Below are positions 1 to 64,000 of a stretch of DNA of 64,000 nucleotides, piece after piece. Numbering within the stretch: position 1 is the first letter of the stretch; every line of letters begins with the position of its first letter. Where the stretch lies: sequence record PV730302.1; one strand, given 5' to 3'. This DNA is from a phage. A program made the translations under genes and the position numbers. The notes beneath the pieces were generated by a model, which was not told where the DNA came from, searched no databases, and saw nothing but the letters and a program-made list of their open reading frames with translations.

Positions 1-192
1 TGCACGTCCAGCATAAATCTTAGCCAAACCGATATCTTCAGTAAAGAACACACGATTTAGGTTTTTCTTACGACCGGTTTCAGACAAAACTCCTGTTTCC
101 TCAGGAGGACAAAGCATATTACCAATATTAGCAACACTACAACTTCCGTGATAATACACTTTATATTCTGCTTTACAGTCGATGGTTTTCAT
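1..192 (-). CDS. hypothetical protein, N-terminal part only (gene runs off the window start)
   Basis: ATG at 192-190 with GGAG SD 8 nt upstream; frame open to coordinate 1; N-terminus MKTIDCKAEYKVYYHGSCSV; not recognisable as T4 dmd or gene 61. Confidence 0.5.
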   Translation of the reverse strand, partial: MKTIDCKAEYKVYYHGSCSVANIGNMLCPPEETGVLSETGRKKNLNRVFFTEDIGLAKIYAGRA

Positions 193-209
193 TTTGTTCT
201 CCAAGTTGA

Positions 210-246
210 TAGGTCTATAGTATCACGCCTACAGGAGATGTAAACC
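210..246 (-). promoter_or_regulatory. early-promoter-like element (GTTTAC -35, 17-bp spacer, TACTAT -10, conserved CCTATCAAC leader)
   Basis: Minus-strand sense GTTTACATCTCCTGTAGGCGTGATACTATAGACCTATCAACTTGGAG immediately upstream of the ORF starting at 192. Confidence 0.55.
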
Positions 247-250
247 CTTA

Positions 251-277
251 AAACAAAAAAGGAGCCGAAGCTCCTTA
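251..277 (-). terminator. rho-independent terminator after gene 41
   Basis: Hairpin AAGGAGC-TTCG-GCTCCTT followed on the minus strand by a T-run (plus a-run 255-260); overlaps the gene 41 stop codon. Confidence 0.6.
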
Positions 278-1714
278 AAATTTGATAGATGCTGCTAAAT
301 CGTCCAAATCACTTCTATTAACACGTGTCTGTCGATTGACCTCGGCTTGACGATTCATCTCACCTGTAGCCTCACGAACAGTGTTCACTGGGCCTGGGTT
401 GGAATCATCTTCAACTTCGTACCAACGTTGATTTCCTTTCTTAACGCCAATCTTAAATTTGTTGTAGTAGCTCTTATCACCATAACGAGATTTAAGCTGC
501 TTAACCATCTGCATACCCATCTGAGCAAACTCTTCTGTCTCGACCACACCTAACATGAAGTCTGCAGTATGTGCAATACCAAAGGATTCAGCAATATCAG
601 CCATATCGATTTCGGCCGCAACGTTAGCACCACGAGTAGTCTGGGCTGCTGTCCACAACAATAATTTCTTCTCTACTGCAAGTCCACGTAGTTCTTCGGC
701 TACCATCTTAATCAATCCGTAACTGTTTTCAGAGAAAACTTTCGTACGAGAAGATGCACAGATGGCCAAGTAGTCGACGATAACGACCTGCGGGACAAAG
801 TTTTGTTTGAGCTTGTATTCGTTTAATAATGCACGGAAGGTATCGGCATTAGCACCACCGGTAGGATACTGTTTAATCTTTAATCGACCTAAAGTAGCAG
901 TTGAACGCCATTTATCCATCTTAGCTTTATATTCAGGCCAAGAGACGTGACCATCGTCAATATCGTCTAGTGATACATCCAGAAGGTTGGCATCGATACG
1001 CTTAGCACATACTTCCTCTGCCATCTCCATGGAGATATAAAGAACATCGTAACCAGATTGAAGGTAATCAGCAGCCAATGAACAAAGACCAAGAGACTTA
1101 CCTACGTTTGTTCCTGCCAACAATACGTTTTCAGTACCAAACTCAGCACCACCCTTGGTAATCTTATTCAGAATATTAAGACGGAATGGAACCTTACGTG
1201 CTTTATCGGAATAACTTTTGAATCGTTCTTCATAGTCATCCATCCAGTCATGACCTAATTCAGAATCGAAACAAATCGATAATGCATCACGCATGATATC
1301 CGGAATAGCACCAATACCTGGAAGTTTTCTATTTTGTTGCTCAACCGGAAGGTCGGCATTAGTTTGGATTTCAATGATTTTTGAAGTTGCATTATACATC
1401 GCTGCTTTCTGAACGTATTTCTCCGTCTCTTTAACCAACCATTCTTGGTCTTCAGGTCCGGCATTCAGCGAACTTAAAAGCTCTTTAGCGCCTTGATGTT
1501 CAACTTCTGAAAGCGTACTGTTATCTAATGCAATGCTCAGCGCGTTCTTAGAAGGCACTGCATTATATTCATTGACATGTTTTTTAATTTCTTTGAAAAG
1601 GGTCTTTGCCGGACCCTGGTCAAAATAAGAATCATTCATATAAGGCCAGACCTTAGTGAAATAATCACTATTGCCTAGCAGTTGAGCCAAAATAGTTTCT
1701 ACCACTTCCACCAC
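275..1714 (-). CDS. 41: replicative DNA helicase gp41 (DnaB family)
   Basis: 479 aa; N-terminus MVEVVETIL and Walker A GTNVGKS align with recalled T4 gp41 along the full length; GTG start codon at 1714-1712. Confidence 0.93.
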   Translation of the reverse strand: MVEVVETILAQLLGNSDYFTKVWPYMNDSYFDQGPAKTLFKEIKKHVNEYNAVPSKNALSIALDNSTLSEVEHQGAKELLSSLNAGPEDQEWLVKETEKYVQKAAMYNATSKIIEIQTNADLPVEQQNRKLPGIGAIPDIMRDALSICFDSELGHDWMDDYEERFKSYSDKARKVPFRLNILNKITKGGAEFGTENVLLAGTNVGKSLGLCSLAADYLQSGYDVLYISMEMAEEVCAKRIDANLLDVSLDDIDDGHVSWPEYKAKMDKWRSTATLGRLKIKQYPTGGANADTFRALLNEYKLKQNFVPQVVIVDYLAICASSRTKVFSENSYGLIKMVAEELRGLAVEKKLLLWTAAQTTRGANVAAEIDMADIAESFGIAHTADFMLGVVETEEFAQMGMQMVKQLKSRYGDKSYYNKFKIGVKKGNQRWYEVEDDSNPGPVNTVREATGEMNRQAEVNRQTRVNRSDLDDLAASIKF

Positions 1715-2034
1715 CTCTTAGATTTAATTTTATCCAGTTCTTCTTGTATTTGCATTGTAACACATTTTTCTACATGAAGCGCTAGCTCTTCTTTTCGGTC
1801 TTCGGAAGGTGTTCCGAAATCAACCGACACTTTTCCATCTTTCTCAATAACAATATTCATCACATAAACGATGTGAGCAGTGCCATCGGGTAAAGTAAGC
1901 ATAATTTCCTGCTTAACAGAACCCATTGACTTACGGATTATATCTAATGATTTCTCATAATAACGAGGGTCACTAGGACCCTCTTCGGTATCTTTAACAA
2001 AATTATCTAAATCAGATAAATCAGTCATGGTCAC
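1699..2034 (-). CDS. 40: small protein in the gene 40 position (gp40-like, head vertex assembly)
   Basis: 111-aa ORF between uvsX and 41 as in T4; assignment by synteny only; first ATG is at 2028, the track start at 2034 is GTG. Confidence 0.45.
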   Translation of the reverse strand: MTMTDLSDLDNFVKDTEEGPSDPRYYEKSLDIIRKSMGSVKQEIMLTLPDGTAHIVYVMNIVIEKDGKVSVDFGTPSEDRKEELALHVEKCVTMQIQEELDKIKSKRWWKW

Positions 2035-3202
2035 TCACAAAATTCATATTTTCTAAATCGTTTTCGATATCAGCAGCGCTTTGGGTATTTCCGCTTAATT
2101 TAACAGCAACGTTCTTAGAGACACGAGAGTTAATAAGGTCGTTCACTGCATCGTCAACTTCTTTAATAGAATTAATTGCACCAAGCTTATACTTATTCTC
2201 GATTGCTTCACGGAACGGAGCATGTTTAAACAGCGGTCCCCAGAACTCAACACAATCGGTAGCTTTAGCACGCCATGCTTTTTCTTCTTGAACCATTTCG
2301 CCTGTGGTTTCGTCAAGGAATGCACGATTATACCAACCAGCTTTAGGTTTCACAACAAAACCGATATCAGTAGCCATTTCAAGCAATCCACTGAATGGGT
2401 CAATGCCGCCTTCGAAGTTAACGGTGATAGGGAATGTTGATTTCTCTTTAACCGTACGAGATTTCTCTGCCTTCAGTGTGAAGTCGTAACCTGTGAGCTC
2501 GGTACCATCTTTAACCTGACGTTTAGAGATAAAGAACACGGTAGAAGCAGAGTACAGAATACCAGTACCACCACCCATAATCTCTTTAGGATACATTCCA
2601 CCAATTTCCATAGCCGTATGGTTGATTGCTACGCAAGGAATATCCTTGATGGTCAGATAAGGCGTTACGATACGGAACAGAGATTTCAGTGACTTAGCAC
2701 GAGTCATATCACCTACAACTTTCTCGTTCAAAGCATCTTCGGTTTCTTTCTTAGAAGCGGTGTTACCAATGGAGTCGATAAAGATAATAACCTTTTCGCC
2801 ACGAGTAATTTCTTCTAACTGGTTGGTCATATCAACCTTCAGCTGTTCGACTGACTGGATTGGTGTATGAACCACACGTTCCAAATCAACACCCATCGAA
2901 CGGAAATAAGATTCTGAAGCACCAAACTCAGAGTCATAGAACAAACAAATTGCGTCTGGATATTTCTTCATATATGCCGCAACCATGGTAAGTCCAAACA
3001 ACGTTTTAAAGTGTTTAGATGGAGCAGCAAAGATTGTCAAACCTGATTGTAAGCCTGCATTCAACGCACCACCTAATGCAATATTCAGCATAGGGATACG
3101 AGTAGGAACTTCGTCACGACCATTAAACAATTTAGATTTGGTCAGGTCGGCAGTCATTTTAGAAGTAGAAGCTTTAATCAAACGGGATTTTAAATCAGAC
3201 AT
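2021..3202 (-). CDS. uvsX: UvsX recombinase (RecA/Rad51 family)
   Basis: 393 aa; ATG at 3202; high similarity to recalled T4 UvsX over the whole length. Confidence 0.93.
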   Translation of the reverse strand: MSDLKSRLIKASTSKMTADLTKSKLFNGRDEVPTRIPMLNIALGGALNAGLQSGLTIFAAPSKHFKTLFGLTMVAAYMKKYPDAICLFYDSEFGASESYFRSMGVDLERVVHTPIQSVEQLKVDMTNQLEEITRGEKVIIFIDSIGNTASKKETEDALNEKVVGDMTRAKSLKSLFRIVTPYLTIKDIPCVAINHTAMEIGGMYPKEIMGGGTGILYSASTVFFISKRQVKDGTELTGYDFTLKAEKSRTVKEKSTFPITVNFEGGIDPFSGLLEMATDIGFVVKPKAGWYNRAFLDETTGEMVQEEKAWRAKATDCVEFWGPLFKHAPFREAIENKYKLGAINSIKEVDDAVNDLINSRVSKNVAVKLSGNTQSAADIENDLENMNFVSDHD

Positions 3203-3279
3203 TATATTTTTCCATAGGCATCATTATATTTTACTCACGTTTTAAGATAGGGTAATTATATCACTTCACATTTACAGCG

Positions 3280-3411
3280 TTATTTTATTCCTCGGTTGAT
3301 AGCCTTATCGACTATCTTCCGGACTTCTCGTTTCTCGAGCCAGCATAATAATAACAAGGCTCCGAAAGAGAATAATAACAAACCTATAAAAAGCAATAAA
3401 GGACCTAGCAT
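3280..3411 (-). CDS. small hydrophobic peptide (43 aa), putative
   Basis: ATG 3411-3409 with GAGGA SD 8 nt upstream; translation MLGPLLLFIGLLLFSFGALLLLCWLEKREVRKIVDKAINRGIK; below the ORF-track size cutoff. Confidence 0.3.
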   Translation of the reverse strand: MLGPLLLFIGLLLFSFGALLLLCWLEKREVRKIVDKAINRGIK

Positions 3412-4298
3412 ACTACGTCCTCATAACTTGGCATTTCGTGCTCAGAATGGATATGGGCGCCGAAATAAATGAATTCAGCTAGACCAGGATGGAATACTAA
3501 ACCTGGGTTCTCATGATAAATGATATGAGGTCTTGATTTCAGAATCTGATAATATTCAACCTTACTCGGTTTGAATTTAATAATCTCTACATCAGGACGA
3601 TAGTCTTCACGTTTAAACGAATCATTCGGGTCGGTTATATAAAGACGAGCACCTTCAGCCGCAGCTTGGTCTACAACTCTTTCGAATTGATAACACTTAT
3701 CCGAAATACGGAATGGGTGGAAAATACCATCAATTTTAATAGGCGCTAGGCCTTCAGAGTAACGCTCAATTACTGCCGGATTAATTACCTTTTGGTCTAC
3801 AAAAATCTTATCAGAGGACGCACCTCGTGACACCAGGACGTCTTTCTGACATTGATTCAGGACTGTGGTATAAATCGAACGTTCAACTGAGGACACGTCG
3901 GTATCAATAAACTCGTCGATATAATAACGAGGAACTTCAGGGTCCATTGTAATGTTAAAGTTGAATTGTACAGTCTGAGTGCCATCATAACCTGTGATAT
4001 CGGTTACCAATCCTGAGCAGTCATAGTATTCGATTAACGAATCAACAACGAACTCGTTTTCAGACCAAAAATGTTTACGAGTTTCATAAGCATTTTCTTT
4101 ATACCAAAGCGGTACAAAATTCAGTTCAGGAAATAATTCAATGCATTCTTTGATATCGCTCGAATTTCTAGGATAAGCCAGATAATCACCTGGGCAAGCA
4201 CGGTTTAAATGGAGTTGAAAATTACCGTCCTTAAGGACGGCATATTCACCTGTTTCGTAACTACGCATACTGAAAATAGGAACGATAAACAAACTCAT
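3405..4298 (-). CDS. hypothetical protein (297 aa) occupying the T4 beta-glucosyltransferase slot
   Basis: ATG 4298-4296 overlaps the gene 42 stop (ATGA coupling); no similarity to recalled T4 beta-gt; no obvious motifs. Confidence 0.6.
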   Translation of the reverse strand: MSLFIVPIFSMRSYETGEYAVLKDGNFQLHLNRACPGDYLAYPRNSSDIKECIELFPELNFVPLWYKENAYETRKHFWSENEFVVDSLIEYYDCSGLVTDITGYDGTQTVQFNFNITMDPEVPRYYIDEFIDTDVSSVERSIYTTVLNQCQKDVLVSRGASSDKIFVDQKVINPAVIERYSEGLAPIKIDGIFHPFRISDKCYQFERVVDQAAAEGARLYITDPNDSFKREDYRPDVEIIKFKPSKVEYYQILKSRPHIIYHENPGLVFHPGLAEFIYFGAHIHSEHEMPSYEDVVC

Positions 4299-4993
4299 TT
4301 CAGGAATCCTCGAACGTAGTCAAAATCACGTTCAAATACGTGTGCACTAACCATAGTATGGGAATACGTACCCAGACCAACACCACACTGTTCAGCAATA
4401 AAGGCCATCAGTTTACCCTGCAGATAGAAATCCAGCTGCATAACGATAGCACAGTTCTGTGAACGCATATGAGTATGTGCATACAGACGTCCATCACGAA
4501 TATAATATGTCACCGAATCGGTACATGGGTATTCTAAGGATTCGTCAGAATCAAGGAGGGCCTGGTCTTGTTCTTGGAGAATTTGGAACACAACTCGTCT
4601 TGAGTTAGGCTTCTCTTTAAGCTCTTTAAGTAGGGCCGGGAGTTGGGCCACAATTCGAGGTCCATAGAAAGTGTTGAAGTTTGCAGGCAATACGTCACTT
4701 TTCGGCTTATCAATGAACTTAGCAACATTAGGATATTCCTTAAATGCTTCAGCAGCGTCAGTACCACCAGAAATCATAAACTTCCAAAAGGATTCGGCAT
4801 AATCATAGTTGATACGATTAATACGAGGGTCGGTGAATTTATAGGTGCTTGCATCCAGTACTTCTACCGAAGCAGAACCAATTTCATAACAACGGCCGAT
4901 ACGAGAATCAACTGCAAACTGTGGAGCTTCCAGGATTTCTTCGTTCATTTGCTTAAACGCGTTTTCAAAACTAACAGCGGTAATGTGTTTCAT
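4295..4993 (-). CDS. 42: dCMP hydroxymethylase-like enzyme (thymidylate synthase superfamily, gp42 homolog)
   Basis: 232 aa; KPNSRRVVF, YPCTDSVTYYIRD and MRSQN...QLD align with T4 gp42 NPDSRRGIMIY, CTNTVQYLIRD and RSND...RND; the aspartate that T4 uses for cytosine specificity is conserved; SD AAGGTGA. Confidence 0.85.
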   Translation of the reverse strand: MKHITAVSFENAFKQMNEEILEAPQFAVDSRIGRCYEIGSASVEVLDASTYKFTDPRINRINYDYAESFWKFMISGGTDAAEAFKEYPNVAKFIDKPKSDVLPANFNTFYGPRIVAQLPALLKELKEKPNSRRVVFQILQEQDQALLDSDESLEYPCTDSVTYYIRDGRLYAHTHMRSQNCAIVMQLDFYLQGKLMAFIAEQCGVGLGTYSHTMVSAHVFERDFDYVRGFLK

Positions 4994-5526
4994 TTATTCA
5001 CCTTATTTTCAATATATTCATTCAGACGTTTTAATTCTACCATATCGACGTTAAGCAAGTTATTATGGCCGTCGTGATTTAAGATTTTAAACACGTTTTC
5101 AAAACATGTTTCATATTGCCGGATAGTTAGGTTGAACTCATCTTTGGTTAATTTAATAAGGTCATCTTCAAAGTCTTTATCTAATGGATTACGGGTTAAA
5201 ATAACCTCAATAATATTGAATTCTTTTTTGAAATCAATCCAATCTGCTAATTCTACATAAGGGTCCATTTCACCACGAAGGAATCCCGAGTAAACAATAT
5301 TACTAGGATACCCACGGTCTAAGATGTAGACAAAATTAGGGTCTAAAAACTTATACAACGTCTCGACTAAAGCCTTGTCATTATCAGTCCCTAATGAAAT
5401 GCATTTGCCGTTAATCTTTTTAGGGAAATCGATAAGACGATATTTCTTATCAGATAAAAGTGATTCAATTAAAGTAGACTTCCCGGAATTATCCGGGCCG
5501 TCGATAACAATGATTTTTGGTTTCAC
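4990..5526 (-). CDS. P-loop nucleotide kinase, thymidylate-kinase/deoxynucleoside-kinase-like
   Basis: 178 aa; Walker A IDGPDNSGKST and DRG(Y) motif; GTG start overlapping the HAD stop (GTGA); stop overlaps the gene 42 ATG (ATGA). Confidence 0.7.
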   Translation of the reverse strand: MKPKIIVIDGPDNSGKSTLIESLLSDKKYRLIDFPKKINGKCISLGTDNDKALVETLYKFLDPNFVYILDRGYPSNIVYSGFLRGEMDPYVELADWIDFKKEFNIIEVILTRNPLDKDFEDDLIKLTKDEFNLTIRQYETCFENVFKILNHDGHNNLLNVDMVELKRLNEYIENKVNK

Positions 5527-5882
5527 GGATGATATGCCTTATAGGTTTCAAGAGTTCCTTCACGAACCATTTCTTTAAAGTGGTCAGGACGGATTGCTCG
5601 GTCATCGATGATAAAAGTATAACTCGGCTTATGTGTAAGCAGATTGTGATATTTCAATCCAATCTTTTCAAGGTTCTTAACTAATGCAGGAACTACTTCA
5701 ACCAAGATTCGACCCGGGCCGCATGAAGTCATACCACGGGCAGTGAACAAGGTAATCTCGTACCCTTCATCATAAAGCTTATTAATCATGGACACCATTT
5801 CGGTGTCCGGTTTAAAGTTTTCGTAATCACGGTCATCTTGCCAGTGAGTAATGGTATTATCGATATCAAAACACAGATGCAT
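5523..5882 (-). CDS. HAD-superfamily phosphatase (small)
   Basis: Motif I DIDNT near the N-terminus; start taken at the ATG at 5882-5880 overlapping the upstream stop (TAATG) rather than the track start at 5897. Confidence 0.65.
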   Translation of the reverse strand: MHLCFDIDNTITHWQDDRDYENFKPDTEMVSMINKLYDEGYEITLFTARGMTSCGPGRILVEVVPALVKNLEKIGLKYHNLLTHKPSYTFIIDDRAIRPDHFKEMVREGTLETYKAYHP

Positions 5883-7555
5883 TAAATTTTCTTCCATTGT
5901 TTGTGGAGTTCGGTAGAACCTGTAGGTTTATATTTTACACCAGTTTCTTGGTCAAGCAAAACCCACTTATCAGGACAACGAGTGATAATTTGAGCCGTGA
6001 TAGGGTCACGAACTTCATCAACGAATTCACCTGTGATAAGCTTACGCTTACGAGGATGCCGCTTCAGCAGCACACTCAATTGATATAGACCGTTGTAATA
6101 AGCACCCAGAGCTTTCAGAGGGTTATTTTTAAAGTAACCTGCCAATGCCATCCAGATAACAGCAATCCAGAGCTTGTGCTTAAATGTACACATCGGAATA
6201 TCATCTAAAGGCATAACCTTTTCAATATCAACGAATACACGAGTTCCGTTACGAGTTAAGCCACCCCATAGAGGGTCAGAGTTAAATTTGTCATAACCAT
6301 CGATAGAATAAAGCACCTTAGCTTCATCATAAATCGCAGGGCCTTTAGAACTATTACCAAAATAACCACGTGGGTCGATGATTTTAATATTACCTTCGTC
6401 CGACAACATAATATTACTGTAGTGCGGGTCGCCATGAATAAGTTGGTACGGTTCTTTATGTTCAGACAGAATTTCTAAGGCGTGACGAAGAAGTTTTTCC
6501 GGGTCGCCTACCTTAAAGTCATTGACATGGGTAATGCCCTGTGGAGCAAAGCCTTCAATCAATCCAGCAATAGAAGCATTACGAATAAGGACCTTGTCCA
6601 ATACTTCTTTCTTAACATCAGAATACCATTGCTCATCAGATGGATTATCGATGGTTCCACCAAATGAACGTAATGCACTAATGACCTTATAAACCATGAG
6701 GACTTTAGTTTCTTTAGACATAAACCGGTAGGCATCTGCCATGGTGCGTCCAAAGATACGTTCCATTTTAATGAATTCACCTGGAGCAAAGTCTACAATG
6801 CTCGGAACGAATTCAGAATCAATAGAATTGTACCAATTGATTTCTTTAGATTGGATTTCTTTACCTAATTCGTTAGTTGGTACTTTAATAGCCAGATTCT
6901 CAGTGAACTCTAATTTATTAAATTCACGGTTAATTTCAGAATCTTCATGGGCCTTAGCCAGTTTCAATTTGTCACCGACATCAACCACAAAGTCCAGCTT
7001 ACGTTCAGTCAAATGGACCATCGAATCCAGGTTGTCGGCAAGGTCTTCGCCATAATACAGACCGTTAAAACCTGTCCAATTGGCTACTTGATACAAACCA
7101 ACCACACCGCCACCAGTACCAATTTCACGCAAGTATGGTTCTTCAAATGTAAAACGACAGTCAGTCCCATAGGTATAACAGTAGTCGTTATCCCACTCAA
7201 CCTTATAACCTTCAGGAATAATATCACACCAGTTAAACAAGACATTGTGCCCGATGATATCTTCAGCAATGCAATCGATAGCATGAGCTGAACCATTGGC
7301 CACATCTACGTTACGAATAGTGAATTTAGGCTTATCACTATTAATCATATTAATGGATTTAATATAGCCTTTAACGAGGTCGTTAAATTTGCTGTGAATA
7401 ACCAGAATAATTTCATCCGATTGGTTACTATACAAATCGTACAAATGTTTTAATACGGTATGTTGTTTGTAGTTAACCAGTACCTTCGGGATTTCGTTGG
7501 TAATTGGATACAACCGTGAGCCAAGACCCGCGCCTAAAATAACAACCTTTTTCAT
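5882..7555 (-). CDS. bifunctional sugar-1-phosphate nucleotidyltransferase (N-terminal, RmlA-like) / APH-choline-kinase-like phosphotransferase (C-terminal)
   Basis: N-terminal VVILGAGLGSRLYPITNEIPKVL is a classic NTP-transferase signature; C-terminal HGDPHYSN and IIDPRG resemble the APH/ChoK catalytic loop; start at ATG 7555 with GAGGAA SD. Confidence 0.75.
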   Translation of the reverse strand: MKKVVILGAGLGSRLYPITNEIPKVLVNYKQHTVLKHLYDLYSNQSDEIILVIHSKFNDLVKGYIKSINMINSDKPKFTIRNVDVANGSAHAIDCIAEDIIGHNVLFNWCDIIPEGYKVEWDNDYCYTYGTDCRFTFEEPYLREIGTGGGVVGLYQVANWTGFNGLYYGEDLADNLDSMVHLTERKLDFVVDVGDKLKLAKAHEDSEINREFNKLEFTENLAIKVPTNELGKEIQSKEINWYNSIDSEFVPSIVDFAPGEFIKMERIFGRTMADAYRFMSKETKVLMVYKVISALRSFGGTIDNPSDEQWYSDVKKEVLDKVLIRNASIAGLIEGFAPQGITHVNDFKVGDPEKLLRHALEILSEHKEPYQLIHGDPHYSNIMLSDEGNIKIIDPRGYFGNSSKGPAIYDEAKVLYSIDGYDKFNSDPLWGGLTRNGTRVFVDIEKVMPLDDIPMCTFKHKLWIAVIWMALAGYFKNNPLKALGAYYNGLYQLSVLLKRHPRKRKLITGEFVDEVRDPITAQIITRCPDKWVLLDQETGVKYKPTGSTELHKQWKKI

Positions 7556-7615
7556 TATCTGTTCCTCAAGTGAATGTAGGTACATTATACACTATTTTTA
7601 ATAAATTGGTATTGC

Positions 7616-8116
7616 TTAAATCTTATCTTTACCGATTTCAATACACTGTTCTATTGCCGCCGGTACTTTGGTCTTGAGCTTATCGATTTGTTTCTTATAA
7701 TCACGAGCTTTACCGAAGCTCTCAGTTTCGAGCATTTCGTAATAACGAGCTTCATGGATAGAAATCTGTAGATTGATATGGTTTACGCACATCGCATACA
7801 GTTTCTGCTTTTTGTACAAATCATCTTGGCGCTTCATTTCTGCCTGGTGTTTGGCTAGTACCGCTTCACGCTTGGACTCTTGTTCACGTTGGAATTCGAT
7901 TTCTCGTTGAGCATATTTTGCACAGTTATTACCACATTGATTATTAGCTCGGGTATACACAAGTCCAGAACCAGCACGGAATTTCATTTCGCCATCGAAT
8001 TGTTTCTGTTCAGCCGCGATACGAGCTTTACCAACTTCATCAGCCGAAACTGCATCACCATATTGGACCGCGCAACCTGATAGGAGCATACTCATTGCGA
8101 TAATTAACTTTTTCAT
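7616..8116 (-). CDS. putative lipoprotein (166 aa), function unknown
   Basis: Signal peptide with lipobox MLLSGC; ATG 8116 with GAGGA SD; charged coiled-coil-like body. Confidence 0.65.
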   Translation of the reverse strand: MKKLIIAMSMLLSGCAVQYGDAVSADEVGKARIAAEQKQFDGEMKFRAGSGLVYTRANNQCGNNCAKYAQREIEFQREQESKREAVLAKHQAEMKRQDDLYKKQKLYAMCVNHINLQISIHEARYYEMLETESFGKARDYKKQIDKLKTKVPAAIEQCIEIGKDKI

Positions 8117-8123
8117 AATATCC

Positions 8124-8261
8124 TCAATTAAAACAGTTATACTTAATTTGTGCTATAAGAATAATCCATCCGATGATTAGTGTCGGAATCATTGGCGGGA
8201 TTGCCACTGCCCAATAAATGGTAAAGGCAGCCATTATAAGAAATAAAACAATTATTTTCAT
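8124..8261 (-). CDS. small membrane peptide (45 aa), putative (imm.1 position)
   Basis: ATG 8261-8259 overlaps the imm stop (ATGA); translation MKIIVLFLIMAAFTIYWAVAIPPMIPTLIIGWIILIAQIKYNCFN. Confidence 0.4.
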   Translation of the reverse strand: MKIIVLFLIMAAFTIYWAVAIPPMIPTLIIGWIILIAQIKYNCFN

Positions 8262-8494
8262 TGTTTAACAATAATGATTTGTGCGTTTGATTTACGTTCA
8301 GCGACGATAGCCCAGATTAAAGCCACTACCCAACCAATCATCGTCCAGCCTAACAGGAGATTAAGGAAGAAAATTCCTACATTACTACGAGTGCCTCGCA
8401 GAAGAGCCAGAATCCATGGTAAAAAGTAACCGATGAACATAATAACCAGAGAACCGAATCCTAAAACACCAGCACTAACGATTAAAGCTTCCAT
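8258..8494 (-). CDS. imm: superinfection immunity protein Imm-like small membrane protein
   Basis: 78 aa with two predicted TM helices; position between 43 and 42 as in T4; SD GAGGAAA; early promoter upstream. Confidence 0.7.
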   Translation of the reverse strand: MEALIVSAGVLGFGSLVIMFIGYFLPWILALLRGTRSNVGIFFLNLLLGWTMIGWVVALIWAIVAERKSNAQIIIVKQ

Positions 8495-8497
8495 TGT

Positions 8498-8554
8498 AAT
8501 TTCCTCATGTAGTTGATAGGAAGGATACTACCACGTTCCTTGTGGTATGTAAAC
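8498..8554 (-). promoter_or_regulatory. early-promoter-like element upstream of imm
   Basis: Minus-strand GTTTACATACCACAAGGAACGTGGTAGTATCCTTCCTATCAACTAC; -35 GTTTAC, 17-bp spacer, -10 TAGTAT. Confidence 0.55.
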
Positions 8555-8556
8555 AC

Positions 8557-11268
8557 TTAAAAGTCGAACATGTCAAATAATGTTGCTTTTTTCTCGTAGT
8601 CGATTTTAGCAGACTCGGTAAAACCGGTCAGAGGTTTGATAAAGGTCTTTTGGAACAGTACGTTGTAGTCCATCCAACGGAGGACTTGGTCACGAATCTG
8701 AACCGGAAGTTCAATACCTGACGGCCATGCCATACAAGCTTCACCAAACGGGTTGCCTTCTTTAAGTGGCAGTACATATACCTTTTCACCATCAACGATA
8801 CGAGGCATAGTCAAATCACCTGCAGAAGCACGCATGTAAGCTAAGCAACCTTTGATGTGGTATGGACATTTAGAACCCGGGAATCCACCTTCATTATATT
8901 TCTCGATGTTGTTAGCACTGGATACTGCTGCAATGCTTACATAGTTTAGTTCGTTAAATTCCTTATTAAACTGTTTGAAATATTCTTGCAAAGAGGCCTC
9001 GCCTTCCTGAAGCATACGACGGATACATTCTTTCAGAGCTTTCTGAACTGCTTTAGGTGTACTTGATTTCTGGGTTTCGAGACCCATGATTTTCAAGTGC
9101 GGTTCGGCATAACGAGTACCTTCCATGTCCCAAACGTTCAGTGCATAACGTTTCTTGCCTGTCCAGAATCCACCAAGACCTTTAGAACCAAGTGGAGGAC
9201 CTGCGATAGCTTCTCGGTCCATGAACATCAAGTGTTGTTTGTTGTTCATGTACTCGCACATCTCACGGAAGCCTGCATCAATAGCTGGTTCCATACGTTC
9301 ACGTGCAAATTTATCTAAGAAGTCGACCCAATGGTTAGTATCACGGAATTTATCTTCGCCTACTTTATTGATGATTGCATCTGCCTTAACATAAATGGAG
9401 TCAGTATCACCATAGAGCACGAACTTCTGATTTTCAGTCTTACACACGCTATTCAGATATTCGTTAACCTTACGTTCAATCCATTGGAGGGCCATTTGAC
9501 CAAACAGTGTGATTGCAGTTGCGTTCCTGAGGTCGTAATAACGGAACCATACGTTACCAAGTGCACCATAAAGGGAGTTGATAAGCAACTTACGGTTAAT
9601 CTGAGCAGTCATACCTGCAACTTCGGTACGTTCAGCTCTGAACAACATTTCTCTTAAAGAAGGTGCTGACAGCGTTTTAATCTTGGCTTTGATTTCGTCA
9701 GAGAAGTCAAAACGATAATCGATATCCAGTGGACTATCAGCCGAGAGATTAGGATTTTCTAATGCTTCTTTAATTAACTCACCATTACGTTGAGCTGCAA
9801 GCATATAACCTTTATGTTCTTTACGTTGTAAGAACACCTTAGTGATTTCTGTAGGAATCACACCATCGCGGTCTTTATAGTACATCATGCCGTTAGGAGA
9901 GCAACTGTAGACGTCGCTAGGACGCGGAGCTGTTCCGGCAATATATTCATGTATCGGTGCGTTAGCGAATGTCCCTGCGATGGTCTCTGGGCTTATATTC
10001 ACTTGTCGAATGATACTCGGGTACAGAGATGTAAGGTCGAAACTCATTACGTATTTGTAAGCGTTAGGAATCGGTTCCTTAACGAAAGCGCCAGGATAAG
10101 GTTGGACCACGTGCGAACGAGCTTGTGGAATTACCTTGCCTTGCTCTTTAAGGCTATTAAAGATAATAGCGTCCCAAGTCTTAATTGGACTAAACACCGA
10201 CTGAATCTGCATCTTAGCATAATAACCCATGTCCAAACTCAGAAGAATGAACTGGCGTTTCATATCAATCTGCACTACACGATATACGTCGATAATGTTA
10301 TAGGAAATATATCGTTGGTGGTTCGTCTCACGTAACTTGGAGATTGGACCATCGTATTTCAACTTACCTACTTTCAATTCATATTCAGAAACATAATCCA
10401 GAGAATAAGAAGGCTGGTTGGTGAAGCTGAATTTTTTATAGAGGTCGATATAATCCAGAACAGAGATGCCGAACAAAGTAATGATTTCACGAGCACCGTA
10501 CATGTTCTCGATAACTTTAACACGAGTTTTACGATGTGGGCTTAATCGCTTAGCAGTGTTCTCACCGAACAGATTTTTCAGACGGTTATAAACGTACGGC
10601 ACGTCAAATGATTCAACGTTCCATCCAGTCAAAATCACAGGAGTTTTCTGTTGCCAGAAATTCAAGTACTCAAGCATCATTTCTTCTTCAGAATTAAATG
10701 GAAGATAAACGATTTTGTCAATGATTTCCTGTGGAACTTCGTCACCACCTTCGTCTTGGAGTTTCTCAGCGATTTTAATCGACCACTCTTCAACAGTACC
10801 ATAAGGCGAAACTAAAAGGTCGAATACATAGAATTTATCGTCAATCGAGTCGTAGTGGGTAATGGCATCGATAGGATGTTTAGCCTGAGCTGGTTCAGGG
10901 AATCCATCAGGAGATGTTACCTCGATGTCGAAGTTAGCAATACGAATCTTAGAAGAATCATATTTGATTTCTTTACGATAGGTATCAGACAAATAGGCTA
11001 ATTTATAGTCGTCCATACCCAGGGCTTCGAGGCCCATATCATCCATACGTTTCATCCATTGGGATGCATCACGCATAGAGTCGAATTCTTTCTTAACACA
11101 ACCCTTACCATAGATATCAATGTATTTTACGGCTTGCTCTGGATTAGCATGCATAAACATTGTAGGCTTGTATGGAACTTCACGACTACGTTCGTTACCA
11201 TTTTTATCGATGTAACGTTCGAGAATATTATCACCGATTTGTTCGACTGTCAAATAGAATTCTTGCAT
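8557..11268 (-). CDS. 43: DNA polymerase gp43 (family B)
   Basis: Near-colinear with recalled T4 and especially RB69 gp43; start taken at in-frame ATG 11268 (MQEFYLTVEQ, matching T4 MKEFYISIET) with AGGAAA SD, not the longer track ORF to 11328. Confidence 0.96.
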   Translation of the reverse strand: MQEFYLTVEQIGDNILERYIDKNGNERSREVPYKPTMFMHANPEQAVKYIDIYGKGCVKKEFDSMRDASQWMKRMDDMGLEALGMDDYKLAYLSDTYRKEIKYDSSKIRIANFDIEVTSPDGFPEPAQAKHPIDAITHYDSIDDKFYVFDLLVSPYGTVEEWSIKIAEKLQDEGGDEVPQEIIDKIVYLPFNSEEEMMLEYLNFWQQKTPVILTGWNVESFDVPYVYNRLKNLFGENTAKRLSPHRKTRVKVIENMYGAREIITLFGISVLDYIDLYKKFSFTNQPSYSLDYVSEYELKVGKLKYDGPISKLRETNHQRYISYNIIDVYRVVQIDMKRQFILLSLDMGYYAKMQIQSVFSPIKTWDAIIFNSLKEQGKVIPQARSHVVQPYPGAFVKEPIPNAYKYVMSFDLTSLYPSIIRQVNISPETIAGTFANAPIHEYIAGTAPRPSDVYSCSPNGMMYYKDRDGVIPTEITKVFLQRKEHKGYMLAAQRNGELIKEALENPNLSADSPLDIDYRFDFSDEIKAKIKTLSAPSLREMLFRAERTEVAGMTAQINRKLLINSLYGALGNVWFRYYDLRNATAITLFGQMALQWIERKVNEYLNSVCKTENQKFVLYGDTDSIYVKADAIINKVGEDKFRDTNHWVDFLDKFARERMEPAIDAGFREMCEYMNNKQHLMFMDREAIAGPPLGSKGLGGFWTGKKRYALNVWDMEGTRYAEPHLKIMGLETQKSSTPKAVQKALKECIRRMLQEGEASLQEYFKQFNKEFNELNYVSIAAVSSANNIEKYNEGGFPGSKCPYHIKGCLAYMRASAGDLTMPRIVDGEKVYVLPLKEGNPFGEACMAWPSGIELPVQIRDQVLRWMDYNVLFQKTFIKPLTGFTESAKIDYEKKATLFDMFDF

Positions 11269-11321
11269 TTCATTTCCTTTATAGACGAGTGATTGTCTTT
11301 TGTTTGTTGATGAATTATTAT

Positions 11322-11348
11322 ACTCCAAAAAGGGACCGAAGTCCCTTT
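11322..11348 (-). terminator. terminator-like hairpin upstream of gene 43
   Basis: AAAGGGAC-TTCG-GTCCCTTT followed by a 4-nt T-run on the minus strand. Confidence 0.45.
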
Positions 11349-11350
11349 GC

Positions 11351-11566
11351 TTAAATTTCTATTGTTTGACGTTTAATGGTTGAATTACCATCTTCGTCTT
11401 TAGTTTTAATCATAGCCTGGAAGACTTTCTGACCTGGATGTAGCAACTTATGGAGTTCTTTTTGAAATTCTATTTGGAGCTCTTCGGAAAGGTCAAAAAC
11501 AGTTTGAGTTGGGGAAAGTCCGTATACCTCTTTAAGACGTTCACACATTTCAATTTCAAGAATCAT
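11351..11566 (-). CDS. hypothetical small protein between regA and 43, doubtful
   Basis: Open frame ending just before the terminator; no convincing SD at any candidate ATG. Confidence 0.25.
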   Translation of the reverse strand: MILEIEMCERLKEVYGLSPTQTVFDLSEELQIEFQKELHKLLHPGQKVFQAMIKTKDEDGNSTIKRQTIEI

Positions 11567-11567
11567 A

Positions 11568-11930
11568 TTAATTACCGATGGTATACTTAGACAGTAGTTC
11601 CCAGTCATTTTTCTGCTTAAAGGAAATGACACGGAAATTATTAGTGATTTCGAACAGCTCAGAGTCGTCTACGATATCAATCAGTCCCCACTCCTTAAGA
11701 AGCTGGGCAATTGAATCTCGACGTTGATAGTCTTCACCATCGATATCAACTTGGCGGCCATCCATACGTAACATCTCTTTAAAGTGGACGATATAATATA
11801 GCCCTTGCTTTTGCAGAATGTGGCAGGATTGATATAGTTTCTTTTCTTTATTATTAGCGATACCCATACGAGTTAGGGTCTCTTTCACTTTCAAGAAGTC
11901 TTCAGGTTGTTTCAGAGTAATTTCAATCAT
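11568..11930 (-). CDS. regA: translational repressor RegA
   Basis: 120 aa; MIEITLKQPEDFLKVKETLTRMGIANNK nearly identical to recalled T4 RegA. Confidence 0.9.
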   Translation of the reverse strand: MIEITLKQPEDFLKVKETLTRMGIANNKEKKLYQSCHILQKQGLYYIVHFKEMLRMDGRQVDIDGEDYQRRDSIAQLLKEWGLIDIVDDSELFEITNNFRVISFKQKNDWELLSKYTIGN

Positions 11931-11936
11931 TTTAAT

Positions 11937-12509
11937 TTACCATTCCAATGCTTTCTTTTTCAAGTCTTTTTGTTCTTTAACATTTTTGGTTACGGATTTC
12001 AGGAACTCGTCAGTAACCAGCCCTTTCATCTTCTTAAGAACCGCTGGAAGATGTCCTTTAATTTTATAAGTCTCGAGATAACGATAAGCGTCATCATTAT
12101 TAATTGAATGGTATTTCATCAATAAACGAGTAATAAAAACTACACTAACTTCATCATCATGGGCCTTAGCCCATTTACCAAATCTCTTACCCTTAGGAAC
12201 TGCGTGTAAAAGATAGTTGAAATGACTTTGGTCATCAAGTTTCAAACAGTTAACCATTGCAGCTTGCATAATGCAATCCACATGTTGGCTCAAACTATTA
12301 TCGAGCCAAAATTGATTATAGTTTTCCGATTGAGCCAGGTTACGTTGGTTCTTACCATACGTGATATCGTTCATAATAGCGAACAGTTCGTTTTCAGCCT
12401 TTTCTTTAAATGAATCGGCCAAGGCTTGAATTGCAGCGTCATTACGTGATTTCCAAGCAACTTCATGTTCGTTCAGTTCGACGTCATCATCAAAAAGACT
12501 TATAGCCAT
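11937..12509 (-). CDS. 62: clamp-loader small subunit gp62
   Basis: 190 aa; synteny between 44 and regA; ATG overlaps the gp44 3' end. Confidence 0.8.
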   Translation of the reverse strand: MAISLFDDDVELNEHEVAWKSRNDAAIQALADSFKEKAENELFAIMNDITYGKNQRNLAQSENYNQFWLDNSLSQHVDCIMQAAMVNCLKLDDQSHFNYLLHAVPKGKRFGKWAKAHDDEVSVVFITRLLMKYHSINNDDAYRYLETYKIKGHLPAVLKKMKGLVTDEFLKSVTKNVKEQKDLKKKALEW

Positions 12510-13477
12510 TGGAGCTCCAGAGCAAGTTGGATGAACAGATAAGTCATGTGAATTTCTGGGTTAGCCGCAATACCATGGTATTGGTTATTTTCACCGACAA
12601 TTTCGTACATTCTAACAATGCTTGGCCCAGGCAATTTACCATAGAGTTCGTTAGCCAGCGACATAATAAAGTTGGAATAGTCATTGACATGGCGTGGAGC
12701 TAATGCACGGAGTTCTTTAAAGTTTTTATCTTTAAGTGCAGCCACTACTTCATCGATAGGCGAATTGGTATTCATTACAATACTCAAAATGCCTGTATCG
12801 ATTTTACCACTGGATGAATAACGGTCCAGTTGGTTAACTGTTTTACGGAAGTCAGGAAAGTTTTGCTTAACTAAGGCAGCAATAACTTTAAGGTCTTCGA
12901 CTTCGATATTTTCGTTTTTACAGATTGCTACAGCACGATGAATCATTTCTTTCATCATGGATGTTTGGTCAGCTGGAGTGGCTTCACCAAATTTAATAAC
13001 GCGACAACGGGATTGAAGTGGGCCGATAATACCATCAATATTGTTTGCTGTAATAATTACAGAACAGTTTGAGGAATAGGCTTCTAAGAACGAACGAAGG
13101 TGACGTTGAGCTTCAGCAACACCAGCACGGTCGAATTCGTCGATAACAATTACCTTACGTTTACCTTCGATAGATTTGGAAGATGCAAAACGAGTAAGTT
13201 CATTACGAACGAAATCAATACGGCAGTCGGAACCGTTAACAAAAAGCATATCTGAATTTGTATCAGCACACAATGCTTTAGCTACGGTAGTTTTACCTGT
13301 GCCTGGTGAAGCAGAGACTAGGATAATGTTAGGGATTAGACCCTTATTAACAATGGCTTGGAGGGTTTCTTTATCATGCGCCGGCAGAATACACTCAGAT
13401 AAAGTACCTGGACGATATTTCTGTTCCCACATGAAGTCATTTTCATTAATAGTTAAACCATTTACCACTTTACTCAT
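12500..13477 (-). CDS. 44: clamp-loader ATPase gp44 (AAA+)
   Basis: Walker A SPGTGKTT and DEFD box; start at ATG 13477 (MSKVVNG) with GAGGAAAA SD; track start 13507 is TTG. Confidence 0.92.
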   Translation of the reverse strand: MSKVVNGLTINENDFMWEQKYRPGTLSECILPAHDKETLQAIVNKGLIPNIILVSASPGTGKTTVAKALCADTNSDMLFVNGSDCRIDFVRNELTRFASSKSIEGKRKVIVIDEFDRAGVAEAQRHLRSFLEAYSSNCSVIITANNIDGIIGPLQSRCRVIKFGEATPADQTSMMKEMIHRAVAICKNENIEVEDLKVIAALVKQNFPDFRKTVNQLDRYSSSGKIDTGILSIVMNTNSPIDEVVAALKDKNFKELRALAPRHVNDYSNFIMSLANELYGKLPGPSIVRMYEIVGENNQYHGIAANPEIHMTYLFIQLALELQWL

Positions 13478-14036
13478 TATTATTTTCCTCATTAAAATGT
13501 TTAACAATTTTATTCAATTCGTTTGCAGAATAATTATATCCATAATTTTGTAAAAGCGTACTAAATCTACCCTTTTTAGGCATACCAAGTTCTATCCAAA
13601 TCTTATGGAGCTCTTCATAATTCTGCCATATTTCAGAGCGTTGCCATTTAGAGCAATTAAGCTTATGGCTTTCGGAAAATGTTCTTGATTTTCCGGTTCG
13701 GGTGATAGACATCTTACGTTTAGATTCAGCACTGTGGAAATCTACGCCACCCGGACCGCCGGGAGCTTTATTAACACAAAGTGAACCATACTTGGCAATA
13801 CCTTCTTTAACAAGGGCCTCTTCAATAAGTTTGGCTTCTTTAAATGTATCCGTTTTGTGGACAATCTCAATACTAAACTCCCAAACACCAGGAGTTATAG
13901 CATTTTCTCGTTTGCATTTCTTAACAAATTTACCAGTACCATAATATTCTTCAGGAGTAACACGGTGTCTACCGAAATAATGGTAGACATCCTTAGTTTT
14001 GGTATTTGTTATTGTATTATGATAGCAAATGTACAT
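13470..14036 (-). mobile_element. freestanding homing-endonuclease-like gene (GIY-YIG-like N-terminal module with C-terminal DNA-binding region)
   Basis: 188-aa ORF between 45 and 44 with no T4 counterpart at this position; YICYHNTITNTKTKDVYHYFGRH resembles the GIY-YIG core, followed by EEAL and a basic C-terminus. Confidence 0.5.
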
Positions 14037-14734
14037 TAGAACGAGTGGCTTGAGCCTGCTTCCATAGCCAATACATAAGAAGCTTGTGAACCTTCAAACT
14101 TGGCTGCGAAACGAGCATCCTGACCTTCACCACGAGCCCATAGCAATACATGGTAATCAGCAGGCATCATTTTCATATTGGTTTTGTTGATAATGAATTT
14201 GAATTCAGGGCCATCATGGTCTGCAACCACTAAGGAATACAATGGACGTGCCAGGTCCTTATCATCAACTTGTTTGTAGCCATTGATTACAATTTTACCG
14301 TTGTCTACAGTGATAGCAAATGTATCAATACTCAATCCAGAGGACACACGCATCAACTGTTGGTAATCTTCGGCTTTAAGGTCAAAAATAACTTCAGCCA
14401 CCGGGAATGGAATAGCTTTGCTTGGGAATGCAATTGTACTTGGGTCGGCAATAGGCCATTTAATAGTTGAACGTTGGTCTTTAATAATTAAGGTGGTTTG
14501 GTCTTCACTTACCGAAACTTCAGCACTATCAGATACCAATGACAGAATACTTAAGAAGCCGTTCAAATCATAGATTGCGGCTTCGATATCAAAGGTATCG
14601 CTTACAGTAGCTTCACCATAACTTGCACCCGTTACTGAACGAGTTAGAATAGTGTTACCAGGCTTAAGCATGATACCTGGGTTAATACTGGAGAAGTTTT
14701 TCAGAATGTTCAGAGTTTCTTTAGAGAATTTCAT
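14036..14734 (-). CDS. 45: sliding clamp gp45
   Basis: 232 aa; MKFSKETLNILKNFSSINPGIMLK aligns along the full length with T4 gp45. Confidence 0.95.
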   Translation of the reverse strand: MKFSKETLNILKNFSSINPGIMLKPGNTILTRSVTGASYGEATVSDTFDIEAAIYDLNGFLSILSLVSDSAEVSVSEDQTTLIIKDQRSTIKWPIADPSTIAFPSKAIPFPVAEVIFDLKAEDYQQLMRVSSGLSIDTFAITVDNGKIVINGYKQVDDKDLARPLYSLVVADHDGPEFKFIINKTNMKMMPADYHVLLWARGEGQDARFAAKFEGSQASYVLAMEAGSSHSF

Positions 14735-14758
14735 AATGTTTCCTTATCAAGTCAAAAA

Positions 14759-15172
14759 TTAAGCAATAACGATCATTTGTTTACGAATGGATTCAGGCAG
14801 AGATTCAATATACTCTGGAATCTGGGAAGCAACAATAGCACCGGCTTCAAGCAACTGTTCGTCAAAATCTACGCAATAATCATCTTCGAGACGTTCAGAA
14901 CCATCACGGTCGATAACCAGTTTAGCACCTGCGGCCAGCGAATCGTTATAATGACGACGCATGATTTCTACCCACTTATCAGATACGTCGTTATCAATGA
15001 TACCGTAGAGCATGAACTTAGTTTCTTGTGGAAGAGACTGCAGACGACGTGCAGAGTTGGTATCAATATTCAGTACCCATGATTTACGAATACGATTTTG
15101 ATTGTGCGGGTTGGAATCGGTACGAATGGTTTTAACTTGGATATCTTTAACAGTAATAGCGTTAGCAAACAT
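14759..15172 (-). CDS. rpbA: RNA polymerase-binding protein RpbA-like
   Basis: Synteny next to gene 45; start taken at ATG 15172 (MFANAITVKD); track start is TTG. Confidence 0.5.
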   Translation of the reverse strand: MFANAITVKDIQVKTIRTDSNPHNQNRIRKSWVLNIDTNSARRLQSLPQETKFMLYGIIDNDVSDKWVEIMRRHYNDSLAAGAKLVIDRDGSERLEDDYCVDFDEQLLEAGAIVASQIPEYIESLPESIRKQMIVIA

Positions 15173-15234
15173 AATATTTTCTCTCATTTGGTTGGTAGAT
15201 GTATTATAAATCAATATTTTAAAGCACTTAACGT

Positions 15235-15426
15235 TTAATCAAAGTATTCATAAACGAACCAGGCAGGGTTCCTGTTCGACATGATTTTATCATACTCTGA
15301 CGTAAAAGCATTTCGGAGATAATCTTCAGTAACAAGGTGTTCGTCACCGGAGAAGTTGTTAACTAAAACATATCTCTTTATTTCCGGAGCGGCCAACAAA
15401 TGCTGGCCTGTTATAAAATCACTCAT
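15235..15426 (-). CDS. hypothetical protein (63 aa; T4 45.2 position)
   Basis: Small ORF abutting gene 46. Confidence 0.45.
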   Translation of the reverse strand: MSDFITGQHLLAAPEIKRYVLVNNFSGDEHLVTEDYLRNAFTSEYDKIMSNRNPAWFVYEYFD

Positions 15427-17105
15427 TCCAACACCGTGAATCGTCCAACTTTCTTCATTTGAAGATGTTGGCCATATGCTTGTGGGTCATGGTCTCGGTG
15501 AGAGATAATGAACACGTTCGTATCCTCAAGGCTATTCAAGATGGTTGCAATGGTCTTAACGCCTTCAGCGTCAGTAGCACTGTCAAATACCTCATCAAGA
15601 ATTAACGTGCTGATATTAACACCTGATACCTTAGAAGCAATATCACGCCATGTAAAAAGTAGTGCGATATCAATACGTGCTTTCTCACCCTGTGAAAATG
15701 AAGCATAACTAAAGTCTTCACGTCCACGTGATTTAATCGTCTCATTGAATTCTTCGTCTAGGGTAAAGACGTAGTCGGCTTCCATAATCTTCAAATAAGA
15801 ATTTATCTGCTTATTAAAGATAGGAATGTATTTCTTAATAATGGAACCTTTAATACCTGTATCCTTCAACATTTCTGTCAGAATTCCACGATGGTATTTT
15901 TCCATTACCAAGGACGATTTGGTAGAGACGATTTTATCAAGCTCTGCTTGAAGCGCGGCAATCTCTTCGGCATTACTTACGAACTCAGCAGCGGCTTGGT
16001 CGATTAATACTTTAACCTTTTTAGCTTTCTCTACAGCAGTAATGGCTTGTTGCTTATGAGTAGCTATCTGAGATTTAATAGCCAGCGCTTTATTACGTTG
16101 TTCGGTTACTTGGTCCTTAATGAGCTTGAGTTCTTGGTACTGCTCATTAATCTTATCCAAAGATTTTTGAAGCTCAAAGTTCTTATCCTTAATTTTAGTA
16201 AGGATATTTCCATGCTCTTCCAGTCCTTGCATACATGTAGGACAACTACCACCGGTTTCGTATAATTTCACGACCTTAGTAAAGGTTGCCATATCATTCT
16301 TGATTGCAAATCCTTTATTGCTCAGGTCACTCATAGAGTTGCTAGGGTCATCGTCGACAATGACATTGAGTAATTCATCAGTTAGTTTTTCTATATGGCC
16401 CTTCGCAGTCCTGGCTTCTTTAACGAGCTCGTCATACATTACTTGTAGTCTTGCTGCGTTCTCGCCGGATAATTTACGTTGTCGTTCTTCGTTGTCATTA
16501 TAAATTTTAATCTGTTGGGTAATAGAATCCTGCTTAACGTCTATTACTTGGATTTGGCTATTAGTCTCGCGAATCAAAGATTTGTTCAACTTATCCATAT
16601 CCGCTAATACAGAAACCTCTAAGAGGTCTTCCACCAGCTTTCGACGCGCTGGGGTCGACAAACCCATGAAAGGGGTATACCCTGCTGTACCAAGTACGAC
16701 AATCTGTTTGAAGCTTGCATAGGACATTCCGATAAGCTGTTCAAATTCTGCTTGGAAGTCTTTACTGCTGGCAGATTCATCAAGACGTTCACCGCCACAA
16801 GAGATTTCAAAAACGTTCGGTTTTTGCCCACGTTTGATGTAGTATTCTTTGCCATCATATTCCATCCACAGTTCGACCAAAAGGTCTTTCTTGTTACTTG
16901 AATTAATCAACTGCCCTTTCTTAACATCGCGAAAAGGCTTACCAAACAGAGCAAATGTTACGGCTTCAAGGAATGTTGATTTCCCTGCACCATTTTTACC
17001 GGTGACTAAGGTCTTTTGGACCTTGTCGAGTTGGATTGTAATAGGCTGTTGGCCTACTGACATGATATTTTTATACGTTACTTTCTTTAACTTAAAAGTC
17101 TTCAT
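15423..17105 (-). CDS. 46: recombination endonuclease subunit gp46 (SbcC/Rad50-like ATPase)
   Basis: 560 aa; Walker A GKNGAGKST, coiled-coil middle, CPTC zinc hook, signature/D-loop region; ATG overlaps the upstream stop (ATGA). Confidence 0.93.
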   Translation of the reverse strand: MKTFKLKKVTYKNIMSVGQQPITIQLDKVQKTLVTGKNGAGKSTFLEAVTFALFGKPFRDVKKGQLINSSNKKDLLVELWMEYDGKEYYIKRGQKPNVFEISCGGERLDESASSKDFQAEFEQLIGMSYASFKQIVVLGTAGYTPFMGLSTPARRKLVEDLLEVSVLADMDKLNKSLIRETNSQIQVIDVKQDSITQQIKIYNDNEERQRKLSGENAARLQVMYDELVKEARTAKGHIEKLTDELLNVIVDDDPSNSMSDLSNKGFAIKNDMATFTKVVKLYETGGSCPTCMQGLEEHGNILTKIKDKNFELQKSLDKINEQYQELKLIKDQVTEQRNKALAIKSQIATHKQQAITAVEKAKKVKVLIDQAAAEFVSNAEEIAALQAELDKIVSTKSSLVMEKYHRGILTEMLKDTGIKGSIIKKYIPIFNKQINSYLKIMEADYVFTLDEEFNETIKSRGREDFSYASFSQGEKARIDIALLFTWRDIASKVSGVNISTLILDEVFDSATDAEGVKTIATILNSLEDTNVFIISHRDHDPQAYGQHLQMKKVGRFTVLE

Positions 17106-17326
17106 GTATTGTTCTCACGAATTGTTTGTTCAGCATATTCTAGCATTTCTTCGGAAGAAGCAAACACGTCGTCAAGTTCCATGGCCCATGAAACACCTTC
17201 AGAATATTCAGAAGTGACATACATAGTTCCGGTATACCAAGAACCATCCACGTCCCATTCTACATTACCGAACCAGCCATCGCCAATATGAAAATCATGT
17301 TTATACATTTTCATCATTATAAGCAT
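17102..17326 (-). CDS. hypothetical protein (74 aa; 46.1 position)
   Basis: Small acidic ORF coupled to gene 46 start. Confidence 0.45.
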   Translation of the reverse strand: MLIMMKMYKHDFHIGDGWFGNVEWDVDGSWYTGTMYVTSEYSEGVSWAMELDDVFASSEEMLEYAEQTIRENNT

Positions 17327-17564
17327 CCTTGATGCATGATTCAGCCATATGAATTAATGTTTCTGGAGTATCATCTACCATTACATTAAAGCTAAATTCC
17401 ACAGCCCAATCAGTAGCAACATAAACTTTAATAAGCTCGTTGGTATCGCGAGTGCTCACGGCTTCAAACCAGAACTTAATGATATTCGTTTGGTTATCGT
17501 CATCAATAACTGTACAGTCATGCTCCAGTTCAAGTCCTGATTTTTTGAATTCATCTAAAGTCAT
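17301..17564 (-). CDS. hypothetical protein (87 aa; 46.2 position)
   Basis: Small acidic ORF between 47 and 46. Confidence 0.45.
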   Translation of the reverse strand: MTLDEFKKSGLELEHDCTVIDDDNQTNIIKFWFEAVSTRDTNELIKVYVATDWAVEFSFNVMVDDTPETLIHMAESCIKDAYNDENV

Positions 17565-18583
17565 CGTGTAACCTCATTATAAAGTTGTGCGGCCATAGTC
17601 TTAAGGGCTTTAACATCGTCTTCAGTGTGGCCATCAGGGAGGGCATCGATATAATCATACATCATATCCAAGAGGGACTTAACTTCATCTTCCTCTTCAG
17701 AATCATCGATATCAACACTGTTATCTACCTTAGACACAATACGCAAAGAGTGGACAACCTTTTCAAGCTCTGATTCGAACTTGGTAAGGCCATCATCGAT
17801 TTTATCGACTATAACACGAACCGCAATATTTGTAAAATCTTTGTAATCGATAGTCGCGTTAGGATAATGAATCTTACGGTGCCAACAGGTTTCATTGATG
17901 ACAAAATCCATCTTATGAGTTTCTGTATCGAAAATCCAGAAGCCACGAGGGTCGTTCTCATCACCCGCAGTTAGGGTCCATGGCGTACCAATATACTTAA
18001 CGTTTGCCGCATCAGAAATGGTGTGGAAGTGGCCAGACCATACTTGCTTATACTTCTTAAGGAAATCAGGTTCTAAACCATGTGATTTCATTCCTTTATA
18101 GAAATAGAAACCATTTAATTCCCAGTGGCCAATACAGAAATCTGCTGTAGTATTTTTGATATGGTCCATGATATCGGTTGTGTTTTCTTCACACATCCAT
18201 GGAATCAAATCAATTTCTGTACCATCAAAATTAACCGTAGTAGGTTTCTCAATAACCTTGATATGGTCGTATTTACCCAGAACTTCAGAAGCAGCGTTCG
18301 GTGTCAAGGTATTTTTGTAGTGTGCATCATGGTTACCAACAACAGTATACATGGTAATGCCATTTTCTTTAAGCAAATCTGAAATATGTCTGGCAAATTC
18401 CATGCACTTATGAGTAATTGCTTTACGAACATCAAAAATATCACCATACTGAATCCAGACAGTGATACCATTTGCTTTAGAATAATTGATGGCGTCTTTA
18501 ATGCCTGCCAATTGAATATTTTGCACCCAAGGGTCGTCGTTCTTCACTCCAAGGTGCCAGTCACCTGTGTTTAATATTTTCAT
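17561..18583 (-). CDS. 47: recombination endonuclease subunit gp47 (SbcD/Mre11-like phosphoesterase)
   Basis: Start at ATG 18583 (MKILNTGDWHLG) matching the T4 gp47 N-terminus; metallophosphoesterase motifs GDIFD and GNHD. Confidence 0.93.
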   Translation of the reverse strand: MKILNTGDWHLGVKNDDPWVQNIQLAGIKDAINYSKANGITVWIQYGDIFDVRKAITHKCMEFARHISDLLKENGITMYTVVGNHDAHYKNTLTPNAASEVLGKYDHIKVIEKPTTVNFDGTEIDLIPWMCEENTTDIMDHIKNTTADFCIGHWELNGFYFYKGMKSHGLEPDFLKKYKQVWSGHFHTISDAANVKYIGTPWTLTAGDENDPRGFWIFDTETHKMDFVINETCWHRKIHYPNATIDYKDFTNIAVRVIVDKIDDGLTKFESELEKVVHSLRIVSKVDNSVDIDDSEEEDEVKSLLDMMYDYIDALPDGHTEDDVKALKTMAAQLYNEVTR

Positions 18584-18723
18584 AAGCCAAGCGCCGTTAT
18601 TGCAATGCAAAATAAAATTATTGAAATGAACCCGTCAGGAGTGGAAAAGAATCCTATCCAACAGGCTCGTGTGAATGTGTAGAATGCCATGAATAACACG
18701 ACATATCCTAAAAGTAGTTCCAT
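18580..18723 (-). CDS. small hydrophobic peptide (47 aa), putative
   Basis: ATG 18723 with GAGGAG SD 6 nt upstream; stop overlaps the gene 47 ATG (ATGA); translation MELLLGYVVLFMAFYTFTRACWIGFFSTPDGFISIILFCIAITALGL. Confidence 0.4.
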   Translation of the reverse strand: MELLLGYVVLFMAFYTFTRACWIGFFSTPDGFISIILFCIAITALGL

Positions 18724-18764
18724 ATGTTCTCCTCAGTTGGTTCATTTTATCATCCGAATATAAA

Positions 18765-18790
18765 GCAAAAAAGGAGCCTAAGCTCCTTTA
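18765..18790 (-). terminator. rho-independent terminator
   Basis: AAGGAGC-TTAG-GCTCCTT followed by T6 on the minus strand. Confidence 0.6.
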
Positions 18791-19009
18791 CCAACTAATA
18801 CACCGTACAGAGGTTCGTGATTAGACCTGAACTTGATAGGCTTATAGGTAATAGTACCTTCATTTTCTGCTTTAATACGAGCGGCTTCAAATTGAAGTAT
18901 CATCTCATTTTTGTCAGATTTAATCTTATCAAAATCCATCGAATTCGTCATTCATATAACCTCTTAAACTTTTTCGTATTCGTCATTCATTAGCCTGCAG
19001 TCCATGTTA

Positions 19010-19210
19010 TCATCTCTGCCACCACTTCTTAAGTTGATGAGAATCTACCCAAACCTTGGCTACGGGCTCAATCTGAAAAATACCATCAGAATATTGGCCC
19101 ATCATTTTGTATTCGGTTTCAGACTGCTTAATACAGATATTACCGTATGAGCGAAGTCTAAAGGCGGCTCCAATAAGAAGCCGTTTAAAGGGTTTATTTA
19201 CGAGAGCCAT
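19010..19210 (-). CDS. hypothetical protein (66 aa)
   Basis: ATG 19210 with GGGAAA-type SD. Confidence 0.35.
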   Translation of the reverse strand: MALVNKPFKRLLIGAAFRLRSYGNICIKQSETEYKMMGQYSDGIFQIEPVAKVWVDSHQLKKWWQR

Positions 19211-19505
19211 TGACGATTTCCCAAATTTGTTTGCGGGTAGATTCCCACATCAATTGAACAAGTTCATCAGTAACAGGTTGACGGTAAATACCGCGTAATT
19301 TAATTAAAGCGTACTTATATGCTTCAAAGTTGTTTTCAAGTACAGCGCCTTGGGCATGGAGATTTAAACGACGGATTTCACGAGCATTCTTCTTAAGAAT
19401 CTTAGCCGCTTGAGAATTAGCTTCTTTAATATTGTGCTCTTCTAAACGTTGCTGGGCTTCTTCAATTTGCTCATCGGTCAATTGAGAAATGTCATGGCTT
19501 TGCAT
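19194..19505 (-). CDS. hypothetical protein (103 aa)
   Basis: ORF immediately downstream of the gene 55 region. Confidence 0.5.
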   Translation of the reverse strand: MQSHDISQLTDEQIEEAQQRLEEHNIKEANSQAAKILKKNAREIRRLNLHAQGAVLENNFEAYKYALIKLRGIYRQPVTDELVQLMWESTRKQIWEIVNGSRK

Positions 19506-19506
19506 A

Positions 19507-19737
19507 TTAATCCTTTGGAGTCAATTCAATAGTGAAGTAGAAATTAGCGTTCTCAACATGATAACGATAATCTACGTTATTATCAGGAGAAGTGAATTCA
19601 ATATTCCTGACGTTAAGTGGGTCAATATCAATAGGAAGGCCTTTAACATCCCGTAATATCAATTTAATAAAATAAGGGAGTGCTTCGAAGTCTTCCATTC
19701 CATCTAAAAGTGGAGTGATATTAATCTGATGTTCCAT
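19507..19737 (-). CDS. hypothetical protein (start uncertain)
   Basis: ORF overlapping the gene 55 3' end; first ATG at 19737, track start is GTG; weak SD. Confidence 0.3.
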
Positions 19738-20278
19738 ATAAAAAATCCAATTCACCAACTTTAGGTTCGGCACTCTTATCAGACCCTGGTGCTTTAGTTA
19801 AAGAGGTTTCATACTGAGTCATTTTGTCGTAGATATCTTGGATAAAGGTTTCATCTGCAATACCTACCATATCGTCATCATTACTGTCATAGACATTATG
19901 GACGAAGTAGCTATATTTCTTTGCCATTTCTTTACGTTCTTTTTTGATACGCTGAACGAAGGCATTAAAACAAGCCATAGTGATATATGCATGTGGGTTG
20001 TCGTATTTTGTTTCGTCGAAATTGTGAAGACCTTTAATCGAAGCTTCGATTCCATCAGCAATCATTTCTTGCTTCCAGGATTGGGTATACCCTGAGAAGT
20101 TGAAACGTTTACTTAGTCCTTCAGCAATGAGCATAATAGCCAAGCCAATAACGTCGTTCTGGCGAACTATTTTATTAGGATCGGTATTTTCTCTGAGCTC
20201 TGTTTTCCATTGGGTAATAGCTTTCAGAAGCTCCTTATTATTTACATAGTTATTTTTAGTCAGTTTAATTTCGGTCAT
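19721..20278 (-). CDS. 55: late-transcription sigma factor gp55
   Basis: 185 aa, near-identical over long stretches to recalled T4 gp55 (NYVNNKELL..., [54 protein letters not shown]). Confidence 0.93.
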
Positions 20279-20344
20279 TGTTACCTCAGATAACTCAAAT
20301 CATAGGTCTATTATATCATGGTATTTGAAGACCCGTTTAAAGCA

Positions 20345-20608
20345 TCAACGGAGTAAGCAATAAGCCTGAAATACTGTTTCAAGGATTTTTTTGAACTCTT
20401 CAAAGGAAGGAGCTCCTTCAAACCCTTGGCTTTGAATGTAAAGACAGAATTGTTGGTAAAGGACCAAATATTCTGATTGGTTATATTTGGAAATATGAGA
20501 CTTCCATACTTCAGAAGTCTCTCCACAAATAAACTCAACATTCATATAACTATCTATTAAGAAAATTCCCAGTCCTTCGTACGCGAGGGTAGTGGATACA
20601 GGGGTCAT
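20345..20608 (-). CDS. hypothetical protein (87 aa)
   Basis: ORF in early-gene block. Confidence 0.45.
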   Translation of the reverse strand: MTPVSTTLAYEGLGIFLIDSYMNVEFICGETSEVWKSHISKYNQSEYLVLYQQFCLYIQSQGFEGAPSFEEFKKILETVFQAYCLLR

Positions 20609-20871
20609 TGTAGGAATCGAGCTCCTTCTAGTGCGTCATCAAGATTATCAAACTCATCGATATAATCAACACCGCCAACTTCGTCCTTCGCATAAAGCCA
20701 ATACTGTTTAAATTCGTATTCGATGATAAAGTGGTCGCCTTCAATTTGAAGAGTCCCATCACCGTTAAATTGAACTGCATAACCTGTAAAGCGGACATCA
20801 TTCAAGAGTTCTTCTTTCATAGCAATCATTTCCAAGTTTTTATCATAATTAGAGAGTTTTATTTTAATCAT
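20605..20871 (-). CDS. hypothetical protein (88 aa)
   Basis: ORF with overlapping stop/start. Confidence 0.45.
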   Translation of the reverse strand: MIKIKLSNYDKNLEMIAMKEELLNDVRFTGYAVQFNGDGTLQIEGDHFIIEYEFKQYWLYAKDEVGGVDYIDEFDNLDDALEGARFLQ

Positions 20872-21197
20872 TTCGCTGCCTTAACAATTTTCAGGTCAAC
20901 GAATTTTTTCTTACGTTGGTTTTTCATGCGGCGGATAGTTTTATCCGTAATTTCACCTGGGCACCAAGCTTTGGATTCAACACCAAAGGCAGCGACATCG
21001 AATTCATCAAGGATATATTGAACCAGGATTTCACGAATACCGTTCTTACCAATTTTCTGGTCTTTAGAGTGCATGATTGGCAGCAGTTCAGCAACCCATT
21101 GGTCAAGAATTTCAGGAGTCACAAAACCGGTATTCATCAGTTCGTTTACTTTATCGAAAGCGAAAGAGTTCAGTACGTTTTTAATAGCTTGTGACAT
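20868..21197 (-). CDS. hypothetical protein (109 aa)
   Basis: Start at ATG 21197 with GAGGAAA SD directly downstream of a promoter; track N-terminal extension rejected. Confidence 0.5.
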   Translation of the reverse strand: MSQAIKNVLNSFAFDKVNELMNTGFVTPEILDQWVAELLPIMHSKDQKIGKNGIREILVQYILDEFDVAAFGVESKAWCPGEITDKTIRRMKNQRKKKFVDLKIVKAAK

Positions 21198-21266
21198 AAT
21201 AATTTCCTCAGTTTTAAAGTTATAATCCGTGGGACCATTATACTCTGGTCCCAAGAGTTTGTAAAC
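21198..21266 (-). promoter_or_regulatory. early promoter, sigma70-like (TTTACA-17-TATAAT)
   Basis: Minus-strand GTTTACAAACTCTTGGGACCAGAGTATAATGG. Confidence 0.6.
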
Positions 21267-21466
21267 TATTTTTGACTCATTGCACCTTTCCAGCCTTCGT
21301 ACATAGATGCAGCTGAAATTAATAAAGCGCCTGAACAACTTGAATATTTGTGATTCCAAAACCAGTTCAGAAAAACTTCGTCATCAATACCTTGGGCTAT
21401 CATATTTTCAAAGAACTGACGACGAGCTTCAGCAATTCGCTGTGATAATTTAGATTCAGGATTCAT
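21266..21466 (-). CDS. hypothetical protein (66 aa)
   Basis: ORF ending at the promoter. Confidence 0.4.
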   Translation of the reverse strand: MNPESKLSQRIAEARRQFFENMIAQGIDDEVFLNWFWNHKYSSCSGALLISAASMYEGWKGAMSQK

Positions 21467-21598
21467 TTAAATTTTCCAGTTTCCGTGTTTATCAATGAAT
21501 TTAATCCAGTCATTTACTGACCACGTGGTTGTATCGCCCTTTGGACTAACATTTAAAGTGTATAGTCCTTGCTTAAAAAGCATTCGTTTGATATTCAT
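21467..21598 (-). CDS. hypothetical small protein (43 aa)
   Basis: ATG 21598 with GAGGAAAA SD overlapping the upstream stop. Confidence 0.35.
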   Translation of the reverse strand: MNIKRMLFKQGLYTLNVSPKGDTTTWSVNDWIKFIDKHGNWKI

Positions 21599-21605
21599 AT
21601 TTTCC

Positions 21606-21899
21606 TCAGCTATAACGATAACATTCGTTTGATTTACGTTTTGCAACTTGATGAGAAGTATTGTAATCAGGTTCATCGTCGTTGTAAACATCTTTTTTCA
21701 GCTTTCTCACTTCTTTACGAAGCTGGCGGTTCATTTCATTCTTAACTTCAGAATCAACGCCTCTCATACGTTTCCACTTGTCAGAACGGAAGATATTTTC
21801 TTCAACCAAATCCTGACTTACGCCTTCCGGTGCTTTACGACGTCCGGAATAATAAAAATCTTTTACAGACAATTCTTTACGACGAATAGTTTTACCCAT
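21606..21899 (-). CDS. hypothetical basic protein (97 aa)
   Basis: Lys/Arg-rich ORF. Confidence 0.45.
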   Translation of the reverse strand: MGKTIRRKELSVKDFYYSGRRKAPEGVSQDLVEENIFRSDKWKRMRGVDSEVKNEMNRQLRKEVRKLKKDVYNDDEPDYNTSHQVAKRKSNECYRYS

Positions 21900-21901
21900 A
21901 G

Positions 21902-22156
21902 TTACCTCAGCAGTTTGTATCCAATAAGATTTTTAATGTACTGGATATCTTTGATATCCAAATCCAACTTAATATCTTTCAGACGGTCGCACAGGGTCAA
22001 AAAAGTTACATGTTTCCAATTCTTCACTGGGCAACAATAAGTCTTAGGACCATTTGCAATTTCAATATTCTTATCAGTGACGGTGAGAAAAATCAGGCGC
22101 TCATCATCAAGATTAAGGGTGACGACATTTTTCATTGAATGTAATTTCAGACTCAT
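21902..22156 (-). CDS. hypothetical protein (84 aa)
   Basis: ORF. Confidence 0.45.
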   Translation of the reverse strand: MSLKLHSMKNVVTLNLDDERLIFLTVTDKNIEIANGPKTYCCPVKNWKHVTFLTLCDRLKDIKLDLDIKDIQYIKNLIGYKLLR

Positions 22157-22335
22157 GATTTAATTTCCTTTGCTACTGAACAAAATAAAGAACGGTCGCA
22201 CACCATCAATGGGGCATCAGGGTGAGTCAAAGGTTGATACCATACATCGAGATTTGTTACCTTTGTTACTTGAACAGGGTAGCCATTTACTGAATAATAC
22301 TGGTCGACTTTAATTTCTTTATCTTGGATAGTCAT
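22153..22335 (-). CDS. hypothetical protein (60 aa)
   Basis: ORF directly downstream of an early promoter; SD GAGGAG. Confidence 0.45.
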   Translation of the reverse strand: MTIQDKEIKVDQYYSVNGYPVQVTKVTNLDVWYQPLTHPDAPLMVCDRSLFCSVAKEIKS

Positions 22336-22393
22336 AATGTTCTCCTCATGTGTTGATAGGATAGACTATAACACGTGAGGAGAGGAAGTAAAC
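22336..22393 (-). promoter_or_regulatory. early promoter with SD-complementary spacer arm
   Basis: GTTTAC-TTCCTCTCCTCACGTGT-TATAGT; spacer CTCCTCACGTGT is complementary to leader ACACATGAGGAG. Confidence 0.55.
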
Positions 22394-22394
22394 A

Positions 22395-22712
22395 CTAATC
22401 TTCAATTAAATCTCGGTCATAACCAAGTTCAATCAAAAGCGATTTGAAGGCAGGAATATTTTCTATTTTCTTATTATCGACAAATATGACAGGATAGCGT
22501 ATCGCTAAGCTCTTGAAGCCTGCACGTTTGGCCAATGATACTATAAGAGGCTTGTCATATACTGCGCCTGTCGGCGTCTGATTAATCACAGGATAGAAAG
22601 TATGTGGGATAGAAAGGGAATTTAGGAGCGATAGAACAGCAATGCACCCTGGACAGCGCATGACTGTCTCAGGGATGCCGTAGATTTCGATTTTAGTTAA
22701 CTTTTGGTCCAC
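22395..22712 (-). CDS. glutaredoxin-like protein (NrdH/Grx fold)
   Basis: CPGC active-site motif, cis-Pro YPVIF motif, C-terminal GY; 105 aa. Confidence 0.6.
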   Translation of the reverse strand: MDQKLTKIEIYGIPETVMRCPGCIAVLSLLNSLSIPHTFYPVINQTPTGAVYDKPLIVSLAKRAGFKSLAIRYPVIFVDNKKIENIPAFKSLLIELGYDRDLIED

Positions 22713-22989
22713 AGGAAATAACTCCTTGGTAGTCCCAGGTTTTTAGAACTTCGTCCTCATTAGTTCCATACGGGACGTAAATCTGTACAAGGAAACCTGT
22801 GTCATCAAAAGAGAAATACACGGTAGGTTTAATACCATGAACCTCTGATAGAGCATAGATGTCTTTAAGGTCTTCTTCCTTACCTTTAAAGAATTCCGGG
22901 TTCAGGTCGCAGTCATGGAAGTACCAATCATCACCGAACTTGTCCCAAGCGGTCCAATTCAAAGCTACATACTCTTCAAAACGTTTCAT
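22693..22989 (-). CDS. hypothetical protein (98 aa)
   Basis: ORF. Confidence 0.45.
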   Translation of the reverse strand: MKRFEEYVALNWTAWDKFGDDWYFHDCDLNPEFFKGKEEDLKDIYALSEVHGIKPTVYFSFDDTGFLVQIYVPYGTNEDEVLKTWDYQGVISCGPKVN

Positions 22990-23201
22990 TCTTTCACCTT
23001 CATCATTTTAGAAATAACACTATGAACAGACTGGATTCGTTTTTCGAACTCAGACGCTTCAAGACCTTTTTCAGTACTCAGGGCGCCAATAATCACAAAC
23101 AGCAATCCAAACGGGATGACCAGGATTAAAAGGCACATGATAAACAGGGCAAATGTAATATTGGCCAGGATATCAGAAACAGCATTACGAAATTTGTTCA
23201 T
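22986..23201 (-). CDS. small membrane protein (71 aa)
   Basis: Start at ATG 23201 (MNKFRN); one long hydrophobic helix. Confidence 0.45.
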   Translation of the reverse strand: MNKFRNAVSDILANITFALFIMCLLILVIPFGLLFVIIGALSTEKGLEASEFEKRIQSVHSVISKMMKVKE

Positions 23202-23326
23202 TAAAGAACCCACATGTTAGTTACAACAAATAACCATTGAGCAGGATACTCAACACCCATAATACGAACCGCATCGTTCAGAGATTCGGCTAAAGCATAA
23301 AATGTGTAGCCATAAAAATTAATCAT
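23201..23326 (-). CDS. small peptide (41 aa), putative
   Basis: ATG overlaps the gene 49 stop (ATGA) and its stop overlaps the next ATG (TAATG). Confidence 0.3.
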   Translation of the reverse strand: MINFYGYTFYALAESLNDAVRIMGVEYPAQWLFVVTNMWVL

Positions 23327-23796
23327 TTAAGCGATTTCCTCAGTTGTTTTTTGAATGAATCCACCATTTGTTTCTTAGTGGCAGATTCATTATAAGTCAT
23401 TCCGTGTGAAAGCATTTCAGCAATCATTTCTTCCTTACCCAACCTGCTGAACTCTTTGGTTTTATCAGGAACGAAATTAGGATGAATATTGTTTTCAGTA
23501 TAATCAGCTTTCAGATAGACCAGCAAATTCTCTAACCATTCGAGGTAGTCAACGTTTTGACCTTTAAGACCAGAACGGTTGAACTTATGCTTCATTTGTC
23601 CTTCTGCAGCATTGCACAGGTTACATAGTAAACCACGAACCTTACCGGCTTTTGGCCCGTTTAACTCGTGGTCGTGGTCAAGGTGGTTACTTTGAACATC
23701 AGGGTTTAATTCACGTTTACAAATCAAACACTTACCACATTGTGCATCATAAAGTTTTTGTTTTTCTTCTTTGTATAATTTGCCGGTCAACAACAT
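23323..23796 (-). CDS. 49: endonuclease VII (Holliday-junction resolvase) gp49
   Basis: 157 aa, about 85-90 percent identical to recalled T4 gp49 including the zinc-binding CxxC motifs and HLDHDHELNGPKAGKVRGLLCNLCN. Confidence 0.95.
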   Translation of the reverse strand: MLLTGKLYKEEKQKLYDAQCGKCLICKRELNPDVQSNHLDHDHELNGPKAGKVRGLLCNLCNAAEGQMKHKFNRSGLKGQNVDYLEWLENLLVYLKADYTENNIHPNFVPDKTKEFSRLGKEEMIAEMLSHGMTYNESATKKQMVDSFKKQLRKSLK

Positions 23797-23801
23797 AATA
23801 A

Positions 23802-23833
23802 ACCCTTACCATTATTAGATAAGGGTATTTATT
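23802..23833 (-). promoter_or_regulatory. gene 49 translational-control hairpin (SD sequestered) with late-promoter-like AATAAATA
   Basis: Minus-strand ACCCTTA-TCTAATAATGG-TAAGGGT, perfect 7-bp stem, 3' arm containing the SD AAGGG 5 nt from the ATG; AATAAATA (7/8 of TATAAATA) just upstream. Confidence 0.5.
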
Positions 23834-23925
23834 AATATCCTAATAGTTTAGCAGTGCAACTTAGCACTAACAACAATCCGAATAAAACAACTCCTACCCA
23901 AAATACCGTAATAAGAGCCTCCATA

Positions 23926-24102
23926 TCAGACCCCATAGAATGAACGATGCAAACGTTTAAATTGACGAATCATCTTTTTAGTAGGACGGGTGTATAATCC
24001 TACACAAGTGGCCATAAACTGGTCAGTTGGACTTCCTTTGATAAGAAGTTTCCAGACCTTACCGCCATTTAATTTTTCGGTATAGACTAATACAGTTTTC
24101 AT
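23926..24102 (-). CDS. small hypothetical protein (58 aa)
   Basis: ATG 24102 overlaps the upstream stop (ATGA). Confidence 0.35.
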   Translation of the reverse strand: MKTVLVYTEKLNGGKVWKLLIKGSPTDQFMATCVGLYTRPTKKMIRQFKRLHRSFYGV

Positions 24103-24401
24103 GCGACCTCAAATTCATTATCATCGTTGGTCCAAAAACACCAGAATGAAGCTTTAGTATCTTCAAACATTTCTTTAGTGTATTCGTATACCTTACCATT
24201 GAATTCGATAGCAGTTACGCCGATGATTTCAGGGTCGCCCCATGGAGACATTTCCACCTTAAGGATTTTAACTTCAGCGCCTTCACAGAGCTCACCTGAC
24301 TCAAAACCACGATTACCATTTAATTCAGGCCAGTCAACATAATGGTCGACATCTTCTTCAGTAATACGAACAGTTTTACCTTCAAATTCAAATAAATTCA
24401 T
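24099..24401 (-). CDS. hypothetical acidic protein (100 aa)
   Basis: ORF. Confidence 0.5.
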   Translation of the reverse strand: MNLFEFEGKTVRITEEDVDHYVDWPELNGNRGFESGELCEGAEVKILKVEMSPWGDPEIIGVTAIEFNGKVYEYTKEMFEDTKASFWCFWTNDDNEFEVA

Positions 24402-24574
24402 CAGAACGCCTTATCAGCAAAGCGAAGTTGAGCTTCAAGCCAATGAATATAATCGGCTGCAGATTTAATCAAATCGGATTCTAGGTCAGGTAAAGAACCC
24501 GAATCCGACAATTCATAAAGTGAATGTTCAATCAGACGGCCTTTATGACGGCCAACTTCAATTTTGGTACTCAT
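24401..24574 (-). CDS. small hypothetical protein (57 aa)
   Basis: ATG 24574 with GGAG SD 9 nt upstream; stop overlaps the next ATG; below track size cutoff. Confidence 0.4.
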   Translation of the reverse strand: MSTKIEVGRHKGRLIEHSLYELSDSGSLPDLESDLIKSAADYIHWLEAQLRFADKAF

Positions 24575-24690
24575 ATCCAAACTCCATATCGATTAATTCA
24601 TTGTTTGAAGGTTCATTATACTCTATTTCGGAATCGTTGTAAACCGGTTCCTCTGGCTCGGTAGTTTCCCACCGAGCGACATACCATGGC

Positions 24691-24999
24691 TTAACGGTCA
24701 CACCACCAACTACTTACTTCAAAATCAGGTTCACCGTGTTCCCAGTACCAAGGGCCGACTGGATGCCAATCGCCATGTTCATCTTCTTCAAATTCTTCAG
24801 ATTCAAGCCCAACGTATTGCCATTGAACTTCATAAGCGGTGCCACCGATTACAACGGTGTTCTCGCCATACGGATGAGCTACAACAAAGTCAATACCTTC
24901 TGCTTTGGCTAACCAAACCATATATTCGTATAGTTTATATTCCAGGTCATCTTCGGTGCCATCACCTAGAAAAATGGTTTGTTCGTTTAATTCAATCAT
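24691..24999 (-). CDS. hypothetical acidic Trp-rich protein (102 aa)
   Basis: ORF. Confidence 0.45.
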   Translation of the reverse strand: MIELNEQTIFLGDGTEDDLEYKLYEYMVWLAKAEGIDFVVAHPYGENTVVIGGTAYEVQWQYVGLESEEFEEDEHGDWHPVGPWYWEHGEPDFEVSSWWCDR

Positions 25000-25184
25000 A
25001 ACTCCACCATAAATTCAAATAGCTGGTCACGTACACAGGTATCAGTCCAACCCCATTCGTTGGCTTCTTCTTTTAACCAATCCGGGAGATTTGCCAATAC
25101 GGTTTCTTTACTAGGCGCAGGAGTATTAAACTCACTTGCAAACTCTCTTGCGCAGGTTTCATAAGCTGTATCAAATTCGGTCAT
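24996..25184 (-). CDS. hypothetical protein (62 aa)
   Basis: ORF. Confidence 0.4.
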   Translation of the reverse strand: MTEFDTAYETCAREFASEFNTPAPSKETVLANLPDWLKEEANEWGWTDTCVRDQLFEFMVEL

Positions 25185-25338
25185 TTAAAGTTCCAGAATG
25201 AAGCACCAACCAGAAATAAAGGCCAACAAATCATAGACGTCAGCCACCAACAAAAATCACCGGAATCATCTAATTTAGCTAGGGTCTTAGCATAACCAAT
25301 ACCGATGATAAGATACAAAACAACCAACATTAATTCAA

Positions 25339-25602
25339 TCATTTGAAATACGCTCGCAGTTGGTCAAAGCCACCAATAGAAGTTCCGTCCGGAGCAAATA
25401 CCTGAGGCATAGTCAAACCTACCTGAGATTCACGTCCAAGAGCAGCCAGGAGTTCAGCAATCTTCTCATCATCAAACACACCTTTTTCCGGCATAACGTT
25501 AATGAATTCGTAAGGTTGTTTCTTAACGTCAAGCAGTCGTTTGGCGTTATCACAGAAAACACAACGGTGAATATTTGAATCGTAACCATAAACTTTAAAC
25601 AT
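25339..25602 (-). CDS. nrdC: thioredoxin NrdC
   Basis: 87 aa; MFKVYGYDSNIHRCVFCDNAKRLL near-identical to recalled T4 NrdC. Confidence 0.92.
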   Translation of the reverse strand: MFKVYGYDSNIHRCVFCDNAKRLLDVKKQPYEFINVMPEKGVFDDEKIAELLAALGRESQVGLTMPQVFAPDGTSIGGFDQLRAYFK

Positions 25603-25603
25603 T

Positions 25604-25840
25604 TTAAATTCCTAATATTTGTTTGAATGCTTCAGAACGGTCAAGTTCTGTTCCATATTTTTCCATATGCTCATATTTTAAATCATACACATCAGATAGT
25701 ATATTATTATACGAGCGAGTTAAAGCAGATTTCAATACTGAATAACTGTCCGGGAATTTACCATGCTCTTTATAATAAGCTACGGTGAGTTCGCGGACTG
25801 CCTTATCGGCAGCCTCTACATATTCTTTACGCTTTGCCAT
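25604..25840 (-). CDS. hypothetical protein (78 aa)
   Basis: Start at ATG 25840 overlapping the upstream gene end; weak SD. Confidence 0.35.
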
Positions 25841-26138
25841 TTTCGTCTCGCTCAAATTTGTGTTTACAATGGCGGCATTTGTAACGAAGATTACTAGTCT
25901 GCCAATGGACCAATTGAACCTGTTCTGTACCACACTCAGGACAGTTTGGTACATTCTTAGAAGCTTGTTCTCGTCGTGCGACCATAGCCATTACAGCATC
26001 CCAATTAACGGCATCACTATATTCATCACAGCCATGAATTTTACCAACCAATTCAACTTCAACATCCTCGGCTTTAATAAATTTCAATAAACCGGTATTG
26101 GTTGTTGAAGCAATATCTTCAGCTAAACGTTGTTTCAT
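25827..26138 (-). CDS. zinc-ribbon protein (103 aa)
   Basis: CPECG...C..C four-cysteine motif. Confidence 0.5.
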
Positions 26139-27145
26139 TTCAACAGCTCCAGAGCTTGTTCAAGACGGTCTAAACGATTGGTAGACTCTTCCCAAAGTTT
26201 CTTGGCAGCAGTATATTGCCCAGTCAGTTTTTTGTTAATAGCAAGGGCATCTTTATACGCTTTTTCTAAGGCAACGACTTCTGGTAACTTGGATTTAGTA
26301 ATTGGTGTAGGGGCCATGATAGGGTTGTTCAAGTCGTTAATCAAGTCTTCTAATGTAGCAGGCTCTTTATCAGTGTTCACAATTTCCTCACATTTTTCTT
26401 GGTAAATTTCAGCATCAGTTTTTGGAACAGGGCATTTGATTTCACGGACTGTTACTAAGACCTCGTATCCTTTCCAACCATAGAAATGTTTAACTTCTTG
26501 AGTCTCGTATTTCTCTACGGTATCCATCAGAGCTAAAGCTTGTTCGATAGTATTCAAGGTGTCGTAAGCAATATCTTGATACTTTACAACTTCCGCATCA
26601 TCTTTAGGTTTCCTATTAGGCGACCAAATAACAGAAATAATAGCTTTTCCTTTATAACTATTTGTTTTAATCATGCAATTAGCCATAGGGTGAATAGTAC
26701 GACAATCACCGGAAACTATAGTTTTAGAGGCCGCTTTGAGAATTAATGCAGAGTTAGCCTTGAATTCGCTAACCCAACGTTGCGGAAATAAACTACTAGG
26801 GTCCATACCTTTAATTTTGATATAACTTTTTATGGTATCACCAAACCATTTGTAGTTAACAACATGGCTGGAACCTGGATGTTTCTCTTTGCCAAACTCT
26901 GAAAGGATGTCCTTATTGACCAGTCGCGAAAGCAGTCGAGAACCTTTAAATGTTTTAATGATATCATGAATGCACAAACGGCCTGCAATCTTTTCGATTT
27001 CAGCTTTGAAACAGCGCGATAATGCATCATCAATTTGGTCGACCCATTTATTGATATTAGAAACTATTACCACATATGGGGTTAATGGAGGGGTGTTGGC
27101 AGTGATATACGTAGTAAAGGCATTAATGTATTCAGTACGAGTCAT
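26135..27145 (-). CDS. hypothetical protein (336 aa)
   Basis: ATG 27145 directly downstream of a TTTACA-18-TATAAT promoter. Confidence 0.6.
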   Translation of the reverse strand: MTRTEYINAFTTYITANTPPLTPYVVIVSNINKWVDQIDDALSRCFKAEIEKIAGRLCIHDIIKTFKGSRLLSRLVNKDILSEFGKEKHPGSSHVVNYKWFGDTIKSYIKIKGMDPSSLFPQRWVSEFKANSALILKAASKTIVSGDCRTIHPMANCMIKTNSYKGKAIISVIWSPNRKPKDDAEVVKYQDIAYDTLNTIEQALALMDTVEKYETQEVKHFYGWKGYEVLVTVREIKCPVPKTDAEIYQEKCEEIVNTDKEPATLEDLINDLNNPIMAPTPITKSKLPEVVALEKAYKDALAINKKLTGQYTAAKKLWEESTNRLDRLEQALELLK

Positions 27146-27201
27146 GATATTCTCCTCAAGTTGATAGAAAGATTATACTCCATCCATCCTTGGATGTAAA
27201 C
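27146..27201 (-). promoter_or_regulatory. early promoter (GTTTAC-18-TATAAT)
   Basis: Minus-strand GTTTACATCCAAGGATGGATGGAGTATAAT. Confidence 0.6.
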
Positions 27202-27202
27202 A

Positions 27203-28096
27203 TTATTTTAGAGCTAATACTGCCGCGCGGAGCTTGTCACGCTGGAGTTCCATGTTCTTGATGCGGATCAATACGTCTTGAATACTCTTTTTCTCATCTT
27301 CGATCTGACCATTTAAACGGTGGATTGATTCCTGGAGGTGGTCCTCATGATACTTCTCGATAGGTTTCATCGTAGGGTTAGTAACCACCAAAGAATTCTC
27401 GGGTTTAATTTTCCAATGATACGGTTCAGAATTGAATGGACTAGGCACGGCTGTGGTTTTGAATTTGTCATAGGCTGCATACTGGCCTACACTGTCACAT
27501 GATACTGAAGAGATACGACGTTCCATTTGTGGTTCCTTTTGTTGGGGTTGATAAGGGGCATAAGACAAAAGATATTCGCGAGTTAGTTTAATATTAAAAT
27601 AAACTGCATCAGCCCGCTCAAAACAATCAGCGTATTCATCGGTCGTAACCTTATATGATTCTACAGCCTTAATACGAGTCATTGCTTCTCTGAATAAGGT
27701 TTCAAATGCACCACGAAGGGCCTTATTGCCTTTTGAGGTGGGACGGAAACGAACTTGAATACCGTCAGGCAGAATATTAATGACTAGGTTACGAGCCGTA
27801 AAATTAATATTCTTGATATTGACAGGAACCGTAGAAATACGTCCTGCGGTAGCCAAGAGGTCTTTGATATTAGCTCGCAGTGTTGCACCAAATAAATGAG
27901 CAGGGCAACGGCAATAATCGTTCAAAGAACTAATATAAGTCCCTTTACGACCTACACCATAAGTATAATTACCATTACAAATATGGCCGAAGTCGGCCAG
28001 CCGATCGATAGCGATACGACGAGTCGTGTCATGGTCATAGATGGAATATTCTTTACGCGTTTTAATGTTCATATCAGAGTCCAAATAATTTTTCAT
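27203..28096 (-). CDS. hypothetical protein (297 aa)
   Basis: ORF. Confidence 0.6.
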   Translation of the reverse strand: MKNYLDSDMNIKTRKEYSIYDHDTTRRIAIDRLADFGHICNGNYTYGVGRKGTYISSLNDYCRCPAHLFGATLRANIKDLLATAGRISTVPVNIKNINFTARNLVINILPDGIQVRFRPTSKGNKALRGAFETLFREAMTRIKAVESYKVTTDEYADCFERADAVYFNIKLTREYLLSYAPYQPQQKEPQMERRISSVSCDSVGQYAAYDKFKTTAVPSPFNSEPYHWKIKPENSLVVTNPTMKPIEKYHEDHLQESIHRLNGQIEDEKKSIQDVLIRIKNMELQRDKLRAAVLALK

Positions 28097-28289
28097 AGAG
28101 TTTAGCGATAGGCCACAGAATTAGCATACATAACCAGGCAAAGCAAAATACTGGCCATACAAATGTAATGAATACTGCATCATAGCTTGATTCAATTTCA
28201 ACCGGGTTCCATGCACCGGACTTATGAACAAATAATGCAGTAATAAATCCTATCACAAGATATCCAATAATAAAACTGATAATTTCCAT
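28074..28289 (-). CDS. small membrane protein (71 aa)
   Basis: Two hydrophobic helices. Confidence 0.45.
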   Translation of the reverse strand: MEIISFIIGYLVIGFITALFVHKSGAWNPVEIESSYDAVFITFVWPVFCFAWLCMLILWPIAKLYEKLFGL

Positions 28290-28291
28290 AA

Positions 28292-29134
28292 TTAATCCTT
28301 AAGAAGATTTAGGATATCGATATATTTTTGACGTTCAGCCTTGGCTTTAGCATTCAGACCAGAGAGTCGGAAAATCTCATCATCTTGTTGTTGAATTGTA
28401 ACATTCAAGCAAGTAAGCAAATTACTAAAATATTCAATCTGGGCTTGATGCTTCTCATTGCTGCGCACTGGCACAGGTTCCGGTTTAGGAGCTTGTTCTG
28501 AATGCTCTTCAGCCAGGTCTTTAATTTTATAAAGTTTAATACGCTGACCCACTCCAGTTTCGGCATCACCAAAACTAAGAACACCGTGCTGTTCTAATTC
28601 AGACAAGGCCAATCGGAGATGGAACTTCCAGTTGTCATATTGACAACCACTGTAATGGGAAATGGTATACTCATTTTCATTTCCGGGGTGGTTAACAATA
28701 CTAAAGATAATCCAATCACCTGAGCCATTAGTCTTAAATGGCATTTGCTTATCAAGACCTTTTGCAAGGCGAGCGCCAAGAGCCAGTAGACGTCGTTGGT
28801 TGGCATGAAGGTCTTGAACAACTTCGTCAAATGACAACGCCGGGATTAAACGACCATAAAGGTCGTAGCCTTTGTTATAATTTTTAAGAATAATTTTGGC
28901 ATTAGCACGAGACAACATACCTGTTTTACGAAGAGTTTTCATGACCCGGTCTTCTAAGGTAAAAGACCTGGTCTTATCAAAGATTTTAGTGAAGTCATCT
29001 TTAACAGTACAAACATTGAACTTGTCCCACATCATATATAGAACCTTTTCAACCACTTCTTTAGAACTCGGAATACGACCAAATTTAATAACTTTTTTAA
29101 CTTCAGAACGAATTTGATTAATTGCCTGTGACAT
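28292..29134 (-). CDS. hypothetical protein (280 aa)
   Basis: ORF. Confidence 0.6.
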   Translation of the reverse strand: MSQAINQIRSEVKKVIKFGRIPSSKEVVEKVLYMMWDKFNVCTVKDDFTKIFDKTRSFTLEDRVMKTLRKTGMLSRANAKIILKNYNKGYDLYGRLIPALSFDEVVQDLHANQRRLLALGARLAKGLDKQMPFKTNGSGDWIIFSIVNHPGNENEYTISHYSGCQYDNWKFHLRLALSELEQHGVLSFGDAETGVGQRIKLYKIKDLAEEHSEQAPKPEPVPVRSNEKHQAQIEYFSNLLTCLNVTIQQQDDEIFRLSGLNAKAKAERQKYIDILNLLKD

Positions 29135-29197
29135 AATAATTTCCTCAGTAAGTAATTAAGAACCTAGAACCATTATACCATCCTTGGTATAAAGCGT
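29135..29197 (-). promoter_or_regulatory. promoter-like element with TATAAT -10 and MotA-box-like CGCTTTA 12 bp upstream (possible middle promoter)
   Basis: Minus-strand AAACGCTTTATACCAAGGATGGTATAATGG; no GTTTAC -35. Confidence 0.3.
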
Positions 29198-29722
29198 TTA
29201 TGCGAGAACCGTCTTTAAACGCTCTTCAAATTTCTGAAGCAGAGCTTGGCGTTCAGCTCGTTGTGATTTGTACTGCTCGATACGACCTGAAGTGAGGGCG
29301 TACTGTTCGTTTACTGATTCCCGCATAAATTCAGGAATCTCTTTACAAGCTTTGATTTCGTCAAACTTATCAATAACAGCTTGTTGTTCAGCAATCAGAT
29401 TATCGAAATAAGCGATATCAGATTTAACGTTTGCCAGGTCAGATTCGGTAGGCATTAAACGTTTGTTACGTTCAGCTTGATAAGCTTGATTGTTTTCACG
29501 ACTCCAGTGAAGAGTACGTTTTTTGTTAGTGTTTTTATAGAGCTCTACAATACCAACTGAATCGATGACTGCAATCCAGTTCCAACGGCTTTTGTAAATC
29601 TCTCCTCCAGATACGGTAATCTCATTACCACAAGCAACGTCGTTAAAGAACTTGCTTTGTTTTTCAGATTTGAAATTACCGTTGTTGAAATTAATCAGTG
29701 AAAAAATATCTTTAGCGTTCAT
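29198..29722 (-). CDS. hypothetical protein (174 aa)
   Basis: ATG 29722 downstream of an early promoter; SD GGAGG. Confidence 0.55.
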   Translation of the reverse strand: MNAKDIFSLINFNNGNFKSEKQSKFFNDVACGNEITVSGGEIYKSRWNWIAVIDSVGIVELYKNTNKKRTLHWSRENNQAYQAERNKRLMPTESDLANVKSDIAYFDNLIAEQQAVIDKFDEIKACKEIPEFMRESVNEQYALTSGRIEQYKSQRAERQALLQKFEERLKTVLA

Positions 29723-29777
29723 GATAACCTCCAGTAGTTGATAGGTCTATAGTATCATTTCTACTGGAGATGTAAAC
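29723..29777 (-). promoter_or_regulatory. early promoter with SD-complementary spacer arm
   Basis: GTTTAC-ATCTCCAGTAGAAATGA-TACTAT-AGACCTATCAACTACTGGAGG; CTCCAGTAG in the spacer pairs with CTACTGGAG in the leader. Confidence 0.6.
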
Positions 29778-29779
29778 AA

Positions 29780-30121
29780 CTAATAGAAACTTTTTTCACC
29801 TGCTTGTCCACTAAACCATGCGGATTGAGTGTTCTCTTTCCGTTGGTGTTCAATACGAATGCGATATTCATTCCTGATGGCGCAGAGTTCATCTCGGAAG
29901 TCGCCTGCCAACTTTACCTGCTTACGGTCTAGATTTATTAAGGCCTGGGTGTTAACGGCCAAGCGCAGTCTCCTGAAGTCTCCTCCACTACACGGATTTT
30001 TATAGAATTTCTCAGAAAACTTAGTACTACATTCATTAATATAGTCTTCAACAGACTGTTTCATAGCTTTGGAAAAAGTCTGACCTGCGTTATAAAGATT
30101 GTAAATAAATTGTTCGAACAT
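29780..30121 (-). CDS. hypothetical protein (113 aa)
   Basis: ORF. Confidence 0.5.
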   Translation of the reverse strand: MFEQFIYNLYNAGQTFSKAMKQSVEDYINECSTKFSEKFYKNPCSGGDFRRLRLAVNTQALINLDRKQVKLAGDFRDELCAIRNEYRIRIEHQRKENTQSAWFSGQAGEKSFY

Positions 30122-30131
30122 AATTTCACCT

Positions 30132-31112
30132 TTATTTCAGAAGTGTAACTTCAGCGATTTCGCTCCAGTCATTTTTATCGGTGGCAATGAAGTCCGCCAG
30201 ATAAAGAGCTGTACGTAATGATACGTTACGAAGACGAGATACATTAGCCTTCATCCAGGACAGTGCTTGATAAGTCTCGGCATCAGTCAGACCACGGTTT
30301 TGCATCATATCAGTGGACAGGATAACGTCTTCAACACGGACCATAATCTCTTCGTTAGAGTGAACTCCGAGGTCTAAGTAAACTGAACGAGATACTAAAG
30401 CCTGGAGGTGTGGAGCAAGTTTAGTTCCACGCTCTAATTCACGGTCAATATCAACGTTGGTGATGAACACGATGGTGCCTTCGTATTCGAATTCTTTATC
30501 GATATTTTTATCATCAAGGTAAGAACTTGAAGTGCTCCAGCACACCTTACGTTTTTCACCGGTATCCAATGCTGCTTTTAACAGGTTCAGGATATCCATA
30601 TCAGAGAATACATCAACATCATCAATAAGAAGAACACTATTAGGGCCGCGGTTATTCCAAAGCTGCTCGTAAAGACCGATTCCACTAATCTTTCCGTTGA
30701 TTGATTTATATTCGATAGTTTCATTTTCGTGGGCATTCTGTAATGCTTTATCTAAAGAATATGTTTTACCAATACCTGCGGCACCAGAGATGATAAGGGA
30801 ACGAATTTTACCATCGATGATTCCGTTGGTCATCATGTTCATTACTTTAAAACGTTTGTTGATGCGATGTTTCATTTCTTCAGCGGATTCAGTAACAACT
30901 GCAGGAGCTTCGGCACCTTCCATTTCAACGTCACATTTGAACACCCATACACCACGTTCAACACCATCAATCTGTACAAATACCTTACCATCACCGAGGT
31001 GAGCTTCAGATTCATGAATTTTATTAGGGAACCAGGTTTTACCTGAACTCATGAACGTACCAGAGATTTCATTACCGCGATAGATACCTTTGTTGATTTT
31101 GATAGTTAACAT
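30132..31112 (-). CDS. P-loop ATPase with about 110-aa N-terminal domain (AAA-like)
   Basis: Walker A SGAAGIGKT and Walker B VLLIDDVD; start at ATG 31112 with GGAG SD; track N-terminal extension rejected. Confidence 0.6.
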   Translation of the reverse strand: MLTIKINKGIYRGNEISGTFMSSGKTWFPNKIHESEAHLGDGKVFVQIDGVERGVWVFKCDVEMEGAEAPAVVTESAEEMKHRINKRFKVMNMMTNGIIDGKIRSLIISGAAGIGKTYSLDKALQNAHENETIEYKSINGKISGIGLYEQLWNNRGPNSVLLIDDVDVFSDMDILNLLKAALDTGEKRKVCWSTSSSYLDDKNIDKEFEYEGTIVFITNVDIDRELERGTKLAPHLQALVSRSVYLDLGVHSNEEIMVRVEDVILSTDMMQNRGLTDAETYQALSWMKANVSRLRNVSLRTALYLADFIATDKNDWSEIAEVTLLK

Positions 31113-31178
31113 TATATTCTCCATTTCACTCAGTAGATTTGATAGGTCCATAATAACATGCTCTACGAGGTTGTAAAC
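31113..31178 (-). promoter_or_regulatory. early promoter (GTTTAC-17-TATTAT)
   Basis: Minus-strand GTTTACAACCTCGTAGAGCATGTTATTATGGACCTATCAA. Confidence 0.55.
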
Positions 31179-31195
31179 ACTTTTTTGCACTAAAC

Positions 31196-31222
31196 CCAAA
31201 AAAGGAACCCGAAGGTTCCTAA
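31196..31222 (-). terminator. rho-independent terminator
   Basis: GGAACC-TTCG-GGTTCC followed by T6 on the minus strand. Confidence 0.55.
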
Positions 31223-31407
31223 ATCGCATTCCAATAATTATGGAAGCGGATATTATTAATGGCCCACTCAACAAATCGTCTTATCTGTTTAGGCGTTGGT
31301 TTACATACGTACTTGATATTGCCTCGGCGTCCAGTTTCTTTACATACTGCTTCAAGATACCATCGGCGGGTTTTATGAGGCCTTCCATATGATAAAAAGA
31401 CCTTCAT
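31219..31407 (-). CDS. hypothetical basic protein (start uncertain)
   Basis: ORF ending in the terminator hairpin; first ATG at 31407; track start is TTG. Confidence 0.35.
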   Translation of the reverse strand: MKVFLSYGRPHKTRRWYLEAVCKETGRRGNIKYVCKPTPKQIRRFVEWAINNIRFHNYWNAI

Positions 31408-31414
31408 TTCTTCG

Positions 31415-32425
31415 TTATCGATAATAAGAGTTGTGGTTGTCAAGGTATACCTCTTCGACGAACTTGTCCCGGAACTTCATGTCCACCTTATCAGGCATAC
31501 CGTTCTTGGCTGCCCAGATGGCATTGGTTTCGACTTCATCTACAATAGCTTCAAGTTCAGCCTGCACATCTTTAAAAGCATGTAATCCTTGTTTGATTTC
31601 AAGAATGAATGGAGCGGTACGTAAAGGGTATTTGAGATCGCCAGTTTGATAGATTTCCTTCAACTGGTATCCAGCACGATAAGCATGACTCAGCGCTTTC
31701 CAATCGATACCTTCATTGGCTTCAGCCTTACGAGCACGTTCACCATATTCAGCATCAAGCTTATTCAGAGATTGCTTGAGCTCGATTAAAGACAAAGTGG
31801 TTTGGTACTTACGTCCGAGAACAGTATAGAACGTTTGAGGACCTGTTTTCTCATGATTATGGAATACCCATTCACAGAACTCGTTTTCAGGGAGTCGATG
31901 TTTAATATCTTCTACCTTAGTACGACGTTGTTTAGTCGAACCATCTTCTTGGTAATCAATCCACTGTTCAGGAATCTGGTTGACTATTGCCAATACACCA
32001 CGCAGAGCAGCCAGACGAGAACCTTTAACACCATATTTAGAAGCTTGCTTACGGACGTACCCTAAATAGGCTTTCATGTTGGTTGTATAGAACCGAGAAC
32101 GATTGTCTTGGATAAATTTCCATACATCAGGTAAATCAGATTTAACCACCAGTTCAGGTGGAGTGTGGAGCATATCCAGAGCAACGGTTTCGCCTTCAGC
32201 CGCCAGTTTAAAGAAATATTTCAGGCTATAAAGCTCGTGGTCAACATCATCTTTAGTGTTTTTGGAAGCAGTGTTATTCGTATTCAGGTTGGTATGGTTC
32301 ATAGCCGTACCTAACAGAATATCACGCGGATGTGGAACAAAGATTTCTTTAAAATCAACATCAGATTCTGGAGTACTTGTTCCATAAAGGTGGCTACCGA
32401 AGTAGCCTTTCATAACTGTTCTCAT
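31415..32425 (-). CDS. Pol-beta-superfamily nucleotidyltransferase-like protein with long helical C-terminal domain
   Basis: GSHLYGTSTPESDVDF matches the GS-x(9-13)-DxD minimal-NTase motif; 336 aa; ATG overlaps the upstream stop (ATGA); SD GAGGA. Confidence 0.55.
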   Translation of the reverse strand: MRTVMKGYFGSHLYGTSTPESDVDFKEIFVPHPRDILLGTAMNHTNLNTNNTASKNTKDDVDHELYSLKYFFKLAAEGETVALDMLHTPPELVVKSDLPDVWKFIQDNRSRFYTTNMKAYLGYVRKQASKYGVKGSRLAALRGVLAIVNQIPEQWIDYQEDGSTKQRRTKVEDIKHRLPENEFCEWVFHNHEKTGPQTFYTVLGRKYQTTLSLIELKQSLNKLDAEYGERARKAEANEGIDWKALSHAYRAGYQLKEIYQTGDLKYPLRTAPFILEIKQGLHAFKDVQAELEAIVDEVETNAIWAAKNGMPDKVDMKFRDKFVEEVYLDNHNSYYR

Positions 32426-32880
32426 TCTTTGTCCTCGAAGTGGATTACCGGACAGACCTTAGATTTACGAGCTTTAATGTATTGAATAACGATATTTTCT
32501 TTAGTTTCTCGGCCTTCACGCTCAGCTTGAATACGTTGCCATTCCTTTTCTTCTCTACGGGCATCATACCATGCGTGTAAATTCATCGCACCGAATGCCA
32601 AACCAATGGATAGCGCAATAATAAGAGCTATTGCAACCAATCCTAAAACAAACCCTAGACTCAACAGAACAGGGGTACTTAATACAAAGAAATGCTCTAA
32701 TACACCAACACCTGCAACAGTTAATCCAAAAAGCGTACTACCTGCAACAACAGCACAAGCAAAACAAGCCCAAACCATTTTCCAGAAGTAAGCACATAAA
32801 GAGTGCGGTCGAGAATGACTGTCATAAAAACGGTCATGAAGTTTAGCGTGCCAAGAGTTTGCATTGATAATCATAATCAT
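32422..32880 (-). CDS. membrane protein (152 aa)
   Basis: Several hydrophobic helices. Confidence 0.5.
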   Translation of the reverse strand: MIMIINANSWHAKLHDRFYDSHSRPHSLCAYFWKMVWACFACAVVAGSTLFGLTVAGVGVLEHFFVLSTPVLLSLGFVLGLVAIALIIALSIGLAFGAMNLHAWYDARREEKEWQRIQAEREGRETKENIVIQYIKARKSKVCPVIHFEDKE

Positions 32881-32890
32881 AATATTTTCC

Positions 32891-33451
32891 TTAAGAGTTC
32901 ATAGTTGGGATAACAGAGTTCAGATAAGAGACTAAAACTTTTAGTTCGTCTTTAGTAAATACCACTTCACTTTCACCATCGTGTCTTTGGGTCAAGGATA
33001 ACAAATCACGGCCCTGATGTTGATACACGGTTAATTCAGTATCATAATTCAGTTCTTCTTCATCACCTTCAAAGGTTTCACTAGAACGAATCACGGCATC
33101 TTGGCCAGGGACTTTCCATTCAACTTCCGGCTTGCATTCTTCCTGGAACAGTTTGAAAATACAATCAAAGAATTTATCAGAATCGCTGATGCTCAGACAT
33201 TCCCCGTCTGTTTCCAAATTAAACCCGTTGTCATGGTTATAAATCTGGGCCCACATATCATCGTTAATATCAAATACACCTCTAAAACTACCATTAAGAT
33301 ATTCGTGTTTATCCAAAACCTTTAAATCGTAAAGTGGTTTGATATCTTGGATAGTCAGTACGATTTTATCGTCTTCTTGTGAAAGCACAATCGCATTATC
33401 AACTACTTCAGCGGTCAGGTCACCAAACAACCCAGATGTTTCAATAATCAT
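32891..33451 (-). CDS. hypothetical acidic protein (186 aa)
   Basis: ORF. Confidence 0.55.
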   Translation of the reverse strand: MIIETSGLFGDLTAEVVDNAIVLSQEDDKIVLTIQDIKPLYDLKVLDKHEYLNGSFRGVFDINDDMWAQIYNHDNGFNLETDGECLSISDSDKFFDCIFKLFQEECKPEVEWKVPGQDAVIRSSETFEGDEEELNYDTELTVYQHQGRDLLSLTQRHDGESEVVFTKDELKVLVSYLNSVIPTMNS

Positions 33452-33461
33452 TTTCCGTTCC

Positions 33462-33644
33462 TCATTTCACATTTTGTTTAATAAAATTTAACAACTCATT
33501 AAGAGCTTTATCTTCTTCTTTGGAAAGCCTAGTACAATCATCAACCGAGTAATGGTTGCAAAATGCTGTTTCGAATCTAGCAACTGTACCTGCATAGGCC
33601 TCGATAAGCTCTTCAAGCTTTAAGTGCTTTTCTTTAGTTTTCAT
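33462..33644 (-). CDS. hypothetical protein (60 aa)
   Basis: ORF. Confidence 0.4.
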   Translation of the reverse strand: MKTKEKHLKLEELIEAYAGTVARFETAFCNHYSVDDCTRLSKEEDKALNELLNFIKQNVK

Positions 33645-33647
33645 AAA

Positions 33648-33857
33648 TCACCGGTTATGTTTTAAAATACTATAAAGCTCTTCAACTTGGCTTGCATCCA
33701 GATAAATGACCTCGTCATCTTGTTCCAGAACAATCCCACCTTTAATGAGGTTCCATTCCACCACTTCAACAGTCATATCATCACCGGAACCGGCTAATGT
33801 TTCTGGTTCTAAAACGATAACGCCATTTTCGGAATTACCACTCGGGTCATATAACAT
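33648..33857 (-). CDS. hypothetical protein (69 aa)
   Basis: Start at ATG 33857 with GAGGAAA SD. Confidence 0.4.
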   Translation of the reverse strand: MLYDPSGNSENGVIVLEPETLAGSGDDMTVEVVEWNLIKGGIVLEQDDEVIYLDASQVEELYSILKHNR

Positions 33858-33977
33858 TACAGTTTCCTCGCTAACCGTGAAAAGAATAAACCAATTAAAA
33901 CAGGCCCTACAACCATTGTTAACCAAGCCCAAGGTTCAAGATAGTAAATCATCTTCATGCTCCTATGCCACCAGCCA

Positions 33978-34160
33978 TTAGGCTTTCAATTCTTCTAAAT
34001 AATCAACCAAAGCCTGTTTTGATTTAGCCAAATCTCGTTTACACCGTTCTATTCCGGAATATGAATAACCTTCACACATCTCAACCGCAAGGTCGTTAGA
34101 ATCTCTTTCAATTTCAATAGCTAATTTAAGAATTTTTGCACACTGTTCAGCAGTTAACAT
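33978..34160 (-). CDS. hypothetical protein (60 aa)
   Basis: ORF. Confidence 0.4.
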   Translation of the reverse strand: MLTAEQCAKILKLAIEIERDSNDLAVEMCEGYSYSGIERCKRDLAKSKQALVDYLEELKA

Positions 34161-34164
34161 ATCA

Positions 34165-34401
34165 TCACCAATATTTGTTAATGTTAGAAATCAATTCCTG
34201 GACCTGGGTAGTCTTCAGCTTACACCCACAACCCTTTAATGTATCTTTAAGGAGCCATGGCTCCTTGAGCTCGTCCTTTTCTAGACGAATTCTGTATCCT
34301 CGATAATCGGCGAAGATGCTTCGGTCGTCGAATATCTTAATCTCAAGGAGGCGGTTATTGATTTCATATTCTAATGAAACCGTAGTACTTGTAAGTTTCA
34401 T
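34165..34401 (-). CDS. hypothetical protein (78 aa)
   Basis: ATG 34401 directly downstream of an early promoter. Confidence 0.5.
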   Translation of the reverse strand: MKLTSTTVSLEYEINNRLLEIKIFDDRSIFADYRGYRIRLEKDELKEPWLLKDTLKGCGCKLKTTQVQELISNINKYW

Positions 34402-34458
34402 ACTGTTCTCCTCATTAGTTGATAAGTCTATAGTATCATGTTCCTAGAGGATGTAAAC
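34402..34458 (-). promoter_or_regulatory. early promoter (GTTTAC-17-TACTAT)
   Basis: Minus-strand GTTTACATCCTCTAGGAACATGATACTATAGACTTATCAACTAATGAGGAG. Confidence 0.55.
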
Positions 34459-34464
34459 ACCTAA

Positions 34465-34497
34465 ACGAAAAAAGGTCCCACCGAAGTGAGACCTTTG
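34465..34497 (-). terminator. rho-independent terminator
   Basis: GGTCTCAC-TTCG-GTGGGACC with T6 on the minus strand, right after the stop at 34499. Confidence 0.6.
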
Positions 34498-34498
34498 A

Positions 34499-34882
34499 TT
34501 ATTCTAACGTCAGCAAATACTTAGTCTGGTAAAAGACGCCAGTGATATCGTCCAAAGTCGACTGGATGGCCTTGGGAAGGGTATCATAGATTTTATCAGA
34601 TGCTTTAAGAAGCTCGTCAAGGAAATCTACAGGGTCCTTAGGCAAGTCTGAAGCAGACGGTAATGATGCTTTATATTCTTTGCCACTGAATCCAAGATAT
34701 TGCTCACTAAATTGGTCCAATGGGCCTTGAACTTCTACATAATAGAAGTCATACGCTTTGTGTCTTGCATAGCTTTTGGTTTCTAAATGGGCTGACTTAA
34801 AATAGGCTAAAGAAACCAGTAGCCAACCAATATAAGAATCCACTTCAGACCCTCGACCGGGTACGAAATCATTGAACTTCAT
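34499..34882 (-). CDS. hypothetical protein (127 aa)
   Basis: ORF. Confidence 0.5.
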   Translation of the reverse strand: MKFNDFVPGRGSEVDSYIGWLLVSLAYFKSAHLETKSYARHKAYDFYYVEVQGPLDQFSEQYLGFSGKEYKASLPSASDLPKDPVDFLDELLKASDKIYDTLPKAIQSTLDDITGVFYQTKYLLTLE

Positions 34883-35162
34883 CTTCCACCTTCATTAGTT
34901 TTACATAACGCTCTCCGATGGCACGACCTTCAATTGAGCACGCTTCTATAGTCCGACAACTTGACATCTTCCAAGAAGCCGTAACATAGGCCCAATAGTC
35001 TTCAGAGGCCTTTACGCTGGGTCTACTCATTTGTGCATAAACAGGCATCGCACTACTAGCAAATGCATCCATCAATTTATCGTTGGTGTTATTTGCTAGT
35101 GAAACTGTAGGGCTTAAACATCCCGCCATAAGGATACAAGCCGCTGTACGGAAAATATCCAT
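34869..35162 (-). CDS. rI: lysis-inhibition regulator RI-like periplasmic protein
   Basis: Signal-anchor N-terminus ending LSPT; C-terminal SSCRTIEACSIEGRAIGERYVKLM resembles recalled T4 RI CSSDFECIERGAEMAQSYARIM; next to tk as in T4. Confidence 0.5.
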   Translation of the reverse strand: MDIFRTAACILMAGCLSPTVSLANNTNDKLMDAFASSAMPVYAQMSRPSVKASEDYWAYVTASWKMSSCRTIEACSIEGRAIGERYVKLMKVEDEVQ

Positions 35163-35254
35163 ACAAAAGTCCTTTGTTGTTTTATACTATTTGCCTTTCG
35201 GCCTTAACCGATAGCGATTACCAAAAGCTAAAGCTCTACGGTTAGTATTATTAT

Positions 35255-35533
35255 TTATAGCTTTTTAAGCTTACGACAATAAGAATAGAACACGTCGTTA
35301 AAATTATGCTCAACCCAATTCCTCTGTATAGGCGAGGTAATGGAAAGCATATAATGAGCTTTAATTAAATCCATCCCATTTTTATTAGGACATTCTTTAT
35401 TATTAGCATTATACGTCGCTGCTACAACCTCTATCTCTCTTTTGTAAGCCACATCATCCATGATAGGCGAAAGAACAATATAAGAAATAGCCACAGCGAA
35501 CGCTAGAATTAAAATCTTTGAATTTAGGTCCAT
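35255..35533 (-). CDS. signal-anchored small protein (92 aa)
   Basis: N-terminal hydrophobic helix. Confidence 0.45.
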   Translation of the reverse strand: MDLNSKILILAFAVAISYIVLSPIMDDVAYKREIEVVAATYNANNKECPNKNGMDLIKAHYMLSITSPIQRNWVEHNFNDVFYSYCRKLKKL

Positions 35534-35540
35534 AGTACCC

Positions 35541-36113
35541 TCAACTCGTTATTTCTATCCAGTGCTTCCTGCACAATGACACGTAAGAATCGTTGCCACC
35601 TATAGAAACTTGGGCTCCGTCCTTAATTGCAATACCATCTTGGATACGAGCCGTCATAGTAGCTTTACGGCCGCAATGGCACACACCTTTGTACTCAACG
35701 AGTTTATCTGCTGTAGCGAGTAATTCAGCAGAGCCAGGAAACAGTTTACCCTGAAAATCAGTTCTTAGCCCATAGCACATAACTGGAACATTATAATTGT
35801 CTACTATCTTTGCCAGTTGTTTTATCTGTGCAGGTTCTAAGAACTGTGCTTCATCCACAAATACACAGTGGATATCTTTTTGAGATTCAGCCCAACGATA
35901 GAACTCGTATAGGTCCATATCCGGAGTCACGGCATTAGCCTCTTGACTAATCCCTATACGAGACGAAATGCTATGGCTTGATTCTCTATTGTCTATCGCA
36001 GGCTTTAAAAGGAGTACGCCCATACCGCGTTCTTTGTAGTTATGAGCCGCTGTTAGCAATGAAGCGGTCTTCCCAGAATTCATCGCCGCATAGTGAAAAT
36101 AAAGTTGAGCCAT
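35541..36113 (-). CDS. tk: thymidine kinase
   Basis: P-loop AAMNSGKT and C-terminal CxxC zinc ribbon; high similarity to recalled T4 Tk. Confidence 0.92.
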   Translation of the reverse strand: MAQLYFHYAAMNSGKTASLLTAAHNYKERGMGVLLLKPAIDNRESSHSISSRIGISQEANAVTPDMDLYEFYRWAESQKDIHCVFVDEAQFLEPAQIKQLAKIVDNYNVPVMCYGLRTDFQGKLFPGSAELLATADKLVEYKGVCHCGRKATMTARIQDGIAIKDGAQVSIGGNDSYVSLCRKHWIEITS

Positions 36114-36122
36114 ATTACCTTC

Positions 36123-36329
36123 TTAAAGACTATTTACATAAGCAATTAATTCATTTTCTTTCTCATCAAATCGATTAGCAAATTCTTCCAGATGGTCGGC
36201 ATCTATAGGGCCATATTCATCATAAAAAGAATTTGCTTCTGCATGCTCATCTAGAAGTTCATGGATAAGCTCAAACAATTTATCTTTCTGCTCTTTACTC
36301 AGACTCATAACCATTGTACCTTTAAGCAA
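36123..36329 (-). CDS. hypothetical acidic protein (68 aa)
   Basis: ORF. Confidence 0.4.
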   Translation of the reverse strand: MLKGTMVMSLSKEQKDKLFELIHELLDEHAEANSFYDEYGPIDADHLEEFANRFDEKENELIAYVNSL

Positions 36330-36517
36330 TATTCTTCAACATGCTGTTTGCGTTTATTTTTATCTATAAAAGTATATTCAACATATTCACCAATATACCA
36401 TTTATCGGTGTTATGTTGACTTTTTATAGGGCATTTAGTTACTCGGGTTTCGGACCAGTGTCGAATAATTTCCGCTTTATTTTTAGGGTCAAACGGATGC
36501 GGGTAATGGGCTTTCAT
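36305..36517 (-). CDS. hypothetical protein (70 aa)
   Basis: ORF. Confidence 0.4.
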   Translation of the reverse strand: MKAHYPHPFDPKNKAEIIRHWSETRVTKCPIKSQHNTDKWYIGEYVEYTFIDKNKRKQHVEEYCLKVQWL

Positions 36518-36956
36518 AATCTACCACCACTAAATTAATATCAGGAGTAAACAAATTAATCAATTGATAAACCTTGTCCCAATCACCACCAGCAATACCA
36601 CAACCGATGCGAGGGATATAAATTCTTGGTTTAAACAAAAGACCCTTTGCGGTACGGTTTAATTCTATCATACAGTTTACTAAAGCACCGTAATCAAGAT
36701 TAGGGCCCGGTTCGTATTGGGTGTATAAATTATAGCAAATTTGGCCCTTATTACCTGTGGCTTGAGTAAACGTGCCAAGTTTTTCCAAATGGCCTAAATA
36801 AGTGGTTTTATCGATAGCGAGAATAGGCGGATAAGCCTTAGCCAATTGCCCAGCTACACCTGAACCCATTGTATGGAAACAGTTACACCCGTGAGCAACA
36901 TTATTACCTTGAAGAAACAGGGCGACGATATCGCCCTTAATATAATCAATAATCAT
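36489..36956 (-). CDS. macrodomain protein (ADP-ribose-binding/processing fold)
   Basis: GDIVALF...NVAHGCNCFHTMGSGVAGQ and IYIPRIGCGIAGGDW match macrodomain signature blocks; ATG overlaps the upstream stop (ATGA). Confidence 0.7.
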   Translation of the reverse strand: MIIDYIKGDIVALFLQGNNVAHGCNCFHTMGSGVAGQLAKAYPPILAIDKTTYLGHLEKLGTFTQATGNKGQICYNLYTQYEPGPNLDYGALVNCMIELNRTAKGLLFKPRIYIPRIGCGIAGGDWDKVYQLINLFTPDINLVVVDYESPLPASV

Positions 36957-37309
36957 TTAGAGTTTAGTCCTCGGTTGTAAGAGTCAACGAGTCTGTCTAC
37001 CATAGACGCGCACATTTCTTTGTACTTTTTATCAGATGGAATACATTCAGTAACGTTTAGACGTTGCTCGTATCTTTTAGAAAGAGTTTTCTCTTTCATT
37101 CGGCGATGCTCTACGTCATTCTGGCCATCTTTAAAAGCAGCTGTGATTTTTGAACTGAATTCGATAATGCATTCAGTATTACTCGGATGACAATAATCTT
37201 TTGCTGTACGGGTAGCATACTCGACAATTGAATTATTACTATCATAAACTTGTGACGCTAATACTCCCGGAGCAATCAACATAAGCGCTATAGTCATCTG
37301 CTTAATCAT
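36953..37309 (-). CDS. secreted/periplasmic protein (118 aa)
   Basis: N-terminal signal peptide; four cysteines. Confidence 0.5.
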   Translation of the reverse strand: MIKQMTIALMLIAPGVLASQVYDSNNSIVEYATRTAKDYCHPSNTECIIEFSSKITAAFKDGQNDVEHRRMKEKTLSKRYEQRLNVTECIPSDKKYKEMCASMVDRLVDSYNRGLNSK

Positions 37310-37849
37310 TTAATATACCGCCTCAAACATCTTTTTAGATTTTAGATAATTGGCCTTTTCTAGAACTTCAGAAGCATATTTACTGCCTACTTTGACGTTC
37401 CAGCCCGCATTATAAGAAGCAATCGCTTTTCTCAGGTCACCTTTGTGAACATCAATCCAATAAGACAGTTCAATGTAGGCCCAAGAGGCACTGTTCTGTC
37501 GTTTTTGGACCATACGGATTATTTCTTTATCAGACATCTTCCAACCTACCTGTTGAACACGACTTCTTAACGTAGGCAAGTAATTTTGGAACATGCCATA
37601 AGCATGGTGCTTATCTTTATTTAAACCCTGATTAATTCCGGCGGATGATTCCTGCCATAGTAATCCGGCCATGATATATCCTAATCCTTTTTGATTAGGG
37701 TTTTCTTTGAACTTTCCCGACTTTTGGTATTGTTCACCGAAAGCATACGCATAATGTAAATTATCGAGTTGTTCATTACTGAAAGTAGGCTCTACGCTAT
37801 GGGCAGACATACTAACTGTCAATAGTAAAGTGGCTAATACTTTTTTCAT
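37310..37849 (-). CDS. secreted lytic-transglycosylase-like protein (SLT domain)
   Basis: Signal peptide; LLWQESSAG catalytic-Glu block and AYNAG motif. Confidence 0.5.
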   Translation of the reverse strand: MKKVLATLLLTVSMSAHSVEPTFSNEQLDNLHYAYAFGEQYQKSGKFKENPNQKGLGYIMAGLLWQESSAGINQGLNKDKHHAYGMFQNYLPTLRSRVQQVGWKMSDKEIIRMVQKRQNSASWAYIELSYWIDVHKGDLRKAIASYNAGWNVKVGSKYASEVLEKANYLKSKKMFEAVY

Positions 37850-37861
37850 GAGACCTCATTA

Positions 37862-38320
37862 TTAAAGATAGATTACTTTCGTGCTGGTTTTACCTTCTAA
37901 ACGTTTAGAGTTAACAAATGCCATACGACATTTAAGGGAATATCCTTTATCAGGATGCTTACGGTCTACTGTCATACCCAACCATAAGGTTTTATCGGTA
38001 ATTTCTAGACGCAATGGGCGATACACTTTACCAGGGACAATTTCGGATTCTACATCAGGCAGAGGTTCCTGGATTAAAAATTCATGGATTTCTTTAACAT
38101 GGTTATGGAGTTGCTTGAATAAAGCAAAAACGTATTTTTCGTCGATTTCACGTTGGATAGCACGGTCCAACAAGTGATTAGAGTACTTAATAAAGAAGGC
38201 TGGGACTCCGCTCTTGATGGCGGCTTTTTTGATGGACGTATTCAGTTCACGGAATTCGGTTTCGAACTGACGACGTAATTTATTGCGGCGGATGAATACT
38301 TCTGAATTAATTTCTGACAT
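37862..38320 (-). CDS. regB: endoribonuclease RegB
   Basis: 152 aa; EVFIRRNKLRR and HLLDRAIQREIDE blocks match recalled T4 RegB; leader carries GGAG SD. Confidence 0.8.
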   Translation of the reverse strand: MSEINSEVFIRRNKLRRQFETEFRELNTSIKKAAIKSGVPAFFIKYSNHLLDRAIQREIDEKYVFALFKQLHNHVKEIHEFLIQEPLPDVESEIVPGKVYRPLRLEITDKTLWLGMTVDRKHPDKGYSLKCRMAFVNSKRLEGKTSTKVIYL

Positions 38321-38377
38321 TTTGTAATCTCCTGTAGTTGATAGGTCTATAGTACCACGTCTACAGGAGATGTAAAC
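38321..38377 (-). promoter_or_regulatory. early promoter with SD-complementary spacer arm (regB)
   Basis: GTTTAC-ATCTCCTGTAGACGTGG-TACTAT-AGACCTATCAACTACAGGAGATT; TCTCCTGTAG pairs with CTACAGGAGA. Confidence 0.6.
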
Positions 38378-38381
38378 TGCT

Positions 38382-38591
38382 TTATTCTTGGAATGGGGTA
38401 AGTTTTCCAGCAGCTGAACAAATTTCTACCAGTACAGGGTAAAACTCTTTCACTTGTTCAAGGCGTTGGGCTGCATACTGTACTTCACCTTCTTCGAGAC
38501 AAGCCATTTGGTCGTCAAGCAAGTATTTGTGGTAGCCAGTACAGGCTTCACCGATGATACGCTGGAAATCTTGTAAACTTTCAATTTTCAT
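38382..38591 (-). CDS. hypothetical protein (69 aa)
   Basis: Start at ATG 38591 with GAGGAAAAA SD overlapping the upstream stop. Confidence 0.4.
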   Translation of the reverse strand: MKIESLQDFQRIIGEACTGYHKYLLDDQMACLEEGEVQYAAQRLEQVKEFYPVLVEICSAAGKLTPFQE

Positions 38592-38869
38592 CAGTATTTT
38601 TCCTCGGGTTGGAAAACGGAACGACACGCCCACATGCTTGCTTCTTTCAGACGGTCAATTGCATTACGAATCTGGGTGATGCGTTCATGAGCCTGGTCTA
38701 GTTCTTGTTCAGAAACCTCTTCGGTATCTAAGTTCATATAATGAGTAACATGTTCTTCTTCCAGAGCTTTAAACATTAACCCAAGACGAACTTCAGCATC
38801 TTTGATAGCGTTTACTTTACCGATTTTATCGTCGGTATGCGGCTTATAACCCTTGATATCTTCAATCAT
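38591..38869 (-). CDS. hypothetical protein (92 aa)
   Basis: ORF. Confidence 0.45.
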   Translation of the reverse strand: MIEDIKGYKPHTDDKIGKVNAIKDAEVRLGLMFKALEEEHVTHYMNLDTEEVSEQELDQAHERITQIRNAIDRLKEASMWACRSVFQPEEKY

Positions 38870-39084
38870 TTCACTTCCTCGCCAGTTGCGATATCATATT
38901 CTACCAAACGAAGGCCTTCAGTCCAACCTTGCACGGAGATATAGGTAGTCGGGTAAATCATTTCTTTACCATTCCACCGACCGCCATCCCAGACTTCCAG
39001 AAAGTCTTGTTCACCTGGTCCATTAAGCCATTCAACAAATCTTTTCAGAGCTTCTTCAGAACCTTCAATTGTCAATTTAGACAT
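38866..39084 (-). CDS. hypothetical protein (72 aa)
   Basis: ORF. Confidence 0.45.
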   Translation of the reverse strand: MSKLTIEGSEEALKRFVEWLNGPGEQDFLEVWDGGRWNGKEMIYPTTYISVQGWTEGLRLVEYDIATGEEVK

Positions 39085-39373
39085 ATTTTTTCCAATCAGA
39101 AATCATATGAATCTCTTGGTCATAAGTCAAGAGACTACGAGCAATAATACCCTTACAAGGCCCTGAGATGAACTCGAGAGTGAAGTAAGGAACCTGTTTC
39201 ATTAATCGGATACTAGGAGCATGACATCTAAAACGAGAGCCCTTAAAGGGCCCTGTCATGAATACATATTCCAATGGGTAGAAATAAGCATATTCGAAAT
39301 TTGCAGTAAGGTCCTCTCTTCGAACCTTACGTGAGAAATAACAGAACTCAAAAAGTTCTTCATCAGTCATCAT
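39077..39373 (-). CDS. hypothetical protein (98 aa)
   Basis: Start at ATG 39373 overlapping the upstream stop (ATGA); SD AGGAAT. Confidence 0.45.
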   Translation of the reverse strand: MMTDEELFEFCYFSRKVRREDLTANFEYAYFYPLEYVFMTGPFKGSRFRCHAPSIRLMKQVPYFTLEFISGPCKGIIARSLLTYDQEIHMISDWKKYV

Positions 39374-39897
39374 TGCATTCCTATCACAAAGAACAGAGGC
39401 AAAGGCTTGTCGCCTTGGCACATAAATTTATTAATCATTACCTGGTAAGCTTCATAGAACTTATCCATCGCTGGAAGGCGCATTGGCTCTTCGATAATAA
39501 TCAATAATCGAGTAACAGATAGTCCACGATACTTATGGAAATTGTCTTCATCAAGGAAACTGCGCACAGTATCATAGACAACAAAACCAGGACCTTCGAC
39601 TTGGAGATGTGGGTGTGCCTTAGAAACCTGTTTTATTACATTACAAATTTCTCGCGAGCGATGCGAAGAACTCGACATAACAATCACATCATTACCCTTG
39701 GAAACCCAATCAGCGGCGAACTGAGCAAGGGCACTTGTTTTACCTGTTTGGCGTCCGCCATCAAGTCGAAGAGTACCAAACTCTTGCATTCTTGAAGCAG
39801 GTTCATACCATGTGTATTGGTCTGAGTCTAAACGTTCAATGGCGCGTTCAGCGAAGGCGTGCATTAAGGTTAGATAAATGGGAGTTAAAAATTTCAT
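39370..39897 (-). CDS. small P-loop NTPase-like protein (175 aa)
   Basis: Walker A GGRQTGKTS and hydrophobic-acidic LLIIIEEP Walker-B-like strand. Confidence 0.5.
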   Translation of the reverse strand: MKFLTPIYLTLMHAFAERAIERLDSDQYTWYEPASRMQEFGTLRLDGGRQTGKTSALAQFAADWVSKGNDVIVMSSSSHRSREICNVIKQVSKAHPHLQVEGPGFVVYDTVRSFLDEDNFHKYRGLSVTRLLIIIEEPMRLPAMDKFYEAYQVMINKFMCQGDKPLPLFFVIGMQ

Positions 39898-40057
39898 AGT
39901 AGTCTCTTAGTGGTGGGGCCATTCCTTGGCACATAATTCGTCCATGTATCCGTATGTAAACCCTTTACCGCACTTGGGCTCGACCTTATTACAGGTAGGG
40001 AAAGGTCCATCACTCAGAGGACGCGACGTTCATGAGGAGAGGGCCGGCTTGCCTTTA

Positions 40058-40357
40058 TTAGAAAGAACCAGAACCTCTAATTGTGTTCTGGCGACCTTTA
40101 TTTTCTAATTCATAGTCGTCGATTTCGTAGGCTTGTGCTACACCAAAAGCCTTTTTAACTTTAGCTAAAGAGCCTTTAGACGTAACAATATTAAAAGTAT
40201 TACCTTTGGTAAAATCAACCAAATCCACTTGTACACCCTGTTTACCGAGGCTTGCTACAATAGCATCAACATATTCCTGGTCTAAATTGCCTTGAACTCC
40301 AATTTGAAATACTTTAGGAGCTTTGGCTTCTGTAATAAATTCTTGGTAAGTTTTCAT
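40058..40357 (-). CDS. internal-protein-like capsid cargo (CTS-tagged, 99 aa)
   Basis: N-terminus MKTYQEFITE matches the T4 internal-protein capsid targeting sequence; body unrelated to the other copies. Confidence 0.65.
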   Translation of the reverse strand: MKTYQEFITEAKAPKVFQIGVQGNLDQEYVDAIVASLGKQGVQVDLVDFTKGNTFNIVTSKGSLAKVKKAFGVAQAYEIDDYELENKGRQNTIRGSGSF

Positions 40358-40399
40358 ATTATTCCTTAAGTTGGTAGAAGTATTCTATCACGGATTTAA

Positions 40400-40816
40400 T
40401 TAAGCGTAAATCGCCTTACCATAATGTTTGTACCAGGTAGGGCGTTGTGCAATTTTTTCGTCCAAACGGGCTTGTGAAATGGCGATAGAAGCTTCGTGAG
40501 GAACATAATCATCACGGAATTCCTGAGGAATGTCACTAATGTCCTGGACAGTAGTATCCTTGATATTAAAACCACGTTTTAAACATTCGGCTATAAGCTC
40601 AATTTGTCGCTTACGTAAAAATTCAAGCTTATCGTAAAAGAATGTAACATGGCCTGTGCCAAGGATAAAAGTAGGACTGATTTTGAAATCACGGACACGT
40701 TTACCATTAGCAACATGCTTACGAACTGCACCGAAAACACGTGGTAATTCACGATATTCAGCCATTAAGTGTTGGTCAGCCAATTCAGATACTAAGGTAA
40801 GGTTGATACGAGTCAT
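40400..40816 (-). CDS. denV: endonuclease V (pyrimidine-dimer DNA glycosylase) DenV
   Basis: 138 aa; only a handful of differences from recalled T4 endonuclease V. Confidence 0.95.
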
Positions 40817-40872
40817 TTTTAATCTCCTGTAGTTGATAGGTCTATAGTATCATGACTACAGGAGATGTAAAC
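40817..40872 (-). promoter_or_regulatory. early promoter with SD-complementary spacer arm (denV)
   Basis: GTTTAC-ATCTCCTGTAGTCATGA-TACTAT-AGACCTATCAACTACAGGAGATTAAAAATG; 11-nt perfect inverted repeat TCTCCTGTAGT / ACTACAGGAGA. Confidence 0.6.
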
Positions 40873-40896
40873 AACTTTTATCAAGTATCGGCTTTA

Positions 40897-41493
40897 TTAA
40901 TTACCACGGGCTGCATTAGCAACGGCGTAAGCGTACTGAATATTAGCGTCTTTAAACGTACCTTTAGAGGTATCTATTTCTGCCTTAAAGCCGCCTTTAG
41001 CCATAACATCGGCAAATTCTTTACGGAAAGTCATTGCATCAAGACCTTTCCATGTTGATTTGTGCTTGGCAAATTCAAGACCAGCGAAGTTGACAGCCTT
41101 AGCCAATTTATTATCAATAGTCCATTTACCTGCTTTAGGTACAAACACCGGGCCTTTCTGTTTAGAGAACAGTTTTAAATTCCAGCGACGAAGGTCACCG
41201 TCAGCTTTAACAAAAGCTGCGTCCAAGTTACTAGCAACAACATCTTGGATATGGGCAAATTTAAGTCCATCAGCTTCAATATTTAGGTCGTTACGCCAGC
41301 GAAGTCCTTCCCAGGCGAAAGCTTTAAAGTCGGAAGCTTTTGTAGCCAAGTACCGTTCAATAGGAGCTGTTTTAGCGTCAAAACCGTTTCCTGGGTTGTC
41401 AACGCCGTTTCCTTTGTAAGTCCACTCATCTTTATTAATGCCTTGGACCTTTCCTACAGAAGCTTCGGCGATAAATTCTTTATACGTTTTCAT
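40897..41493 (-). CDS. internal-protein-like capsid cargo (CTS-tagged, 198 aa)
   Basis: N-terminus MKTYKEFIAE; Lys/Ala-rich body. Confidence 0.65.
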   Translation of the reverse strand: MKTYKEFIAEASVGKVQGINKDEWTYKGNGVDNPGNGFDAKTAPIERYLATKASDFKAFAWEGLRWRNDLNIEADGLKFAHIQDVVASNLDAAFVKADGDLRRWNLKLFSKQKGPVFVPKAGKWTIDNKLAKAVNFAGLEFAKHKSTWKGLDAMTFRKEFADVMAKGGFKAEIDTSKGTFKDANIQYAYAVANAARGN

Positions 41494-41575
41494 ACGGGTT
41501 CCTTAAAGGTAAATATTTTAATTGGTCTGTTCAAGTAACTGTAGATATACTATCACAATTCTAGGAGATGTAAAC
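41494..41575 (-). promoter_or_regulatory. early promoter (GTTTAC-17-TAGTAT)
   Basis: Minus-strand GTTTACATCTCCTAGAATTGTGATAGTAT. Confidence 0.5.
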
Positions 41576-41974
41576 TTATTTGTAGGTCTTCATCCAATTC
41601 TTGAACAAAGCCGCGACGTCTTTCTCTTTAACGTTCAGTTTAATGTCCAACATTTTACCACCGGCAGCACGTGTCTGACGAATCTTAGCAGTACCGGTTT
41701 CGCCATTCCACTCAACATAATACTGCCCAGTGTTCATTGCAATACCATCGCCGTAGTCTTCATTTTTAGAAGTTGTGAAGGCCAGCTTCATAGTCTTAGA
41801 TACACGAGCCTGCATGCCAGTCTGAAGGGCATTACGAACGCGAATAACTTGAGGAGTGGCCTGGGTCAGGTTCTCATTCAGTTCTTCAGTGAACTCTTCA
41901 GATTCAAACATCGCCAAAAGTTCTTTAGATGCAGGAATTACATTCTCTGCGATAAATTCATTATAAGTTTTCAT
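41576..41974 (-). CDS. internal-protein-like capsid cargo (CTS-tagged, 132 aa)
   Basis: N-terminus [10 protein letters not shown]. Confidence 0.65.
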
Positions 41975-42455
41975 ATGCTTTCCAAGTACCTGTTTTAAAT
42001 GTTGAAATCACGCGCTTAGCACGATTAGGAGTTTGTTTATACCAACGGGATTGAGCCAGGTTAACTGCCGCATCGTTCCAACGTTTCTGTTGGAGCATAC
42101 GTAAAGAGTTAGTGAACCCTGCTACGCCTGCTTCACCCATTTGGAAGACCATGTTAATTAAAGCACAACGACGAACTTCGTCCAGTACATCATAAACAGG
42201 TTTCAATTTAGGATTACGCAGAATAGCTCTACGAGCATTTTCAACCGATCGGTTAAAGAGTTGTTCAGCTTCAGCCATAGTAATACGACCATTACAAACT
42301 CGACCCATAAGCTTATCAAGTTCAGCACGAGCAACATCTTTAGAAGGGTTCTTAGTAATCAATTGGCCAATACCAATAGTCCAATAACCTTCAGTGTCTT
42401 TATAAAGATTTAAATCAAGACCTTCGTCTTGACGTAACATATCAAAAATATCCAT
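41961..42455 (-). CDS. e: lysozyme (endolysin) gene e
   Basis: 164 aa, about 80 percent identical to recalled T4 lysozyme; catalytic E11 and D20 conserved. Confidence 0.95.
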
Positions 42456-42480
42456 AATACCTCCTGAGTATAGGAGGTAT
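42456..42480 (-). promoter_or_regulatory. gene e translational-control hairpin sequestering the SD
   Basis: Minus-strand ATACCTCCT-ATACTC-AGGAGGTAT, perfect 9-bp stem, with AGGAGG 4 nt upstream of the ATG. Confidence 0.55.
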
Positions 42481-42485
42481 TTATA

Positions 42486-42935
42486 TCAAAAGAGCGAATC
42501 TAAAACCTTAAACATCGACGGGCCCATGACATATTCCCATTGCGGACGTTTAATCAAAGCGAACGCATCGAATTCAGGAATAGTACGACCATCAGGGAAC
42601 GTATGGTAAGCCGTACATTTGCAATCCTTGAACTGCTCGTGTTCCACAGGCACTGTATATAAGAACAGATGTAGATTCTTATTGCTTGAATATTTGAACT
42701 CACCCAGGTCTTTCAGGAATGCAGGATCGTATGCTGTGAATCCAATCTCTTCTTCGGTTTCGCGCATTGCCGCTTGAATAGGCTCTTCGCCTGGTTCGAC
42801 ATGGCCTTTAGGAATGTCCCATTTATGACGCATGTTCTCTGGATTACGAGAGCCTGTTACACGACCCATGACCAGTTCTTTATCAACGGTCATGAACAAA
42901 ATACCTGCCGATAATTCCTTAGCTTTCTTACCCAT
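42486..42935 (-). CDS. nudE: Nudix hydrolase NudE-like
   Basis: Nudix box GHVEPGEEPIQAAMRETEEEIG; start at ATG 42935; track N-terminal extension rejected. Confidence 0.8.
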   Translation of the reverse strand: MGKKAKELSAGILFMTVDKELVMGRVTGSRNPENMRHKWDIPKGHVEPGEEPIQAAMRETEEEIGFTAYDPAFLKDLGEFKYSSNKNLHLFLYTVPVEHEQFKDCKCTAYHTFPDGRTIPEFDAFALIKRPQWEYVMGPSMFKVLDSLF

Positions 42936-43164
42936 CGTCTCGTTCCCATGATTGTTTAAAAATATCTTGCATAATAATTTGAAGTCTATTTTCTGATGAT
43001 GGACTTTCACTATCAGACACTTGAAGCATATAGTCACCAATAGGACAGAACATATCCATATCGCTTTCTAAGTCTTCTTTAATTTTCTCTTCTGATGTTC
43101 CGGTATCATAGGAATACAGATAAGAATCACATGACTCAGATTTAATATAAATTGCAATACTCAT
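42928..43164 (-). CDS. hypothetical acidic protein (78 aa)
   Basis: ORF; ATG overlaps the upstream stop. Confidence 0.45.
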   Translation of the reverse strand: MSIAIYIKSESCDSYLYSYDTGTSEEKIKEDLESDMDMFCPIGDYMLQVSDSESPSSENRLQIIMQDIFKQSWERDDG

Positions 43165-43748
43165 TTACGGCATTCCTTAATAAAAGAGTTTAATGTATTT
43201 TTCTTAGTGATATCGTCATATACCTTTTTAACTTTAGAAATACGAAAAGGTACTTCGATAACAGAGGTCCATAAAAATGATGCGATAAGACCCAAGATAG
43301 CAGCAGACATCGCTGAAGCGAATACACAAATAGGCAGGTCATTATCTGTTGTCAGGAAAAACCATAGGAGTGGGAAAAATAATATACCCATCCAAACATA
43401 GAATCTAGAACTCACCAATTTGTCGTATTCATCACTCCATGCACGGAAGCCGTATTTTTTGCTATAACAAATCAATGGGTCTGGAGTCTGTTCTTTATGT
43501 GGTTCCGCTTGCCAGCCGTTTACGATATAGCCCATTTTATATTCCTCAATTAAAAGCTGTTTCATTTCGGCAGTACAACCTGACCAATCTATTGTACTGG
43601 CTGAAATTCCTTCATCACCGTCATCGATATTTCGCCAGGACTTTTTAATAATCATAGTCTCACCACTTGGGATAATAATTCCAGCATTTTCCGACCGACG
43701 GATGAAGTTTGTATCAATACCCATACAACCAGGTTCATAAAGGGCCAT
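43161..43748 (-). CDS. membrane protein (195 aa)
   Basis: Soluble N-terminal domain plus C-terminal TM helices; C-terminus FIKECRK. Confidence 0.5.
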   Translation of the reverse strand: MALYEPGCMGIDTNFIRRSENAGIIIPSGETMIIKKSWRNIDDGDEGISASTIDWSGCTAEMKQLLIEEYKMGYIVNGWQAEPHKEQTPDPLICYSKKYGFRAWSDEYDKLVSSRFYVWMGILFFPLLWFFLTTDNDLPICVFASAMSAAILGLIASFLWTSVIEVPFRISKVKKVYDDITKKNTLNSFIKECRK

Positions 43749-44437
43749 TACCAGCCCTCCATAGGGAATTCCAGATATACTTGAGCATTAACGCGGATTT
43801 CATTTGTAATCTTTTTAACACGGTCTGTATTACGAGACACACGACCAAACCAGCGCCACCCATTACTTACTGCACGAGAACCTGTATGCCATGTCTGCCA
43901 ATCAAACTGGAGCAACGTGCGGTCAGGAGCATCCCACTTGGTTAATTCATTGGACTCAATTTTTTCCAGAACTTCTTTATGCCACTGGCGATAGATAAGT
44001 TCGCCTTCAGGAATCTGACTGAACTGTGCAGTTCCGGTTGCAAAATGAGTAGGACACACATCAGCATTAACAAGACCAAGAATATGTTCAGAATGGTATC
44101 GAGGATTATCATAATCAGGTTGCCCTGCGGTAATAAAGTGTTGACCCACCGGAATATCCGGGCGTGGTACATCATCATGGTGGAAGCCTGGAATTGCAGG
44201 GTACCAGCCAGGCATTAACATGTGTACACGGGAATCAAATACAATATCAGGGCCACATTGCCAATCTTCAGGCAGGTTTTCAATAAAGCTACGAGTAATA
44301 GGACCACCGTGTTTATGAGCAAAATAAGCATCGCAATTAAAGAACATAGGCTCATTTTTAATCATATCATTACTGATATCTTGAGCAAAACCACCGACTG
44401 CACGAGCTTGAGAATTAAAAGTTTTCGGGCCGTTCAT
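43748..44437 (-). CDS. hypothetical His-rich protein (229 aa), possible metal-dependent enzyme
   Basis: HMLMPGWYPAIPGFHHDD and PTHFATG histidine clusters; no firm fold assignment. Confidence 0.5.
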   Translation of the reverse strand: MNGPKTFNSQARAVGGFAQDISNDMIKNEPMFFNCDAYFAHKHGGPITRSFIENLPEDWQCGPDIVFDSRVHMLMPGWYPAIPGFHHDDVPRPDIPVGQHFITAGQPDYDNPRYHSEHILGLVNADVCPTHFATGTAQFSQIPEGELIYRQWHKEVLEKIESNELTKWDAPDRTLLQFDWQTWHTGSRAVSNGWRWFGRVSRNTDRVKKITNEIRVNAQVYLEFPMEGW

Positions 44438-44451
44438 AATATTTTCCTCAC

Positions 44452-44664
44452 TTACTTTTTGTTGAAAAAGTACATTTTACCTTTAGGGGATAAGGATACA
44501 CGAAGTGCGTTACCAATACCAACTGAACATTTAACCAGGTCAGCAGATTTCAATTCACCAAATGCTTGACGAAGGTCACCGTCACGAGTGTTAACCATCA
44601 GGCATTTAGCACCAGCTGCACGAACTTCGTTTAACATGTTGATTGCTTGGTTAGAAAGTTTCAT
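44452..44664 (-). CDS. hypothetical protein (70 aa)
   Basis: Start at ATG 44664 with GGAG SD. Confidence 0.45.
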   Translation of the reverse strand: MKLSNQAINMLNEVRAAGAKCLMVNTRDGDLRQAFGELKSADLVKCSVGIGNALRVSLSPKGKMYFFNKK

Positions 44665-44729
44665 TTTATTCTCCATTTCACTCTGTTGTTTTGATAGGTC
44701 TATAGTATCACACCTATAGACCTTGTACA
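44665..44729 (-). promoter_or_regulatory. early-promoter-like element (GTGTAC -35 variant, TACTAT -10)
   Basis: Minus-strand GTGTACAAGGTCTATAGGTGTGATACTATAGACCTATCAA; inverted repeat AGGTCTATAG / CTATAGACCT spans the -10. Confidence 0.45.
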
Positions 44730-44742
44730 CTGTTTTGTGTAA

Positions 44743-45702
44743 TTATTTTTCGAAAGGACGAATTAAATGTTGGTTATCTTGGAAACGCTTGATGTAGTCG
44801 TTTTCACCTAAAGTCTTGTACATATTAACCACCGCTTGGTAGTTTTCCCAGGCGTACTCGCGGAACCAACCTGAAGTGATTGAGGTGCACACTTTCTCAA
44901 GAGCCATATAGAAACTTAATGATGGCGAAATATTAAAGTCATTAGGAACCTGTGAACGTTCTAGTGCCAGGACACAAGTTTCTTCATACACACCGGCCAA
45001 TTTAATAGCTTCAGGCAAAGCTTCAAACTTCTCACGAGAGGTCATGACTTCAGAACCATCCTTCATATAAAAGGTATATGCAGGGCGGCCTGCCAATGCT
45101 ACTGCTTCGTGGATGGAGTCATGGTCCAGCGTATAAATGGTATCATTAAAGAATGATGATTTGTTAACGTCTAATTTAGGGTGAGAATAGCTCAACGTTT
45201 CTTTTTGACGTTGCAGCATAATTTCCTGGAGTTCTTCGTTCAGGGTCACGCCTTTATTACGAAGGTATTTGATGTGGGACATAGTTTTCAAGAAGAACGG
45301 ATTATTCTTAAGGAAACGATGAGAGGTTTTGATAGCCAGACAGATATCAGGGGTTGCCCAATAGAAACCAGTAAGACGGTCCTTTTTAATATGATTTTCA
45401 GCATATTTCAGGAGACGATAGCTTGAAGTGAAATCTTCGTCTTGAAGCTCACCGGTAATTTCTCGTACGTTAGTCAGAGCACGAACGATATAAGCTTCAA
45501 AATAGGTTTCTTTACCATTATGCATACATTTGAAAGCCTGGACATCAGGATTGTCAACGTGTACATGGGCACCAAACATCCGAGCTTTAAAGTGATTCCA
45601 TGAGCCTTGGTCGGCAATGAAATCCCAATCAGAATTTTCGATATGCTTACTTTCAATCAGACCAGCGTGGTGCAGTGCACGAGAACCAATAACTAACATC
45701 AT
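44743..45702 (-). CDS. hypothetical protein (319 aa), possible nucleotidyltransferase-fold
   Basis: N-terminal IGSRALHHAGLIESKHIENSDWDF resembles a GS...DxD motif with a long spacer; weak. Confidence 0.5.
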   Translation of the reverse strand: MMLVIGSRALHHAGLIESKHIENSDWDFIADQGSWNHFKARMFGAHVHVDNPDVQAFKCMHNGKETYFEAYIVRALTNVREITGELQDEDFTSSYRLLKYAENHIKKDRLTGFYWATPDICLAIKTSHRFLKNNPFFLKTMSHIKYLRNKGVTLNEELQEIMLQRQKETLSYSHPKLDVNKSSFFNDTIYTLDHDSIHEAVALAGRPAYTFYMKDGSEVMTSREKFEALPEAIKLAGVYEETCVLALERSQVPNDFNISPSLSFYMALEKVCTSITSGWFREYAWENYQAVVNMYKTLGENDYIKRFQDNQHLIRPFEK

Positions 45703-45715
45703 AATATTTTCCTCA

Positions 45716-45883
45716 TTAGTAGAGACGAGTTACTTCATATTTACCTAGTTCAGATTTTTTTGCTTCAATACGCGTGGCGGCGAGATTAGCGGCCTCTAGT
45801 GAAGAAAATTGAACCACTTGTGAAGTATTCTGCCTTACGCCACCTTGTGGGTGAGTAACAAAAACAATAAGAACATTATACAT
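45716..45883 (-). CDS. small hypothetical protein (55 aa)
   Basis: Start at ATG 45883 with GAGGAAAA SD. Confidence 0.4.
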   Translation of the reverse strand: MYNVLIVFVTHPQGGVRQNTSQVVQFSSLEAANLAATRIEAKKSELGKYEVTRLY

Positions 45884-45902
45884 AATATTTTCCTCAGATA
45901 AC

Positions 45903-46142
45903 TTAAATTTCGGCAACGTAAGTGTTATGCAATTCCCACATATCATCAGAATTGCTCTTAATGATAGGGATTATCTCATTAGAGATTTCTTCAGCATAAG
46001 GGTCATTGATACAGTGGGCATCTTCAAAACGAACACCGTAATCAGACTTCTTATAGGCAAAGCCATAAATCTTTTTAAACTTGGCACGGGTAATGCGTAC
46101 CGGTTCATTAGACTTATCAGACAACGGAGAGTAATACCACAT
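45903..46142 (-). CDS. hypothetical protein (79 aa)
   Basis: ORF with SD GAGGAG. Confidence 0.45.
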   Translation of the reverse strand: MWYYSPLSDKSNEPVRITRAKFKKIYGFAYKKSDYGVRFEDAHCINDPYAEEISNEIIPIIKSNSDDMWELHNTYVAEI

Positions 46143-46185
46143 ATGTTCTCCTCATGTTTGTGTAGGGTAATAGTAACACGTATTT

Positions 46186-46515
46186 TTAGAGTTGTACATC
46201 ACTTCTGCAATATTCTAAAAATAATTTATCGTTGTCTACCGTATCCCAACGACGCCAAGATGGATTCCAGACCAAAGCGTTGTCACCACAATCATTGAGC
46301 TTAAAATGGTCGTAGTACATAGCTATACGTCTAGTTTCGTCACCAGAGAACCCCAGTATAGGCTCGCCGTGGGTGTGATACATATGATGGTGCATTGAGA
46401 GGTCGCATTTGTAAAACATCTCACGTTTACCACGAACGAACAAGAAGGCTTGCCCATTCATATAGAATTCTTTATCTGTTTTCAAAAGATATTTGAATAC
46501 TGAATCTTTATGCAT
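46186..46515 (-). CDS. hypothetical His-rich protein (109 aa)
   Basis: Start at ATG 46515 with AGGAGG SD. Confidence 0.5.
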   Translation of the reverse strand: MHKDSVFKYLLKTDKEFYMNGQAFLFVRGKREMFYKCDLSMHHHMYHTHGEPILGFSGDETRRIAMYYDHFKLNDCGDNALVWNPSWRRWDTVDNDKLFLEYCRSDVQL

Positions 46516-46545
46516 AAGTCCTCCTACCACATCCATGTGGTTAAA

Positions 46546-46773
46546 TTATTTTCCTAACGAAACACGAGTAGGTTTTTTACCAAAATAGTCTTCGTAAGAA
46601 CCATCTAAACGGCCTGCTTTAGACCGACAATACGAATCATACTTTTTGTAATAAGTCATCTCGGTATTATAACGTGGGTGTCTATCAGCCATAATAATAC
46701 TTAACGGCCAACCTTTGGCATAATCGCGAAGACCATTTATTTTACGAATGTATCTTTTCTTTAATTTTAGCAT
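46546..46773 (-). CDS. hypothetical basic protein (75 aa)
   Basis: ORF. Confidence 0.4.
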   Translation of the reverse strand: MLKLKKRYIRKINGLRDYAKGWPLSIIMADRHPRYNTEMTYYKKYDSYCRSKAGRLDGSYEDYFGKKPTRVSLGK

Positions 46774-46991
46774 GAGCTCGGATACCAGATTTTACCATCG
46801 GCCTGAGCAACGAAGGTGCGACCAGCTTCTTCACCATAACAAGAGCTATTCAGCCAATCTTCGAGACGAACTTCACCGTCATAATCATCGAGCTCAACAC
46901 CGAAATCCTGGGCAGAAGCCATATCTTTTACTTTCTTATACAGTGCAGCCAGTTCAAGAGCAGCTTTTTCTAATTCATTAATATCAGACAT
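46767..46991 (-). CDS. tandem-paralog family member 4 (74 aa, C-terminal ...WYPSSC)
   Basis: Start at ATG 46991 with AAGGAAAT SD; shares acidic helical N-terminus, Y-x-P block and terminal SS-x-C with the three upstream paralogs. Confidence 0.5.
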   Translation of the reverse strand: MSDINELEKAALELAALYKKVKDMASAQDFGVELDDYDGEVRLEDWLNSSCYGEEAGRTFVAQADGKIWYPSSC

Positions 46992-47001
46992 TTTTATTTC
47001 C

Positions 47002-47214
47002 TTAGCAAGACATAGAAGAAGTAAACCAGAAACCATCACCATCAGGAATGCCGTAATCATCACGGACCCATTCATAATCATCATATTCCGGGTTCTTTGG
47101 AGAAATGTATTGTCCACGACCAGAAACATGGAACTCTTCACCCGTTTCGTCAGCCACAGACTGGCCTTTACGTACTAATTCACGGATTTGGTTTTCAATT
47201 TCATCAATAGTCAT
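47002..47214 (-). CDS. tandem-paralog family member 3 (70 aa, C-terminal ...TSSMSC)
   Basis: Same architecture as neighbours. Confidence 0.5.
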   Translation of the reverse strand: MTIDEIENQIRELVRKGQSVADETGEEFHVSGRGQYISPKNPEYDDYEWVRDDYGIPDGDGFWFTSSMSC

Positions 47215-47223
47215 TTTATTTCC

Positions 47224-47505
47224 TTAACATTCAGAAGAAGAGGACACCCAACCACCATTTTCTAGGCTGGTAGTGTAATCATGTTGGTTTACAATAGCGT
47301 ACTGAGCTTCACCGTATTCTTCCCAGTGGGCAAGGTCGGCTTTCAAGGCGCCAGGAGAATAATAGTCACCGCCCATACCGCGAGCAGGGTATATATTAAA
47401 ATGAGTCTCATATTTGTTTGCAATTTCCTCGGCACGACGAATAGCTTTATGGATATCATTTACTGCTTCAGCCAATTCTTTATTTTTATGGTAATCATTC
47501 ATCAT
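47224..47505 (-). CDS. tandem-paralog family member 2 (93 aa, C-terminal ...WVSSSSEC)
   Basis: Same architecture as neighbours. Confidence 0.5.
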   Translation of the reverse strand: MMNDYHKNKELAEAVNDIHKAIRRAEEIANKYETHFNIYPARGMGGDYYSPGALKADLAHWEEYGEAQYAIVNQHDYTTSLENGGWVSSSSEC

Positions 47506-47514
47506 AGCGTTTCC

Positions 47515-47805
47515 TTAGCACATTGCCGAAGAGGAGATCCAAGCACCAACTGTAACGACGCCATTTTCAACTTCACCACCGTTGTTTTCAATTTCATCTT
47601 TAAACCACTGGGAGCATTCATAACCGACAGGATAATATGTACGGCCTGAACCATAATCACCGGTACCGAATTGGATACCATACTTATCGGCAATAGCTTC
47701 ACATTCATGTTCGATGGTATTCACTTTATTCAGAAGAGCATAGATAGCCTTTTCTGCAGATTTCTCGTCATTGTGTTCCGGGATTTCAATTTCAATTTTA
47801 TTCAT
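47515..47805 (-). CDS. tandem-paralog family member 1 (96 aa, C-terminal ...WISSSAMC)
   Basis: Same architecture as neighbours; ATG overlaps the upstream stop. Confidence 0.5.
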   Translation of the reverse strand: MNKIEIEIPEHNDEKSAEKAIYALLNKVNTIEHECEAIADKYGIQFGTGDYGSGRTYYPVGYECSQWFKDEIENNGGEVENGVVTVGAWISSSAMC

Positions 47806-48155
47806 GATTTACATTCCTTAATAAAGGTTTCAAGGTCATTACGTTTAGTTTGTTTTACATACTCATTATAATTAGCCATAGCTAAAGCATATCTCTTTTT
47901 ACGTGGCTTGTTTATTTTATTAGTTTGGGCAATATCAAAGACCCATGGGATAAAAAATCCTATTAAAGCCGGAACCCAAATCCATGCAAGGCTCATATCT
48001 TCAAACGGATGGCGAGGCATACCATTAATAATCCCACCGACAAGAAATCCAATTATCCCTGCAGTCATACTAGTAGCAATGCCGAGGAATAAGGAAATAG
48101 CTATATCATAATCTGCTAATGCGTAACCAGGGTCGGTTTTACTAGGCTTATGCAT
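47802..48155 (-). CDS. membrane protein (117 aa)
   Basis: Start at ATG 48155 with AGAGG SD; two TM helices; C-terminus FIKECKS. Confidence 0.5.
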   Translation of the reverse strand: MHKPSKTDPGYALADYDIAISLFLGIATSMTAGIIGFLVGGIINGMPRHPFEDMSLAWIWVPALIGFFIPWVFDIAQTNKINKPRKKRYALAMANYNEYVKQTKRNDLETFIKECKS

Positions 48156-48684
48156 TTTGAACCTCTTTAGCGTATTCGCGACATTCAGCAATAAAACGAT
48201 TAAGCTTACGTTGTTGTTTACGACTTTCTAATGTGTACTCATTAGCCAAAATAATAAGCTCATCTTTATCGTAATTTTTAATATCAGAGTAAGATGGGCG
48301 ACGGTCAACCATTCCAAATACATCACCATTTTCTAAAGCTACATAACATACTAAATGGTAATCATCGTCTGCCATATTAAGAAGCACACAATCAGCGCTC
48401 TCGTTTAAAGAATATACCGAATAACGTAGTCCAGCGAATTCCACTCGTTGAATAGCCAGATTTACGTCAATAATTTCCAAAGCATCTTCAAAAGAAAGGT
48501 CTTCAGCTAAAGCAAAAATAAAAGGTAATTTGGTAGTATCGCCACGGCTAGATGTTCTGCTTAAGAAATCGTTTGAATAGCCTAGGTCTTGGCGAATTCT
48601 ATAAAGAACTGAATTAGTTTCATGTGAAAGACCACTATGCTTAAACCAATCAATATTTGATATCAGGTCGTCATATAAACTCAT
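48148..48684 (-). CDS. hypothetical protein (178 aa)
   Basis: ORF; C-terminal region FIAECREY. Confidence 0.5.
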   Translation of the reverse strand: MSLYDDLISNIDWFKHSGLSHETNSVLYRIRQDLGYSNDFLSRTSSRGDTTKLPFIFALAEDLSFEDALEIIDVNLAIQRVEFAGLRYSVYSLNESADCVLLNMADDDYHLVCYVALENGDVFGMVDRRPSYSDIKNYDKDELIILANEYTLESRKQQRKLNRFIAECREYAKEVQNA

Positions 48685-48705
48685 AATATTCTCCTCTCCT
48701 CCAAA

Positions 48706-48727
48706 TAGGGAGACCGAAGTCTCCCAG
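48706..48727 (-). terminator. terminator-like hairpin (weak U-tract)
   Basis: GGGAGAC-TTCG-GTCTCCC downstream of the stop at 48733. Confidence 0.35.
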
Positions 48728-48732
48728 TAACA

Positions 48733-49326
48733 TTACTTAAGTGAATTAATGTAGTCTTCGATATCAGCAGAAGTCGTATCCATTCCAACTTGTGGGCCTT
48801 TAAACGTTTCTACACGAAGCAGGGTGTCTTCAATATCAATCTTAGTCAATGCAGCGATTTCAACAACATCATCGGCAGTAGCAATACCCAGGGCAGCCAT
48901 ATTACGAGTTTCACGAATGTACTCAAGCTTAACCGCTAGTTCCTGGCGAGAGTCATCAAGTTCCTTGACCTTAAGCTTAATTTCATTACGCATTTCAACA
49001 TAATCATCGGCTTTCTTACGAAGTTGAGTAGCCGTACGACGATAAAGGAGGCCGAGTTTAGCATGTACCTGGACATCGGCACCTTCTTTAATCAGTTTAC
49101 GAATTTCGCGTTCTTTGGAACTAGCCAGTTGGTCCTTTTCGTTAGCGAGTTCACGAATACGTTTTTCTTCATTCACAGACTTAACATGGGCAGTCTGGAG
49201 CTCAGTGATTTTATCAATCAGAGTAGAAGCAGCTTTGGTGTATTGGTCTTCGATTGACAGGTTCTGAGCCATTGCAGTACCCAATTTGGAACGGATGAAT
49301 TCAACGATTTTCTTTAAAGTGTTCAT
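48733..49326 (-). CDS. hypothetical coiled-coil protein (197 aa)
   Basis: Heptad-rich charged sequence. Confidence 0.55.
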
Positions 49327-49398
49327 AGTATTTCCTTCAGTTGGTTAAGATTTATAATCCATGAGGACATTATACCCTGTCCTCTGAGGGTTGTAAAC
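49327..49398 (-). promoter_or_regulatory. early promoter (GTTTAC-18-TATAAT)
   Basis: Minus-strand GTTTACAACCCTCAGAGGACAGGGTATAAT. Confidence 0.6.
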
Positions 49399-49402
49399 AT
49401 TT

Positions 49403-49801
49403 TTATTTCATTTTTGCGAGGCAAATTTCATTGGCTTCCCATTGAGCTTGCTTAATAATAGCTTTGGATACAGGAGCCCTTTGGCCATAAGTTTTTGACG
49501 TTGAGAGAACAATACATTTGTTTGCTTCATTATGCCAGCCCCATGATTTTTCGCCATGGGTACCTTTAATTACAGCAGACACCTCAACAGAGCAACCACC
49601 ATCAGAAATCTTGGTTTCGACAATCCATTCATTTCTCTCAGCAGCTTCAAGTTCTAATCTAGTTTTTTCTTCATACATCGCGGCCCAATCAGTTTTTGCC
49701 AAGTTGAAAGCAAGGGCTTTCTCTAATTCTTTGGCATATTTTTGTTGTTCAGGTGTTAATGAATTATACAACTCTTGCATTTCTTTATCTTCGATATTCA
49801 T
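49403..49801 (-). CDS. hypothetical protein (132 aa)
   Basis: ORF downstream of an early promoter. Confidence 0.5.
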   Translation of the reverse strand: MNIEDKEMQELYNSLTPEQQKYAKELEKALAFNLAKTDWAAMYEEKTRLELEAAERNEWIVETKISDGGCSVEVSAVIKGTHGEKSWGWHNEANKCIVLSTSKTYGQRAPVSKAIIKQAQWEANEICLAKMK

Positions 49802-49856
49802 TATGTTCTCCTCAAATTATGGGCTCATAATATCTTAATCATGAGCCCGTGTAAAC
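49802..49856 (-). promoter_or_regulatory. early promoter (GTTTAC-18-TATTAT) with inverted repeat flanking the -10
   Basis: Minus-strand GTTTACACGGGCTCATGATTAAGATATTATGAGCCCATAA. Confidence 0.55.
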
Positions 49857-49859
49857 ATT

Positions 49860-50123
49860 TTATTTCATATTATTGAAATAATCTTCCGCATCAAAATCGT
49901 TATCATGGTAAACTTTGGTAGACGATTTGGCGTAGCCTTCAGCTGAGAACATATTAATCACAACTTTAATTGTATACCACTGTCCATCTTCATTACCCAT
50001 TACTGCATAGGTTTCATACACTGGGTGTTCAGGACCGATAACTTTAATATCGTTAACTGTAGCACCAAATTCTTCCGGAACACATTTCATAAAGAAATTA
50101 AACACTTCACCATAATTATCCAT
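49860..50123 (-). CDS. hypothetical protein (87 aa)
   Basis: Start at ATG 50123 with AAGGAGAG SD; track start is GTG. Confidence 0.45.
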   Translation of the reverse strand: MDNYGEVFNFFMKCVPEEFGATVNDIKVIGPEHPVYETYAVMGNEDGQWYTIKVVINMFSAEGYAKSSTKVYHDNDFDAEDYFNNMK

Positions 50124-50138
50124 TTTACTCTCCTTCAC

Positions 50139-50187
50139 ACTGTTGTTTTGATAGGTCTATAGTATCATGTTCTACGAAAGAGTAAAC
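50139..50187 (-). promoter_or_regulatory. early promoter (GTTTAC-17-TACTAT)
   Basis: Minus-strand GTTTACTCTTTCGTAGAACATGATACTATAGACCTATCAAAAC. Confidence 0.55.
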
Positions 50188-50209
50188 ATCTTTTTTAAAC
50201 TTTTTAGAA

Positions 50210-50240
50210 ACAAAAAAGGCCCAACCTTTCGGAAGGGCCT
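50210..50240 (-). terminator. rho-independent terminator
   Basis: GGCCCTTCC-GAAA-GGTTGGGCC followed by T6 on the minus strand. Confidence 0.6.
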
Positions 50241-50244
50241 AGAA

Positions 50245-50799
50245 TCAGTTCTTGTAGAACCGGAACGGGTTTACATGGAAGGCTAACATGGCCTTAGGGA
50301 TTTTACGAGACAAAAGGCTCTTAAGCTTCCAACCACAGTACACGCGAAGGTAAAAGGTAATCCCACCAACCTTAAGATATGGAACTGAAGCAAATACACC
50401 CCAGGCGTCGTCATTCCACATCCATAACCACCCGTGATGAGCTTTATCAGGAGAACCGGATTCAACGTCAGGATTACCACGATAATGGAATTCTGAGCTA
50501 CAATCACGACCGAGTTTATGGTAAGCAAAGTTATAAGCTTTATTTCGCCATAGCCAAGCTACTCTCTGGAGATAAACACCACCTGGCATTTTCCTGATTT
50601 TAGCCCAACGTTTAATGTGACCTTTGTCACCGTCAATTGGATTATCGTATGTCATCATCCAATCAAAGCCATAAGGCAATTTACCGGTCTTTTTATTGTG
50701 GAAAGGAACTACAAAAGGCGCAAGGATAACAGCCAGAACCATAGAGATAAAATCCAGTGGAACCAACAGAACCCAACTCAAATATTTTAAAAGTTTCAT
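50245..50799 (-). CDS. membrane-anchored protein (184 aa)
   Basis: Start at first ATG 50799; N-terminal TM helices. Confidence 0.5.
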   Translation of the reverse strand: MKLLKYLSWVLLVPLDFISMVLAVILAPFVVPFHNKKTGKLPYGFDWMMTYDNPIDGDKGHIKRWAKIRKMPGGVYLQRVAWLWRNKAYNFAYHKLGRDCSSEFHYRGNPDVESGSPDKAHHGWLWMWNDDAWGVFASVPYLKVGGITFYLRVYCGWKLKSLLSRKIPKAMLAFHVNPFRFYKN

Positions 50800-50816
50800 A
50801 TATTTCTCTAATTTAA

Positions 50817-50842
50817 CCAAAAAAGCCCCAGATGGGGCTTTC
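50817..50842 (-). terminator. rho-independent terminator
   Basis: AAGCCCC-ATCT-GGGGCTT followed by T6 on the minus strand, just after the stop at 50844. Confidence 0.6.
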
Positions 50843-50843
50843 G

Positions 50844-51308
50844 TTATTTGATTTGTTTAGCAGACCAGATACGGTCTTTGATGATTTTCTGAATATCTTC
50901 AACATACTCTAAGTCGTGAGCATGCGGATTATCTTTGAAGCTATGTGCTCGTGCTAGTTTCTGGCCTTCTGTTTTGATTACTAAAAGCTCTTTAAGAATT
51001 GCTTCATACTTAGAAATAATTCCTTTGGCGATATTTTTTTCTTGAGCGGCTTTAGGGTCTGCTTTTGTAGCAGGTGCTTTACCTGTAGCTTTCTGGAACA
51101 ATTCACCTGATGCAGCTAGGCTTTTAAAAACTCGGCTAACAGTATTAGCATTAGTAAAACCTTCGGCTTTAAAATCTCTAATAAAACGGAAACGTTCTTC
51201 ATCAGAGGCGTCTTTGTAAGAATATTTACCTGCTTGAATTGCTGCAATCGCAGCGGCTTTTACATCTGAACTAGATTGTTCAGTCAAAAATTCATTGTAA
51301 GTTTTCAT
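50844..51308 (-). CDS. internal-protein-like capsid cargo (CTS-tagged, 154 aa)
   Basis: N-terminus MKTYNEFLTE; Lys/Ala-rich body. Confidence 0.6.
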   Translation of the reverse strand: MKTYNEFLTEQSSSDVKAAAIAAIQAGKYSYKDASDEERFRFIRDFKAEGFTNANTVSRVFKSLAASGELFQKATGKAPATKADPKAAQEKNIAKGIISKYEAILKELLVIKTEGQKLARAHSFKDNPHAHDLEYVEDIQKIIKDRIWSAKQIK

Positions 51309-51348
51309 TATTATTTCCTAAGTTAATTAACTTATCTATTTATTATGC

Positions 51349-51378
51349 CAAAAAGCCCCAACCTTTCGGAAGGGGCTA
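51349..51378 (-). terminator. rho-independent terminator downstream of the tRNA/sRNA region
   Basis: AGCCCCTTCC-GAAA-GGTTGGGGCT followed by T5 on the minus strand. Confidence 0.55.
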
Positions 51379-51420
51379 TGCCTTGCGGCAACCTTGTCGG
51401 GGTTCCACCTGCTAGGCAAG

Positions 51421-51757
51421 TGTTTGTACGAAACGCCGGGATTCGAACCCGGTTATTAAGTAGTTGACGCTACTCAATATTTTTAAAAGGCCATATCTCG
51501 ACCATATCCGAACGTTCCGTCAAAAACGCTACTCGGCTTACGGCAAAGATATTTCCTCGAATCGATAATTCGGTGCGCCGTTTCTGCTGTGATGTAAGGG
51601 GACGTTAACAGATCGTAAAGATTTGTTAATGTCAGTCCTTATTCAGGGAACATCAGTCCGACGACTTACCGGTAGCGACCCGGTTTCTTGTTTGGTGCGC
51701 CGGTGAATGCTGGTAATCAGTCTTCATACGACGGCTTGACTATATAATAGTCTTCAT
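51421..51757 (-). ncRNA. putative small stable RNA region (tRNA-like 3' element; possible species-1/species-2-type RNAs)
   Basis: ORF-free 340 bp next to the tRNAs; perfect T-arm CCGGG-TTCGAAT-CCCGG at 51436-51452 without a foldable canonical cloverleaf; CGGCGCACC repeated about 115 nt apart; 6-bp hairpin GACTAT-TAT-ATAGTC just 3' of tRNA-Arg. Confidence 0.3.
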
Positions 51758-51758
51758 T

Positions 51759-51833
51759 TGGTATCCCGCCCTGGGATCGAACCAGGACCGCAAACTTAGA
51801 AGGATCGTATGCTATCCATTACACCAGCGGGAC
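51759..51833 (-). tRNA. tRNA-Arg (anticodon TCT), CCA encoded
   Basis: Manual cloverleaf: acceptor GTCCCGC/GCGGGAT, D-arm GTGT-AATGGATA-GCAT, anticodon loop CTTCTAA, T-arm CCTGG-TTCGATC-CCAGG. Confidence 0.8.
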
Positions 51834-51838
51834 ATAGT

Positions 51839-51915
51839 TGGTGACCCGGACCAGATTTGAACTGGTAACCTTTCCCTTATGAGGGGACTGCTTCTAACCA
51901 TTGAGCTACAGGGCC
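51839..51915 (-). tRNA. tRNA with anticodon CAT (Ile2/Met type), CCA encoded
   Basis: Manual cloverleaf: acceptor GGCCCTG/CCGGGTC (one mismatch), anticodon loop CTCATAA, T-arm ACCAG-TTCAAAT-CTGGT; three stem mismatches in total. Confidence 0.65.
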
Positions 51916-51920
51916 TTAAT

Positions 51921-52187
51921 TTAAATTACAAATCCAGCAGGAGCATTATCATCTTTAGCCATGTGCTGAATTGTATGATAAGTCATTTCTTCAGGAGCAA
52001 CCAGATAAGCCGCAACGTTAACTAGTGGAATTATTTTTGGTTTAGCGAACGTGCTATCAGAAATTGCCATAAAGGGCTCGCCGTCTCGTTCAACTTCGCC
52101 AAATTGGCATTCATATGAAATAGAACAACGTTTGGTAGTTGTTGTCTTGGTTTTAGGGTCATAAAAAGCTAATTTTAATACTAACAT
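51921..52187 (-). CDS. hypothetical protein (88 aa)
   Basis: ORF ending 6 nt before the tRNA 5' end. Confidence 0.45.
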   Translation of the reverse strand: MLVLKLAFYDPKTKTTTTKRCSISYECQFGEVERDGEPFMAISDSTFAKPKIIPLVNVAAYLVAPEEMTYHTIQHMAKDDNAPAGFVI

Positions 52188-52315
52188 AACACCTCAAATA
52201 AAATTAAGTAAAGTAAGTTTAATTAATAGACCTTGTCTATTATGAAAGGTTCTTTGAGGGAAGAACCTTTGGTAATAGAGGGTATTAATGATAGAGTAAT
52301 AATATCACATAATTC

Positions 52316-52600
52316 TTAAAGCATATTAATGTAATCAAGTTTAATAGAAGCAATCTTCAAAGGATTTTTAAAGATGTCGTATTCGACCAATCCGTTTTCA
52401 GTTGCGGTATAAAAAGTAAAGTTAACAGAATTATAACGTTGGCTGTTAACTTTGAGTTTAACGTCGCTTGAACTACGGCCAATATTAACCTGTTGGACAT
52501 CAAGCACGGCATCTTTGCCAAAGTTGCGAATCAGTAGCTCTGCTGCAACCTGGTCTGAATTATATCCATTCTCTGGATTAGTAACCTTAACGTATAGCAT
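52316..52600 (-). CDS. hypothetical protein (94 aa)
   Basis: ORF. Confidence 0.45.
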   Translation of the reverse strand: MLYVKVTNPENGYNSDQVAAELLIRNFGKDAVLDVQQVNIGRSSSDVKLKVNSQRYNSVNFTFYTATENGLVEYDIFKNPLKIASIKLDYINML

Positions 52601-53002
52601 TTAACCCTCGTCTACAATAGTATGGGTATTAGCATTAACAATCTGCCACCAGTCAAAACGATCGGAGCCGTAAAGAAACTTATTCTCGTTTTCTTTAACA
52701 ATTTCACGTAGTTCATCTTCAGTGGCAGCTTTAGCGATTAAATCGGTATAGCCACCACGTGGATAGTAGTTATCACCCGCGAACAGAAGGAAATTTACTT
52801 TACCAGAAGGAACATATGCTTCCTTAGGATACTTGTTTCCTGCTTGGTCTACCACTTCAATATAACGGTAAGGAATATCGGTACTTTCAACCCATTGCCA
52901 AGCTGCAGCAGGGGATTCAAAAGCATCTACACCTAAACGGTTATCTTCATCTTTAGACGGATTATTTTCATAATCCGCATATGCATAATATTCAACGTTC
53001 AT
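52601..53002 (-). CDS. hypothetical protein (133 aa)
   Basis: ORF. Confidence 0.5.
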   Translation of the reverse strand: MNVEYYAYADYENNPSKDEDNRLGVDAFESPAAAWQWVESTDIPYRYIEVVDQAGNKYPKEAYVPSGKVNFLLFAGDNYYPRGGYTDLIAKAATEDELREIVKENENKFLYGSDRFDWWQIVNANTHTIVDEG

Positions 53003-53187
53003 TATTCACCTTTAGAGATTTTATCCATAACGATAGCGATTAAGCCGATTAGAAATGCTACTACCAATGAGATAGAATTTTCTGTTGTTGTCAGTAGTCC
53101 ACAAATGAATCCTACAAACATCGAAAAACTAAAAGCCATTGAAGCAATTACTACAGCAACATTACGAATCAGTTCAGCGCGTTTCAT
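53002..53187 (-). CDS. small membrane protein (61 aa)
   Basis: Two hydrophobic helices; downstream of an early promoter. Confidence 0.45.
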   Translation of the reverse strand: MKRAELIRNVAVVIASMAFSFSMFVGFICGLLTTTENSISLVVAFLIGLIAIVMDKISKGE

Positions 53188-53245
53188 TTTATTCTCCTCA
53201 GTAGTTGATAGGGTAATAGTATCACTACCCTATCTAAAAGTAAAC
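53188..53245 (-). promoter_or_regulatory. early promoter (GTTTAC-18-TACTAT)
   Basis: Minus-strand GTTTACTTTTAGATAGGGTAGTGATACTATTACCCTATCAACTAC. Confidence 0.55.
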
Positions 53246-53256
53246 GGTTTTATAAA

Positions 53257-53565
53257 CTATTTTATTCCGCGTGATGCAATCGTATTCTGCCGTTTAACGC
53301 CAGTTTGTTTAAAGTTATGATTGTCGAGTTGATCGGTACGAGCAACTCCGAATGATGATTTAATCTTAGCTTTAGATCCTTTAGTTATAGAAATAAACAT
53401 CTCGGGAGCCCCTTTCTTAAAGTCCGAAGCAATTACTTCAACACCGTTCTTAGCAAGTGACCTCAGAATTGCTTCCACATACTCATCATCAAGACCCGCT
53501 TGAGTATGAATAACGAATGTCTTTGGTGCAGCCGCTTCATTGATAAATTCTTTATAGGTTTTCAT
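53257..53565 (-). CDS. internal-protein-like capsid cargo (CTS-tagged, 102 aa)
   Basis: N-terminus MKTYKEFINE; ipI-locus position next to 57B. Confidence 0.6.
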   Translation of the reverse strand: MKTYKEFINEAAAPKTFVIHTQAGLDDEYVEAILRSLAKNGVEVIASDFKKGAPEMFISITKGSKAKIKSSFGVARTDQLDNHNFKQTGVKRQNTIASRGIK

Positions 53566-53625
53566 TTTATGTTCCTAATTAATTTTGATGAGATAATAGT
53601 ACCACAACCCTATTTAAAAGTAAAC
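53566..53625 (-). promoter_or_regulatory. early promoter (GTTTAC-18-TACTAT)
   Basis: Minus-strand GTTTACTTTTAAATAGGGTTGTGGTACTAT. Confidence 0.55.
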
Positions 53626-53898
53626 TCATTTTAAATAAATTGCATACTTTTTATAACCGGCCGTTTCGTGACGCAGCCCTTTTTCATTAGCAAAACGTTC
53701 AATATTGTTAATTTGATTCTGGTCGAGTTCTGAAGTATCAAATACAAAAAAGTTTCGCTTATTGCCTAAAGTTACGTGATTAGTCAAATCGATGTTATAG
53801 AGATGATTTATATCATCAATCATAGTCTTAACAGATTTGTTAATTTTTACTTCCTCATTAAGAATAGATTCAGCGATAAATTCTTGATAAGTTTTCAT
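53626..53898 (-). CDS. internal-protein-like capsid cargo (CTS-tagged, 90 aa)
   Basis: N-terminus MKTYQEFIAE identical to the T4 CTS. Confidence 0.6.
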   Translation of the reverse strand: MKTYQEFIAESILNEEVKINKSVKTMIDDINHLYNIDLTNHVTLGNKRNFFVFDTSELDQNQINNIERFANEKGLRHETAGYKKYAIYLK

Positions 53899-53964
53899 TT
53901 TGATTTCCGTGCGGTTAGTTTGTTTTGATAGGTCTATAGTATCATGCCTATAGACCTTGTAAAC
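53899..53964 (-). promoter_or_regulatory. early promoter (GTTTAC -35, TACTAT -10)
   Basis: Minus-strand GTTTACAAGGTCTATAGGCATGATACTATAGACCTATCAAAAC. Confidence 0.55.
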
Positions 53965-53975
53965 ACCTTTTTAAA

Positions 53976-54653
<678 letters not shown>

Positions 54654-54661
<8 letters not shown>

Positions 54662-55415
54662 TTTTATTTCCTAATAATTTATCAATAGTAGTGTATAGTT
54701 CAGAAAGAGTGCCGTTATTTTCAACAACAACGTCACCAGGTAAAATTGGTAGACCCGCTTCAGTGATGTGCGAGTCTTGTACTTGACCGGTTTCAGAGCG
54801 AACTACATGAATAATCGTAGCACCCATCGCTCTGAGCGAATCAATTTCGTGTGTTTGACGAACATCAGGTACGACATAGTATTTCGCGTCAGAGTATATT
54901 TTATCAAAATAGTCTAAAGCGAACAACTTAACCCAATACATCTTATCAAATTGGTTAACAATAATATCAGTCCCAAGGGTCTGCATGAGACGACGTACTG
55001 ACCAATTGTTATTTTTATTTATTACTTCAAACAGTTGGTCTTTTGTTTCTTCAGACAGATACTGGACTGGGGTAAGACCATAATGATATGCGGTACGAAC
55101 ATCCATTCCTGGAATAGGAAGGATATTATTCAGTTTGACAATAGCATTTTCAAAGATATCAATAACGTCATATGGTTTTAAAGGAATGATTTCTTCACGG
55201 TCGTAACCGATACCTTCAAAACAGTTGAAATCCAGTTTAGGCATATAACTACGGTCGAATACAGGGTCATCAGAGATGTATTCATAGGCTTCAGCCAGAT
55301 ACTTTTTAATAGGACCTGCGAGCTGAAATTTTACCGAATCCATATTTTCGATTACATAGTTAGCAACGGTATCCTTACCGCTACGTTTGATTCCTACAAT
55401 TGATATTAGTTTCAT
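54654..55415 (-). CDS. 1: deoxynucleoside monophosphate kinase gp1
   Basis: 253 aa; P-loop GIKRSGKDT and WSVRRLMQTLGTDIIVNQFDKMYWVKLFALDY blocks match recalled T4 gp1. Confidence 0.93.
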
Positions 55416-56005
55416 TATTTTCTCATAGATGGATGCATAGACATACGAGCCACACGTTGTTCGGCATACGAATCAATTTGTGGACGACCTGTAACTATTG
55501 TACCATCTATTTCTACAGCAAACGATTTGAAGTTGAATGTTGCTGTAGCGATTATCGCAGGGTCAGAATCCTCTTTATAAGAGTACTGGATTTCCGAGAG
55601 GTCGGATGGCCAACCACCGTAGTAATGAATGCTCATTACGATTTTCTGTTTGTTATTATCAAGGATGTGGAGCGTAATTGCTTCAGGTAAGCCTTTAGGA
55701 TGCCAGGCTTCTGAATCATGGGTTACGTAGTTGTTTAATGACAACATCCACTTATAAACGTCAAGCCATGATTTCAATTCTTTGTCCACAAGAAAGTTCA
55801 CGACCAATGGGTCGAATTCTACAGTAGAACCTGGCAGCTTAGCACGATGTATGCCCTGGGTCGATCCTGGGACGTCTGAGATCGGAATATGGATACCAGG
55901 TAGTGTTACATCTTGTACGTTCAATTTGAATGCCTGGGTCATTCCTGCGTCACTAACCTCTAAGATAAAGTTGGTGGTGTTAGTTTGGTTAAATAAACCG
56001 TTCAT
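55415..56005 (-). CDS. 3: tail completion / sheath stabiliser gp3-like
   Basis: 196 aa between 1 and 2 as in T4; assignment mainly by synteny. Confidence 0.65.
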   Translation of the reverse strand: MNGLFNQTNTTNFILEVSDAGMTQAFKLNVQDVTLPGIHIPISDVPGSTQGIHRAKLPGSTVEFDPLVVNFLVDKELKSWLDVYKWMLSLNNYVTHDSEAWHPKGLPEAITLHILDNNKQKIVMSIHYYGGWPSDLSEIQYSYKEDSDPAIIATATFNFKSFAVEIDGTIVTGRPQIDSYAEQRVARMSMHPSMRK

Positions 56006-56087
56006 AGGATTCCTATATTGCTTAAGTCCCAGACAGTGTATAATGGTCCTAGGTCTGTTCCATTCAATAACTGGCTGGGATAATAGA

Positions 56088-56915
56088 TTATGAATTCTTC
56101 CATACTTTCTGAGCTGAATAACGCTTGCCTTTAGACATGAACTGTTGGAGAGGCATCATGACCACATTAGCCCAATCAGCAGGTTTTATCTCTACTAAAG
56201 GGCCCTTGATATTTCCAGGGATATAAGCCTTAATCATAACGTCTGCGCCGGCGAATCCTTTTACCTTACTCCAATCGATTTTTAATTTAGTCGAGTTAGT
56301 AATGGTAGGCGTACTCGCGTATTGCTTCAGCAATTCTTCCAGAAATTGTTGACGTGCTTTAGGTGGGATATAGTGTAAGTTCAGCCCGTACATTAAATTA
56401 TGCTTACCTAACCCAAGATAAATGATTAAAGGATATTTGTCCCAATACGGTAGAGTATCCTTGTGCTTGGCGTCATAGATATAAGCATAAAGCTTACCAG
56501 GAGATGGTTTAGATACCTGGTGTCCACGAATTCCTTTCTTTAATGTTTCTGTAAACCATTTAGCTGATTTATTGTTTACAGCGGCGCCTTCGTTAGCAAT
56601 CTTATCACGAATACTCTTTCTAAAACTATTCACCAAAATTAATTGACGTTCGGCTTTGGTTAATTTATTGCCAGGTTTCTTCTGAAGTTTTTCAACCTGT
56701 ACAGCAGTTTTAATTCGACTCGAGTATCGAGACATCGCAGATGTAAAGCTAGAATACTTGATGCCTTTATCTTCAGCGAATTTCTTAGCCGAGACACCTT
56801 TAGCCTTGGCATTGGCATATTCAACGCCTAAAGTTATCCATTGTTGTTCTGAACGGGTGGGCTTGGAACCCTTTGTGGTTTCAGTAGCCTCATTGATGTA
56901 GGAAAATATACTCAT
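56088..56915 (-). CDS. 2: DNA end-protector protein gp2-like
   Basis: Basic 275-aa protein between 3 and 4; start at ATG 56915 overlapping the gene 4 stop (ATGA). Confidence 0.7.
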
Positions 56916-57361
56916 CCTTTCCATCCTAATTTTTTCAGTGAATGTTCGGTAATCAATCTAAAGGTGATACCCATTTTATCTGCTGTAGCTTTAGCTGCTT
57001 TCCACTTATCAGTATTAACAGACCAAGTATAGTGTTCGTTGATATATCTCTTTTTAGCAGCCGTAGTCATTTTAACAGGCACCGCAGGAGCATGGGTTTC
57101 TTTAAAAGGTTTGACTTCAAAAAAGAATTGTTGGCCCGTATCAAATTTAACCCAGAAGTCCATAAAATATCGTCTTTTCTTTCCTTCGGCATTGCAAAAG
57201 TAAGGAATGACCACCTCTTCTGAATTCCACTGGACTACATTAGGATGGTTGTCAAGCCAACGCATAAACCATGCTTCCCAAGAGGAACGATATTGGATTT
57301 TCTTCCAGTCACCTTTATATTTTTGTAAGTTTGTAGGTTTAAATTTCCCTGAGTAAGCCAT
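56912..57361 (-). CDS. 4: head completion protein gp4
   Basis: Start at ATG 57361 (MAYSGKF, matching T4 gp4) with AAGGAGG SD and an upstream late-promoter motif. Confidence 0.8.
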
Positions 57362-57372
57362 AGTTGCCTCCT

Positions 57373-57380
57373 TATAAATA
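57373..57380 (+). promoter_or_regulatory. late promoter TATAAATA for gene 53
   Basis: Exact TATAAATA on the plus strand 28 nt upstream of the gene 53 ATG; divergent from the gene 4 promoter. Confidence 0.65.
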
Positions 57381-57387
57381 TTAATAT

Positions 57388-57395
57388 TATTTATA
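57388..57395 (-). promoter_or_regulatory. late promoter TATAAATA for gene 4
   Basis: Exact TATAAATA on the minus strand 27 nt upstream of the gene 4 ATG. Confidence 0.65.
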
Positions 57396-57407
57396 CTCGG
57401 AGGCCCT

Positions 57408-58010
57408 ATGCTCTTCTCATTTTTCGATCCCATCGATTACGAATCAAAAACAGTCAAGCCGGATTCGGGCTCATTAACAAATGCCGATGTACTGAGCGTG
57501 CCGATGACTGATATATTTAGAAATTATAAAGAATATTTTGATAAAGTGGCTAAAAACTATACACTAAAGACTTATTATATCAACGGGGCCCCTCGTCCAG
57601 AAGAATTGGCCAATCAACTTTACGGTAACGTTCAGTTATACTGGGTTTTATTGATGTGCAATAACGTATATGACCCATATTACGGCTGGATTACAGGCCA
57701 AGAAGTCGCATATCAAGCAGCAATCCAAAGATATTCTACTGCAGGTGGCAATCAAGTTCTTTATCATGTTAATGAAAAGGGTGAGAAATTCTGGAATCTT
57801 GTTAATACTCCAGAAAACCCATATACTTGGTATGATAAAGGTGATACAGAAAAACGTTATCCTCAATATGAGGGCCCTTTGGCTGCAGTAGATATTTACG
57901 AGGATGCTATTCGTAAAAATGAATATAAGCGCGAAATAAAGATTGTAGACCCTAATGATATTGAGTCCTTTATTTCTGCCCTTATTCGCGAAATGGAGAA
58001 AGCCCTCTAA
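57408..58010 (+). CDS. 53: baseplate wedge protein gp53
   Basis: 200 aa; SD GGAGG; T4 gene order 4|53-5 with divergent late promoters. Confidence 0.85.
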   Translation: MLFSFFDPIDYESKTVKPDSGSLTNADVLSVPMTDIFRNYKEYFDKVAKNYTLKTYYINGAPRPEELANQLYGNVQLYWVLLMCNNVYDPYYGWITGQEVAYQAAIQRYSTAGGNQVLYHVNEKGEKFWNLVNTPENPYTWYDKGDTEKRYPQYEGPLAAVDIYEDAIRKNEYKREIKIVDPNDIESFISALIREMEKAL

Positions 58011-59797
58011 TGATTAACATGTCTGATAATGTAAGTTGGTTCGTCGGTGTAGTTGAAGACCGAATGGACCCGCTCAAACAAGGCCGAGTACGCGTGCGCG
58101 TATGGGGTATGCATCCCTATGAAAAGGTACAAGGCCCTGTAAAAGGTCTTCGTACAGAAGATTTACCATGGATGTCGGTATTAATGCCTACATCTTCGGC
58201 CTCTGTTTCAGGTATACAAACCGCTATGACAGGTATGGTCCCAGGTACACAAGTTTATGGCCACTTTCTTGATAAGTGGAAATTAAACGGACTTGTCCTT
58301 GGTACATACGGTTCCGCTTCAAGACAAAAGGCTAACCCTAATGAAGGTTTTAGCGACCCAACAGGCCAATACCCACTTTATTTAGGTAATGATGCCGCGG
58401 CTTTAAACCGAGGTGGTGAAGTTGGATATGATGCCACTTCTAACGTAATCCAGGATTCTAATCTAGATTTGGGTCTTAATCCTGATGGTTTAGATTTAAG
58501 TCAAGTCAAACCTGACGATAATCCTAATTTCACAATAGAAAACATGCTTCACCGTGATGAAGGGCTTAGACTGAAGGTATATTGGGACACCGAAGGATAC
58601 CCTACTATAGGTATAGGTCACCTTATTACGCCACAACCTATTAGAGATATGAACCAAATAAACAAAATATTGTCTAAACAAATAGGTCGAGAAGTTAAAG
58701 GTAACCCTGGTGCAATATCAATGGATGAGGCTTCTAAATTATTCCAAGAAGACCTTAAAAAAGTCCAAAGCGATATAGGTCGACATAGTGTTGTGGGTCC
58801 GGTTTACAATAAAGAAAACCGTTCAAGACAAATGGCTCTTGAAAACATGGCTTTCCAAATGGGATTGGGTGGACTGGCTAAATTTAGAACCATGCTCGCT
58901 GCAATGTTAGCCGGAGATTATAAGAAAGCATTTGATGCCGCTCGTGATTCTGTGTGGTTTAACCAAACTAAAGGTCGTGCATCAAGGGTATCAATGATTA
59001 TCCTTACAGGTAACATGGAATCATACGGTATTATGGCCCCTAAAGAAAGGTCATTTAAAGGGCGTTCGTATAGAATGATTCAAACTTTTGCCGCACCTGC
59101 AAATTCAGACCCAGCCGACCCATGGACCCCAGAAGATACAAGGATTCTGTTTAAAGAACCCGAATCAAGTTATAAGGGCGAATATCCTTATGTGCAGACA
59201 ATGCAAACTGAAGGTGGGCATATCCAAGAATTCGATAACACCCCAGGGCAAGAACGTTATCGTTTAATCCATCCTACAGGTAGTTATGAAGAAGTTGCTC
59301 CTGATGGACGTAAAACTTCTAAGACGGTAGCCGACGGATATTATATGACCCAAGGCGATTCTAATACTTATGTCGGCGGTAATAATAAAGTCAACATAGG
59401 CGGTGATGAAACCTATTATAATATGGCAAACGTGCGCCGTCAAACTGACGGGTCCGAAAGCATCCATATTCGTGGTAATGAAACCAAAACAGTAGAAGGT
59501 GATGGAACTCTGCTTGTTAAAGGAAATGTTAAAATAGTTATTATGGGTACTGCTGATATAACTGTTGAACAAGAAGCATATATTACGGTTGAAAAAGATA
59601 CAACAGTTAATGTCAACCAGAATGCAGATATAAGCGTTAAACAAAAGGCCACAATCAATGCTCAAAATATGGATGTAAATGTCGAACAAGATTTAAATTT
59701 TGCAGCGACGAACATTAATTTAAACGCATCAAATACTGTGCATATGGATGGCGGTTCATTAGCTAAAGTATCTGGTGGCAACGTACAGGTCGGTTAA
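58010..59797 (+). CDS. 5: baseplate hub/cell-puncturing protein gp5 with lysozyme domain
   Basis: 595 aa; N-terminal NVSWFVGVVEDRMDPLKQGRVRVRVWG, central T4-lysozyme-like domain, C-terminal V-x-G-x repeat beta-helix. Confidence 0.93.
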   Translation: MINMSDNVSWFVGVVEDRMDPLKQGRVRVRVWGMHPYEKVQGPVKGLRTEDLPWMSVLMPTSSASVSGIQTAMTGMVPGTQVYGHFLDKWKLNGLVLGTYGSASRQKANPNEGFSDPTGQYPLYLGNDAAALNRGGEVGYDATSNVIQDSNLDLGLNPDGLDLSQVKPDDNPNFTIENMLHRDEGLRLKVYWDTEGYPTIGIGHLITPQPIRDMNQINKILSKQIGREVKGNPGAISMDEASKLFQEDLKKVQSDIGRHSVVGPVYNKENRSRQMALENMAFQMGLGGLAKFRTMLAAMLAGDYKKAFDAARDSVWFNQTKGRASRVSMIILTGNMESYGIMAPKERSFKGRSYRMIQTFAAPANSDPADPWTPEDTRILFKEPESSYKGEYPYVQTMQTEGGHIQEFDNTPGQERYRLIHPTGSYEEVAPDGRKTSKTVADGYYMTQGDSNTYVGGNNKVNIGGDETYYNMANVRRQTDGSESIHIRGNETKTVEGDGTLLVKGNVKIVIMGTADITVEQEAYITVEKDTTVNVNQNADISVKQKATINAQNMDVNVEQDLNFAATNINLNASNTVHMDGGSLAKVSGGNVQVG

Positions 59798-59798
59798 T

Positions 59799-61862
59799 AT
59801 GAATTACTACGATAAAGTTGATGAAGTGGTAGGGACTGTAACAAGTCCCTGTGATGACGCAGTAGGACCTGGTGAATATCGCCGGGTTAAATGGGAATTA
59901 TATAACCCAACAGGTGCTTTTATTCAACCTGGGAATGGCGTTGAATGGGATACCGAGATTATTCCACTAGCTACACATTTATACACACAAAATCCATTTG
60001 GTAATAAGTCCGAAACTTTTCCTGCACCTCCCCCACCGGAAGATGGAACAAGTCAAGGTATCTGGTGTGCTAAACTCGGAATATTCTTTATTACGCAATT
60101 GGATTTAGAAAATTATGTAGAATCGATTGGTGCAACTCTTTTGCCCGGTAATGATTGGTACGGCGCTGATTTATCAAAATCTGTATTGTATAAAACATCT
60201 ATTGAATATGATATGTATCGCATCGAAAACTGTGGCGGTGTATGGACGTCACAGGGCCCCAGAATGGACCCCAGGACGATGATTGCAGTTACGGCTGATT
60301 ATCATATGTATGTCAACTTTAACGGCCTTGGTGACTCCCGCAGGGCTTATTTGAAGTACTATGAGACAAAACCTTGTACTTATGTTGGACTGGTATTAAA
60401 TCTAGATGTCGATATGAGTATCCCAGGAACTCCGATTCCGGGACCGGTATCCATCGGGTCTTTACCGCCAGAAATAACCGGGCGAGCCAGGACAATAAGC
60501 TGTGTTCCTTTTACAGCGGAATTCCCTTACAACGGATTGACTAATGCGATTATGGCTTCATGGAATACATCTAGGAATTCATTCAAATTATATTGGGATA
60601 TGCTCCCTGGATGGCCATCATCTGGTGGAACCGATTGGGAAAAATTCTTCGATTCCGGTTATAGTAAGCTATCGGTCGCAATGGAAGAGCTAGGCAACTC
60701 AGCTGTTGCTATGTGTCAATATGTTCAGCAAATGGCTTTTCTTGCATTTAAAGATGCCATATCACAGGTCTTGAATATTGTTGGCGGTGGGTGGGACTTA
60801 CTTAAAAGCTTTTTACCCTCGATTACTATTATGGGCATGACTATTGACCTGGAAGACCTCTGCACTTCAGGTGATGGTGTACAGAAATTAAAAGAAGCAT
60901 GGAAAAACTTTAATTTAGAAGAAACCATCCAATCGATTTATTCTGCCATTGGGTCGGCATACGATTATTCGGTTGAACGCGTCAAGATGTATTCGCGTGA
61001 CCTTATTGATGCAATTACAGACTTGTATGACTGGGCCTGGTCTCAATTGCTTATGGCTGGTGTTGCATTATCAAAACTGTGTGTAGACCTCGCTCAAATA
61101 TGGAGTATGCCTCCTATAGTTCCGAACCCAGTTTGGAGCGTTATTACTGCGGTCAAGGAAATGATGAAGCAAGTTAAACCACTGGACATGATAATGAGCG
61201 GTAACTTTCCAGGATTCACAGCATCAGATGTTTATCAAATGGTTATGGAAAAGGTAGACCAGAAAATAGACGAAGCTTATGCAATGATTGAGGCTCTTAA
61301 AACCCAGGCACTCAATCTGTGGAATGAGATTAAGCTCAAAAAGCAAGAAGTACAAAAACAAGCTATTGAATTTAAACAATATCTTTCAGGAATGTACGAA
61401 AAAGTTACAGACGAGCTAACTGCTCAGAAGGAAGCCGCATTAGCACAAGCTGAAGCTGCACTTGAACTTTTAAAGAATAAATATAATCAGATTAAGAACT
61501 CTATTACCGAAAGTCAAACCTCCGTTTCTGATGTATTAGATATGGCTTTAGAAGAATTCAAAAAACTTCCTATTGTGGCTCAAATGGAAGAACTTCTCGG
61601 TATGCTCGGAGCTACTGTAGATGATATCATGGTTATATACGAGAACTCAGTAACTAAAGCAAAATCTTTATATCACGAATTTACTGATGGTTCCAGGTCA
61701 ATGAAAGACTTGTGCAAATCAATGTATAACCAAATATCAACATTATCCTTAAGTAAGGTGGTACAATGGATTAATAAGATGCTGGGAATATTCGGTTTAA
61801 CGATTACATTTCCATCCCTTTCCATTTGCATACCTTGTTTAGAATCTCCTACTAGGAATTAA
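59799..61862 (+). CDS. hypothetical large protein (687 aa) between genes 5 and 6
   Basis: ATG 59799 two nt after the gene 5 stop; Pro-rich N-terminal region, long coiled-coil segment, hydrophobic C-terminus; track start 59775 is GTG. Confidence 0.6.
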   Translation: MNYYDKVDEVVGTVTSPCDDAVGPGEYRRVKWELYNPTGAFIQPGNGVEWDTEIIPLATHLYTQNPFGNKSETFPAPPPPEDGTSQGIWCAKLGIFFITQLDLENYVESIGATLLPGNDWYGADLSKSVLYKTSIEYDMYRIENCGGVWTSQGPRMDPRTMIAVTADYHMYVNFNGLGDSRRAYLKYYETKPCTYVGLVLNLDVDMSIPGTPIPGPVSIGSLPPEITGRARTISCVPFTAEFPYNGLTNAIMASWNTSRNSFKLYWDMLPGWPSSGGTDWEKFFDSGYSKLSVAMEELGNSAVAMCQYVQQMAFLAFKDAISQVLNIVGGGWDLLKSFLPSITIMGMTIDLEDLCTSGDGVQKLKEAWKNFNLEETIQSIYSAIGSAYDYSVERVKMYSRDLIDAITDLYDWAWSQLLMAGVALSKLCVDLAQIWSMPPIVPNPVWSVITAVKEMMKQVKPLDMIMSGNFPGFTASDVYQMVMEKVDQKIDEAYAMIEALKTQALNLWNEIKLKKQEVQKQAIEFKQYLSGMYEKVTDELTAQKEAALAQAEAALELLKNKYNQIKNSITESQTSVSDVLDMALEEFKKLPIVAQMEELLGMLGATVDDIMVIYENSVTKAKSLYHEFTDGSRSMKDLCKSMYNQISTLSLSKVVQWINKMLGIFGLTITFPSLSICIPCLESPTRN

Positions 61863-61863
61863 A

Positions 61864-63822
61864 ATGGCTACTCCTACGAATTACCAATTAACAAGAACCG
61901 TTAACGCTATCCCAAAAGTATTTGTGGGAGCTACGTTTGAAGAAATTAAAAAGAATATTATAGACTGGCTTTCTAGCCAGGACGAATTTAAGGATTATGA
62001 TTTCGTTGGTTCTCGAATGAATATCCTTATTGATATGCTTGCTTATAATACCCTTTATATGCAGCAATTTGCTAACACTGCTTTATACGAATCTTTTATA
62101 GGAACTGCAAACCTTCGTTCTTCGGTTGTCCAGGCTGCACAAGATAATGGATATCTTCCTAGTTCTAAATCCGCGGCAAAAACTACTGTAATGCTTACGT
62201 GTACTCAAGCCCTTAATGAAAAGAATATTCGTATTCCGAGAGGTACTAAATTCCTGGCTTATGCTCGTGATACTTCAGCCGATCCATATGCCTTTGTGAC
62301 CACTGATAACGTTATTGCAGTGCGTGACGTTAATAACCGGTATTGGCCTATTGTTTCTCTGGCTCAAGGACGTATTATTCGTACCGAACTTAAATACGAC
62401 CCTAAAACTCCTATTCTTATTCGTGACCCGGATATTGATAGACAAGAAGTTAAACTTTATGTTGATGGGGCAGAATGGATTAACTGGACCGATAAATCAA
62501 TGGTTCACGCTGGTAGCACCTCGACAATTTACTATATGCGCGAAACCGTAGATGGTAATACCGAATTCTTCTTTGGTGAAGGTGAAGCCGAGAAATCTGT
62601 TGCAGGTGGAGTATTAGAAGCTAATTATATCGGCGGTCTAAAACCTGTTAAAGATTCTACCATTGTTATAGAATACCTTCGTACAGACGGTGAAGTTGCA
62701 AACGGTGCTGTCGACTTCAGTTATGCCGACTCCTTGGCTTATATCACTGTAGAAAAAATTACTGAAAACTATAACGACGACCCTGATTATGTGGGTGCCG
62801 ATGGTGGTGGTGACCCTGAAGATATTGAACGTATTCGCGAATTGGCTGTAGTTAAGCGCGAAGCCCAGATGCGTGCTGTAACAGGAACCGACTACGATAC
62901 ATTCGTGTCCGAGCGTTTTGGTTCTATTGTACAAGCAGTACAAACCTTTACGGACCCAAATAAACCTGGTTATGCTTTTGTCACCATTAAACCCAAATCA
63001 GGGCTATATTTGACGGCAGTCCAACGTGAAGATATCCAAGGCTATCTAAAAGAATTTAACTTAGCCCCTATTACCGCTTCTGTTATTTCTCCTGATTATT
63101 TGTTCTTAAAGCATAAAATTAAGGTATCATATGCCTTGAATAAATTACAGGAATCTGAACAGTGGCTATCGGCTCAAATTCTTTCTCAGATAGACCGCTA
63201 TTATATTAACGAAGTAGAAATTTTTAACCACGGATTCGCTAAGTCAAAAATGCTGACTTATATTGATAATGCTGACCATAGTATTTTAGGCTCCTCTGCT
63301 ACCATAACAATGGTTCGTGAGGTATTGAACTTTTTCAAAACCCCTGAATCAGGTATTAAATACTATAATCAATACACTAACCGTTCTGTGGTTTCTAGTG
63401 AATTTGAGTTTGTCCCTACTATCGTTTCTGAAGACAGTCCGGCGTATAATGTCAGAATTGCCGCTACAGATAAAGACGGCCGTGGTGATGGTAAAATGGT
63501 TATTGGGCCTTTCCGTCCAGGAGATGTAATTGAAAACCAATACATTAAACCATATACAGGAAATGACTTTGACAAAATGCCTGCTCCTGCAGACCAATCC
63601 GTTTATTACGTTATAGGTGAAATTGATTATTATTCAGATTTCATTTTCTGGGACATTGCGGCTATCGGTTTAACGTCCGATCGTTTTGAAGTTCAATCTA
63701 TAGAACTTTATGCGGGACCTGACCAAGACAACATCTTTACAAAAGACGGTTCGTTAATCGTATTTGAAGATGACCTCCGCCCTCAATACACGACCATTGA
63801 ATTAGAACCTATTACAATATAA
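61864..63822 (+). CDS. 6: baseplate wedge protein gp6
   Basis: 652 aa; colinear with recalled T4 gp6 from the N-terminus (MATPTNYQLTRTVNAIP) to the C-terminus (RPQYTTIELEPI). Confidence 0.93.
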   Translation: MATPTNYQLTRTVNAIPKVFVGATFEEIKKNIIDWLSSQDEFKDYDFVGSRMNILIDMLAYNTLYMQQFANTALYESFIGTANLRSSVVQAAQDNGYLPSSKSAAKTTVMLTCTQALNEKNIRIPRGTKFLAYARDTSADPYAFVTTDNVIAVRDVNNRYWPIVSLAQGRIIRTELKYDPKTPILIRDPDIDRQEVKLYVDGAEWINWTDKSMVHAGSTSTIYYMRETVDGNTEFFFGEGEAEKSVAGGVLEANYIGGLKPVKDSTIVIEYLRTDGEVANGAVDFSYADSLAYITVEKITENYNDDPDYVGADGGGDPEDIERIRELAVVKREAQMRAVTGTDYDTFVSERFGSIVQAVQTFTDPNKPGYAFVTIKPKSGLYLTAVQREDIQGYLKEFNLAPITASVISPDYLFLKHKIKVSYALNKLQESEQWLSAQILSQIDRYYINEVEIFNHGFAKSKMLTYIDNADHSILGSSATITMVREVLNFFKTPESGIKYYNQYTNRSVVSSEFEFVPTIVSEDSPAYNVRIAATDKDGRGDGKMVIGPFRPGDVIENQYIKPYTGNDFDKMPAPADQSVYYVIGEIDYYSDFIFWDIAAIGLTSDRFEVQSIELYAGPDQDNIFTKDGSLIVFEDDLRPQYTTIELEPITI

Positions 63823-63850
63823 GCCTCTTAGGAGGCTTTGAGGAGATTTA

Positions 63851-64000
63851 ATGTCTGTGCAAGCGCCTTCCGTTACTAGTTTGAGAATTGATAAACTCTC
63901 GGCTAACCATGTAAGTATTCTTTGGGATGACGTAGGCGCCAATTTCTATTATTTCGTAGAACTGGCCCAAACCAAGGATGCGGGTGAATCTATACCCGAT
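63851..64000 (+). CDS. 7: baseplate wedge protein gp7, N-terminal 50 aa only (continues beyond window)
   Basis: MSVQAPSVTSLRIDKLSANHVSILWDDVGANFYYFVELAQTK matches the T4 gp7 N-terminus; SD GAGGAG. Confidence 0.85.
   Translation, partial: MSVQAPSVTSLRIDKLSANHVSILWDDVGANFYYFVELAQTKDAGESIPD

Follow-up and report, generated by a model that had tools for sequence, protein, structure and literature searches.

Absence of T4-type glucosyltransferase and anaerobic ribonucleotide reductase genes from a Dhakavirus window that carries a predicted arabinosyl-5-hydroxycytosine gene cluster

In T4 (Tequatrovirus), a-gt and mobB lie between 47.1 and a-gt.2, nrdG, mobC and nrdD (the last with the I-TevII intron) adjoin gene 49, and the slot between uvsX and gene 43 is occupied by b-gt and gene 42, which encodes a folate-type dCMP hydroxymethylase (gp42). 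RB69 (Mosigvirus) has no a-gt between 47 and a-gt.2 and is missing 47.1, but keeps nrdG-nrdD between 55.8 and 49. Its gp48 is an experimentally proven 5-hydroxy-dCMP synthase, the transferase activity of its gp46:47 is predicted only (Lee et al.), and it additionally encodes gp50, gp55 (arabinose-5-P isomerase) and gp3, a second arabinosyltransferase that adjoins rIIA. The Afh pathway of E. coli phage HY126 is represented by structures 9iqu, 9iqc, 9ir2 and 9iqz. With respect to the genus Dhakavirus, the JS98 type has been described as devoid of glucosyltransferase genes (Petrov 2010), an HMM survey assigned only class I ribonucleotide reductase (RNR) to JS98 and IME08 (Dwivedi 2013), and Dhakaviruses have been reported to carry the arabinosyl-5-hydroxycytosine cluster (Lee 2026); the absences described below are thus already published.

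The window, a stretch of 64,000 nucleotides from sequence record PV730302.1, is part of a Dhakavirus, a JS98-like T4-type coliphage of the Tevenvirinae. It is collinear with the type members of the genus and shares 91-97% DNA identity with JS98, IME08 and IME341 over almost its whole length, a comparison that covers 64 kb of a genome of about 170 kb and is equivalent to positions 19270-80190 of IME08 only. Genes were placed with T4 proteins as tblastn queries against the window (Table 1). The interval 18584-23322 is exactly the stretch from gene 47 to gene 49, with all genes on the minus strand, and 47, 47.1, a-gt.2-a-gt.5, 55, 55.1-55.6, nrdH, 55.8 and 49 follow the T4 order and orientation. 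ORF072c and ORF082c are shared with RB69. The same order and junctions are found in JS98, JS10, IME08, IME341, C6, WG01, QL01 and KIT01 (91-97% DNA identity), although IME08, QL01, KIT01 and MX01 have a homing-endonuclease insertion from 47 to a-gt.2 that replaces 47.1 and is not present in the window, and Bp7, unlike the window, is missing gene 49 at this site. No ORF of the interval is larger than gene 55 (185 aa), which is followed in size by 55.2 (163 aa counted from the earliest TTG), so that neither a-gt (400 aa) nor NrdD (about 605 aa) could be accommodated.

Table 1. Coordinates of features in the modification cluster and in the gene 47 to gene 49 region of the window
Feature	Position	Strand	Similarity or basis
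GT-B glycosyltransferase, 297 aa, b-gt slot; RB69 gp46:47 ortholog (putative arabinosyltransferase 1)	3405..4298	-	
Thymidylate-synthase homolog, 232 aa, 5-hydroxy-dCMP synthase type, not T4 gp42 type (predicted)	4295..4993	-	PF00303
P-loop nucleotide kinase, RB69 gp45-like	4990..5526	-	37% identity, E 5e-31
HAD-type phosphatase, RB69 gp51 / HY126 AfhF-like	5523..5897	-	62% to RB69 gp51, E 2e-55
Nucleotidyltransferase + sugar-kinase fusion, RB69 gp52:53 / HY126 AfhE-like	5882..7585	-	41-43% to gp52, gp53; Pfam NTP_transferase + APH domains
Gene 47 (SbcD-like recombination nuclease subunit), left landmark	17561..18583	-	70% aa identity to T4 gp47, 341 aa, E 6e-162; tblastn 17564-18583
47.1, small membrane protein, 47 aa	18580..18723	-	78% to T4 gp47.1; phrog_6693; tblastn 18583-18717
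Spacer, 42 nt, at T4 a-gt + mobB site	18717..18758		blastn
Terminator-like hairpin, end of a-gt.2	18770..18789	-	motif match only
a-gt.2, a-gt.3, a-gt.4, a-gt.5 (57, 66, 103 and about 72-88 aa)	18778..19773	-	41-57% to T4 proteins, E 1e-14 to 1e-20; phrog_2140, phrog_1648, phrog_951, phrog_1169; tblastn 18790-18948, 19016-19204, 19206-19493, 19525-19737
Gene 55, late sigma factor	19721..20278	-	79% to T4 gp55; tblastn 19724-20278
Small-gene run: RB69 ORF072c-like (DUF7200), 55.1, 55.2, 55.3, 55.4, 55.5, DUF7290 ORF, 55.6	20311..22335	-	tblastn (55.1-55.6, 20608-22335); IME08 + IME341 annotation
nrdH, glutaredoxin-like	22395..22712	-	61% to T4 NrdH, E 1e-37; tblastn 22398-22703
98-aa ORF, RB69 ORF082c homolog	22693..22989	-	48% identity, E 1e-28; phrog_2749
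55.8, predicted membrane protein, 75 aa	22986..23213	-	42% to T4 gp55.8; phrog_1930; tblastn 23025-23201
41-aa ORF at nrdD-(mobC)-nrdG place	23201..23326	-	phrog_3350, E 1e-22
Gene 49, endonuclease VII, right landmark	23323..23796	-	87% to T4 gp49; tblastn 23326-23796

As an earlier note on this DNA had claimed, there is no a-gt between genes 47 and 55, which are separated by small ORFs and a terminator-like hairpin; mobB is absent as well. In the DNA alignment, the window has 42 nt where T4 has the 2123 nt of a-gt and mobB, with blastn edges placing window 18716 at position 16581, and window 18759 at position 18705, of T4 locus L003. The hairpin, read from 18789 to 18770 on the minus strand as AAAGGAGC-TTAG-GCTCCTTT followed by a T run, has an 8-bp stem with four GC pairs, a loop of 4 nt and a T-rich tail. 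Neither the a-gt site (47.1/a-gt.2) nor the b-gt site (uvsX/42) holds the respective T4 gene, and T4 a-gt, b-gt, NrdG, the NrdD exons, mobB and mobC gave nothing below E 0.019 by tblastn over the whole 64 kb. That value belongs to a 36-aa match of T4 a-gt at 5649-5756, inside the unrelated HAD-phosphatase ORF, which was judged to be chance. Pfam revealed no glycosyltransferase or RNR domains in ten other large window ORFs of unassigned function.

The gap between nrdH and gene 49 had likewise been described as free of nrdD and nrdG and as holding two short ORFs; the absence stands, but the ORFs number three (98, 75 and 41 aa). No nrdG, mobC or nrdD is found there, and homology to T4 and RB69 ends exactly at the gene 49 stop codon (23326), the point at which their nrdD starts. 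NrdD and NrdG, the homologs by which a class III RNR was sought, gave no tblastn match whether T4 or RB69 proteins served as queries. None of the frames of the interval contains the radical-SAM CX3CX2C motif, and the window has no glycyl-radical motif of the RVCGY type. The ATG of the 41-aa ORF overlaps the gene 49 stop codon (ATGA), as does the nrdD start in T4 and RB69. This ORF was considered as a remnant of nrdD or nrdG (125 nt, 55.8 to 49) and rejected, as it is a member of its own phrog family and homologous to an unannotated 37-aa RB69 ORF that overlaps the nrdG stop. The arrangement would represent an independent and clean loss of the nrdD-nrdG cassette. The phage keeps NrdC, NrdH and the aerobic NrdAB (the latter seen in relatives, outside the window), and host NrdDG would have to serve it when oxygen is absent.

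Of a genome of roughly 170 kb, the window covers only about 35%; genomes of the T4 type are mosaic, and the nearest sequence record shares about 95% identity with it, none being identical, so the missing genes could be present but moved elsewhere, as the earlier note allowed. The genome-wide search that it proposed was run on relatives at this level of identity, on which absence from the genome rests. In tblastn searches with T4 and RB69 proteins, neither complete IME08 nor the part of IME341 beyond the window equivalent yielded a match at E<=0.1 to a-gt, b-gt, NrdD or NrdG, apart from the 36-aa a-gt match in the HAD-phosphatase gene, which is at chance level (E 0.045-0.074). The annotations of IME08 and IME341 list only nrdA and nrdB, which agrees with the independent HMM survey, and the description of the JS98 type by Petrov likewise speaks against relocation. 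The Dhakavirus genomes resemble the window in being without all four genes, and a move outside it is very improbable.

The a-gt and nrdD-nrdG cassettes are both dispensable in T4. Non-essential regions do get deleted in laboratory stocks, and the absences could in principle be stock deletions or assembly artefacts of one sequence. This explanation, which is scarcely credible, is refuted by GenBank, where the same junctions recur in 48 and 69 independent phage records that come from several countries and hosts; moreover, coding sequence runs throughout the junctions, which include a conserved small ORF.

b-gt was also correctly presumed absent. Its best tblastn match in the window has E 2.4, and its slot holds a non-homologous 297-aa GT-B protein, where it forms part of a five-gene cluster located, in the window as in the Dhakavirus genomes, from uvsX to gene 43. 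The five genes are orthologous to RB69 gp45, gp46:47, gp48, gp51 and gp52:53, and an enzyme of the predicted 5-hydroxy-dCMP synthase type replaces T4 gp42. This ThyA homolog shares 79% identity with RB69 gp48 compared with 25-28% with T4 gp42, and matches the HY126 structures 9iqu/9iqc with E 1.5e-125, compared with E 4.7e-6 for T4 gp42 (1b49). It keeps Cys157 and Asp188, and is a predicted 5-hydroxy-dCMP synthase under a definition of a flavin-dependent ThyA homolog with a dCMP-specifying Asp and a catalytic Cys. Both the AfhE-like fusion and the AfhF-like phosphatase of the HY126 pathway are present, and from their sequences would act as an Ara5P kinase/uridylyltransferase and an Ara-1,5-P2 phosphatase in the supply of UDP-arabinose.

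The 297-aa protein had no match in a PDB sequence search and none in Pfam; fold comparison alone identified it, in an assignment called confident, and it is 65-69% identical to RB69 gp46:47. Its GT-B fold points to a putative DNA arabinosyltransferase. The alternative, that it is a diverged DNA glucosyltransferase and that the phage glucosylates 5hoC or 5hmC, with nothing but the T4-type sequences lost, is improbable given this identity, as RB69 DNA carries arabinose and not glucose (PMC13326640); arabinose is also found in the DNA of Mosigvirus NP (PMC13390438). In addition, the gene is clustered with orthologs of the HY126 enzymes that turn Ara5P into UDP-arabinose; UDP-glucose requires no phage activation enzymes, and their retention favours a non-host sugar nucleotide.

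The alternative-modification hypothesis of the earlier note is thus supported by a predicted RB69/HY126-type arabinosyl-5-hydroxycytosine gene cluster in the b-gt/42 slot. In this pathway, the flavin- and O2-dependent thymidylate-synthase homolog would produce 5-hydroxy-dCMP, which kinases would phosphorylate further to a triphosphate that is built into DNA. The sugar-kinase/uridylyltransferase fusion and the HAD phosphatase would convert arabinose 5-phosphate to UDP-arabinofuranose, from which the GT-B transferase would attach arabinose to 5-hydroxycytosine in DNA. The phage DNA most likely carries arabinosyl-5-hydroxycytosine and not glucosyl-hydroxymethylcytosine, with the identity of the sugar taken from the RB69 and HY126 orthologs; the papers searched contained no nucleoside analysis for any Dhakavirus. 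The absence of a-gt, common to RB69, would go with this different cytosine modification system 10-15 kb away.

Homologs of RB69 gp55, gp50 and gp3 were found in none of the window, IME08 and IME341, and the product may thus differ from the RB69 mixture. The gp55 isomerase and the second arabinosyltransferase look accessory rather than core. E. coli makes Ara5P via KdsD/GutQ, and a smaller possibility is that the five-gene cluster, with one transferase and no isomerase, yields only mono-arabinosyl-5-hydroxycytosine from host arabinose 5-phosphate. Taken together, these data make it highly probable that the Dhakavirus lineage combines the small-gene backbone of T4 and RB69, minus a-gt (together with its homing endonuclease gene mobB) and minus nrdD-nrdG (along with mobC and the intron), with an arabinosyl-5-hydroxycytosine system instead.

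Because RB69 arabinosylates its DNA yet keeps nrdG-nrdD at this site, the absence of these genes is considered separate from DNA modification. A link through oxygen is nevertheless conceivable. The 5-hydroxy-dCMP synthase draws its oxygen atom from O2 (PMC13326640), and a phage of this type consequently cannot make modified cytosine without oxygen. O2-dependent modification would relax selection for a phage anaerobic reductase, and may explain the nrdD-nrdG loss in Dhakavirus and Gaprivervirus. An O2-linked loss of this kind, with the mono-arabinosyl-only cluster as its lesser option, is unlikely, and an independent cassette loss is preferred.

The findings are ordinary and have little consequence beyond correct annotation, in which the JS98-type "gene 42" would, on sequence grounds, be a 5-hydroxy-dCMP synthase type rather than a dCMP hydroxymethylase. 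Cytosine expected to be arabinosylated, not glucosylated, bears on how sensitive these phages are to type IV restriction, to CRISPR and to sequencing chemistry in therapeutic use, and without oxygen their deoxynucleotide synthesis would depend on the host. The link between O2-dependent modification and loss of the anaerobic reductase offers a testable idea on the low-oxygen replication of these gut-derived phages.

A megablast search of the GenBank phages with window positions 15000-27000 revealed 49 phage records with query coverage of 80% or more, headed by Dhakavirus members (IME341, C6, IME08, WG01, JS98, and others) at 91–95% identity. No record identical to the window was present in the GenBank phage collection searched. 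Against the complete IME08 genome, positions 19270-80190 align to the window almost end to end with 89–97% identity. The GC content of the window is 0.35–0.42 throughout, and the minus strand carries nearly all genes up to ∼57 kb. The Dhakavirus matches, the IME08 alignment, and the gene layout together identify the window as roughly a third of the genome of a JS98-like T4-type coliphage.

T4 proteins of the 47–49 region (NC_000866) were used as tblastn queries against the 64-kb window. The landmarks 47, 55, nrdH, and 49 lie where the earlier note had placed them, with the T4 order kept for the small genes 47.1, a-gt.2, a-gt.3, a-gt.4, a-gt.5, 55.1–55.6, and 55.8. T4 α-glucosyltransferase (a-gt), β-glucosyltransferase (b-gt), NrdG, both NrdD exons, and the homing endonucleases mobB and mobC produced no match below E = 0.019 in the window; the single match at that value (a-gt) was rejected as 36 residues within an unrelated phosphatase gene. 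The longest ORF in the 47–49 interval is 185 aa, and every small ORF has a match to a PHROG family of unknown function.

Coordinates of landmark and modification genes in the window
Feature	Position	Basis
Gene 47	17564-18583	T4 tblastn match
Gene 55	19724-20278	T4 tblastn match
nrdH	22398-22703	T4 tblastn match
Gene 49	23326-23796	T4 tblastn match
RB69 gp46:47 ortholog	3405-4298	65–69% identity
RB69 gp48 ortholog	4295-4993	79% identity
RB69 gp45 ortholog	4990-5526	37% identity
RB69 gp51 ortholog	5523-5897	62% identity
RB69 gp52:53 ortholog	5882-7585	41–43% identity

DNA alignment places window position 18716 at T4 locus position 16581, the start of 47.1, and 18759 at 18705, just past a-gt.2; thus, 42 nt in the window replace the 2123 nt of T4 that carry a-gt and mobB. 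A terminator-like motif was matched at 18789-18770 on the minus strand, in line with the earlier note, which had only small ORFs and a terminator between 47 and 55. RB69 likewise lacks a-gt at this site, with 47 directly followed by a-gt.2. In IME08, ∼600 nt separate 47 and a-gt.2 (L004, the IME08 locus, ∼37234-37842, equivalent to window 18583-18741), as compared with 158 nt in the window, and the insert encodes an unannotated ∼195-aa ORF with a GIY-YIG-like N terminus (…PPFYIGST…) in place of 47.1. In QL01, KIT01, and MX01, the annotation gives a homing or HNH endonuclease at the same position. Homing endonucleases have therefore landed repeatedly at the site that holds a-gt and mobB in T4.

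At the nrdH–49 junction, homology to T4 and RB69 stops exactly at the gene 49 stop codon (23326), where their nrdD starts. No CX3CX2C motif was found in any frame of the 47–49 interval and no RVCGY-type motif in the whole 64-kb window. The reported absence of nrdD and nrdG holds by both tblastn and motif scans, but three ORFs rather than two lie between nrdH and 49: 98 aa (RB69 ORF082c-like), 75 aa (55.8), and 41 aa. The RB69 order is nrdH, ORF082c, 55.8, nrdG, nrdD, 49, whereas the window has nrdH, the ORF082c-like gene, 55.8, the 41-aa ORF, and 49. The 41-aa ORF was rejected as a reductase fragment, as it belongs to phrog_3350 and is homologous over its full length to an unannotated 37-aa RB69 ORF (MIKLNYIMDTINDMIFHFGPEFYSQYSLVLINVWLIN; RB69 locus L008 ∼24875-24985, minus strand) that overlaps the nrdG stop codon; the T4 counterpart (L003 ∼22330-22460) is split by a frameshift. 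The window ORF starts with an ATG that shares bases with the stop codon of gene 49 (ATGA), the same overlap as that of the nrdD start in T4 and RB69. An AA-ATGA-W-W-AA context is common to the RB69 49/nrdD and nrdG/small-ORF junctions, which fits a precise excision of the nrdD–nrdG cassette that may have occurred by recombination at microhomology. nrdH is kept at 61% identity to T4 without NrdDG, and its role is therefore evidently not tied to these proteins. Dhakavirus Bp7 (L013 4438-5509) has no gene 49 (endonuclease VII) beside 55.8; a 271-aa hypothetical protein and a 35-aa ORF stand in its place, neither of which is nrdD or nrdG.

Genome-wide absence was judged on relatives, using complete IME08 (172,253 nt) and the whole of IME341 apart from the part equivalent to the window. 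No meaningful tblastn match was obtained in either with T4 a-gt, b-gt, NrdG, and NrdD or with RB69 NrdD and NrdG as queries, so that homologs elsewhere, which would have contradicted the claimed absences (b-gt included), were not found. At E ≤ 0.1, nothing but the 36-aa chance match to a-gt described above (E 0.045–0.074) was seen, inside the HAD-phosphatase gene. The aerobic nrdA and nrdB are the only reductase genes annotated in IME08 and IME341, and class I alone (nrdB-nrdA) is listed for JS98 and IME08, as against class I+III for RB69 and T4 (Dwivedi et al. 2013, supplement; PMC3653736). An uninterrupted nrdH-to-49 junction occurs in 48 phage records and a 47-to-55 segment without a-gt in 69, with Gapriverviruses (e.g., VR26 and VR20) among them; the feature beside gene 49 in Tequatroviruses is annotated as anaerobic reductase. 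Both junctions are features of the lineage. Petrov et al. 2010 (PMC2993671) reported a-gt in "T-even type phages only," and stated that RB69 and JS98 carry genes 42 and 56 without any glucosyltransferase gene.

The two absences are separate events, because nrdG and nrdD are kept between 55.8 and 49 in RB69, which also lacks a-gt. Parsimony favors loss of nrdDG in the Dhakavirus/Gaprivervirus branch, since Tequatrovirus, Mosigvirus, and several T4-type phages of Klebsiella and Enterobacter have it at this site. The gene a-gt is confined to T-even types, and its gain in the T-even branch is no less likely than its loss here. The missing glucosyltransferases fit alternative modification, as had been argued, and an RB69-type cluster is present, but the absence of nrdDG has no bearing on DNA modification. 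The only somewhat novel idea is that selection on the phage anaerobic reductase could have been relaxed by O2-dependent base modification, although this is weakened by RB69 keeping both.

The cluster is located between uvsX (2021-3202) and gene 43 (8557-11328), with genes orthologous to those of RB69. T4 gp42 matched the gp48 ortholog alone (25% identity). Pfam identified Thymidylat_synt in this protein, and NTP_transferase and APH kinase in the gp52:53 ortholog, with no match for the gp46:47 ortholog. In the ThyA homolog, the catalytic cysteine is conserved, as is the aspartate corresponding to the dCMP-specifying N177D change, and the protein matches solved chains 9iqu/9iqc at E 1.5e-125, as compared with 4.7e-6 for T4 dCMP hydroxymethylase. 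The JS98-type "gene 42 allele" of older tables (Petrov et al. 2010, Table 4) is this gene, 25–28% identical to T4 gp42 and 79% to RB69 5-hydroxy-dCMP synthase; Dhakavirus records that name it dCMP hydroxymethylase or thymidylate synthase are probably misannotated. Lee et al. 2026 (PMC13326640) found mono- and poly-arabinosylated 5-hydroxycytosine in RB69 and DLP3 DNA, production of 5-hydroxy-dCMP by RB69 gp48 with oxygen from O2, conversion of arabinose 5-phosphate to UDP-arabinose by the HY126 AfhE fusion and AfhF phosphatase, and a syntenic cluster in Dhakaviruses among other lineages. No nucleoside analysis of any Dhakavirus was found in the literature searched. The phage does have a putative DNA glycosyltransferase, of non-T4 type.

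Compared with RB69 (L008 4048-10599 and L009 2520-3620), the Dhakavirus cluster (window 3405-7585) is a reduced version: its five genes are arranged differently (transferase, synthase, kinase, phosphatase, fusion), and it is missing gp49, gp50, gp55, and gp3, the second transferase, which lies at a distance. No homolog of gp55 (arabinose-5-phosphate isomerase), gp50, or gp3 was detected in the window, IME08, or IME341. KdsD/GutQ of the E. coli host could supply arabinose 5-phosphate. The lone transferase suggests mono-arabinosylation as the product. Between the cluster and imm, a 166-aa ORF (7616-8116, minus strand) with a lipoprotein-type signal at its start (MKKLIIAMSMLLSGC) occupies the isomerase position of RB69; it matches phrog_1754, a family of unknown function, and no gene of the RB69 cluster is homologous to it.

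The absences of a-gt, b-gt, and nrdDG are thus confirmed and the non-glucosylation, alternative-modification reading is supported; all elements are already documented for the JS98-type group, and the finding is therefore ordinary. Elsewhere in the window, an NrdC.11-like 336-aa protein (31415-32425, minus strand) matches Pfam RlaP (E 1e-10), an RNA repair pathway DNA polymerase beta family nucleotidyltransferase, and weak AAA/STAND NTPase matches were obtained for the NrdC.10-like protein next to it.

Follow-up and report, generated by a model that had tools for sequence, protein, structure and literature searches.

Background

In bacteriophage T4, genes e, soc, 49 and I-TevI have in common that a helix sequesters the Shine-Dalgarno (SD) sequence and/or the AUG and thereby lowers 30S binding (Uzan and Miller 2010, PMC3014915). 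The best-documented member of this class is the leader of gene e, for which the transcripts that start at the late promoter are missing the 5′ portion of the structure and are translated efficiently; gene 49 is included in the same class by listing (PMC3014915). For hairpins of the same class, Edgell et al. (2010, PMC2988022) refer to Barth et al. (1988). The genes of I-TevI, I-TevII, I-TevIII, segB and Aeh1 mobE are alike in this respect, each having a late promoter in or beside a hairpin that sequesters the ribosome-binding site on long early/middle transcripts (PMC2988022). The I-TevI-type homing endonucleases are, however, encoded by mobile-element genes with unrelated sequences, whereas gene 49 serves a core phage function.

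The late promoter box lies at positions −13 to −6, and its T(−13) is poorly conserved in T4 relatives (Nolan et al. 2006, PMC1524935). In T4 itself, 32 of the 50 late promoters listed by Geiduschek and Kassavetis (2010, PMC2988020) have a perfect TATAAATA, and nine have A at −13. The published late consensus of phage Aeh1 is of the CTAAATA type (PMC2988020, PMC1524935).

Gene 49 and its leader in the window

The window, that is, the whole stretch of 64,000 nucleotides of phage DNA analyzed here (record PV730302.1), belongs to a Dhakavirus. Its gene 49 stretch is 98% identical to that of Enterobacteria phage IME341, a member of the JS98 group of T4 relatives. Gene 49 (23323..23796, minus strand) encodes recombination endonuclease VII, of 157 aa. 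The product matches the Pfam families Endonuclease_7 and Endonuc-dimeris and shares 87% identity with T4 gp49; the identification of this ORF as gene 49 in the first-pass annotation is therefore upheld.

Read on the minus strand, 23833..23794 is AATAAATACCCTTATCTAATAATGGTAAGGGTTTATTATG, and the sequence read 5′ to 3′ from 23840 is ggatatTAATAAATACCCTTATCtaataatGGTAAGGGTttattATGttgttgacc. The order of elements is AATAAATA (23833-23826), ACCCTTATC (23826-23818), a 7-nt loop (23817-23811), GGTAAGGGT (23810-23802), TTATT and the ATG (23796). The motif and the hairpin fill 23802-23833 exactly, the first A of AATAAATA being 23833 and the last base of the 3′ arm 23802, which agrees with the span originally assigned to the element. 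AATAAATA reads as a gp55-type late promoter box at positions −13 to −6 and is the same in T4. It was first described as abutting the 5′ arm; the two do adjoin, but they share one base, the final A of the box, with which the arm begins.

In the RNA, the core helix is formed by the 5′ arm ACCCUUAUC (indicated by RNAfold and by the covariation described below) and the 3′ arm GGUAAGGGU, which close the loop UAAUAAU. The first-pass annotation had proposed a 7-bp hairpin with an 11-nt loop. The hairpin is real, but the stem predicted by RNAfold has 9 bp and the loop 7 nt, two pairs, U.G and C-G, being added to the shorter stem; the calculated energy is −11.6 kcal/mol for the longer version and −6.1 kcal/mol for the shorter one. 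The SD, AAGGG (23807-23803, positions −11 to −7), lies within the 3′ arm, as had been claimed. In the minimum-free-energy (MFE) fold, an optional outer A/U helix of 6 bp (23834-23829 with 23801-23796) closes over the last bases of the leader. Its 5′ strand, UAAUAA, overlaps both the box and the TAA of the upstream ORF, and its 3′ strand, UUAUUA, includes the A of the AUG. This outer helix is weak and is not conserved beyond leaders of the T4/JS98 type. From the published box position, late transcription is predicted to start at an A within the 5′ arm, 6 nt past the box (23820), which would give a late 5′ UTR of 24 nt. The arrangement of hairpin and late promoter at the start of gene 49 is confirmed.

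The gene 49 leader of T4 (NC_000866) is AATAAATACCCTTATCtatttaaGGTAAGGGTTTATTATG. T4 and the window agree exactly in the box variant AATAAATA, in both 9-nt arms, in the SD and in the 5 nt that separate the 3′ arm from the ATG; only the loop differs (UAUUUAA in T4). Because of this identity, the element in the window is orthologous to the gene 49 leader of T4: it has the same place before an orthologue of endonuclease VII, and its sequence can be aligned. The match to the known T4 arrangement noted at first pass is therefore borne out by the box and the arms as well as by the inclusion of T4 gene 49 in the class (PMC3014915). The element is thus not new: it is the gene 49 leader previously described for T4, here in a phage closely related to it. 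What had been scored as a 7/8 match to the late consensus is the A(−13) form, and this is the departure from the consensus that occurs most often among natural T4 late promoters (PMC2988020). The predicted T4 start (46877-46881, about 46879) had no match in one supplement file of a T4 dRNA-seq study (bioRxiv 10.1101/2024.04.04.588121).

The upstream neighbour is different in the two phages. In T4 it is pin, whose TGA lies 4 nt before the box and 11 nt before the stem, whereas in the window it is a hydrophobic ORF of 34 aa, the TAA of which (23834-23832) overlaps the late promoter box and lies 5 nt before the core stem. This ORF, MGSDMEALITVFWVGVVLFGLLLVLSCTAKLLGY (23832-23936, minus strand), is unannotated, has one hydrophobic helix and takes up the approximately 100 nt that separate gene 49 from the DUF7279 gene; Pfam and PHROG gave no match for it. 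Among the fetched loci, its stretch is common only to IME341 (L001). SHP1 and MX01 match the region as a single aligned piece, and JS98-type matches come in two. Should this ORF be translated, the outer helix would be abolished by ribosomes terminating at its stop codon. As a matter of speculation, they could also open the first pairs of the core, with some coupled early translation of gene 49 as the result.

Chance and signal within the window

The window sequence alone makes the fold only moderately unusual. The hairpin has z = −1.98, with 7 of 200 shuffles as stable, and falls within the most stable 1.9% of all 43-nt windows; among the 167 ORF-start regions, that of gene 49 ties for second and third place in structure. 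These values leave some room for a chance inverted repeat beside a chance octamer in an A/T-rich stretch, or for a DNA cruciform or antisense element. The composition of the window argues against the octamer being fortuitous. ATAAATA occurs eight times on both strands together, against 26 ± 5 expected in shuffles, an approximately threefold depletion, and the late-promoter motif is informative because ATAAATA is so strongly avoided. An ORF of 110 aa or more starts 22-29 nt downstream of six of the eight NATAAATA sites, and most of the surviving copies precede ORF starts at this distance (54986, 51308, 42455 and 23796). No late-promoter motif was found on the plus strand at the gene 49 leader. 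As shown in the next section, comparison with related phages contradicts both chance and a DNA or antisense structure; these readings were rejected, and we regard them as extremely unlikely.

Other copies of ATAAATA in the window include a back-to-back divergent pair (57373, plus strand, and 57395, minus strand) before ORFs of 200 and 149 aa, as well as sites at 35252 (minus) and 61477 (plus). The most structured −40 to +3 region of the 167 ORF starts belongs to a start at 1639 on the minus strand (about 1639-1680, −18.0 kcal/mol), near which no late-promoter box was found.

Conservation of the leader in T4-like phages

Scans of IMG/VR for gp49, in two rounds, gave 46 and then 72 loci. Left out were four high-G+C loci that are not T4-like, L116, whose leader matches that of L103, and L092, in which the start codon is unclear. 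All 57 distinct upstream regions contain the box core NNTAAATA, which ends 19-33 nt before the start codon and has been kept although the sequence farther upstream is unrelated between clades. It is likewise present in all 43 distinct folded leaders from T4-like phages. The stems, in turn, are clade-specific yet complementary: the types found include CCCTTATC/GGTAAGGG, GGTTCATC/GAGGTGAACC, CTCTTATC/GAGGTAAGAG, CCTCTATA/TATAGGGG, GAGTCAT/ATGACTC and AATGACACC/GGTGTTATT.

A plain MAFFT alignment misplaced the 3′ arm in the most divergent leaders, and a covariance model was therefore used to align the set anew (49 leaders, of which 30 are distinct). In this alignment, 92.4% of the cells of an 8-pair core are paired, compared with 70.0 ± 1.8% in shuffles, none of 500 of which reached the observed value; when the 3′ partner was slid by 1-3 columns as a control, pairing fell to 39-47%. 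Changes on both sides are seen in six of the eight core pairs among the 30 distinct aligned leaders, and the covariation score is 0.626 versus 0.226. It is these covariation and slid-partner results that contradict an origin by chance. Because an alignment made with a covariance model leans toward structure, each leader was also folded independently. A hairpin that starts in or at the box was formed by 42 of the 43 distinct leaders, and its end ranges from 5 nt before the start codon to the last base of that codon. The 43rd leader, that of locus L104 (IMGVR_UViG_2974770551_000001, ~945-991), follows the same logic with another layout: its 5′ arm lies upstream of the box, most of the TATAAATA box is in the loop, and the helix has 11 bp (TTCCTCCAATA/TATTGGAGGAA, −16.3 kcal/mol, z = −3.9), so that the predicted late start still removes the entire 5′ arm.

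The strand on which the structure acts can be judged from two features. In 39 of the 43 leaders, the sense RNA folds more stably than its complement (mean −12.6 vs −8.7 kcal/mol), and the U.G pair is retained in 23 of the 30 distinct aligned leaders. Together these indicate a structure of the mRNA strand, and they speak against a DNA or antisense element. A covariance model built from 29 leaders, including that of the window, finds one sense-strand match per locus, at the gene 49 start. Rfam is without a family for this leader, and no Rfam match at E ≤ 1 was obtained in 23300-24300.

The conserved parts of the leader also bear on the possibility that the element is an intrinsic terminator, which would end the upstream early unit before gene 49 and make early silence a matter of absent transcript, not of SD masking. 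A terminator scan does flag 23826-23802 (nine pairs, four of them G-C, a 7-nt loop and the tail TTATTATGTT), and like a Rho-independent terminator the leader has a stem-loop followed by a U-rich run. This terminator-like tail is common to leaders of the T4/JS98 type. Of the 43 distinct leaders, however, only 8 carry a U-rich tail (5 or more U in 8), and 14 have no more than 3 U, whereas the helix, the occlusion of the SD or AUG and the promoter box are kept in all. Moreover, the 3′ arm extends as far as the AUG in the majority of clades, where the “tail” thus consists of coding sequence. Since the U tract is unconserved and the 3′ arm so often reaches the AUG, termination does not look like the conserved function; the SD in the 3′ arm and the tie to a promoter box further distinguish the leader from Rho-independent terminators, and the stem itself is A/U-rich. 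Reviews describe T4 gene 49 as poorly translated from longer transcripts, which implies read-through (PMC3014915). For these reasons, we consider a terminator in place of SD masking unlikely, while granting some likelihood to partial, leakage-limiting termination in the T4/JS98 clade.

A hairpin could instead be a target for RNase or a protective stem for the upstream message, affecting RNA processing or stability with no block to translation. Stable stems at gene boundaries often influence decay, and processing of the long transcript near the gene 49 hairpin was reportedly discussed by Barth and colleagues in 1988. Such a role would leave unexplained why the SD or start codon is constantly in the 3′ arm and why the late box always sets +1 inside or after the 5′ arm, and it is, in our opinion, very unlikely.

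In the Aeh1-like clade, the box is a/gCTAAATA. As this is the published late consensus of Aeh1, the box follows the gp55 specificity of each phage. The structure of the gene 49 leader is kept in Aeh1-like, RB43-like and Acinetobacter-phage-like genomes, which is deeper than has been reported for the gene e leader, since those of Aeh1, 44RR, 25 and 31 have no apparent structure (PMC3014915). On balance, we lean toward the view that the module of late promoter, hairpin and SD before gene 49 is an ancient, structurally constrained leader that compensatory substitutions have maintained in Tevenvirinae as well as in RB43-like, Aeh1-like and Acinetobacter-phage-like genomes, with a box that tracks the gp55 specificity of each clade, and that the nested 12-kDa product of T4 is a quirk of that phage.

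The nested product is annotated in T4 as starting from an internal GTG of gene 49 (CDS 46382..46699, 12 kDa). In the window, the corresponding codon is GTT (codon 53 of gene 49, 23640-23638, minus strand). GTG stands at this position in 7 of 48 loci, and several close relatives of T4 have GTA. Judged by codon identity, the nested product looks specific to T4 and would not be a conserved feature; where the internal GTG is absent, as it is in most loci, read-through RNA would therefore give rise to no protein derived from gp49 at that codon. What the comparison adds to the known picture is small: the breadth of the covariation and the lack of conservation of the T4 internal GTG.

The proposed translational switch

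The leader in the window is, very probably, the orthologue of the T4 gene 49 leader acting as a two-promoter translational switch. We infer the 5′ ends, the source of the read-through RNA and the size of the translational effect as follows. Early in infection, the host sigma-70 RNA polymerase would read through gene 49 from upstream promoters. In the read-through RNA, the 9-bp helix ACCCUUAUC/GGUAAGGGU would form and bury the SD, so that 30S could not bind and endonuclease VII would not be made from the first start codon. After the onset of replication, polymerase modified by gp55, gp33 and gp45 would recognize AATAAATA and start at approximately 23820, inside the 5′ arm; as the late RNA would then be without six of the nine bases of that arm, it would form no helix and would be translated.

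Partition-function folding is consistent with these steps. In RNAs that start 60-200 nt upstream, the SD is predicted to be base-paired in the local helix, with a probability of being unpaired of 0.001. In RNAs that start at 23819-23822, this probability is 0.36-0.47 (about 0.47 for 23819-23821), and the predicted MFE is −4.8 to −6.1 kcal/mol over 84-87 nt; the modelled late RNA is unable to form the inhibitory helix. The original reading of an SD hidden in read-through RNA and open in late RNA is thus reproduced in the model. Among the relatives, the SD is more open in the late form in 50 of 57, a value to be taken as a trend only, given that the fixed “SD window” of −13 to −5 takes in loop bases in short-stem clades and so inflates the “read-through” values. 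The late box places the predicted +1 inside the 5′ arm in the window, and a predicted +1 within or 3′ of the 5′ arm is the same in all distinct relatives examined. Since the helix is of moderate stability (−11.6 kcal/mol), repression may be partial.

The late machinery is represented in the window by a gp55 homologue (ORF 19721-20278, minus strand) that matches PHROG 234, “late sigma transcription factor”, with E = 8.9e-69; the same product has no significant Pfam family.

A candidate early promoter of the sigma-70 type, TTTACA-17-TATAAT (24615..24643, minus strand), agrees with the consensus at 11 of 12 positions, although promoter-like matches in the region are no commoner than in shuffles. 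It sits in a 116-nt intergenic gap about 820 nt upstream of gene 49; the intervening ORFs lie close together on the same strand, and a pattern scan of the minus strand over this interval found no terminator-like site other than the leader. This promoter is a plausible source of the read-through RNA. No MotA-box pattern was found within 12 kb upstream of gene 49; read-through would therefore have to come from early promoters. In the window as a whole, the MotA-box-like pattern TGCTTNA-N11-13-TANNNT occurs 13 times (10 of these on the minus strand), compared with an expectation of 3.1 ± 1.9, an excess that would be consistent with T4-type middle promoters in the early region.

Endonuclease VII cuts branched DNA, and its delay is presumably explained by the harm that could follow if it were made before there are intermediates of replication and recombination to be resolved. 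With a switch of this kind, a late function can be housed within an early transcription unit. For the window, the result confirms the annotation of a known regulatory element and provides an internal control for the prediction of late promoters together with RNA structure. The covariation across distant T4-like phages, with a box that co-varies with gp55 specificity, gives modest support to the T4 model.

Gene e and downstream genes in the window

A second member of the class is found in the window at gene e, which encodes the T4-type lysozyme (Pfam Phage_lysozyme; ORF 41961..42455, minus strand). Its leader, TATAAATACCTCCTatactcAGGAGGTattATG at 42485-42453, has a perfect TATAAATA box leading into a 10-bp helix in which the SD is masked (−14.1 kcal/mol, z = −2.8), and its start region is as structured as that of gene 49 among the 167 ORF starts. 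The logic is the same as in the gene 49 leader, in that the box immediately precedes or overlaps the 5′ strand of the helix, and the two cores are calculated at −12.2 (gene e) and −11.6 kcal/mol (gene 49). The stem, ACCTCCT/AGGAGGT, is unrelated to that of gene 49, and the box of gene e, unlike that of gene 49, is the perfect consensus.

At the other end of gene 49, the stop codon overlaps the start of the next ORF (ATGA, 23323-23326, minus strand), which has 41 aa and belongs to PHROG 3350, of unknown function. With this overlap, late transcripts from the gene 49 promoter would carry the downstream genes too, and these genes are possibly translationally coupled on them.

Follow-up and report, generated by a model that had tools for sequence, protein, structure and literature searches.

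Gene content of the region

The window, that is, the whole 64,000-nucleotide stretch of DNA that was analysed (PV730302.1), derives from a JS98-like Dhakavirus, a T4-like phage, and shows 91-94% identity to Dhakavirus genomes. In the region described here, the minus strand carries three open reading frames, which encode a nucleotidyltransferase, a protein of 74 residues and an ATPase (Table 1). The first and the last are separate accessory genes of the T4-like (Dhakavirus) phage that have been catalogued before. They are known and ordinary, and the window contributes no new gene.

The nucleotidyltransferase is 82% identical to T4 NrdC.11 (NP_049709, "nucleotidyltransferase") over all 336 residues without a gap. 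The ATPase is 77% identical to T4 NrdC.10 (NP_049708, hypothetical protein), has the same length and motifs, and differs from it in nothing of substance. The position of nrdC.11 between the mobD/rI side and nrdC.10 is common to both phages. However, the gene upstream of nrdC.11 encodes a 152-residue membrane protein with a 4-nt start overlap here and the homing endonuclease MobD in T4. Likewise, the 114-bp gap between nrdC.11 and nrdC.10 of T4 contains no annotated gene, whereas here a DUF7279 gene takes its place, so that the ATPase indeed lies two genes downstream of the nucleotidyltransferase, as the sequence-only reading had it.

Table 1. Position of genes, motifs and candidate regulatory sites in the window.
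Feature	Position	Strand	Basis
nrdC.11 ortholog, 336-aa RlaP-family (PF10127) Pol-beta-type nucleotidyltransferase	31415..32425	-	PF10127, phrog_388, T4 identity
Catalytic core G10-S11 ... D22-x-D24 (GSHLYGTSTPESDVD)	32354..32398	-	conservation in 143 sequences
Candidate third catalytic carboxylates D60, D62 (32240-32248), D84 (32174-32176)	32174..32248	-	conservation in alignment A3
Small gene between the two, 74 aa, DUF7279, basic	31219..31443	-	PF23945 E 1.6e-10; phrog_8921 E 2.4e-38
Terminator-like hairpin AGGAACC-TTCG-GGTTCCT, then T run	31203..31220	-	consensus match only
Sigma-70-type promoter-like site, TTTACA, 16 nt, TG-extended TATTAT	31150..31177	-	consensus match only
nrdC.10 ortholog, 326-aa AAA+ ATPase with N-terminal beta domain	30132..31112	-	T4 identity, motifs
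N-terminal beta domain of the ATPase, residues 1-64, five strands	30921..31112	-	predicted structure
AAA+ catalytic motifs of the ATPase, as a group	30213..30788	-	invariance in 42 homologs
Walker A SGAAGIGKT	30762-30788	-	
Walker B VLLIDDVD	30612-30635	-	
Sensor 1 N219	30456-30458	-	
SRS motif, R242 likely arginine finger	30384-30392	-	role inferred from position
SLR motif, R300 likely sensor 2	30213-30221	-	role inferred from position

The ATG of the nucleotidyltransferase gene is preceded by a GAGGA Shine-Dalgarno sequence. The 74-residue gene starts with TTG, with an alternative ATG at 31407, and its phrog_8921 match spans the full length. The ATPase lies in a 380-residue open reading frame that opens with TTG; because the match to the phrog_1250 profile (E 3.5e-163) begins at Met55, the protein was taken to start at this residue, which has a GGAG 7 nt upstream. 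The terminator-like hairpin overlaps the stop codon of the 74-residue gene (31219-31221), and the promoter-like site, with 10 of 12 consensus positions the best match in the region, precedes the start of the ATPase gene by 38 nt. Terminator-like hairpins show no enrichment in this region, with one found against 2.6 expected; for promoter-like sites the numbers are 13 found and 11.2 expected. A common C-terminal tail in four downstream open reading frames was considered and dropped, as pairwise comparison gave no significant similarity.

The nucleotidyltransferase is a member of the RlaP family

The product of the first gene had been proposed to belong to the Pol-beta nucleotidyltransferase superfamily, and its matches to PF10127 (E 1.2e-10, 42 bits, above the Pfam gathering cutoff of 23) and to phrog_388, "nucleotidyltransferase" (E 1.9e-131), are far beyond chance and bear this out. 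PF10127 is RlaP, the RNA-ligase-associated Pol-beta nucleotidyltransferase, which owes its name to a gene neighbourhood with RNA ligase or end-healing genes. The family is large; a threshold of E 1e-3 gives 3906 cluster representatives. It is the only family above threshold for the phage protein, and the same holds for 142 of 143 diverse relatives.

The proposed GS-DxD core (GSHLYGTSTPESDVD) is present, although the protein does not start with it, as the motif occupies residues 10-24. G10-S11, ten intervening residues and D22-V-D24 conform to the Pol-beta signature G[GS]-x(9-13)-DxD. In alignment A3 (143 sequences, 34-83% identity) the residues G10, S21, D22 and D24 never vary, and the conservation of S11, D60, D62 and D84 is 90% or higher. 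The description of the enzyme as minimal does not apply, as the protein has 336 residues and a large C-terminal domain that is conserved across the family. Of the 249 positions of the PF10127 model only 25-142 are aligned, and the protein therefore differs from canonical RlaP in its C-terminal half.

In an AlphaFold model, calculated from an alignment of 25 sequences with 67-99% identity, the C-terminal part is mostly helical apart from a beta-rich insert that spans roughly residues 154-208. The catalytic domain had pLDDT values under 50 for residues 1-28 and 43-67. A Foldseek search of the PDB with this low-confidence model returned only noise (best E 0.12), and sequence and profile searches of the PDB with the single protein and with alignments A2 and A3 found no solved relative. 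Because the model failed in the catalytic domain, the support for a Pol-beta fold in this protein comes from the sequence profiles.

Comparison with bacterial RlaP and with other nucleotidyltransferases

The activity of bacterial RlaP is taken from the literature. In a preprint of December 2025, two Pseudomonas enzymes only, PfRlaP and PaRlaP, were shown to extend the 3'-OH ends of RNA by one or two NMPs in vitro, with a preference for mimics of tRNA halves and with neither DNA nor protein as substrate (bioRxiv 10.64898/2025.12.29.696909). The enzymes discriminated little between NTPs, and full-length tRNA and rRNA-sized species were labelled as well. The same study placed T4 NrdC.11 in the Pfam family of bacterial RlaP by sequence, although in a different sequence cluster (cluster 5) from that of the Pseudomonas enzymes (cluster 1a). 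In the crystal structure of PfRlaP, an N-terminal nucleotidyltransferase domain is followed by a C-terminal helical domain, and a terminal helix packs back onto the first domain. The phage enzyme shares with the bacterial RlaP of RtcB operons the Pfam family, the GS, DxD and Asp residues, and probably the order of an N-terminal nucleotidyltransferase domain and a larger C-terminal domain. It differs in that it aligns to the Pfam model in its N-terminal half only and in the beta-rich insert of its model.

Other families of the superfamily were considered and rejected. A CD-NTase or cGAS-like signalling enzyme was discarded because the PADLOC search (E up to 1) gave no matching family, hence no CD-NTase model, and Pfam gave no family of this kind. 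Searches of NCBIfam and PADLOC gave nothing significant for either the nucleotidyltransferase or the ATPase. An MNT/MntA antitoxin was discarded on the basis of a score of 13.1 bits against a cutoff of 60, of the length of 336 residues instead of about 100-140, and of the neighbouring genes, which encode the membrane protein and the DUF7279 protein and not a HEPN protein. A CCA-adding enzyme or poly(A) polymerase was discarded as the PolyA_pol head domain was not matched in Pfam at E up to 1.

The nucleotidyltransferase might nevertheless nucleotidylylate a protein or a small molecule instead of RNA, for example a HEPN-type toxin of the host, which it would neutralise in the manner of MntA antitoxins, or a defence signal, which it would inactivate. 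MNT-type enzymes have the GS...DxD core as well, NTP_transf_2 (E 0.057) and MntA (E 0.065) are weakly matched, and the phage accessory genes of the region are plausible counter-defence genes. However, the MntA match covers only the motif, a HEPN partner is not encoded next to the gene, PF10127 stands as the sole family above threshold for the protein and for 142 of 143 relatives, and bacterial RlaP left protein and DNA unlabelled while it labelled RNA. In addition, RNA ligases adjoin distant relatives (see below), and a protein or small-molecule substrate is considered unlikely.

RNA-repair genes adjoin distant NrdC.11-type genes

RNA ligase or end-healing genes were found near distant members of the phage subfamily. 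In 20 of 32 distant NrdC.11-type loci, a gene for RtcB (11 loci), a T4 Rnl1-type ligase (nine) or an HD plus P-loop kinase (eight) lies within 8 kb, compared with none of 60 control phage loci. These neighbourhoods comprise at least three gene arrangements; the counts draw on related contigs, and once these are clustered at 70% identity, the signal is carried by only 6 of the 15 clusters. In jumbo phages, the distribution of RlaP has been found to mirror that of RNA ligase (PMC7824862).

In the window and in all 46 close nucleotidyltransferase loci, no RNA ligase or Pnkp gene was found nearby; the Tevenvirinae gene differs from the RlaP genes of RtcB operons in not being adjacent to a ligase. 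The close relative IME08 encodes pseT and rnlA, in a region about 87-91 kb from nrdC.11. In the Tevenvirinae the partner would be a 5'-phosphate ligase (Rnl1), which, unlike RtcB, could take a 3'-OH product directly.

A role at RNA 3' ends outside anticodon-loop repair was also weighed, namely the rebuilding of tRNA 3'-CCA ends or the tailing of transcripts with an effect on their stability. The phage has tRNA genes of its own, and the low NTP specificity and broad RNA labelling of bacterial RlaP would suit such a role. On the other hand, bacterial RlaP adds no more than one or two nucleotides and prefers mimics of cleaved tRNA, families of CCA-adding enzymes and poly(A) polymerases are not matched at E up to 1, and ligase and end-healing neighbours fit the repair of breaks better than tailing. 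CCA rebuilding or tailing is thus judged improbable.

The sequence-only reading had left the choice between nucleotide signalling and RNA repair open and held that function could not be inferred from sequence. The latter was too pessimistic, as the family has a named, predicted and partly tested activity. Of the two options, RNA repair is favoured by the RlaP family assignment and by the RNA ligase genes near distant relatives, whereas a signalling pair is not supported, PADLOC having yielded no match.

The NrdC.10 ortholog is an AAA+ ATPase with an N-terminal beta domain

The second protein was correctly recognised as a P-loop ATPase, with SGAAGIGKT (residues 109-117) and VLLIDDVD (residues 160-167), and can be specified as an AAA+ protein. 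It has Walker A and B motifs, sensor 1, a likely arginine finger, a likely sensor 2, an alpha-beta-alpha core and a helical lid. In 42 homologs with identities down to 27%, no substitution occurs at G113, G115, K116, D164, D165, D167, N219, R242 or R300. By its motifs the protein is a catalytically intact AAA+ ATPase, probably an oligomeric, ATP-driven remodeller. An AAA ATPase motif in T4 NrdC.10 was already noted in 2006 (PMC1524935).

The extra N-terminal domain exists but is shorter than the 110 residues ascribed to it, and consists of a beta domain of about 64 residues plus a linker, as helix 77-99 is already part of the AAA+ module in the predicted structure. Its strands comprise residues 2-11, 14-27, 42-48, 51-57 and 62-64, with block means of pLDDT of 80-88 over residues 1-60. 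The domain is recognisable in many distant homologs, and a Pfam search with it alone at E up to 10 gave no match.

The full-length ATPase matched only the generic Pfam families AAA_16, AAA_22 and AAA, each below its cutoff, and no dedicated family. No family of MoxR-type or NtrC-type AAA+ proteins (NorQ, CbbQ, sigma-54 activators) or of initiators and clamp loaders (DnaA, ORC/Cdc6, RFC, T4 gp44) was matched above threshold, and the N-terminal domain is likewise without a Pfam match. PDB searches returned only marginal matches to Cdc6 (E 0.06). A clamp-loader AAA+ protein (T4 gp44, RFC) was rejected since clamp-loader subunits are not the closest relatives in sequence and structure; clamp-loader and sliding-clamp annotations are already present on the records that match the window, under the match. 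The Walker B "IDD" and the "SRS/SRC" and "NVSLR" motifs presumably recall those of DnaA and clamp loaders, a likeness that was not used as evidence.

The two genes are distributed independently

The nucleotidyltransferase and the ATPase had been regarded as a pair, and they could work as one module, for nucleotide signalling or as an ATP-driven machine for RNA repair, with the ATPase delivering or remodelling the substrate. The ATPase gene lies 0-2.3 kb downstream on the same strand in 37 of 78 nucleotidyltransferase loci, and the same order occurs in most ATPase loci of enterobacterial and Acinetobacter T4-like phages. Yet 41 of the 78 loci have no ATPase gene. None of the 32 distant nucleotidyltransferase loci has it within 8 kb, and none of the 58 distant ATPase loci examined has a nucleotidyltransferase gene in its flanks, up to 6-8 kb. 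Relatives with a 97-98% identical nucleotidyltransferase have the 1.7-kb segment that holds nrdC.10 replaced. The distance between the genes varies between -58 and 2272 bp, with unrelated small open reading frames in the interval, and in this phage the small gene, the terminator-like hairpin and the promoter-like site separate the two. For a signalling module in particular, the failure of the nucleotidyltransferase to match any PADLOC model is a further counterargument. A joint module is therefore regarded as very improbable.

The proximity of nrdC.10 to nrdC.11 reflects shared gene order and ancestry in the Tevenvirinae and not functional coupling, and the adjacent ATPase is not part of the RNA-repair system. 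nrdC.10 is a present-or-absent cassette that appears to have its own promoter. Among 60 distant ATPase loci, no real neighbour was common to more than 11, and the recurrent neighbour "families" proved to be antisense shadow open reading frames inside the ATPase gene itself.

NrdC.10-type proteins occur in enterobacterial T4-like phages and as far afield as large phage contigs from the environment. It is conceivable, though we give it little credence, that they are an undescribed, essentially phage-restricted AAA+ family that in T-even phages may have been recruited to work with NrdC.11, for instance in unfolding or presenting damaged tRNA, or that may have another role in host takeover or counter-defence. 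The independent distribution disfavours an obligatory partnership with NrdC.11 and is compatible with a lineage-specific cooperation; any role of the ATPase is putative.

Discussion

RNA repair was first found in phage T4, where Pnkp and Rnl1 reverse the cleavage of tRNA by the host nuclease PrrC. Nucleases of the RloC type defeat this repair by also removing a nucleotide. The reading that we favour, and hold to be reasonably probable, is that the nrdC.11 ortholog is an RlaP-family enzyme that acts on RNA 3' ends in RNA repair and that the nrdC.10 ortholog is a separate AAA+ ATPase. The GS/DxD metal site of the nrdC.11 ortholog would add one or two nucleotides, independent of a template, to the 3'-OH of a broken RNA. 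The likely target would be the 5' half of a tRNA after both cleavage and trimming by an anticodon nuclease of the host, for example RloC. The phage has end-healing and sealing enzymes of its own, Pnkp (pseT) and RNA ligase 1 (rnlA), encoded elsewhere in the genome, which could afterwards reseal a full-length tRNA. We infer this activity and this target for the phage enzyme. T4 tolerates the deletion of the nrdC.11-mobD.3 segment (PMC9825161).

With an RlaP enzyme, T4-like phages would possess the missing counter-move to RloC-type nucleases. This has been put forward before (Burroughs and Aravind, as represented in citing papers; Carruthers et al. 2025). What is added here is modest: the phage NrdC.11 subfamily itself adjoins genes for RtcB, Rnl1-type ligases and HD-kinases in distant phages, the nearby AAA+ ATPase is set apart from the RNA-repair system, and NrdC.10 is placed in a widespread phage AAA+ family that has so far been without description.

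Identity and genomic context of the two genes

The window comes from a T4-like phage. Around the two genes, a 5-kb region is 91-94% identical to Dhakavirus genomes of the JS98/IME08 group; the remainder of the window also matches those genomes, and annotations in the matching records range from DNA polymerase, the sliding clamp and the clamp loader to baseplate genes. The nucleotidyltransferase gene is called nrdC.11 and the ATPase gene nrdC.10 in T4 and in IME08, an annotated relative. Over the whole length, the window proteins share 82% (nucleotidyltransferase) and 77% (ATPase) identity with their T4 counterparts; between the ATPase and JS98 NrdC.10 the figure is 99%. Both genes are orthologs of the long-catalogued, already known nrdC.11 and nrdC.10. 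The sequence-only reading had described their open reading frames and motifs correctly in every factual detail; only the size of the ATPase's extra N-terminal domain needed adjusting. Because the profile match of the ATPase begins at Met55 of a 380-aa ORF, a 326-aa protein was assigned.

Many GenBank and UniRef entries call NrdC.10 and NrdC.11 homologs "thioredoxin", a name apparently inherited from the gene label nrdC.x; neither the NrdC.10-type nor the NrdC.11-type protein of the window matched a thioredoxin family. Other labels on homolog records are "HNH homing endonuclease" (one record), "ArsR regulator" and "XRE-type DNA-binding protein". The gene preceding nrdC.11, for a predicted membrane protein, overlaps the nrdC.11 start by 4 nt (ATGA); in T4 this site is occupied by mobD, a homing endonuclease gene. 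Four successive ORFs downstream, with nrdC.4, nrdC.6 and nrdC.8 orthologs among them, each have a charged, probably helical C-terminal tail of ~30 residues, and these tails end alike, in an L-x-L-L-K-like sequence; no significant pairwise similarity among the four was seen with BLASTP.

Features of the nrdC.10-nrdC.11 region and other features of the window
Feature	Position	Strand	Details
Four successive ORFs	26135-29722	-	336, 297, 280 and 174 aa
Segment absent from L104, L106 and L131 (three homologous loci)	29744-31414		holds nrdC.10 and the DUF7203 gene
DUF7203 gene	29780-30121		
ATPase (nrdC.10)	30132-31112	-	326 aa; SGAAGIGKT residues 109-117, VLLIDDVD residues 160-167
ATPase N-terminal domain	residues 1-64		five-stranded beta (AlphaFold)
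ATPase linker	between beta domain and AAA+ core		poorly ordered (AlphaFold)
ATPase AAA+ core with helical lid	residues 77-324		AlphaFold
Hairpin and promoter-like site	31150-31220	-	consensus matches only
Small gene after nucleotidyltransferase	31219-31443	-	74 aa; DUF7279, phrog_8921
Nucleotidyltransferase (nrdC.11)	31415-32425	-	336 aa; GSHLYGTSTPESDVD = residues 10-24; ribosome-binding site GAGGA
Predicted membrane protein	32422-32880	-	152 aa; phrog_944, weak oleosin-like hydrophobic match
tRNA-Arg (TCT) and tRNA-Met (CAT)	51759-51915	-	adjacent genes; relevant to tRNA-damage theme

The nucleotidyltransferase is a member of the RlaP family

The nucleotidyltransferase scored 42 bits with PF10127 (RlaP, "RNA repair pathway DNA polymerase beta family"; gathering score 23) and matched phrog_388 ("nucleotidyltransferase") with an E value of 1.9e-131. 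When 1.84 billion cluster representatives were searched with a profile, 3906 relatives were found at E values up to 1e-3; 143 of them (34-83% identity to the window protein) were aligned, and all but one of these matched PF10127 independently (142/143). Residues G10, Y14, S21, D22, D24, Y131, H247, R250 and P267 are invariant in the alignment and S11, D60, D62 and D84 are at least 90% conserved, a pattern that would be expected of an active Pol-beta-type enzyme. No match was obtained with CD-NTase, MntA antitoxin, CCA-adding enzyme or poly(A) polymerase profiles, and no related solved structure was detectable by sequence. The AlphaFold model, built on a shallow alignment, has pLDDT values below 50 at residues 1-28 and 43-67, and a fold search with it gave no meaningful match. 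The Pfam alignment does not extend past the first half of the PF10127 model, and the C-terminal part has a predicted beta-rich insert at approximately residues 154-208; the phage NrdC.11 subfamily thus differs from canonical RlaP outside the catalytic domain.

The ATPase is an uncharacterised AAA+ protein

The AlphaFold model of the ATPase is confident (mean pLDDT 88.8) and assigns ~64 residues to the extra N-terminal domain, which had earlier been put at 110. This domain has no Pfam match. No Pfam family matched the ATPase above threshold, and the generic AAA_16 model is the only Pfam contact for 40 of 42 family members. In all 42 homologs, down to 27% identity, Walker A residues G113, G115 and K116, Walker B residues D164, D165 and D167, and N219, R242 (SR[SC] motif) and R300 are invariant, which makes it very likely that the NrdC.10 ortholog is an active ATPase. 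T4-like phages of enterobacteria, Acinetobacter, Aeromonas and Vibrio carry homologs, as do many large environmental phage contigs. Matches in "genome" bins are mostly metagenome-assembled contigs, probably phage DNA.

The two genes do not form an obligatory pair

When loci were centred on the ATPase, only enterobacterial and Acinetobacter T4-like phages had the nucleotidyltransferase upstream in the same orientation; it was found within the flanks of none of the 58 more distant loci examined, and the distant loci share no conserved neighbour gene. Of 78 viral NrdC.11-type loci, 37 have the ATPase downstream; it is missing from all 32 distant and 9 of the close loci. In L104, L106 and L131, the nucleotidyltransferase is 97-98% identical to that of the window and both flanks are collinear, but 0.7-1.1 kb of unrelated DNA replaces the segment containing nrdC.10, which therefore behaves as a present-or-absent cassette. 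The spacing between the two genes varies between -58 and 2272 bp. In the window, the 74-aa gene has a UUCG-tetraloop hairpin plus T run overlapping its stop codon, and 38 nt before the nrdC.10 start lies a promoter-like site (GTTTACA ... TG-extended TATTAT); these two consensus matches suggest that the ATPase has a transcription unit of its own. Because both sets of loci, the close relatives, and the spacing and signals agree, the two genes are not an obligatory pair. The proposed signalling pair thus found no support, given the independent distribution and the lack of a CD-NTase profile match, and the ATPase is an independently distributed gene.

RNA-repair genes lie near many distant NrdC.11-type loci

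Burroughs and Aravind reportedly coined the name RlaP from the association with RNA ligase genes, and are said to have predicted that the protein puts back nucleotides missing from broken RNA ends before ligation. In jumbo phages, the distribution of RlaP mirrors that of RNA ligase (Iyer et al. 2021, PMC7824862). In a December 2025 preprint, Carruthers, Fatma and Huang studied two Pseudomonas RlaP enzymes, which add 1 or 2 NMPs to an RNA 3'-OH, favour the 5' half when given a mimic of cleaved tRNA, and partly restore aminoacylation of a tRNA lacking one anticodon-loop nucleotide (bioRxiv 10.64898/2025.12.29.696909). The nucleotidyltransferase is a member of a named family whose predicted role has been published and has recently gained in vitro support; nucleotide addition to RNA 3' ends in the course of tRNA repair is its best-supported mechanism, one that we consider probable. 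Nucleotidylylation of a protein or small molecule is a lesser alternative; DNA and protein were not substrates of the Pseudomonas enzymes (same preprint). Some other RNA-end function is likewise a lesser alternative. The preprint authors list T4 NrdC.11 as a family member of unknown function and propose RlaP as an antidote to RloC-like nucleases, which cut a tRNA and then excise a nucleotide. The nrdC.11-mobD.3 segment can be deleted from T4 (PMC9825161), as expected for an accessory counter-defence gene.

Neighbours within 8 kb were counted for the 78 loci, with 60 phage loci originally collected for the ATPase as controls. Among the 32 distant loci (37-48% identity), RtcB (PF01139, E 6.8e-122) was present at 11, a T4 Rnl1-type RNA ligase (PF09511, E 1.4e-18) at 9 and a fused HD phosphohydrolase and P-loop kinase (PF01966 plus PF13671) at 8. 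At least one of the three was found at 20/32 distant loci versus 0/60 controls; the distant loci are partly redundant, forming 15 clusters at 70% identity; 6 of these show the association, which takes three or more gene arrangements. None of the three was found at the 46 close (Tevenvirinae) loci or in the window; pseT (polynucleotide kinase/phosphatase) and rnlA (RNA ligase 1) are encoded elsewhere in the genome of the close relative IME08. As a 5'-phosphate ligase, Rnl1 would take the 3'-OH product of RlaP directly.

The order nucleotidyltransferase, ATP-dependent ligase (PF01068), RtcB was seen in eleven distant phage loci, nine of them distinct at 90% nucleotidyltransferase identity (locus handles given: L155, L164-L170, L172-L174 and L179). 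A second group (L156-L158 and L160-L163) has the order HD-kinase, Rnl1-type ligase, nucleotidyltransferase. Both groups look like compact phage RNA-repair cassettes. It is these repair-gene neighbours of the distant NrdC.11-type loci that provide new support for the link of the family to RNA repair.

Follow-up and report, generated by a model that had tools for sequence, protein, structure and literature searches.

A T4 adfM (tk.4) ortholog encodes a standalone ALC1/TARG1-like macrodomain protein with a predicted glutamine-type active site

Introduction

The defense system DarTG2 ADP-ribosylates thymidines in phage DNA, and T4 lacking both AdfA and AdfN is still DarTG2-resistant, implying a further factor (PMC11257639). 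In a November 2025 bioRxiv preprint (10.1101/2025.11.20.689424), a library of T4 transposon mutants was put through a screen on DarTG2-expressing E. coli, and tk.4 was the sole significant hit. In the same work a clean tk.4 knock-out sensitized T4 to DarTG2, tk.4 was dispensable on plain K-12, and the gene was renamed adfM, for anti-DarT factor Macrodomain; removal of ADP-ribose from DNA by T4 AdfM was proposed by the authors on analogy only. The same name is carried by gp104 of phage PhiKZ, likewise a standalone phage macrodomain that counters DarTG2, which is imported into the phage nucleus, removes DarT2-made ADP-ribose from ssDNA in vitro, and is impaired by an N23A mutation (Cell Rep 2026, PMC13309987).

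Macrodomains are commonplace in phages and are found in 41% of myoviruses (PMC9503650). The macrodomain proteins DarG, TARG1 and SCO6735 all hydrolyse thymidine-linked ADP-ribose on DNA (PMC9411070; PMC12879935), TARG1 hydrolyses both thymidine-ADPr and uracil-ADPr (PMC12879935; PMC13036486), and tested ALC1/TARG1-like members also cleave uracil-linked ADP-ribose on RNA (PMC13036486). SCO6735 is inactivated by Q85A/E and nearly so by N27S, and its proposed mechanism is lysine-independent, with a glutamine and an asparagine positioning the substrate and a backbone-held water acting as proton donor (PMC9411070). Here we analyse a tk.4 ortholog in a stretch of 64,000 nucleotides of phage DNA (sequence record PV730302.1; hereafter the window) and compare its product with each of these systems.

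Results

A standalone macrodomain protein in the tk.4 slot of a T4-like phage

A first-pass annotation, made from the sequence of the window alone, had proposed that a 155-aa ORF between tk and regB encodes a macrodomain protein. The ORF (Table 1) contains the quoted motif blocks as exact matches in its translation, with GDI at residues 8-10, NVAHGCNCFHTMGSGVAGQ at 19-37 and IYIPRIGCGIAGGDW at 112-126, and Pfam matches to both flanking genes bear out its position. The profile search against the Macro family that the annotation had put forward as a check returned Pfam PF01661 above its gathering score of 22 (32 bits, E 1.3e-7), spanning residues 22-132 of the protein and positions 2-117 of the 118-position profile. 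This Pfam match, a match to PHROG 335 (6.9e-67), relatives that tblastn recovered from 2,732 of the 50,697 phage records (about 5%) and 357 database clusters recovered by homolog search together confirm that the macrodomain assignment is not a chance match.

Table 1. Features of the adfM locus and of the start of the window (window coordinates)
Feature	Position	Strand	Basis or remark
Gene 41 helicase ortholog	275..1714	-	66% identity to T4 gp41; window starts inside it
tk	35541..36113	-	Pfam TK 6.8e-57
tk.2 (DUF7438) and tk.3 (DUF7202)	36123..36517	-	only genes between tk and adfM
tk.3 overlap with adfM 3' end	36489..36517	-	29 nt
adfM / tk.4 ortholog, standalone macrodomain protein, 155 aa	36489..36956	-	ATG-started ORF
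Glycine-rich diphosphate-binding loop PRIGCGIAGG, codons P115..G124	36585..36611	-	conservation and alignment
MotA-box middle-promoter-like motif TGCTTTA-N13-TAGAAT, inside adfM	36662..36687	-	pattern search
Q80 codon CAA	36717..36719	-	position of the catalytic Lys in DarG (K80) and TARG1 (K84)
AHGCNC motif codons H22-G23-C24-N25	36882..36893	-	N25 is the catalytically important Asn of relatives
8-bp GC-rich hairpin AGGGCGAU-AUC-GUCGCCCU, then U-rich tract	36919..36937	-	nt +20..+38 of adfM
ATGA overlap of vs stop (TGA, 36955..36953) with adfM start (ATG, 36956..36954)	36953..36956	-	
Shine-Dalgarno-like GAGGA ahead of adfM	36972..36968	-	
vs ortholog, valyl-tRNA synthetase modifier	36953..37309	-	PHROG 1256, 3.8e-34; 46% identity to T4 Vs
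vs.1	37310..37849	-	directly upstream of vs
regB	37862..38320	-	Pfam REGB_T4 6.1e-69
Tight unit regB-vs.1-vs-adfM-tk.3-tk.2-tk		-	vs is the gene directly upstream of adfM

The protein has the three-layer alpha/beta/alpha macro fold, including an ADP-ribose cleft with glycine-rich loops and a conserved Asn, and it belongs to the ALC1/TARG1-like class of macrodomains. Its nearest relatives by sequence and structure are TARG1, DarG, SCO6735, Bt_1257 and Poa1p, and not MacroD, PARG or viral Mac1. The ranking of relatives is led by Bt_1257 (18.2), Poa1p (17.4), M. tuberculosis DarG (17.0), TARG1 (16.2) and T. africanus DarTG (16.0), followed by coronavirus macrodomains at 13.7 and below. A family profile run on PDB sequences recovered Bt_1257 (3e-21), TARG1 (7.5e-18), SCO6735 (2.6e-17), Poa1p (1.9e-14) and DarG (2e-11 and 9e-10), with coronavirus Mac1 at 4e-4.

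Judged by sequence and gene order, adfM is the ortholog of T4 tk.4. Both products are 155 aa long and align over 155/155 residues with 53% identity (E 9e-62), both genes are flanked by tk.3 and vs and begin in an ATGA overlap with the vs stop codon, and they have the invariant residues in common, including the AHGCNC and NLYTQ motifs, as well as the same hairpin near the start of the coding sequence. The protein is the only macrodomain in the 64-kb window, with one place per phage record. T4 belongs to a different genus, the phage analysed here being Dhakavirus-type. The 2.9 kb around adfM match Shigella phage PSD9 and the Escherichia phages WG01, IME08, JS10 and Bp7 at 96-98% identity; in those records the gene is named tk.4 and its product is annotated as "phosphatase", "hypothetical protein" or "macro domain protein".

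An anti-DarT role is already published for the ortholog, and the gene itself is the known adfM/tk.4. We infer that this phage's own allele likewise protects against DarTG2, a reading to be taken with the facts that for T4 the evidence consists of genetics reported in a preprint and that this protein is only 53% identical to T4's. The first-pass annotation had suggested reversal of DarT-type ADP-ribosylation, and both the ALC1/TARG1-like class and the DarTG2 phenotype of the T4 ortholog favor that suggestion. Its alternative, processing of ADP-ribose-derived signals, found no support.

That alternative is one form of a broader explanation in which the protein acts on small molecules, as a Poa1p-like ADP-ribose-1''-phosphate phosphatase, an O-acetyl-ADP-ribose deacetylase or a degrader of Thoeris-type signals, and we consider it very improbable. 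The label "phosphatase" in databases goes back to a likeness to yeast Poa1p (6lfq) that is real in the N-terminal motif, its His included, but has no physiological rationale here. The likeness lies mostly in the first 45 residues, and the Poa1p substrate is a small molecule from tRNA splicing with no known counterpart in T4-type infection, which has no known source of Appr-1''-p. At the Poa1p H23 and S30 positions (PDB mutants 6lfs and 6lft), the adfM protein has the invariant H22 and T29 (Thr in 57% of the family); the histidine does not discriminate between families, being present also in SCO6735, Bt_1257 and TARG1. Weak A1''p activity is frequent among macrodomains without being their role. 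The T4 phenotype is specific to DarTG2, and for Thoeris or other signal degradation the literature found covers only macrodomains of the host protein ThsA, not phage proteins. Reversal of mRNA ADP-ribosylation by CmdT was considered as well and rejected, since CmdTAC defends strongly against T4 despite its tk.4 (PMC11618068). The labels "phosphatase" and "hypothetical protein" on tk.4 homologs merit correction.

A glutamine at the catalytic lysine position

In an alignment that set 115 members of the family beside Bt_1257, two DarG macrodomains and PhiKZ gp104, the invariant residues were H22, G23, N25, G33, A35, D49, G61, N76, Y78, Q80, P115, G118 and G120. H22, G23 and N25 are unchanged in 97 phage and metagenome homologs and in 70 bacterial homologs, the latter retaining all of the invariant residues; for H22, N25 and Q80 the phage and metagenome count is 115. 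By column alignment, N25 corresponds to the catalytic-site Asn of DarG, to N23 of PhiKZ AdfM and to N27 of SCO6735 (mutant data in PMC9411070 and PMC13309987), and H22 corresponds to SCO6735 H24 and Poa1p H23. In the glycine-rich loop, which aligns with PRIGCGLAGG of Bt_1257/SCO6735 and PRIGCGL of TARG1, P115, G118 and G120 are invariant and A122, G123 and G124 are kept in 90% or more of sequences.

The informative position is Q80. It corresponds to Gln85 of SCO6735 and is Gln in all 115 family members, and the same column holds Lys in M. tuberculosis DarG, T. aquaticus DarG and PhiKZ AdfM and Gln in Bt_1257, the profile alignment setting it against LITK in TARG1 and MIGQ in Bt_1257. The adfM protein thus shares with the Gln-type ALC1-like proteins SCO6735 and Bt_1257 a glutamine in place of the catalytic lysine together with the conserved asparagine (Q80 and N25), whereas the TARG1 catalytic dyad Lys84/Asp125 is replaced by Q80/A122.

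The features around this shared active site differ. SCO6735 and Bt_1257 carry a mobile loop about 5 residues longer than that of DarG and TARG1, with Lys89/Lys93, which the adfM protein lacks: between Q80 and Y89 there are 8 residues here, against 14 in Bt_1257, 10 in DarG and 8 in human TARG1/OARD1, whose loop after the catalytic position is thus of the same length. Across the family the loop measures 8 or 11 residues, and HMMER aligns Bt_1257 with a 6-residue insertion relative to the adfM protein. The DNA-contact lysines of SCO6735, K34 and K89/K93, have no equivalents, S32 standing at the K34 position, which is Ala in most family members. The adfM protein is also mildly acidic (pI 6.25; family median 5.9), in contrast to the electropositive Bt_1257 subclass (Bt_1257, 8.7). 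An active site of the SCO6735 kind, joined to a loop as short as that of TARG1 and to an acidic surface that has no DNA clamp, may be a combination not described before.

From the retention of Q80, N25 and H22 and the absence of the subclass loop and DNA-contact lysines, we predict that the adfM product is a Gln-type thymidine-ADP-ribose glycohydrolase. By analogy with the characterized relatives this protein, and T4-type AdfM in general, would be enzymatically active, and conservation of the active site points to a probable Gln mechanism throughout the T4-type family. What this adds to the literature is the mechanistic point that the catalytic position holds Gln and not Lys and that the family appears not to be DarG-derived, so that SCO6735, and not DarG, is the biochemical template for T4 AdfM, with Q80 and N25 as the informative residues for work on the T4 protein. 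The residual novelty is accordingly a testable mechanistic prediction, a Gln-type, short-loop ALC1 member that would share no descent with DarG or with the PhiKZ protein of the same name, and not a new kind of system.

Reversal of thymidine ADP-ribosylation as the probable function

We regard an anti-DarT2 thymidine-ADP-ribose hydrolase with a Gln-type mechanism as the probable explanation of adfM, and hold it with good confidence. Under this explanation, host DarT2 would ADP-ribosylate thymidines within TNTC motifs in single-stranded phage DNA and stall replication, and the glycine-rich cleft of AdfM (G31-x-G33 and P115-G124) would bind the ADP-ribose. AdfM would then hydrolyse the N-glycosidic bond that joins the ribose to thymine N3, freeing ADP-ribose and restoring the base. 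The chemistry would be lysine-independent, as proposed for SCO6735, with N25 holding Q80 so that it positions both the distal ribose and the transition state, and with a water bound by the backbone standing in for the DarG/TARG1 lysine. Against a DarT-hydrolase model speak the missing features by which SCO6735 holds ssDNA, and the acidity of the protein.

The acidity and the missing Lys-rich DNA clamp would suit an enzyme that is chiefly a protein de-ADP-ribosylase, removing mono-ADP-ribose or RNAylation from host or phage proteins, with DarT2 protection as a side activity. The modifiers in question would be the phage's own Alt/ModA/ModB-type transferases, which T4-like phages encode according to their annotations, or host ART toxins, and both SCO6735 and TARG1 also hydrolyse protein-linked ADP-ribose (PMC9411070). 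We nevertheless judge this improbable: the only known phenotype of the ortholog is DarTG2-specific, with tk.4 dispensable on plain K-12, there is no known protein substrate, and DarG-type enzymes are restricted to DNA.

Slightly less probable still is that AdfM neutralizes DarT2 mainly by binding the toxin or its product, by inhibition or sequestration instead of turnover. SCO6735 also blocks DarT without catalysis, so protection could be partly non-enzymatic (PMC9411070); catalytically dead SCO6735 Q85A, DarG K80A and TARG1 K84A all still inhibit DarT in vitro, SCO6735 most strongly (PMC9411070), and AdfA-type phage factors work by binding DarT (PMC11257639). However, the C-terminal DarT-binding domain of DarG has no counterpart in a protein of 155 aa, set against a 338-position DarG profile, and Q80, N25, H22 and the glycine loops are strictly invariant even in phages and bacteria without DarT neighbors, which argues for catalysis.

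If the hydrolase explanation holds, adfM would be an enzymatic anti-DarTG2 factor carried by T4-like phages outside the genus of T4, and AdfM, AdfA and AdfN would form a layered arsenal against DNA-ADP-ribosylating toxin-antitoxin defenses, of use in predicting the host range of therapeutic T4-like phages. The T4 anti-DarT genes adfA (61.2) and adfN (30.3) had no match within the window, which begins in gene 41.

T4-type AdfM compared with DarG and PhiKZ gp104

The only PADLOC match and the only NCBIfam match of the adfM protein are both to DarG. The NCBIfam DarG equivalog scores 20.1 bits against a cut-off of 250 and is covered at positions 12-138 of 338, and the PADLOC match covers positions 3-142 of 329. 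Classification as DarG was rejected because the protein lacks the catalytic Lys and a second domain and falls below the NCBIfam cut-off. DarG proteins (T. aquaticus, 5m31/5m3e; M. tuberculosis, 5m3i) carry Lys80 in an FPTK motif where the adfM protein has Gln, and they possess an FPTKxHWR motif, a C-terminal DarT-binding domain and an adjoining darT gene, each of which is missing here.

PhiKZ gp104, in contrast, is a true DarG-type macrodomain, matching M. tuberculosis DarG with E 9e-25 and carrying the Lys motif FPTKDNWR, and it is only 21% identical to the adfM protein (pairwise E 0.002). The low identity, the DarG match and the Lys motif together indicate that T4-type and PhiKZ-type "AdfM" are probably different macrodomain lineages, which the shared name masks.

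Bacterial relatives and the possible origin of T4-type AdfM

The family marked by HGCNC...NxYTQ extends into many bacterial genomes, among them those of Rhodobacterales, Hyphomicrobiaceae, Verrucomicrobia, Planctomycetota and Desulfobacterota. Three DarT sequences (P. aeruginosa, Thermus and 7yk3) served as queries in tblastn searches, which are of limited sensitivity; these returned no DarT within 2.5 kb on either side of 79 viral loci or 4 kb on either side of 80 bacterial loci, and nothing resembling DarT in the window (best E 0.51). Bacterial members lie directly downstream of ileS at seven loci in Hyphomicrobiaceae and Jannaschia, and, in the single Ruegeria locus that was scanned, downstream of rpoC. 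These contexts, without a nearby DarT, suggest that bacterial members, like SCO6735, serve in housekeeping or genome protection.

The intact bacterial members, the lack of DarT within 4 kb and the housekeeping-like contexts raise the possibility that T4-type AdfM was recruited independently from standalone ALC1-class macrodomains that work without lysine (Gln/Asn) and is not a captured DarG. We advance this origin tentatively, as somewhat less than an even chance. If it is correct, two unrelated enzymes share the name AdfM, and the substrate range of the T4 type may be broader than, or different from, that of DarG, with uracil-ADPr on RNA and protein ADP-ribose from the phage's Alt/Mod enzymes as candidate substrates. 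Such wider substrates could explain why the gene is retained in thousands of phages and in chromosomes far from DarT.

Three homologs depart from the family in length. P0114 (247 aa) has precomputed matches to NUDIX (PF00293) and PF22327 besides its macrodomain-like region, a domain content that suggests a fusion that would release ADP-ribose and also break it down; at about 245 aa, P0094 and P0098 likewise exceed the family norm.

Gene neighborhood and elements within adfM

By tblastn, the gene order around adfM is collinear with T4 through rI.-1, tk, tk.2, tk.3, tk.4, vs, vs.1, regB, vs.3, vs.4, vs.7 and vs.8. Unlike T4, the interval between tk and adfM has no tk.1 homolog, and the overlap of tk.3 with the 3' end of adfM, 4 nt in T4, is longer here (Table 1). 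Recent horizontal acquisition of adfM was rejected on its GC content of 39.7%, equal to that of the window (39.3%).

Head-to-tail packing of the minus-strand genes between regB and tk makes co-transcription of adfM with the early gene regB likely, and vs.1 and vs appear to belong to the same transcript. From this packing and weak consensus promoter matches we infer early expression of adfM; the consensus promoter scan gave 11 matches against 12.7 expected in shuffles, with no enrichment. The first-pass annotation had described adfM as translationally coupled to an upstream secreted-protein gene: the 4-nt ATGA overlap is real, and is present in T4 also, but the upstream gene is the vs ortholog. 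A context of GAGGA followed by TAA next to the ATG is likewise found upstream in vs-linked relatives.

The N-termini of Vs and Vs.1 are both Sec-signal-peptide-like by sequence (MIKQMTIALMLIAPGVLAS and MKKVLATLLLTVSMSAHS, respectively), four Cys are common to this Vs and its T4 counterpart, and an SLT transglycosylase match of Vs.1 is weak (E 0.012). Vs is a cytoplasmic modifier of valyl-tRNA synthetase, and an exported Vs would fit oddly with this textbook role. Gene vs is conditionally essential in minimal medium (HIDEN-SEQ preprint). We considered a link between the macrodomain and ValRS and rejected it: the class I synthetase that neighbors bacterial members is IleRS by NCBIfam, not ValRS, other lineages carry rpoC or unrelated genes upstream, and the adjacency is treated as coincidence.

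Two nucleic acid elements lie within the adfM coding sequence. The hairpin near its 5' end is terminator-like, with a dG of about -13 kcal/mol and an MFE z-score of -2.76. Its stem is kept in 18 distinct tk.4 genes that encode KGD[IL]VAL, T4 included (loci L001 (T4), L004-L011, L014, L016, L022-L026, L031 and L033), through synonymous codons that are otherwise rare (GGC, 22% of Gly; GTC, 5% of Val; GCC, 10% of Ala), and in L014 and L016 both sides of the outer pair are altered in a compensatory change from G-C to A-U. The hairpin might terminate or attenuate transcription between vs and adfM, or it might affect mRNA stability. The second element is the MotA-box-like motif, whose pattern would be expected 3.1 times in the window but occurs 13 times, 10 of these on the minus strand. 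Of 81 related loci, 15 carry a site at the same place, T4 having the one-base variant CGCTTTA, a recurrence that is confounded by coding constraint (GAL..IEL) and leaves its function uncertain. If functional, the motif would drive tk.3-tk.2-tk.
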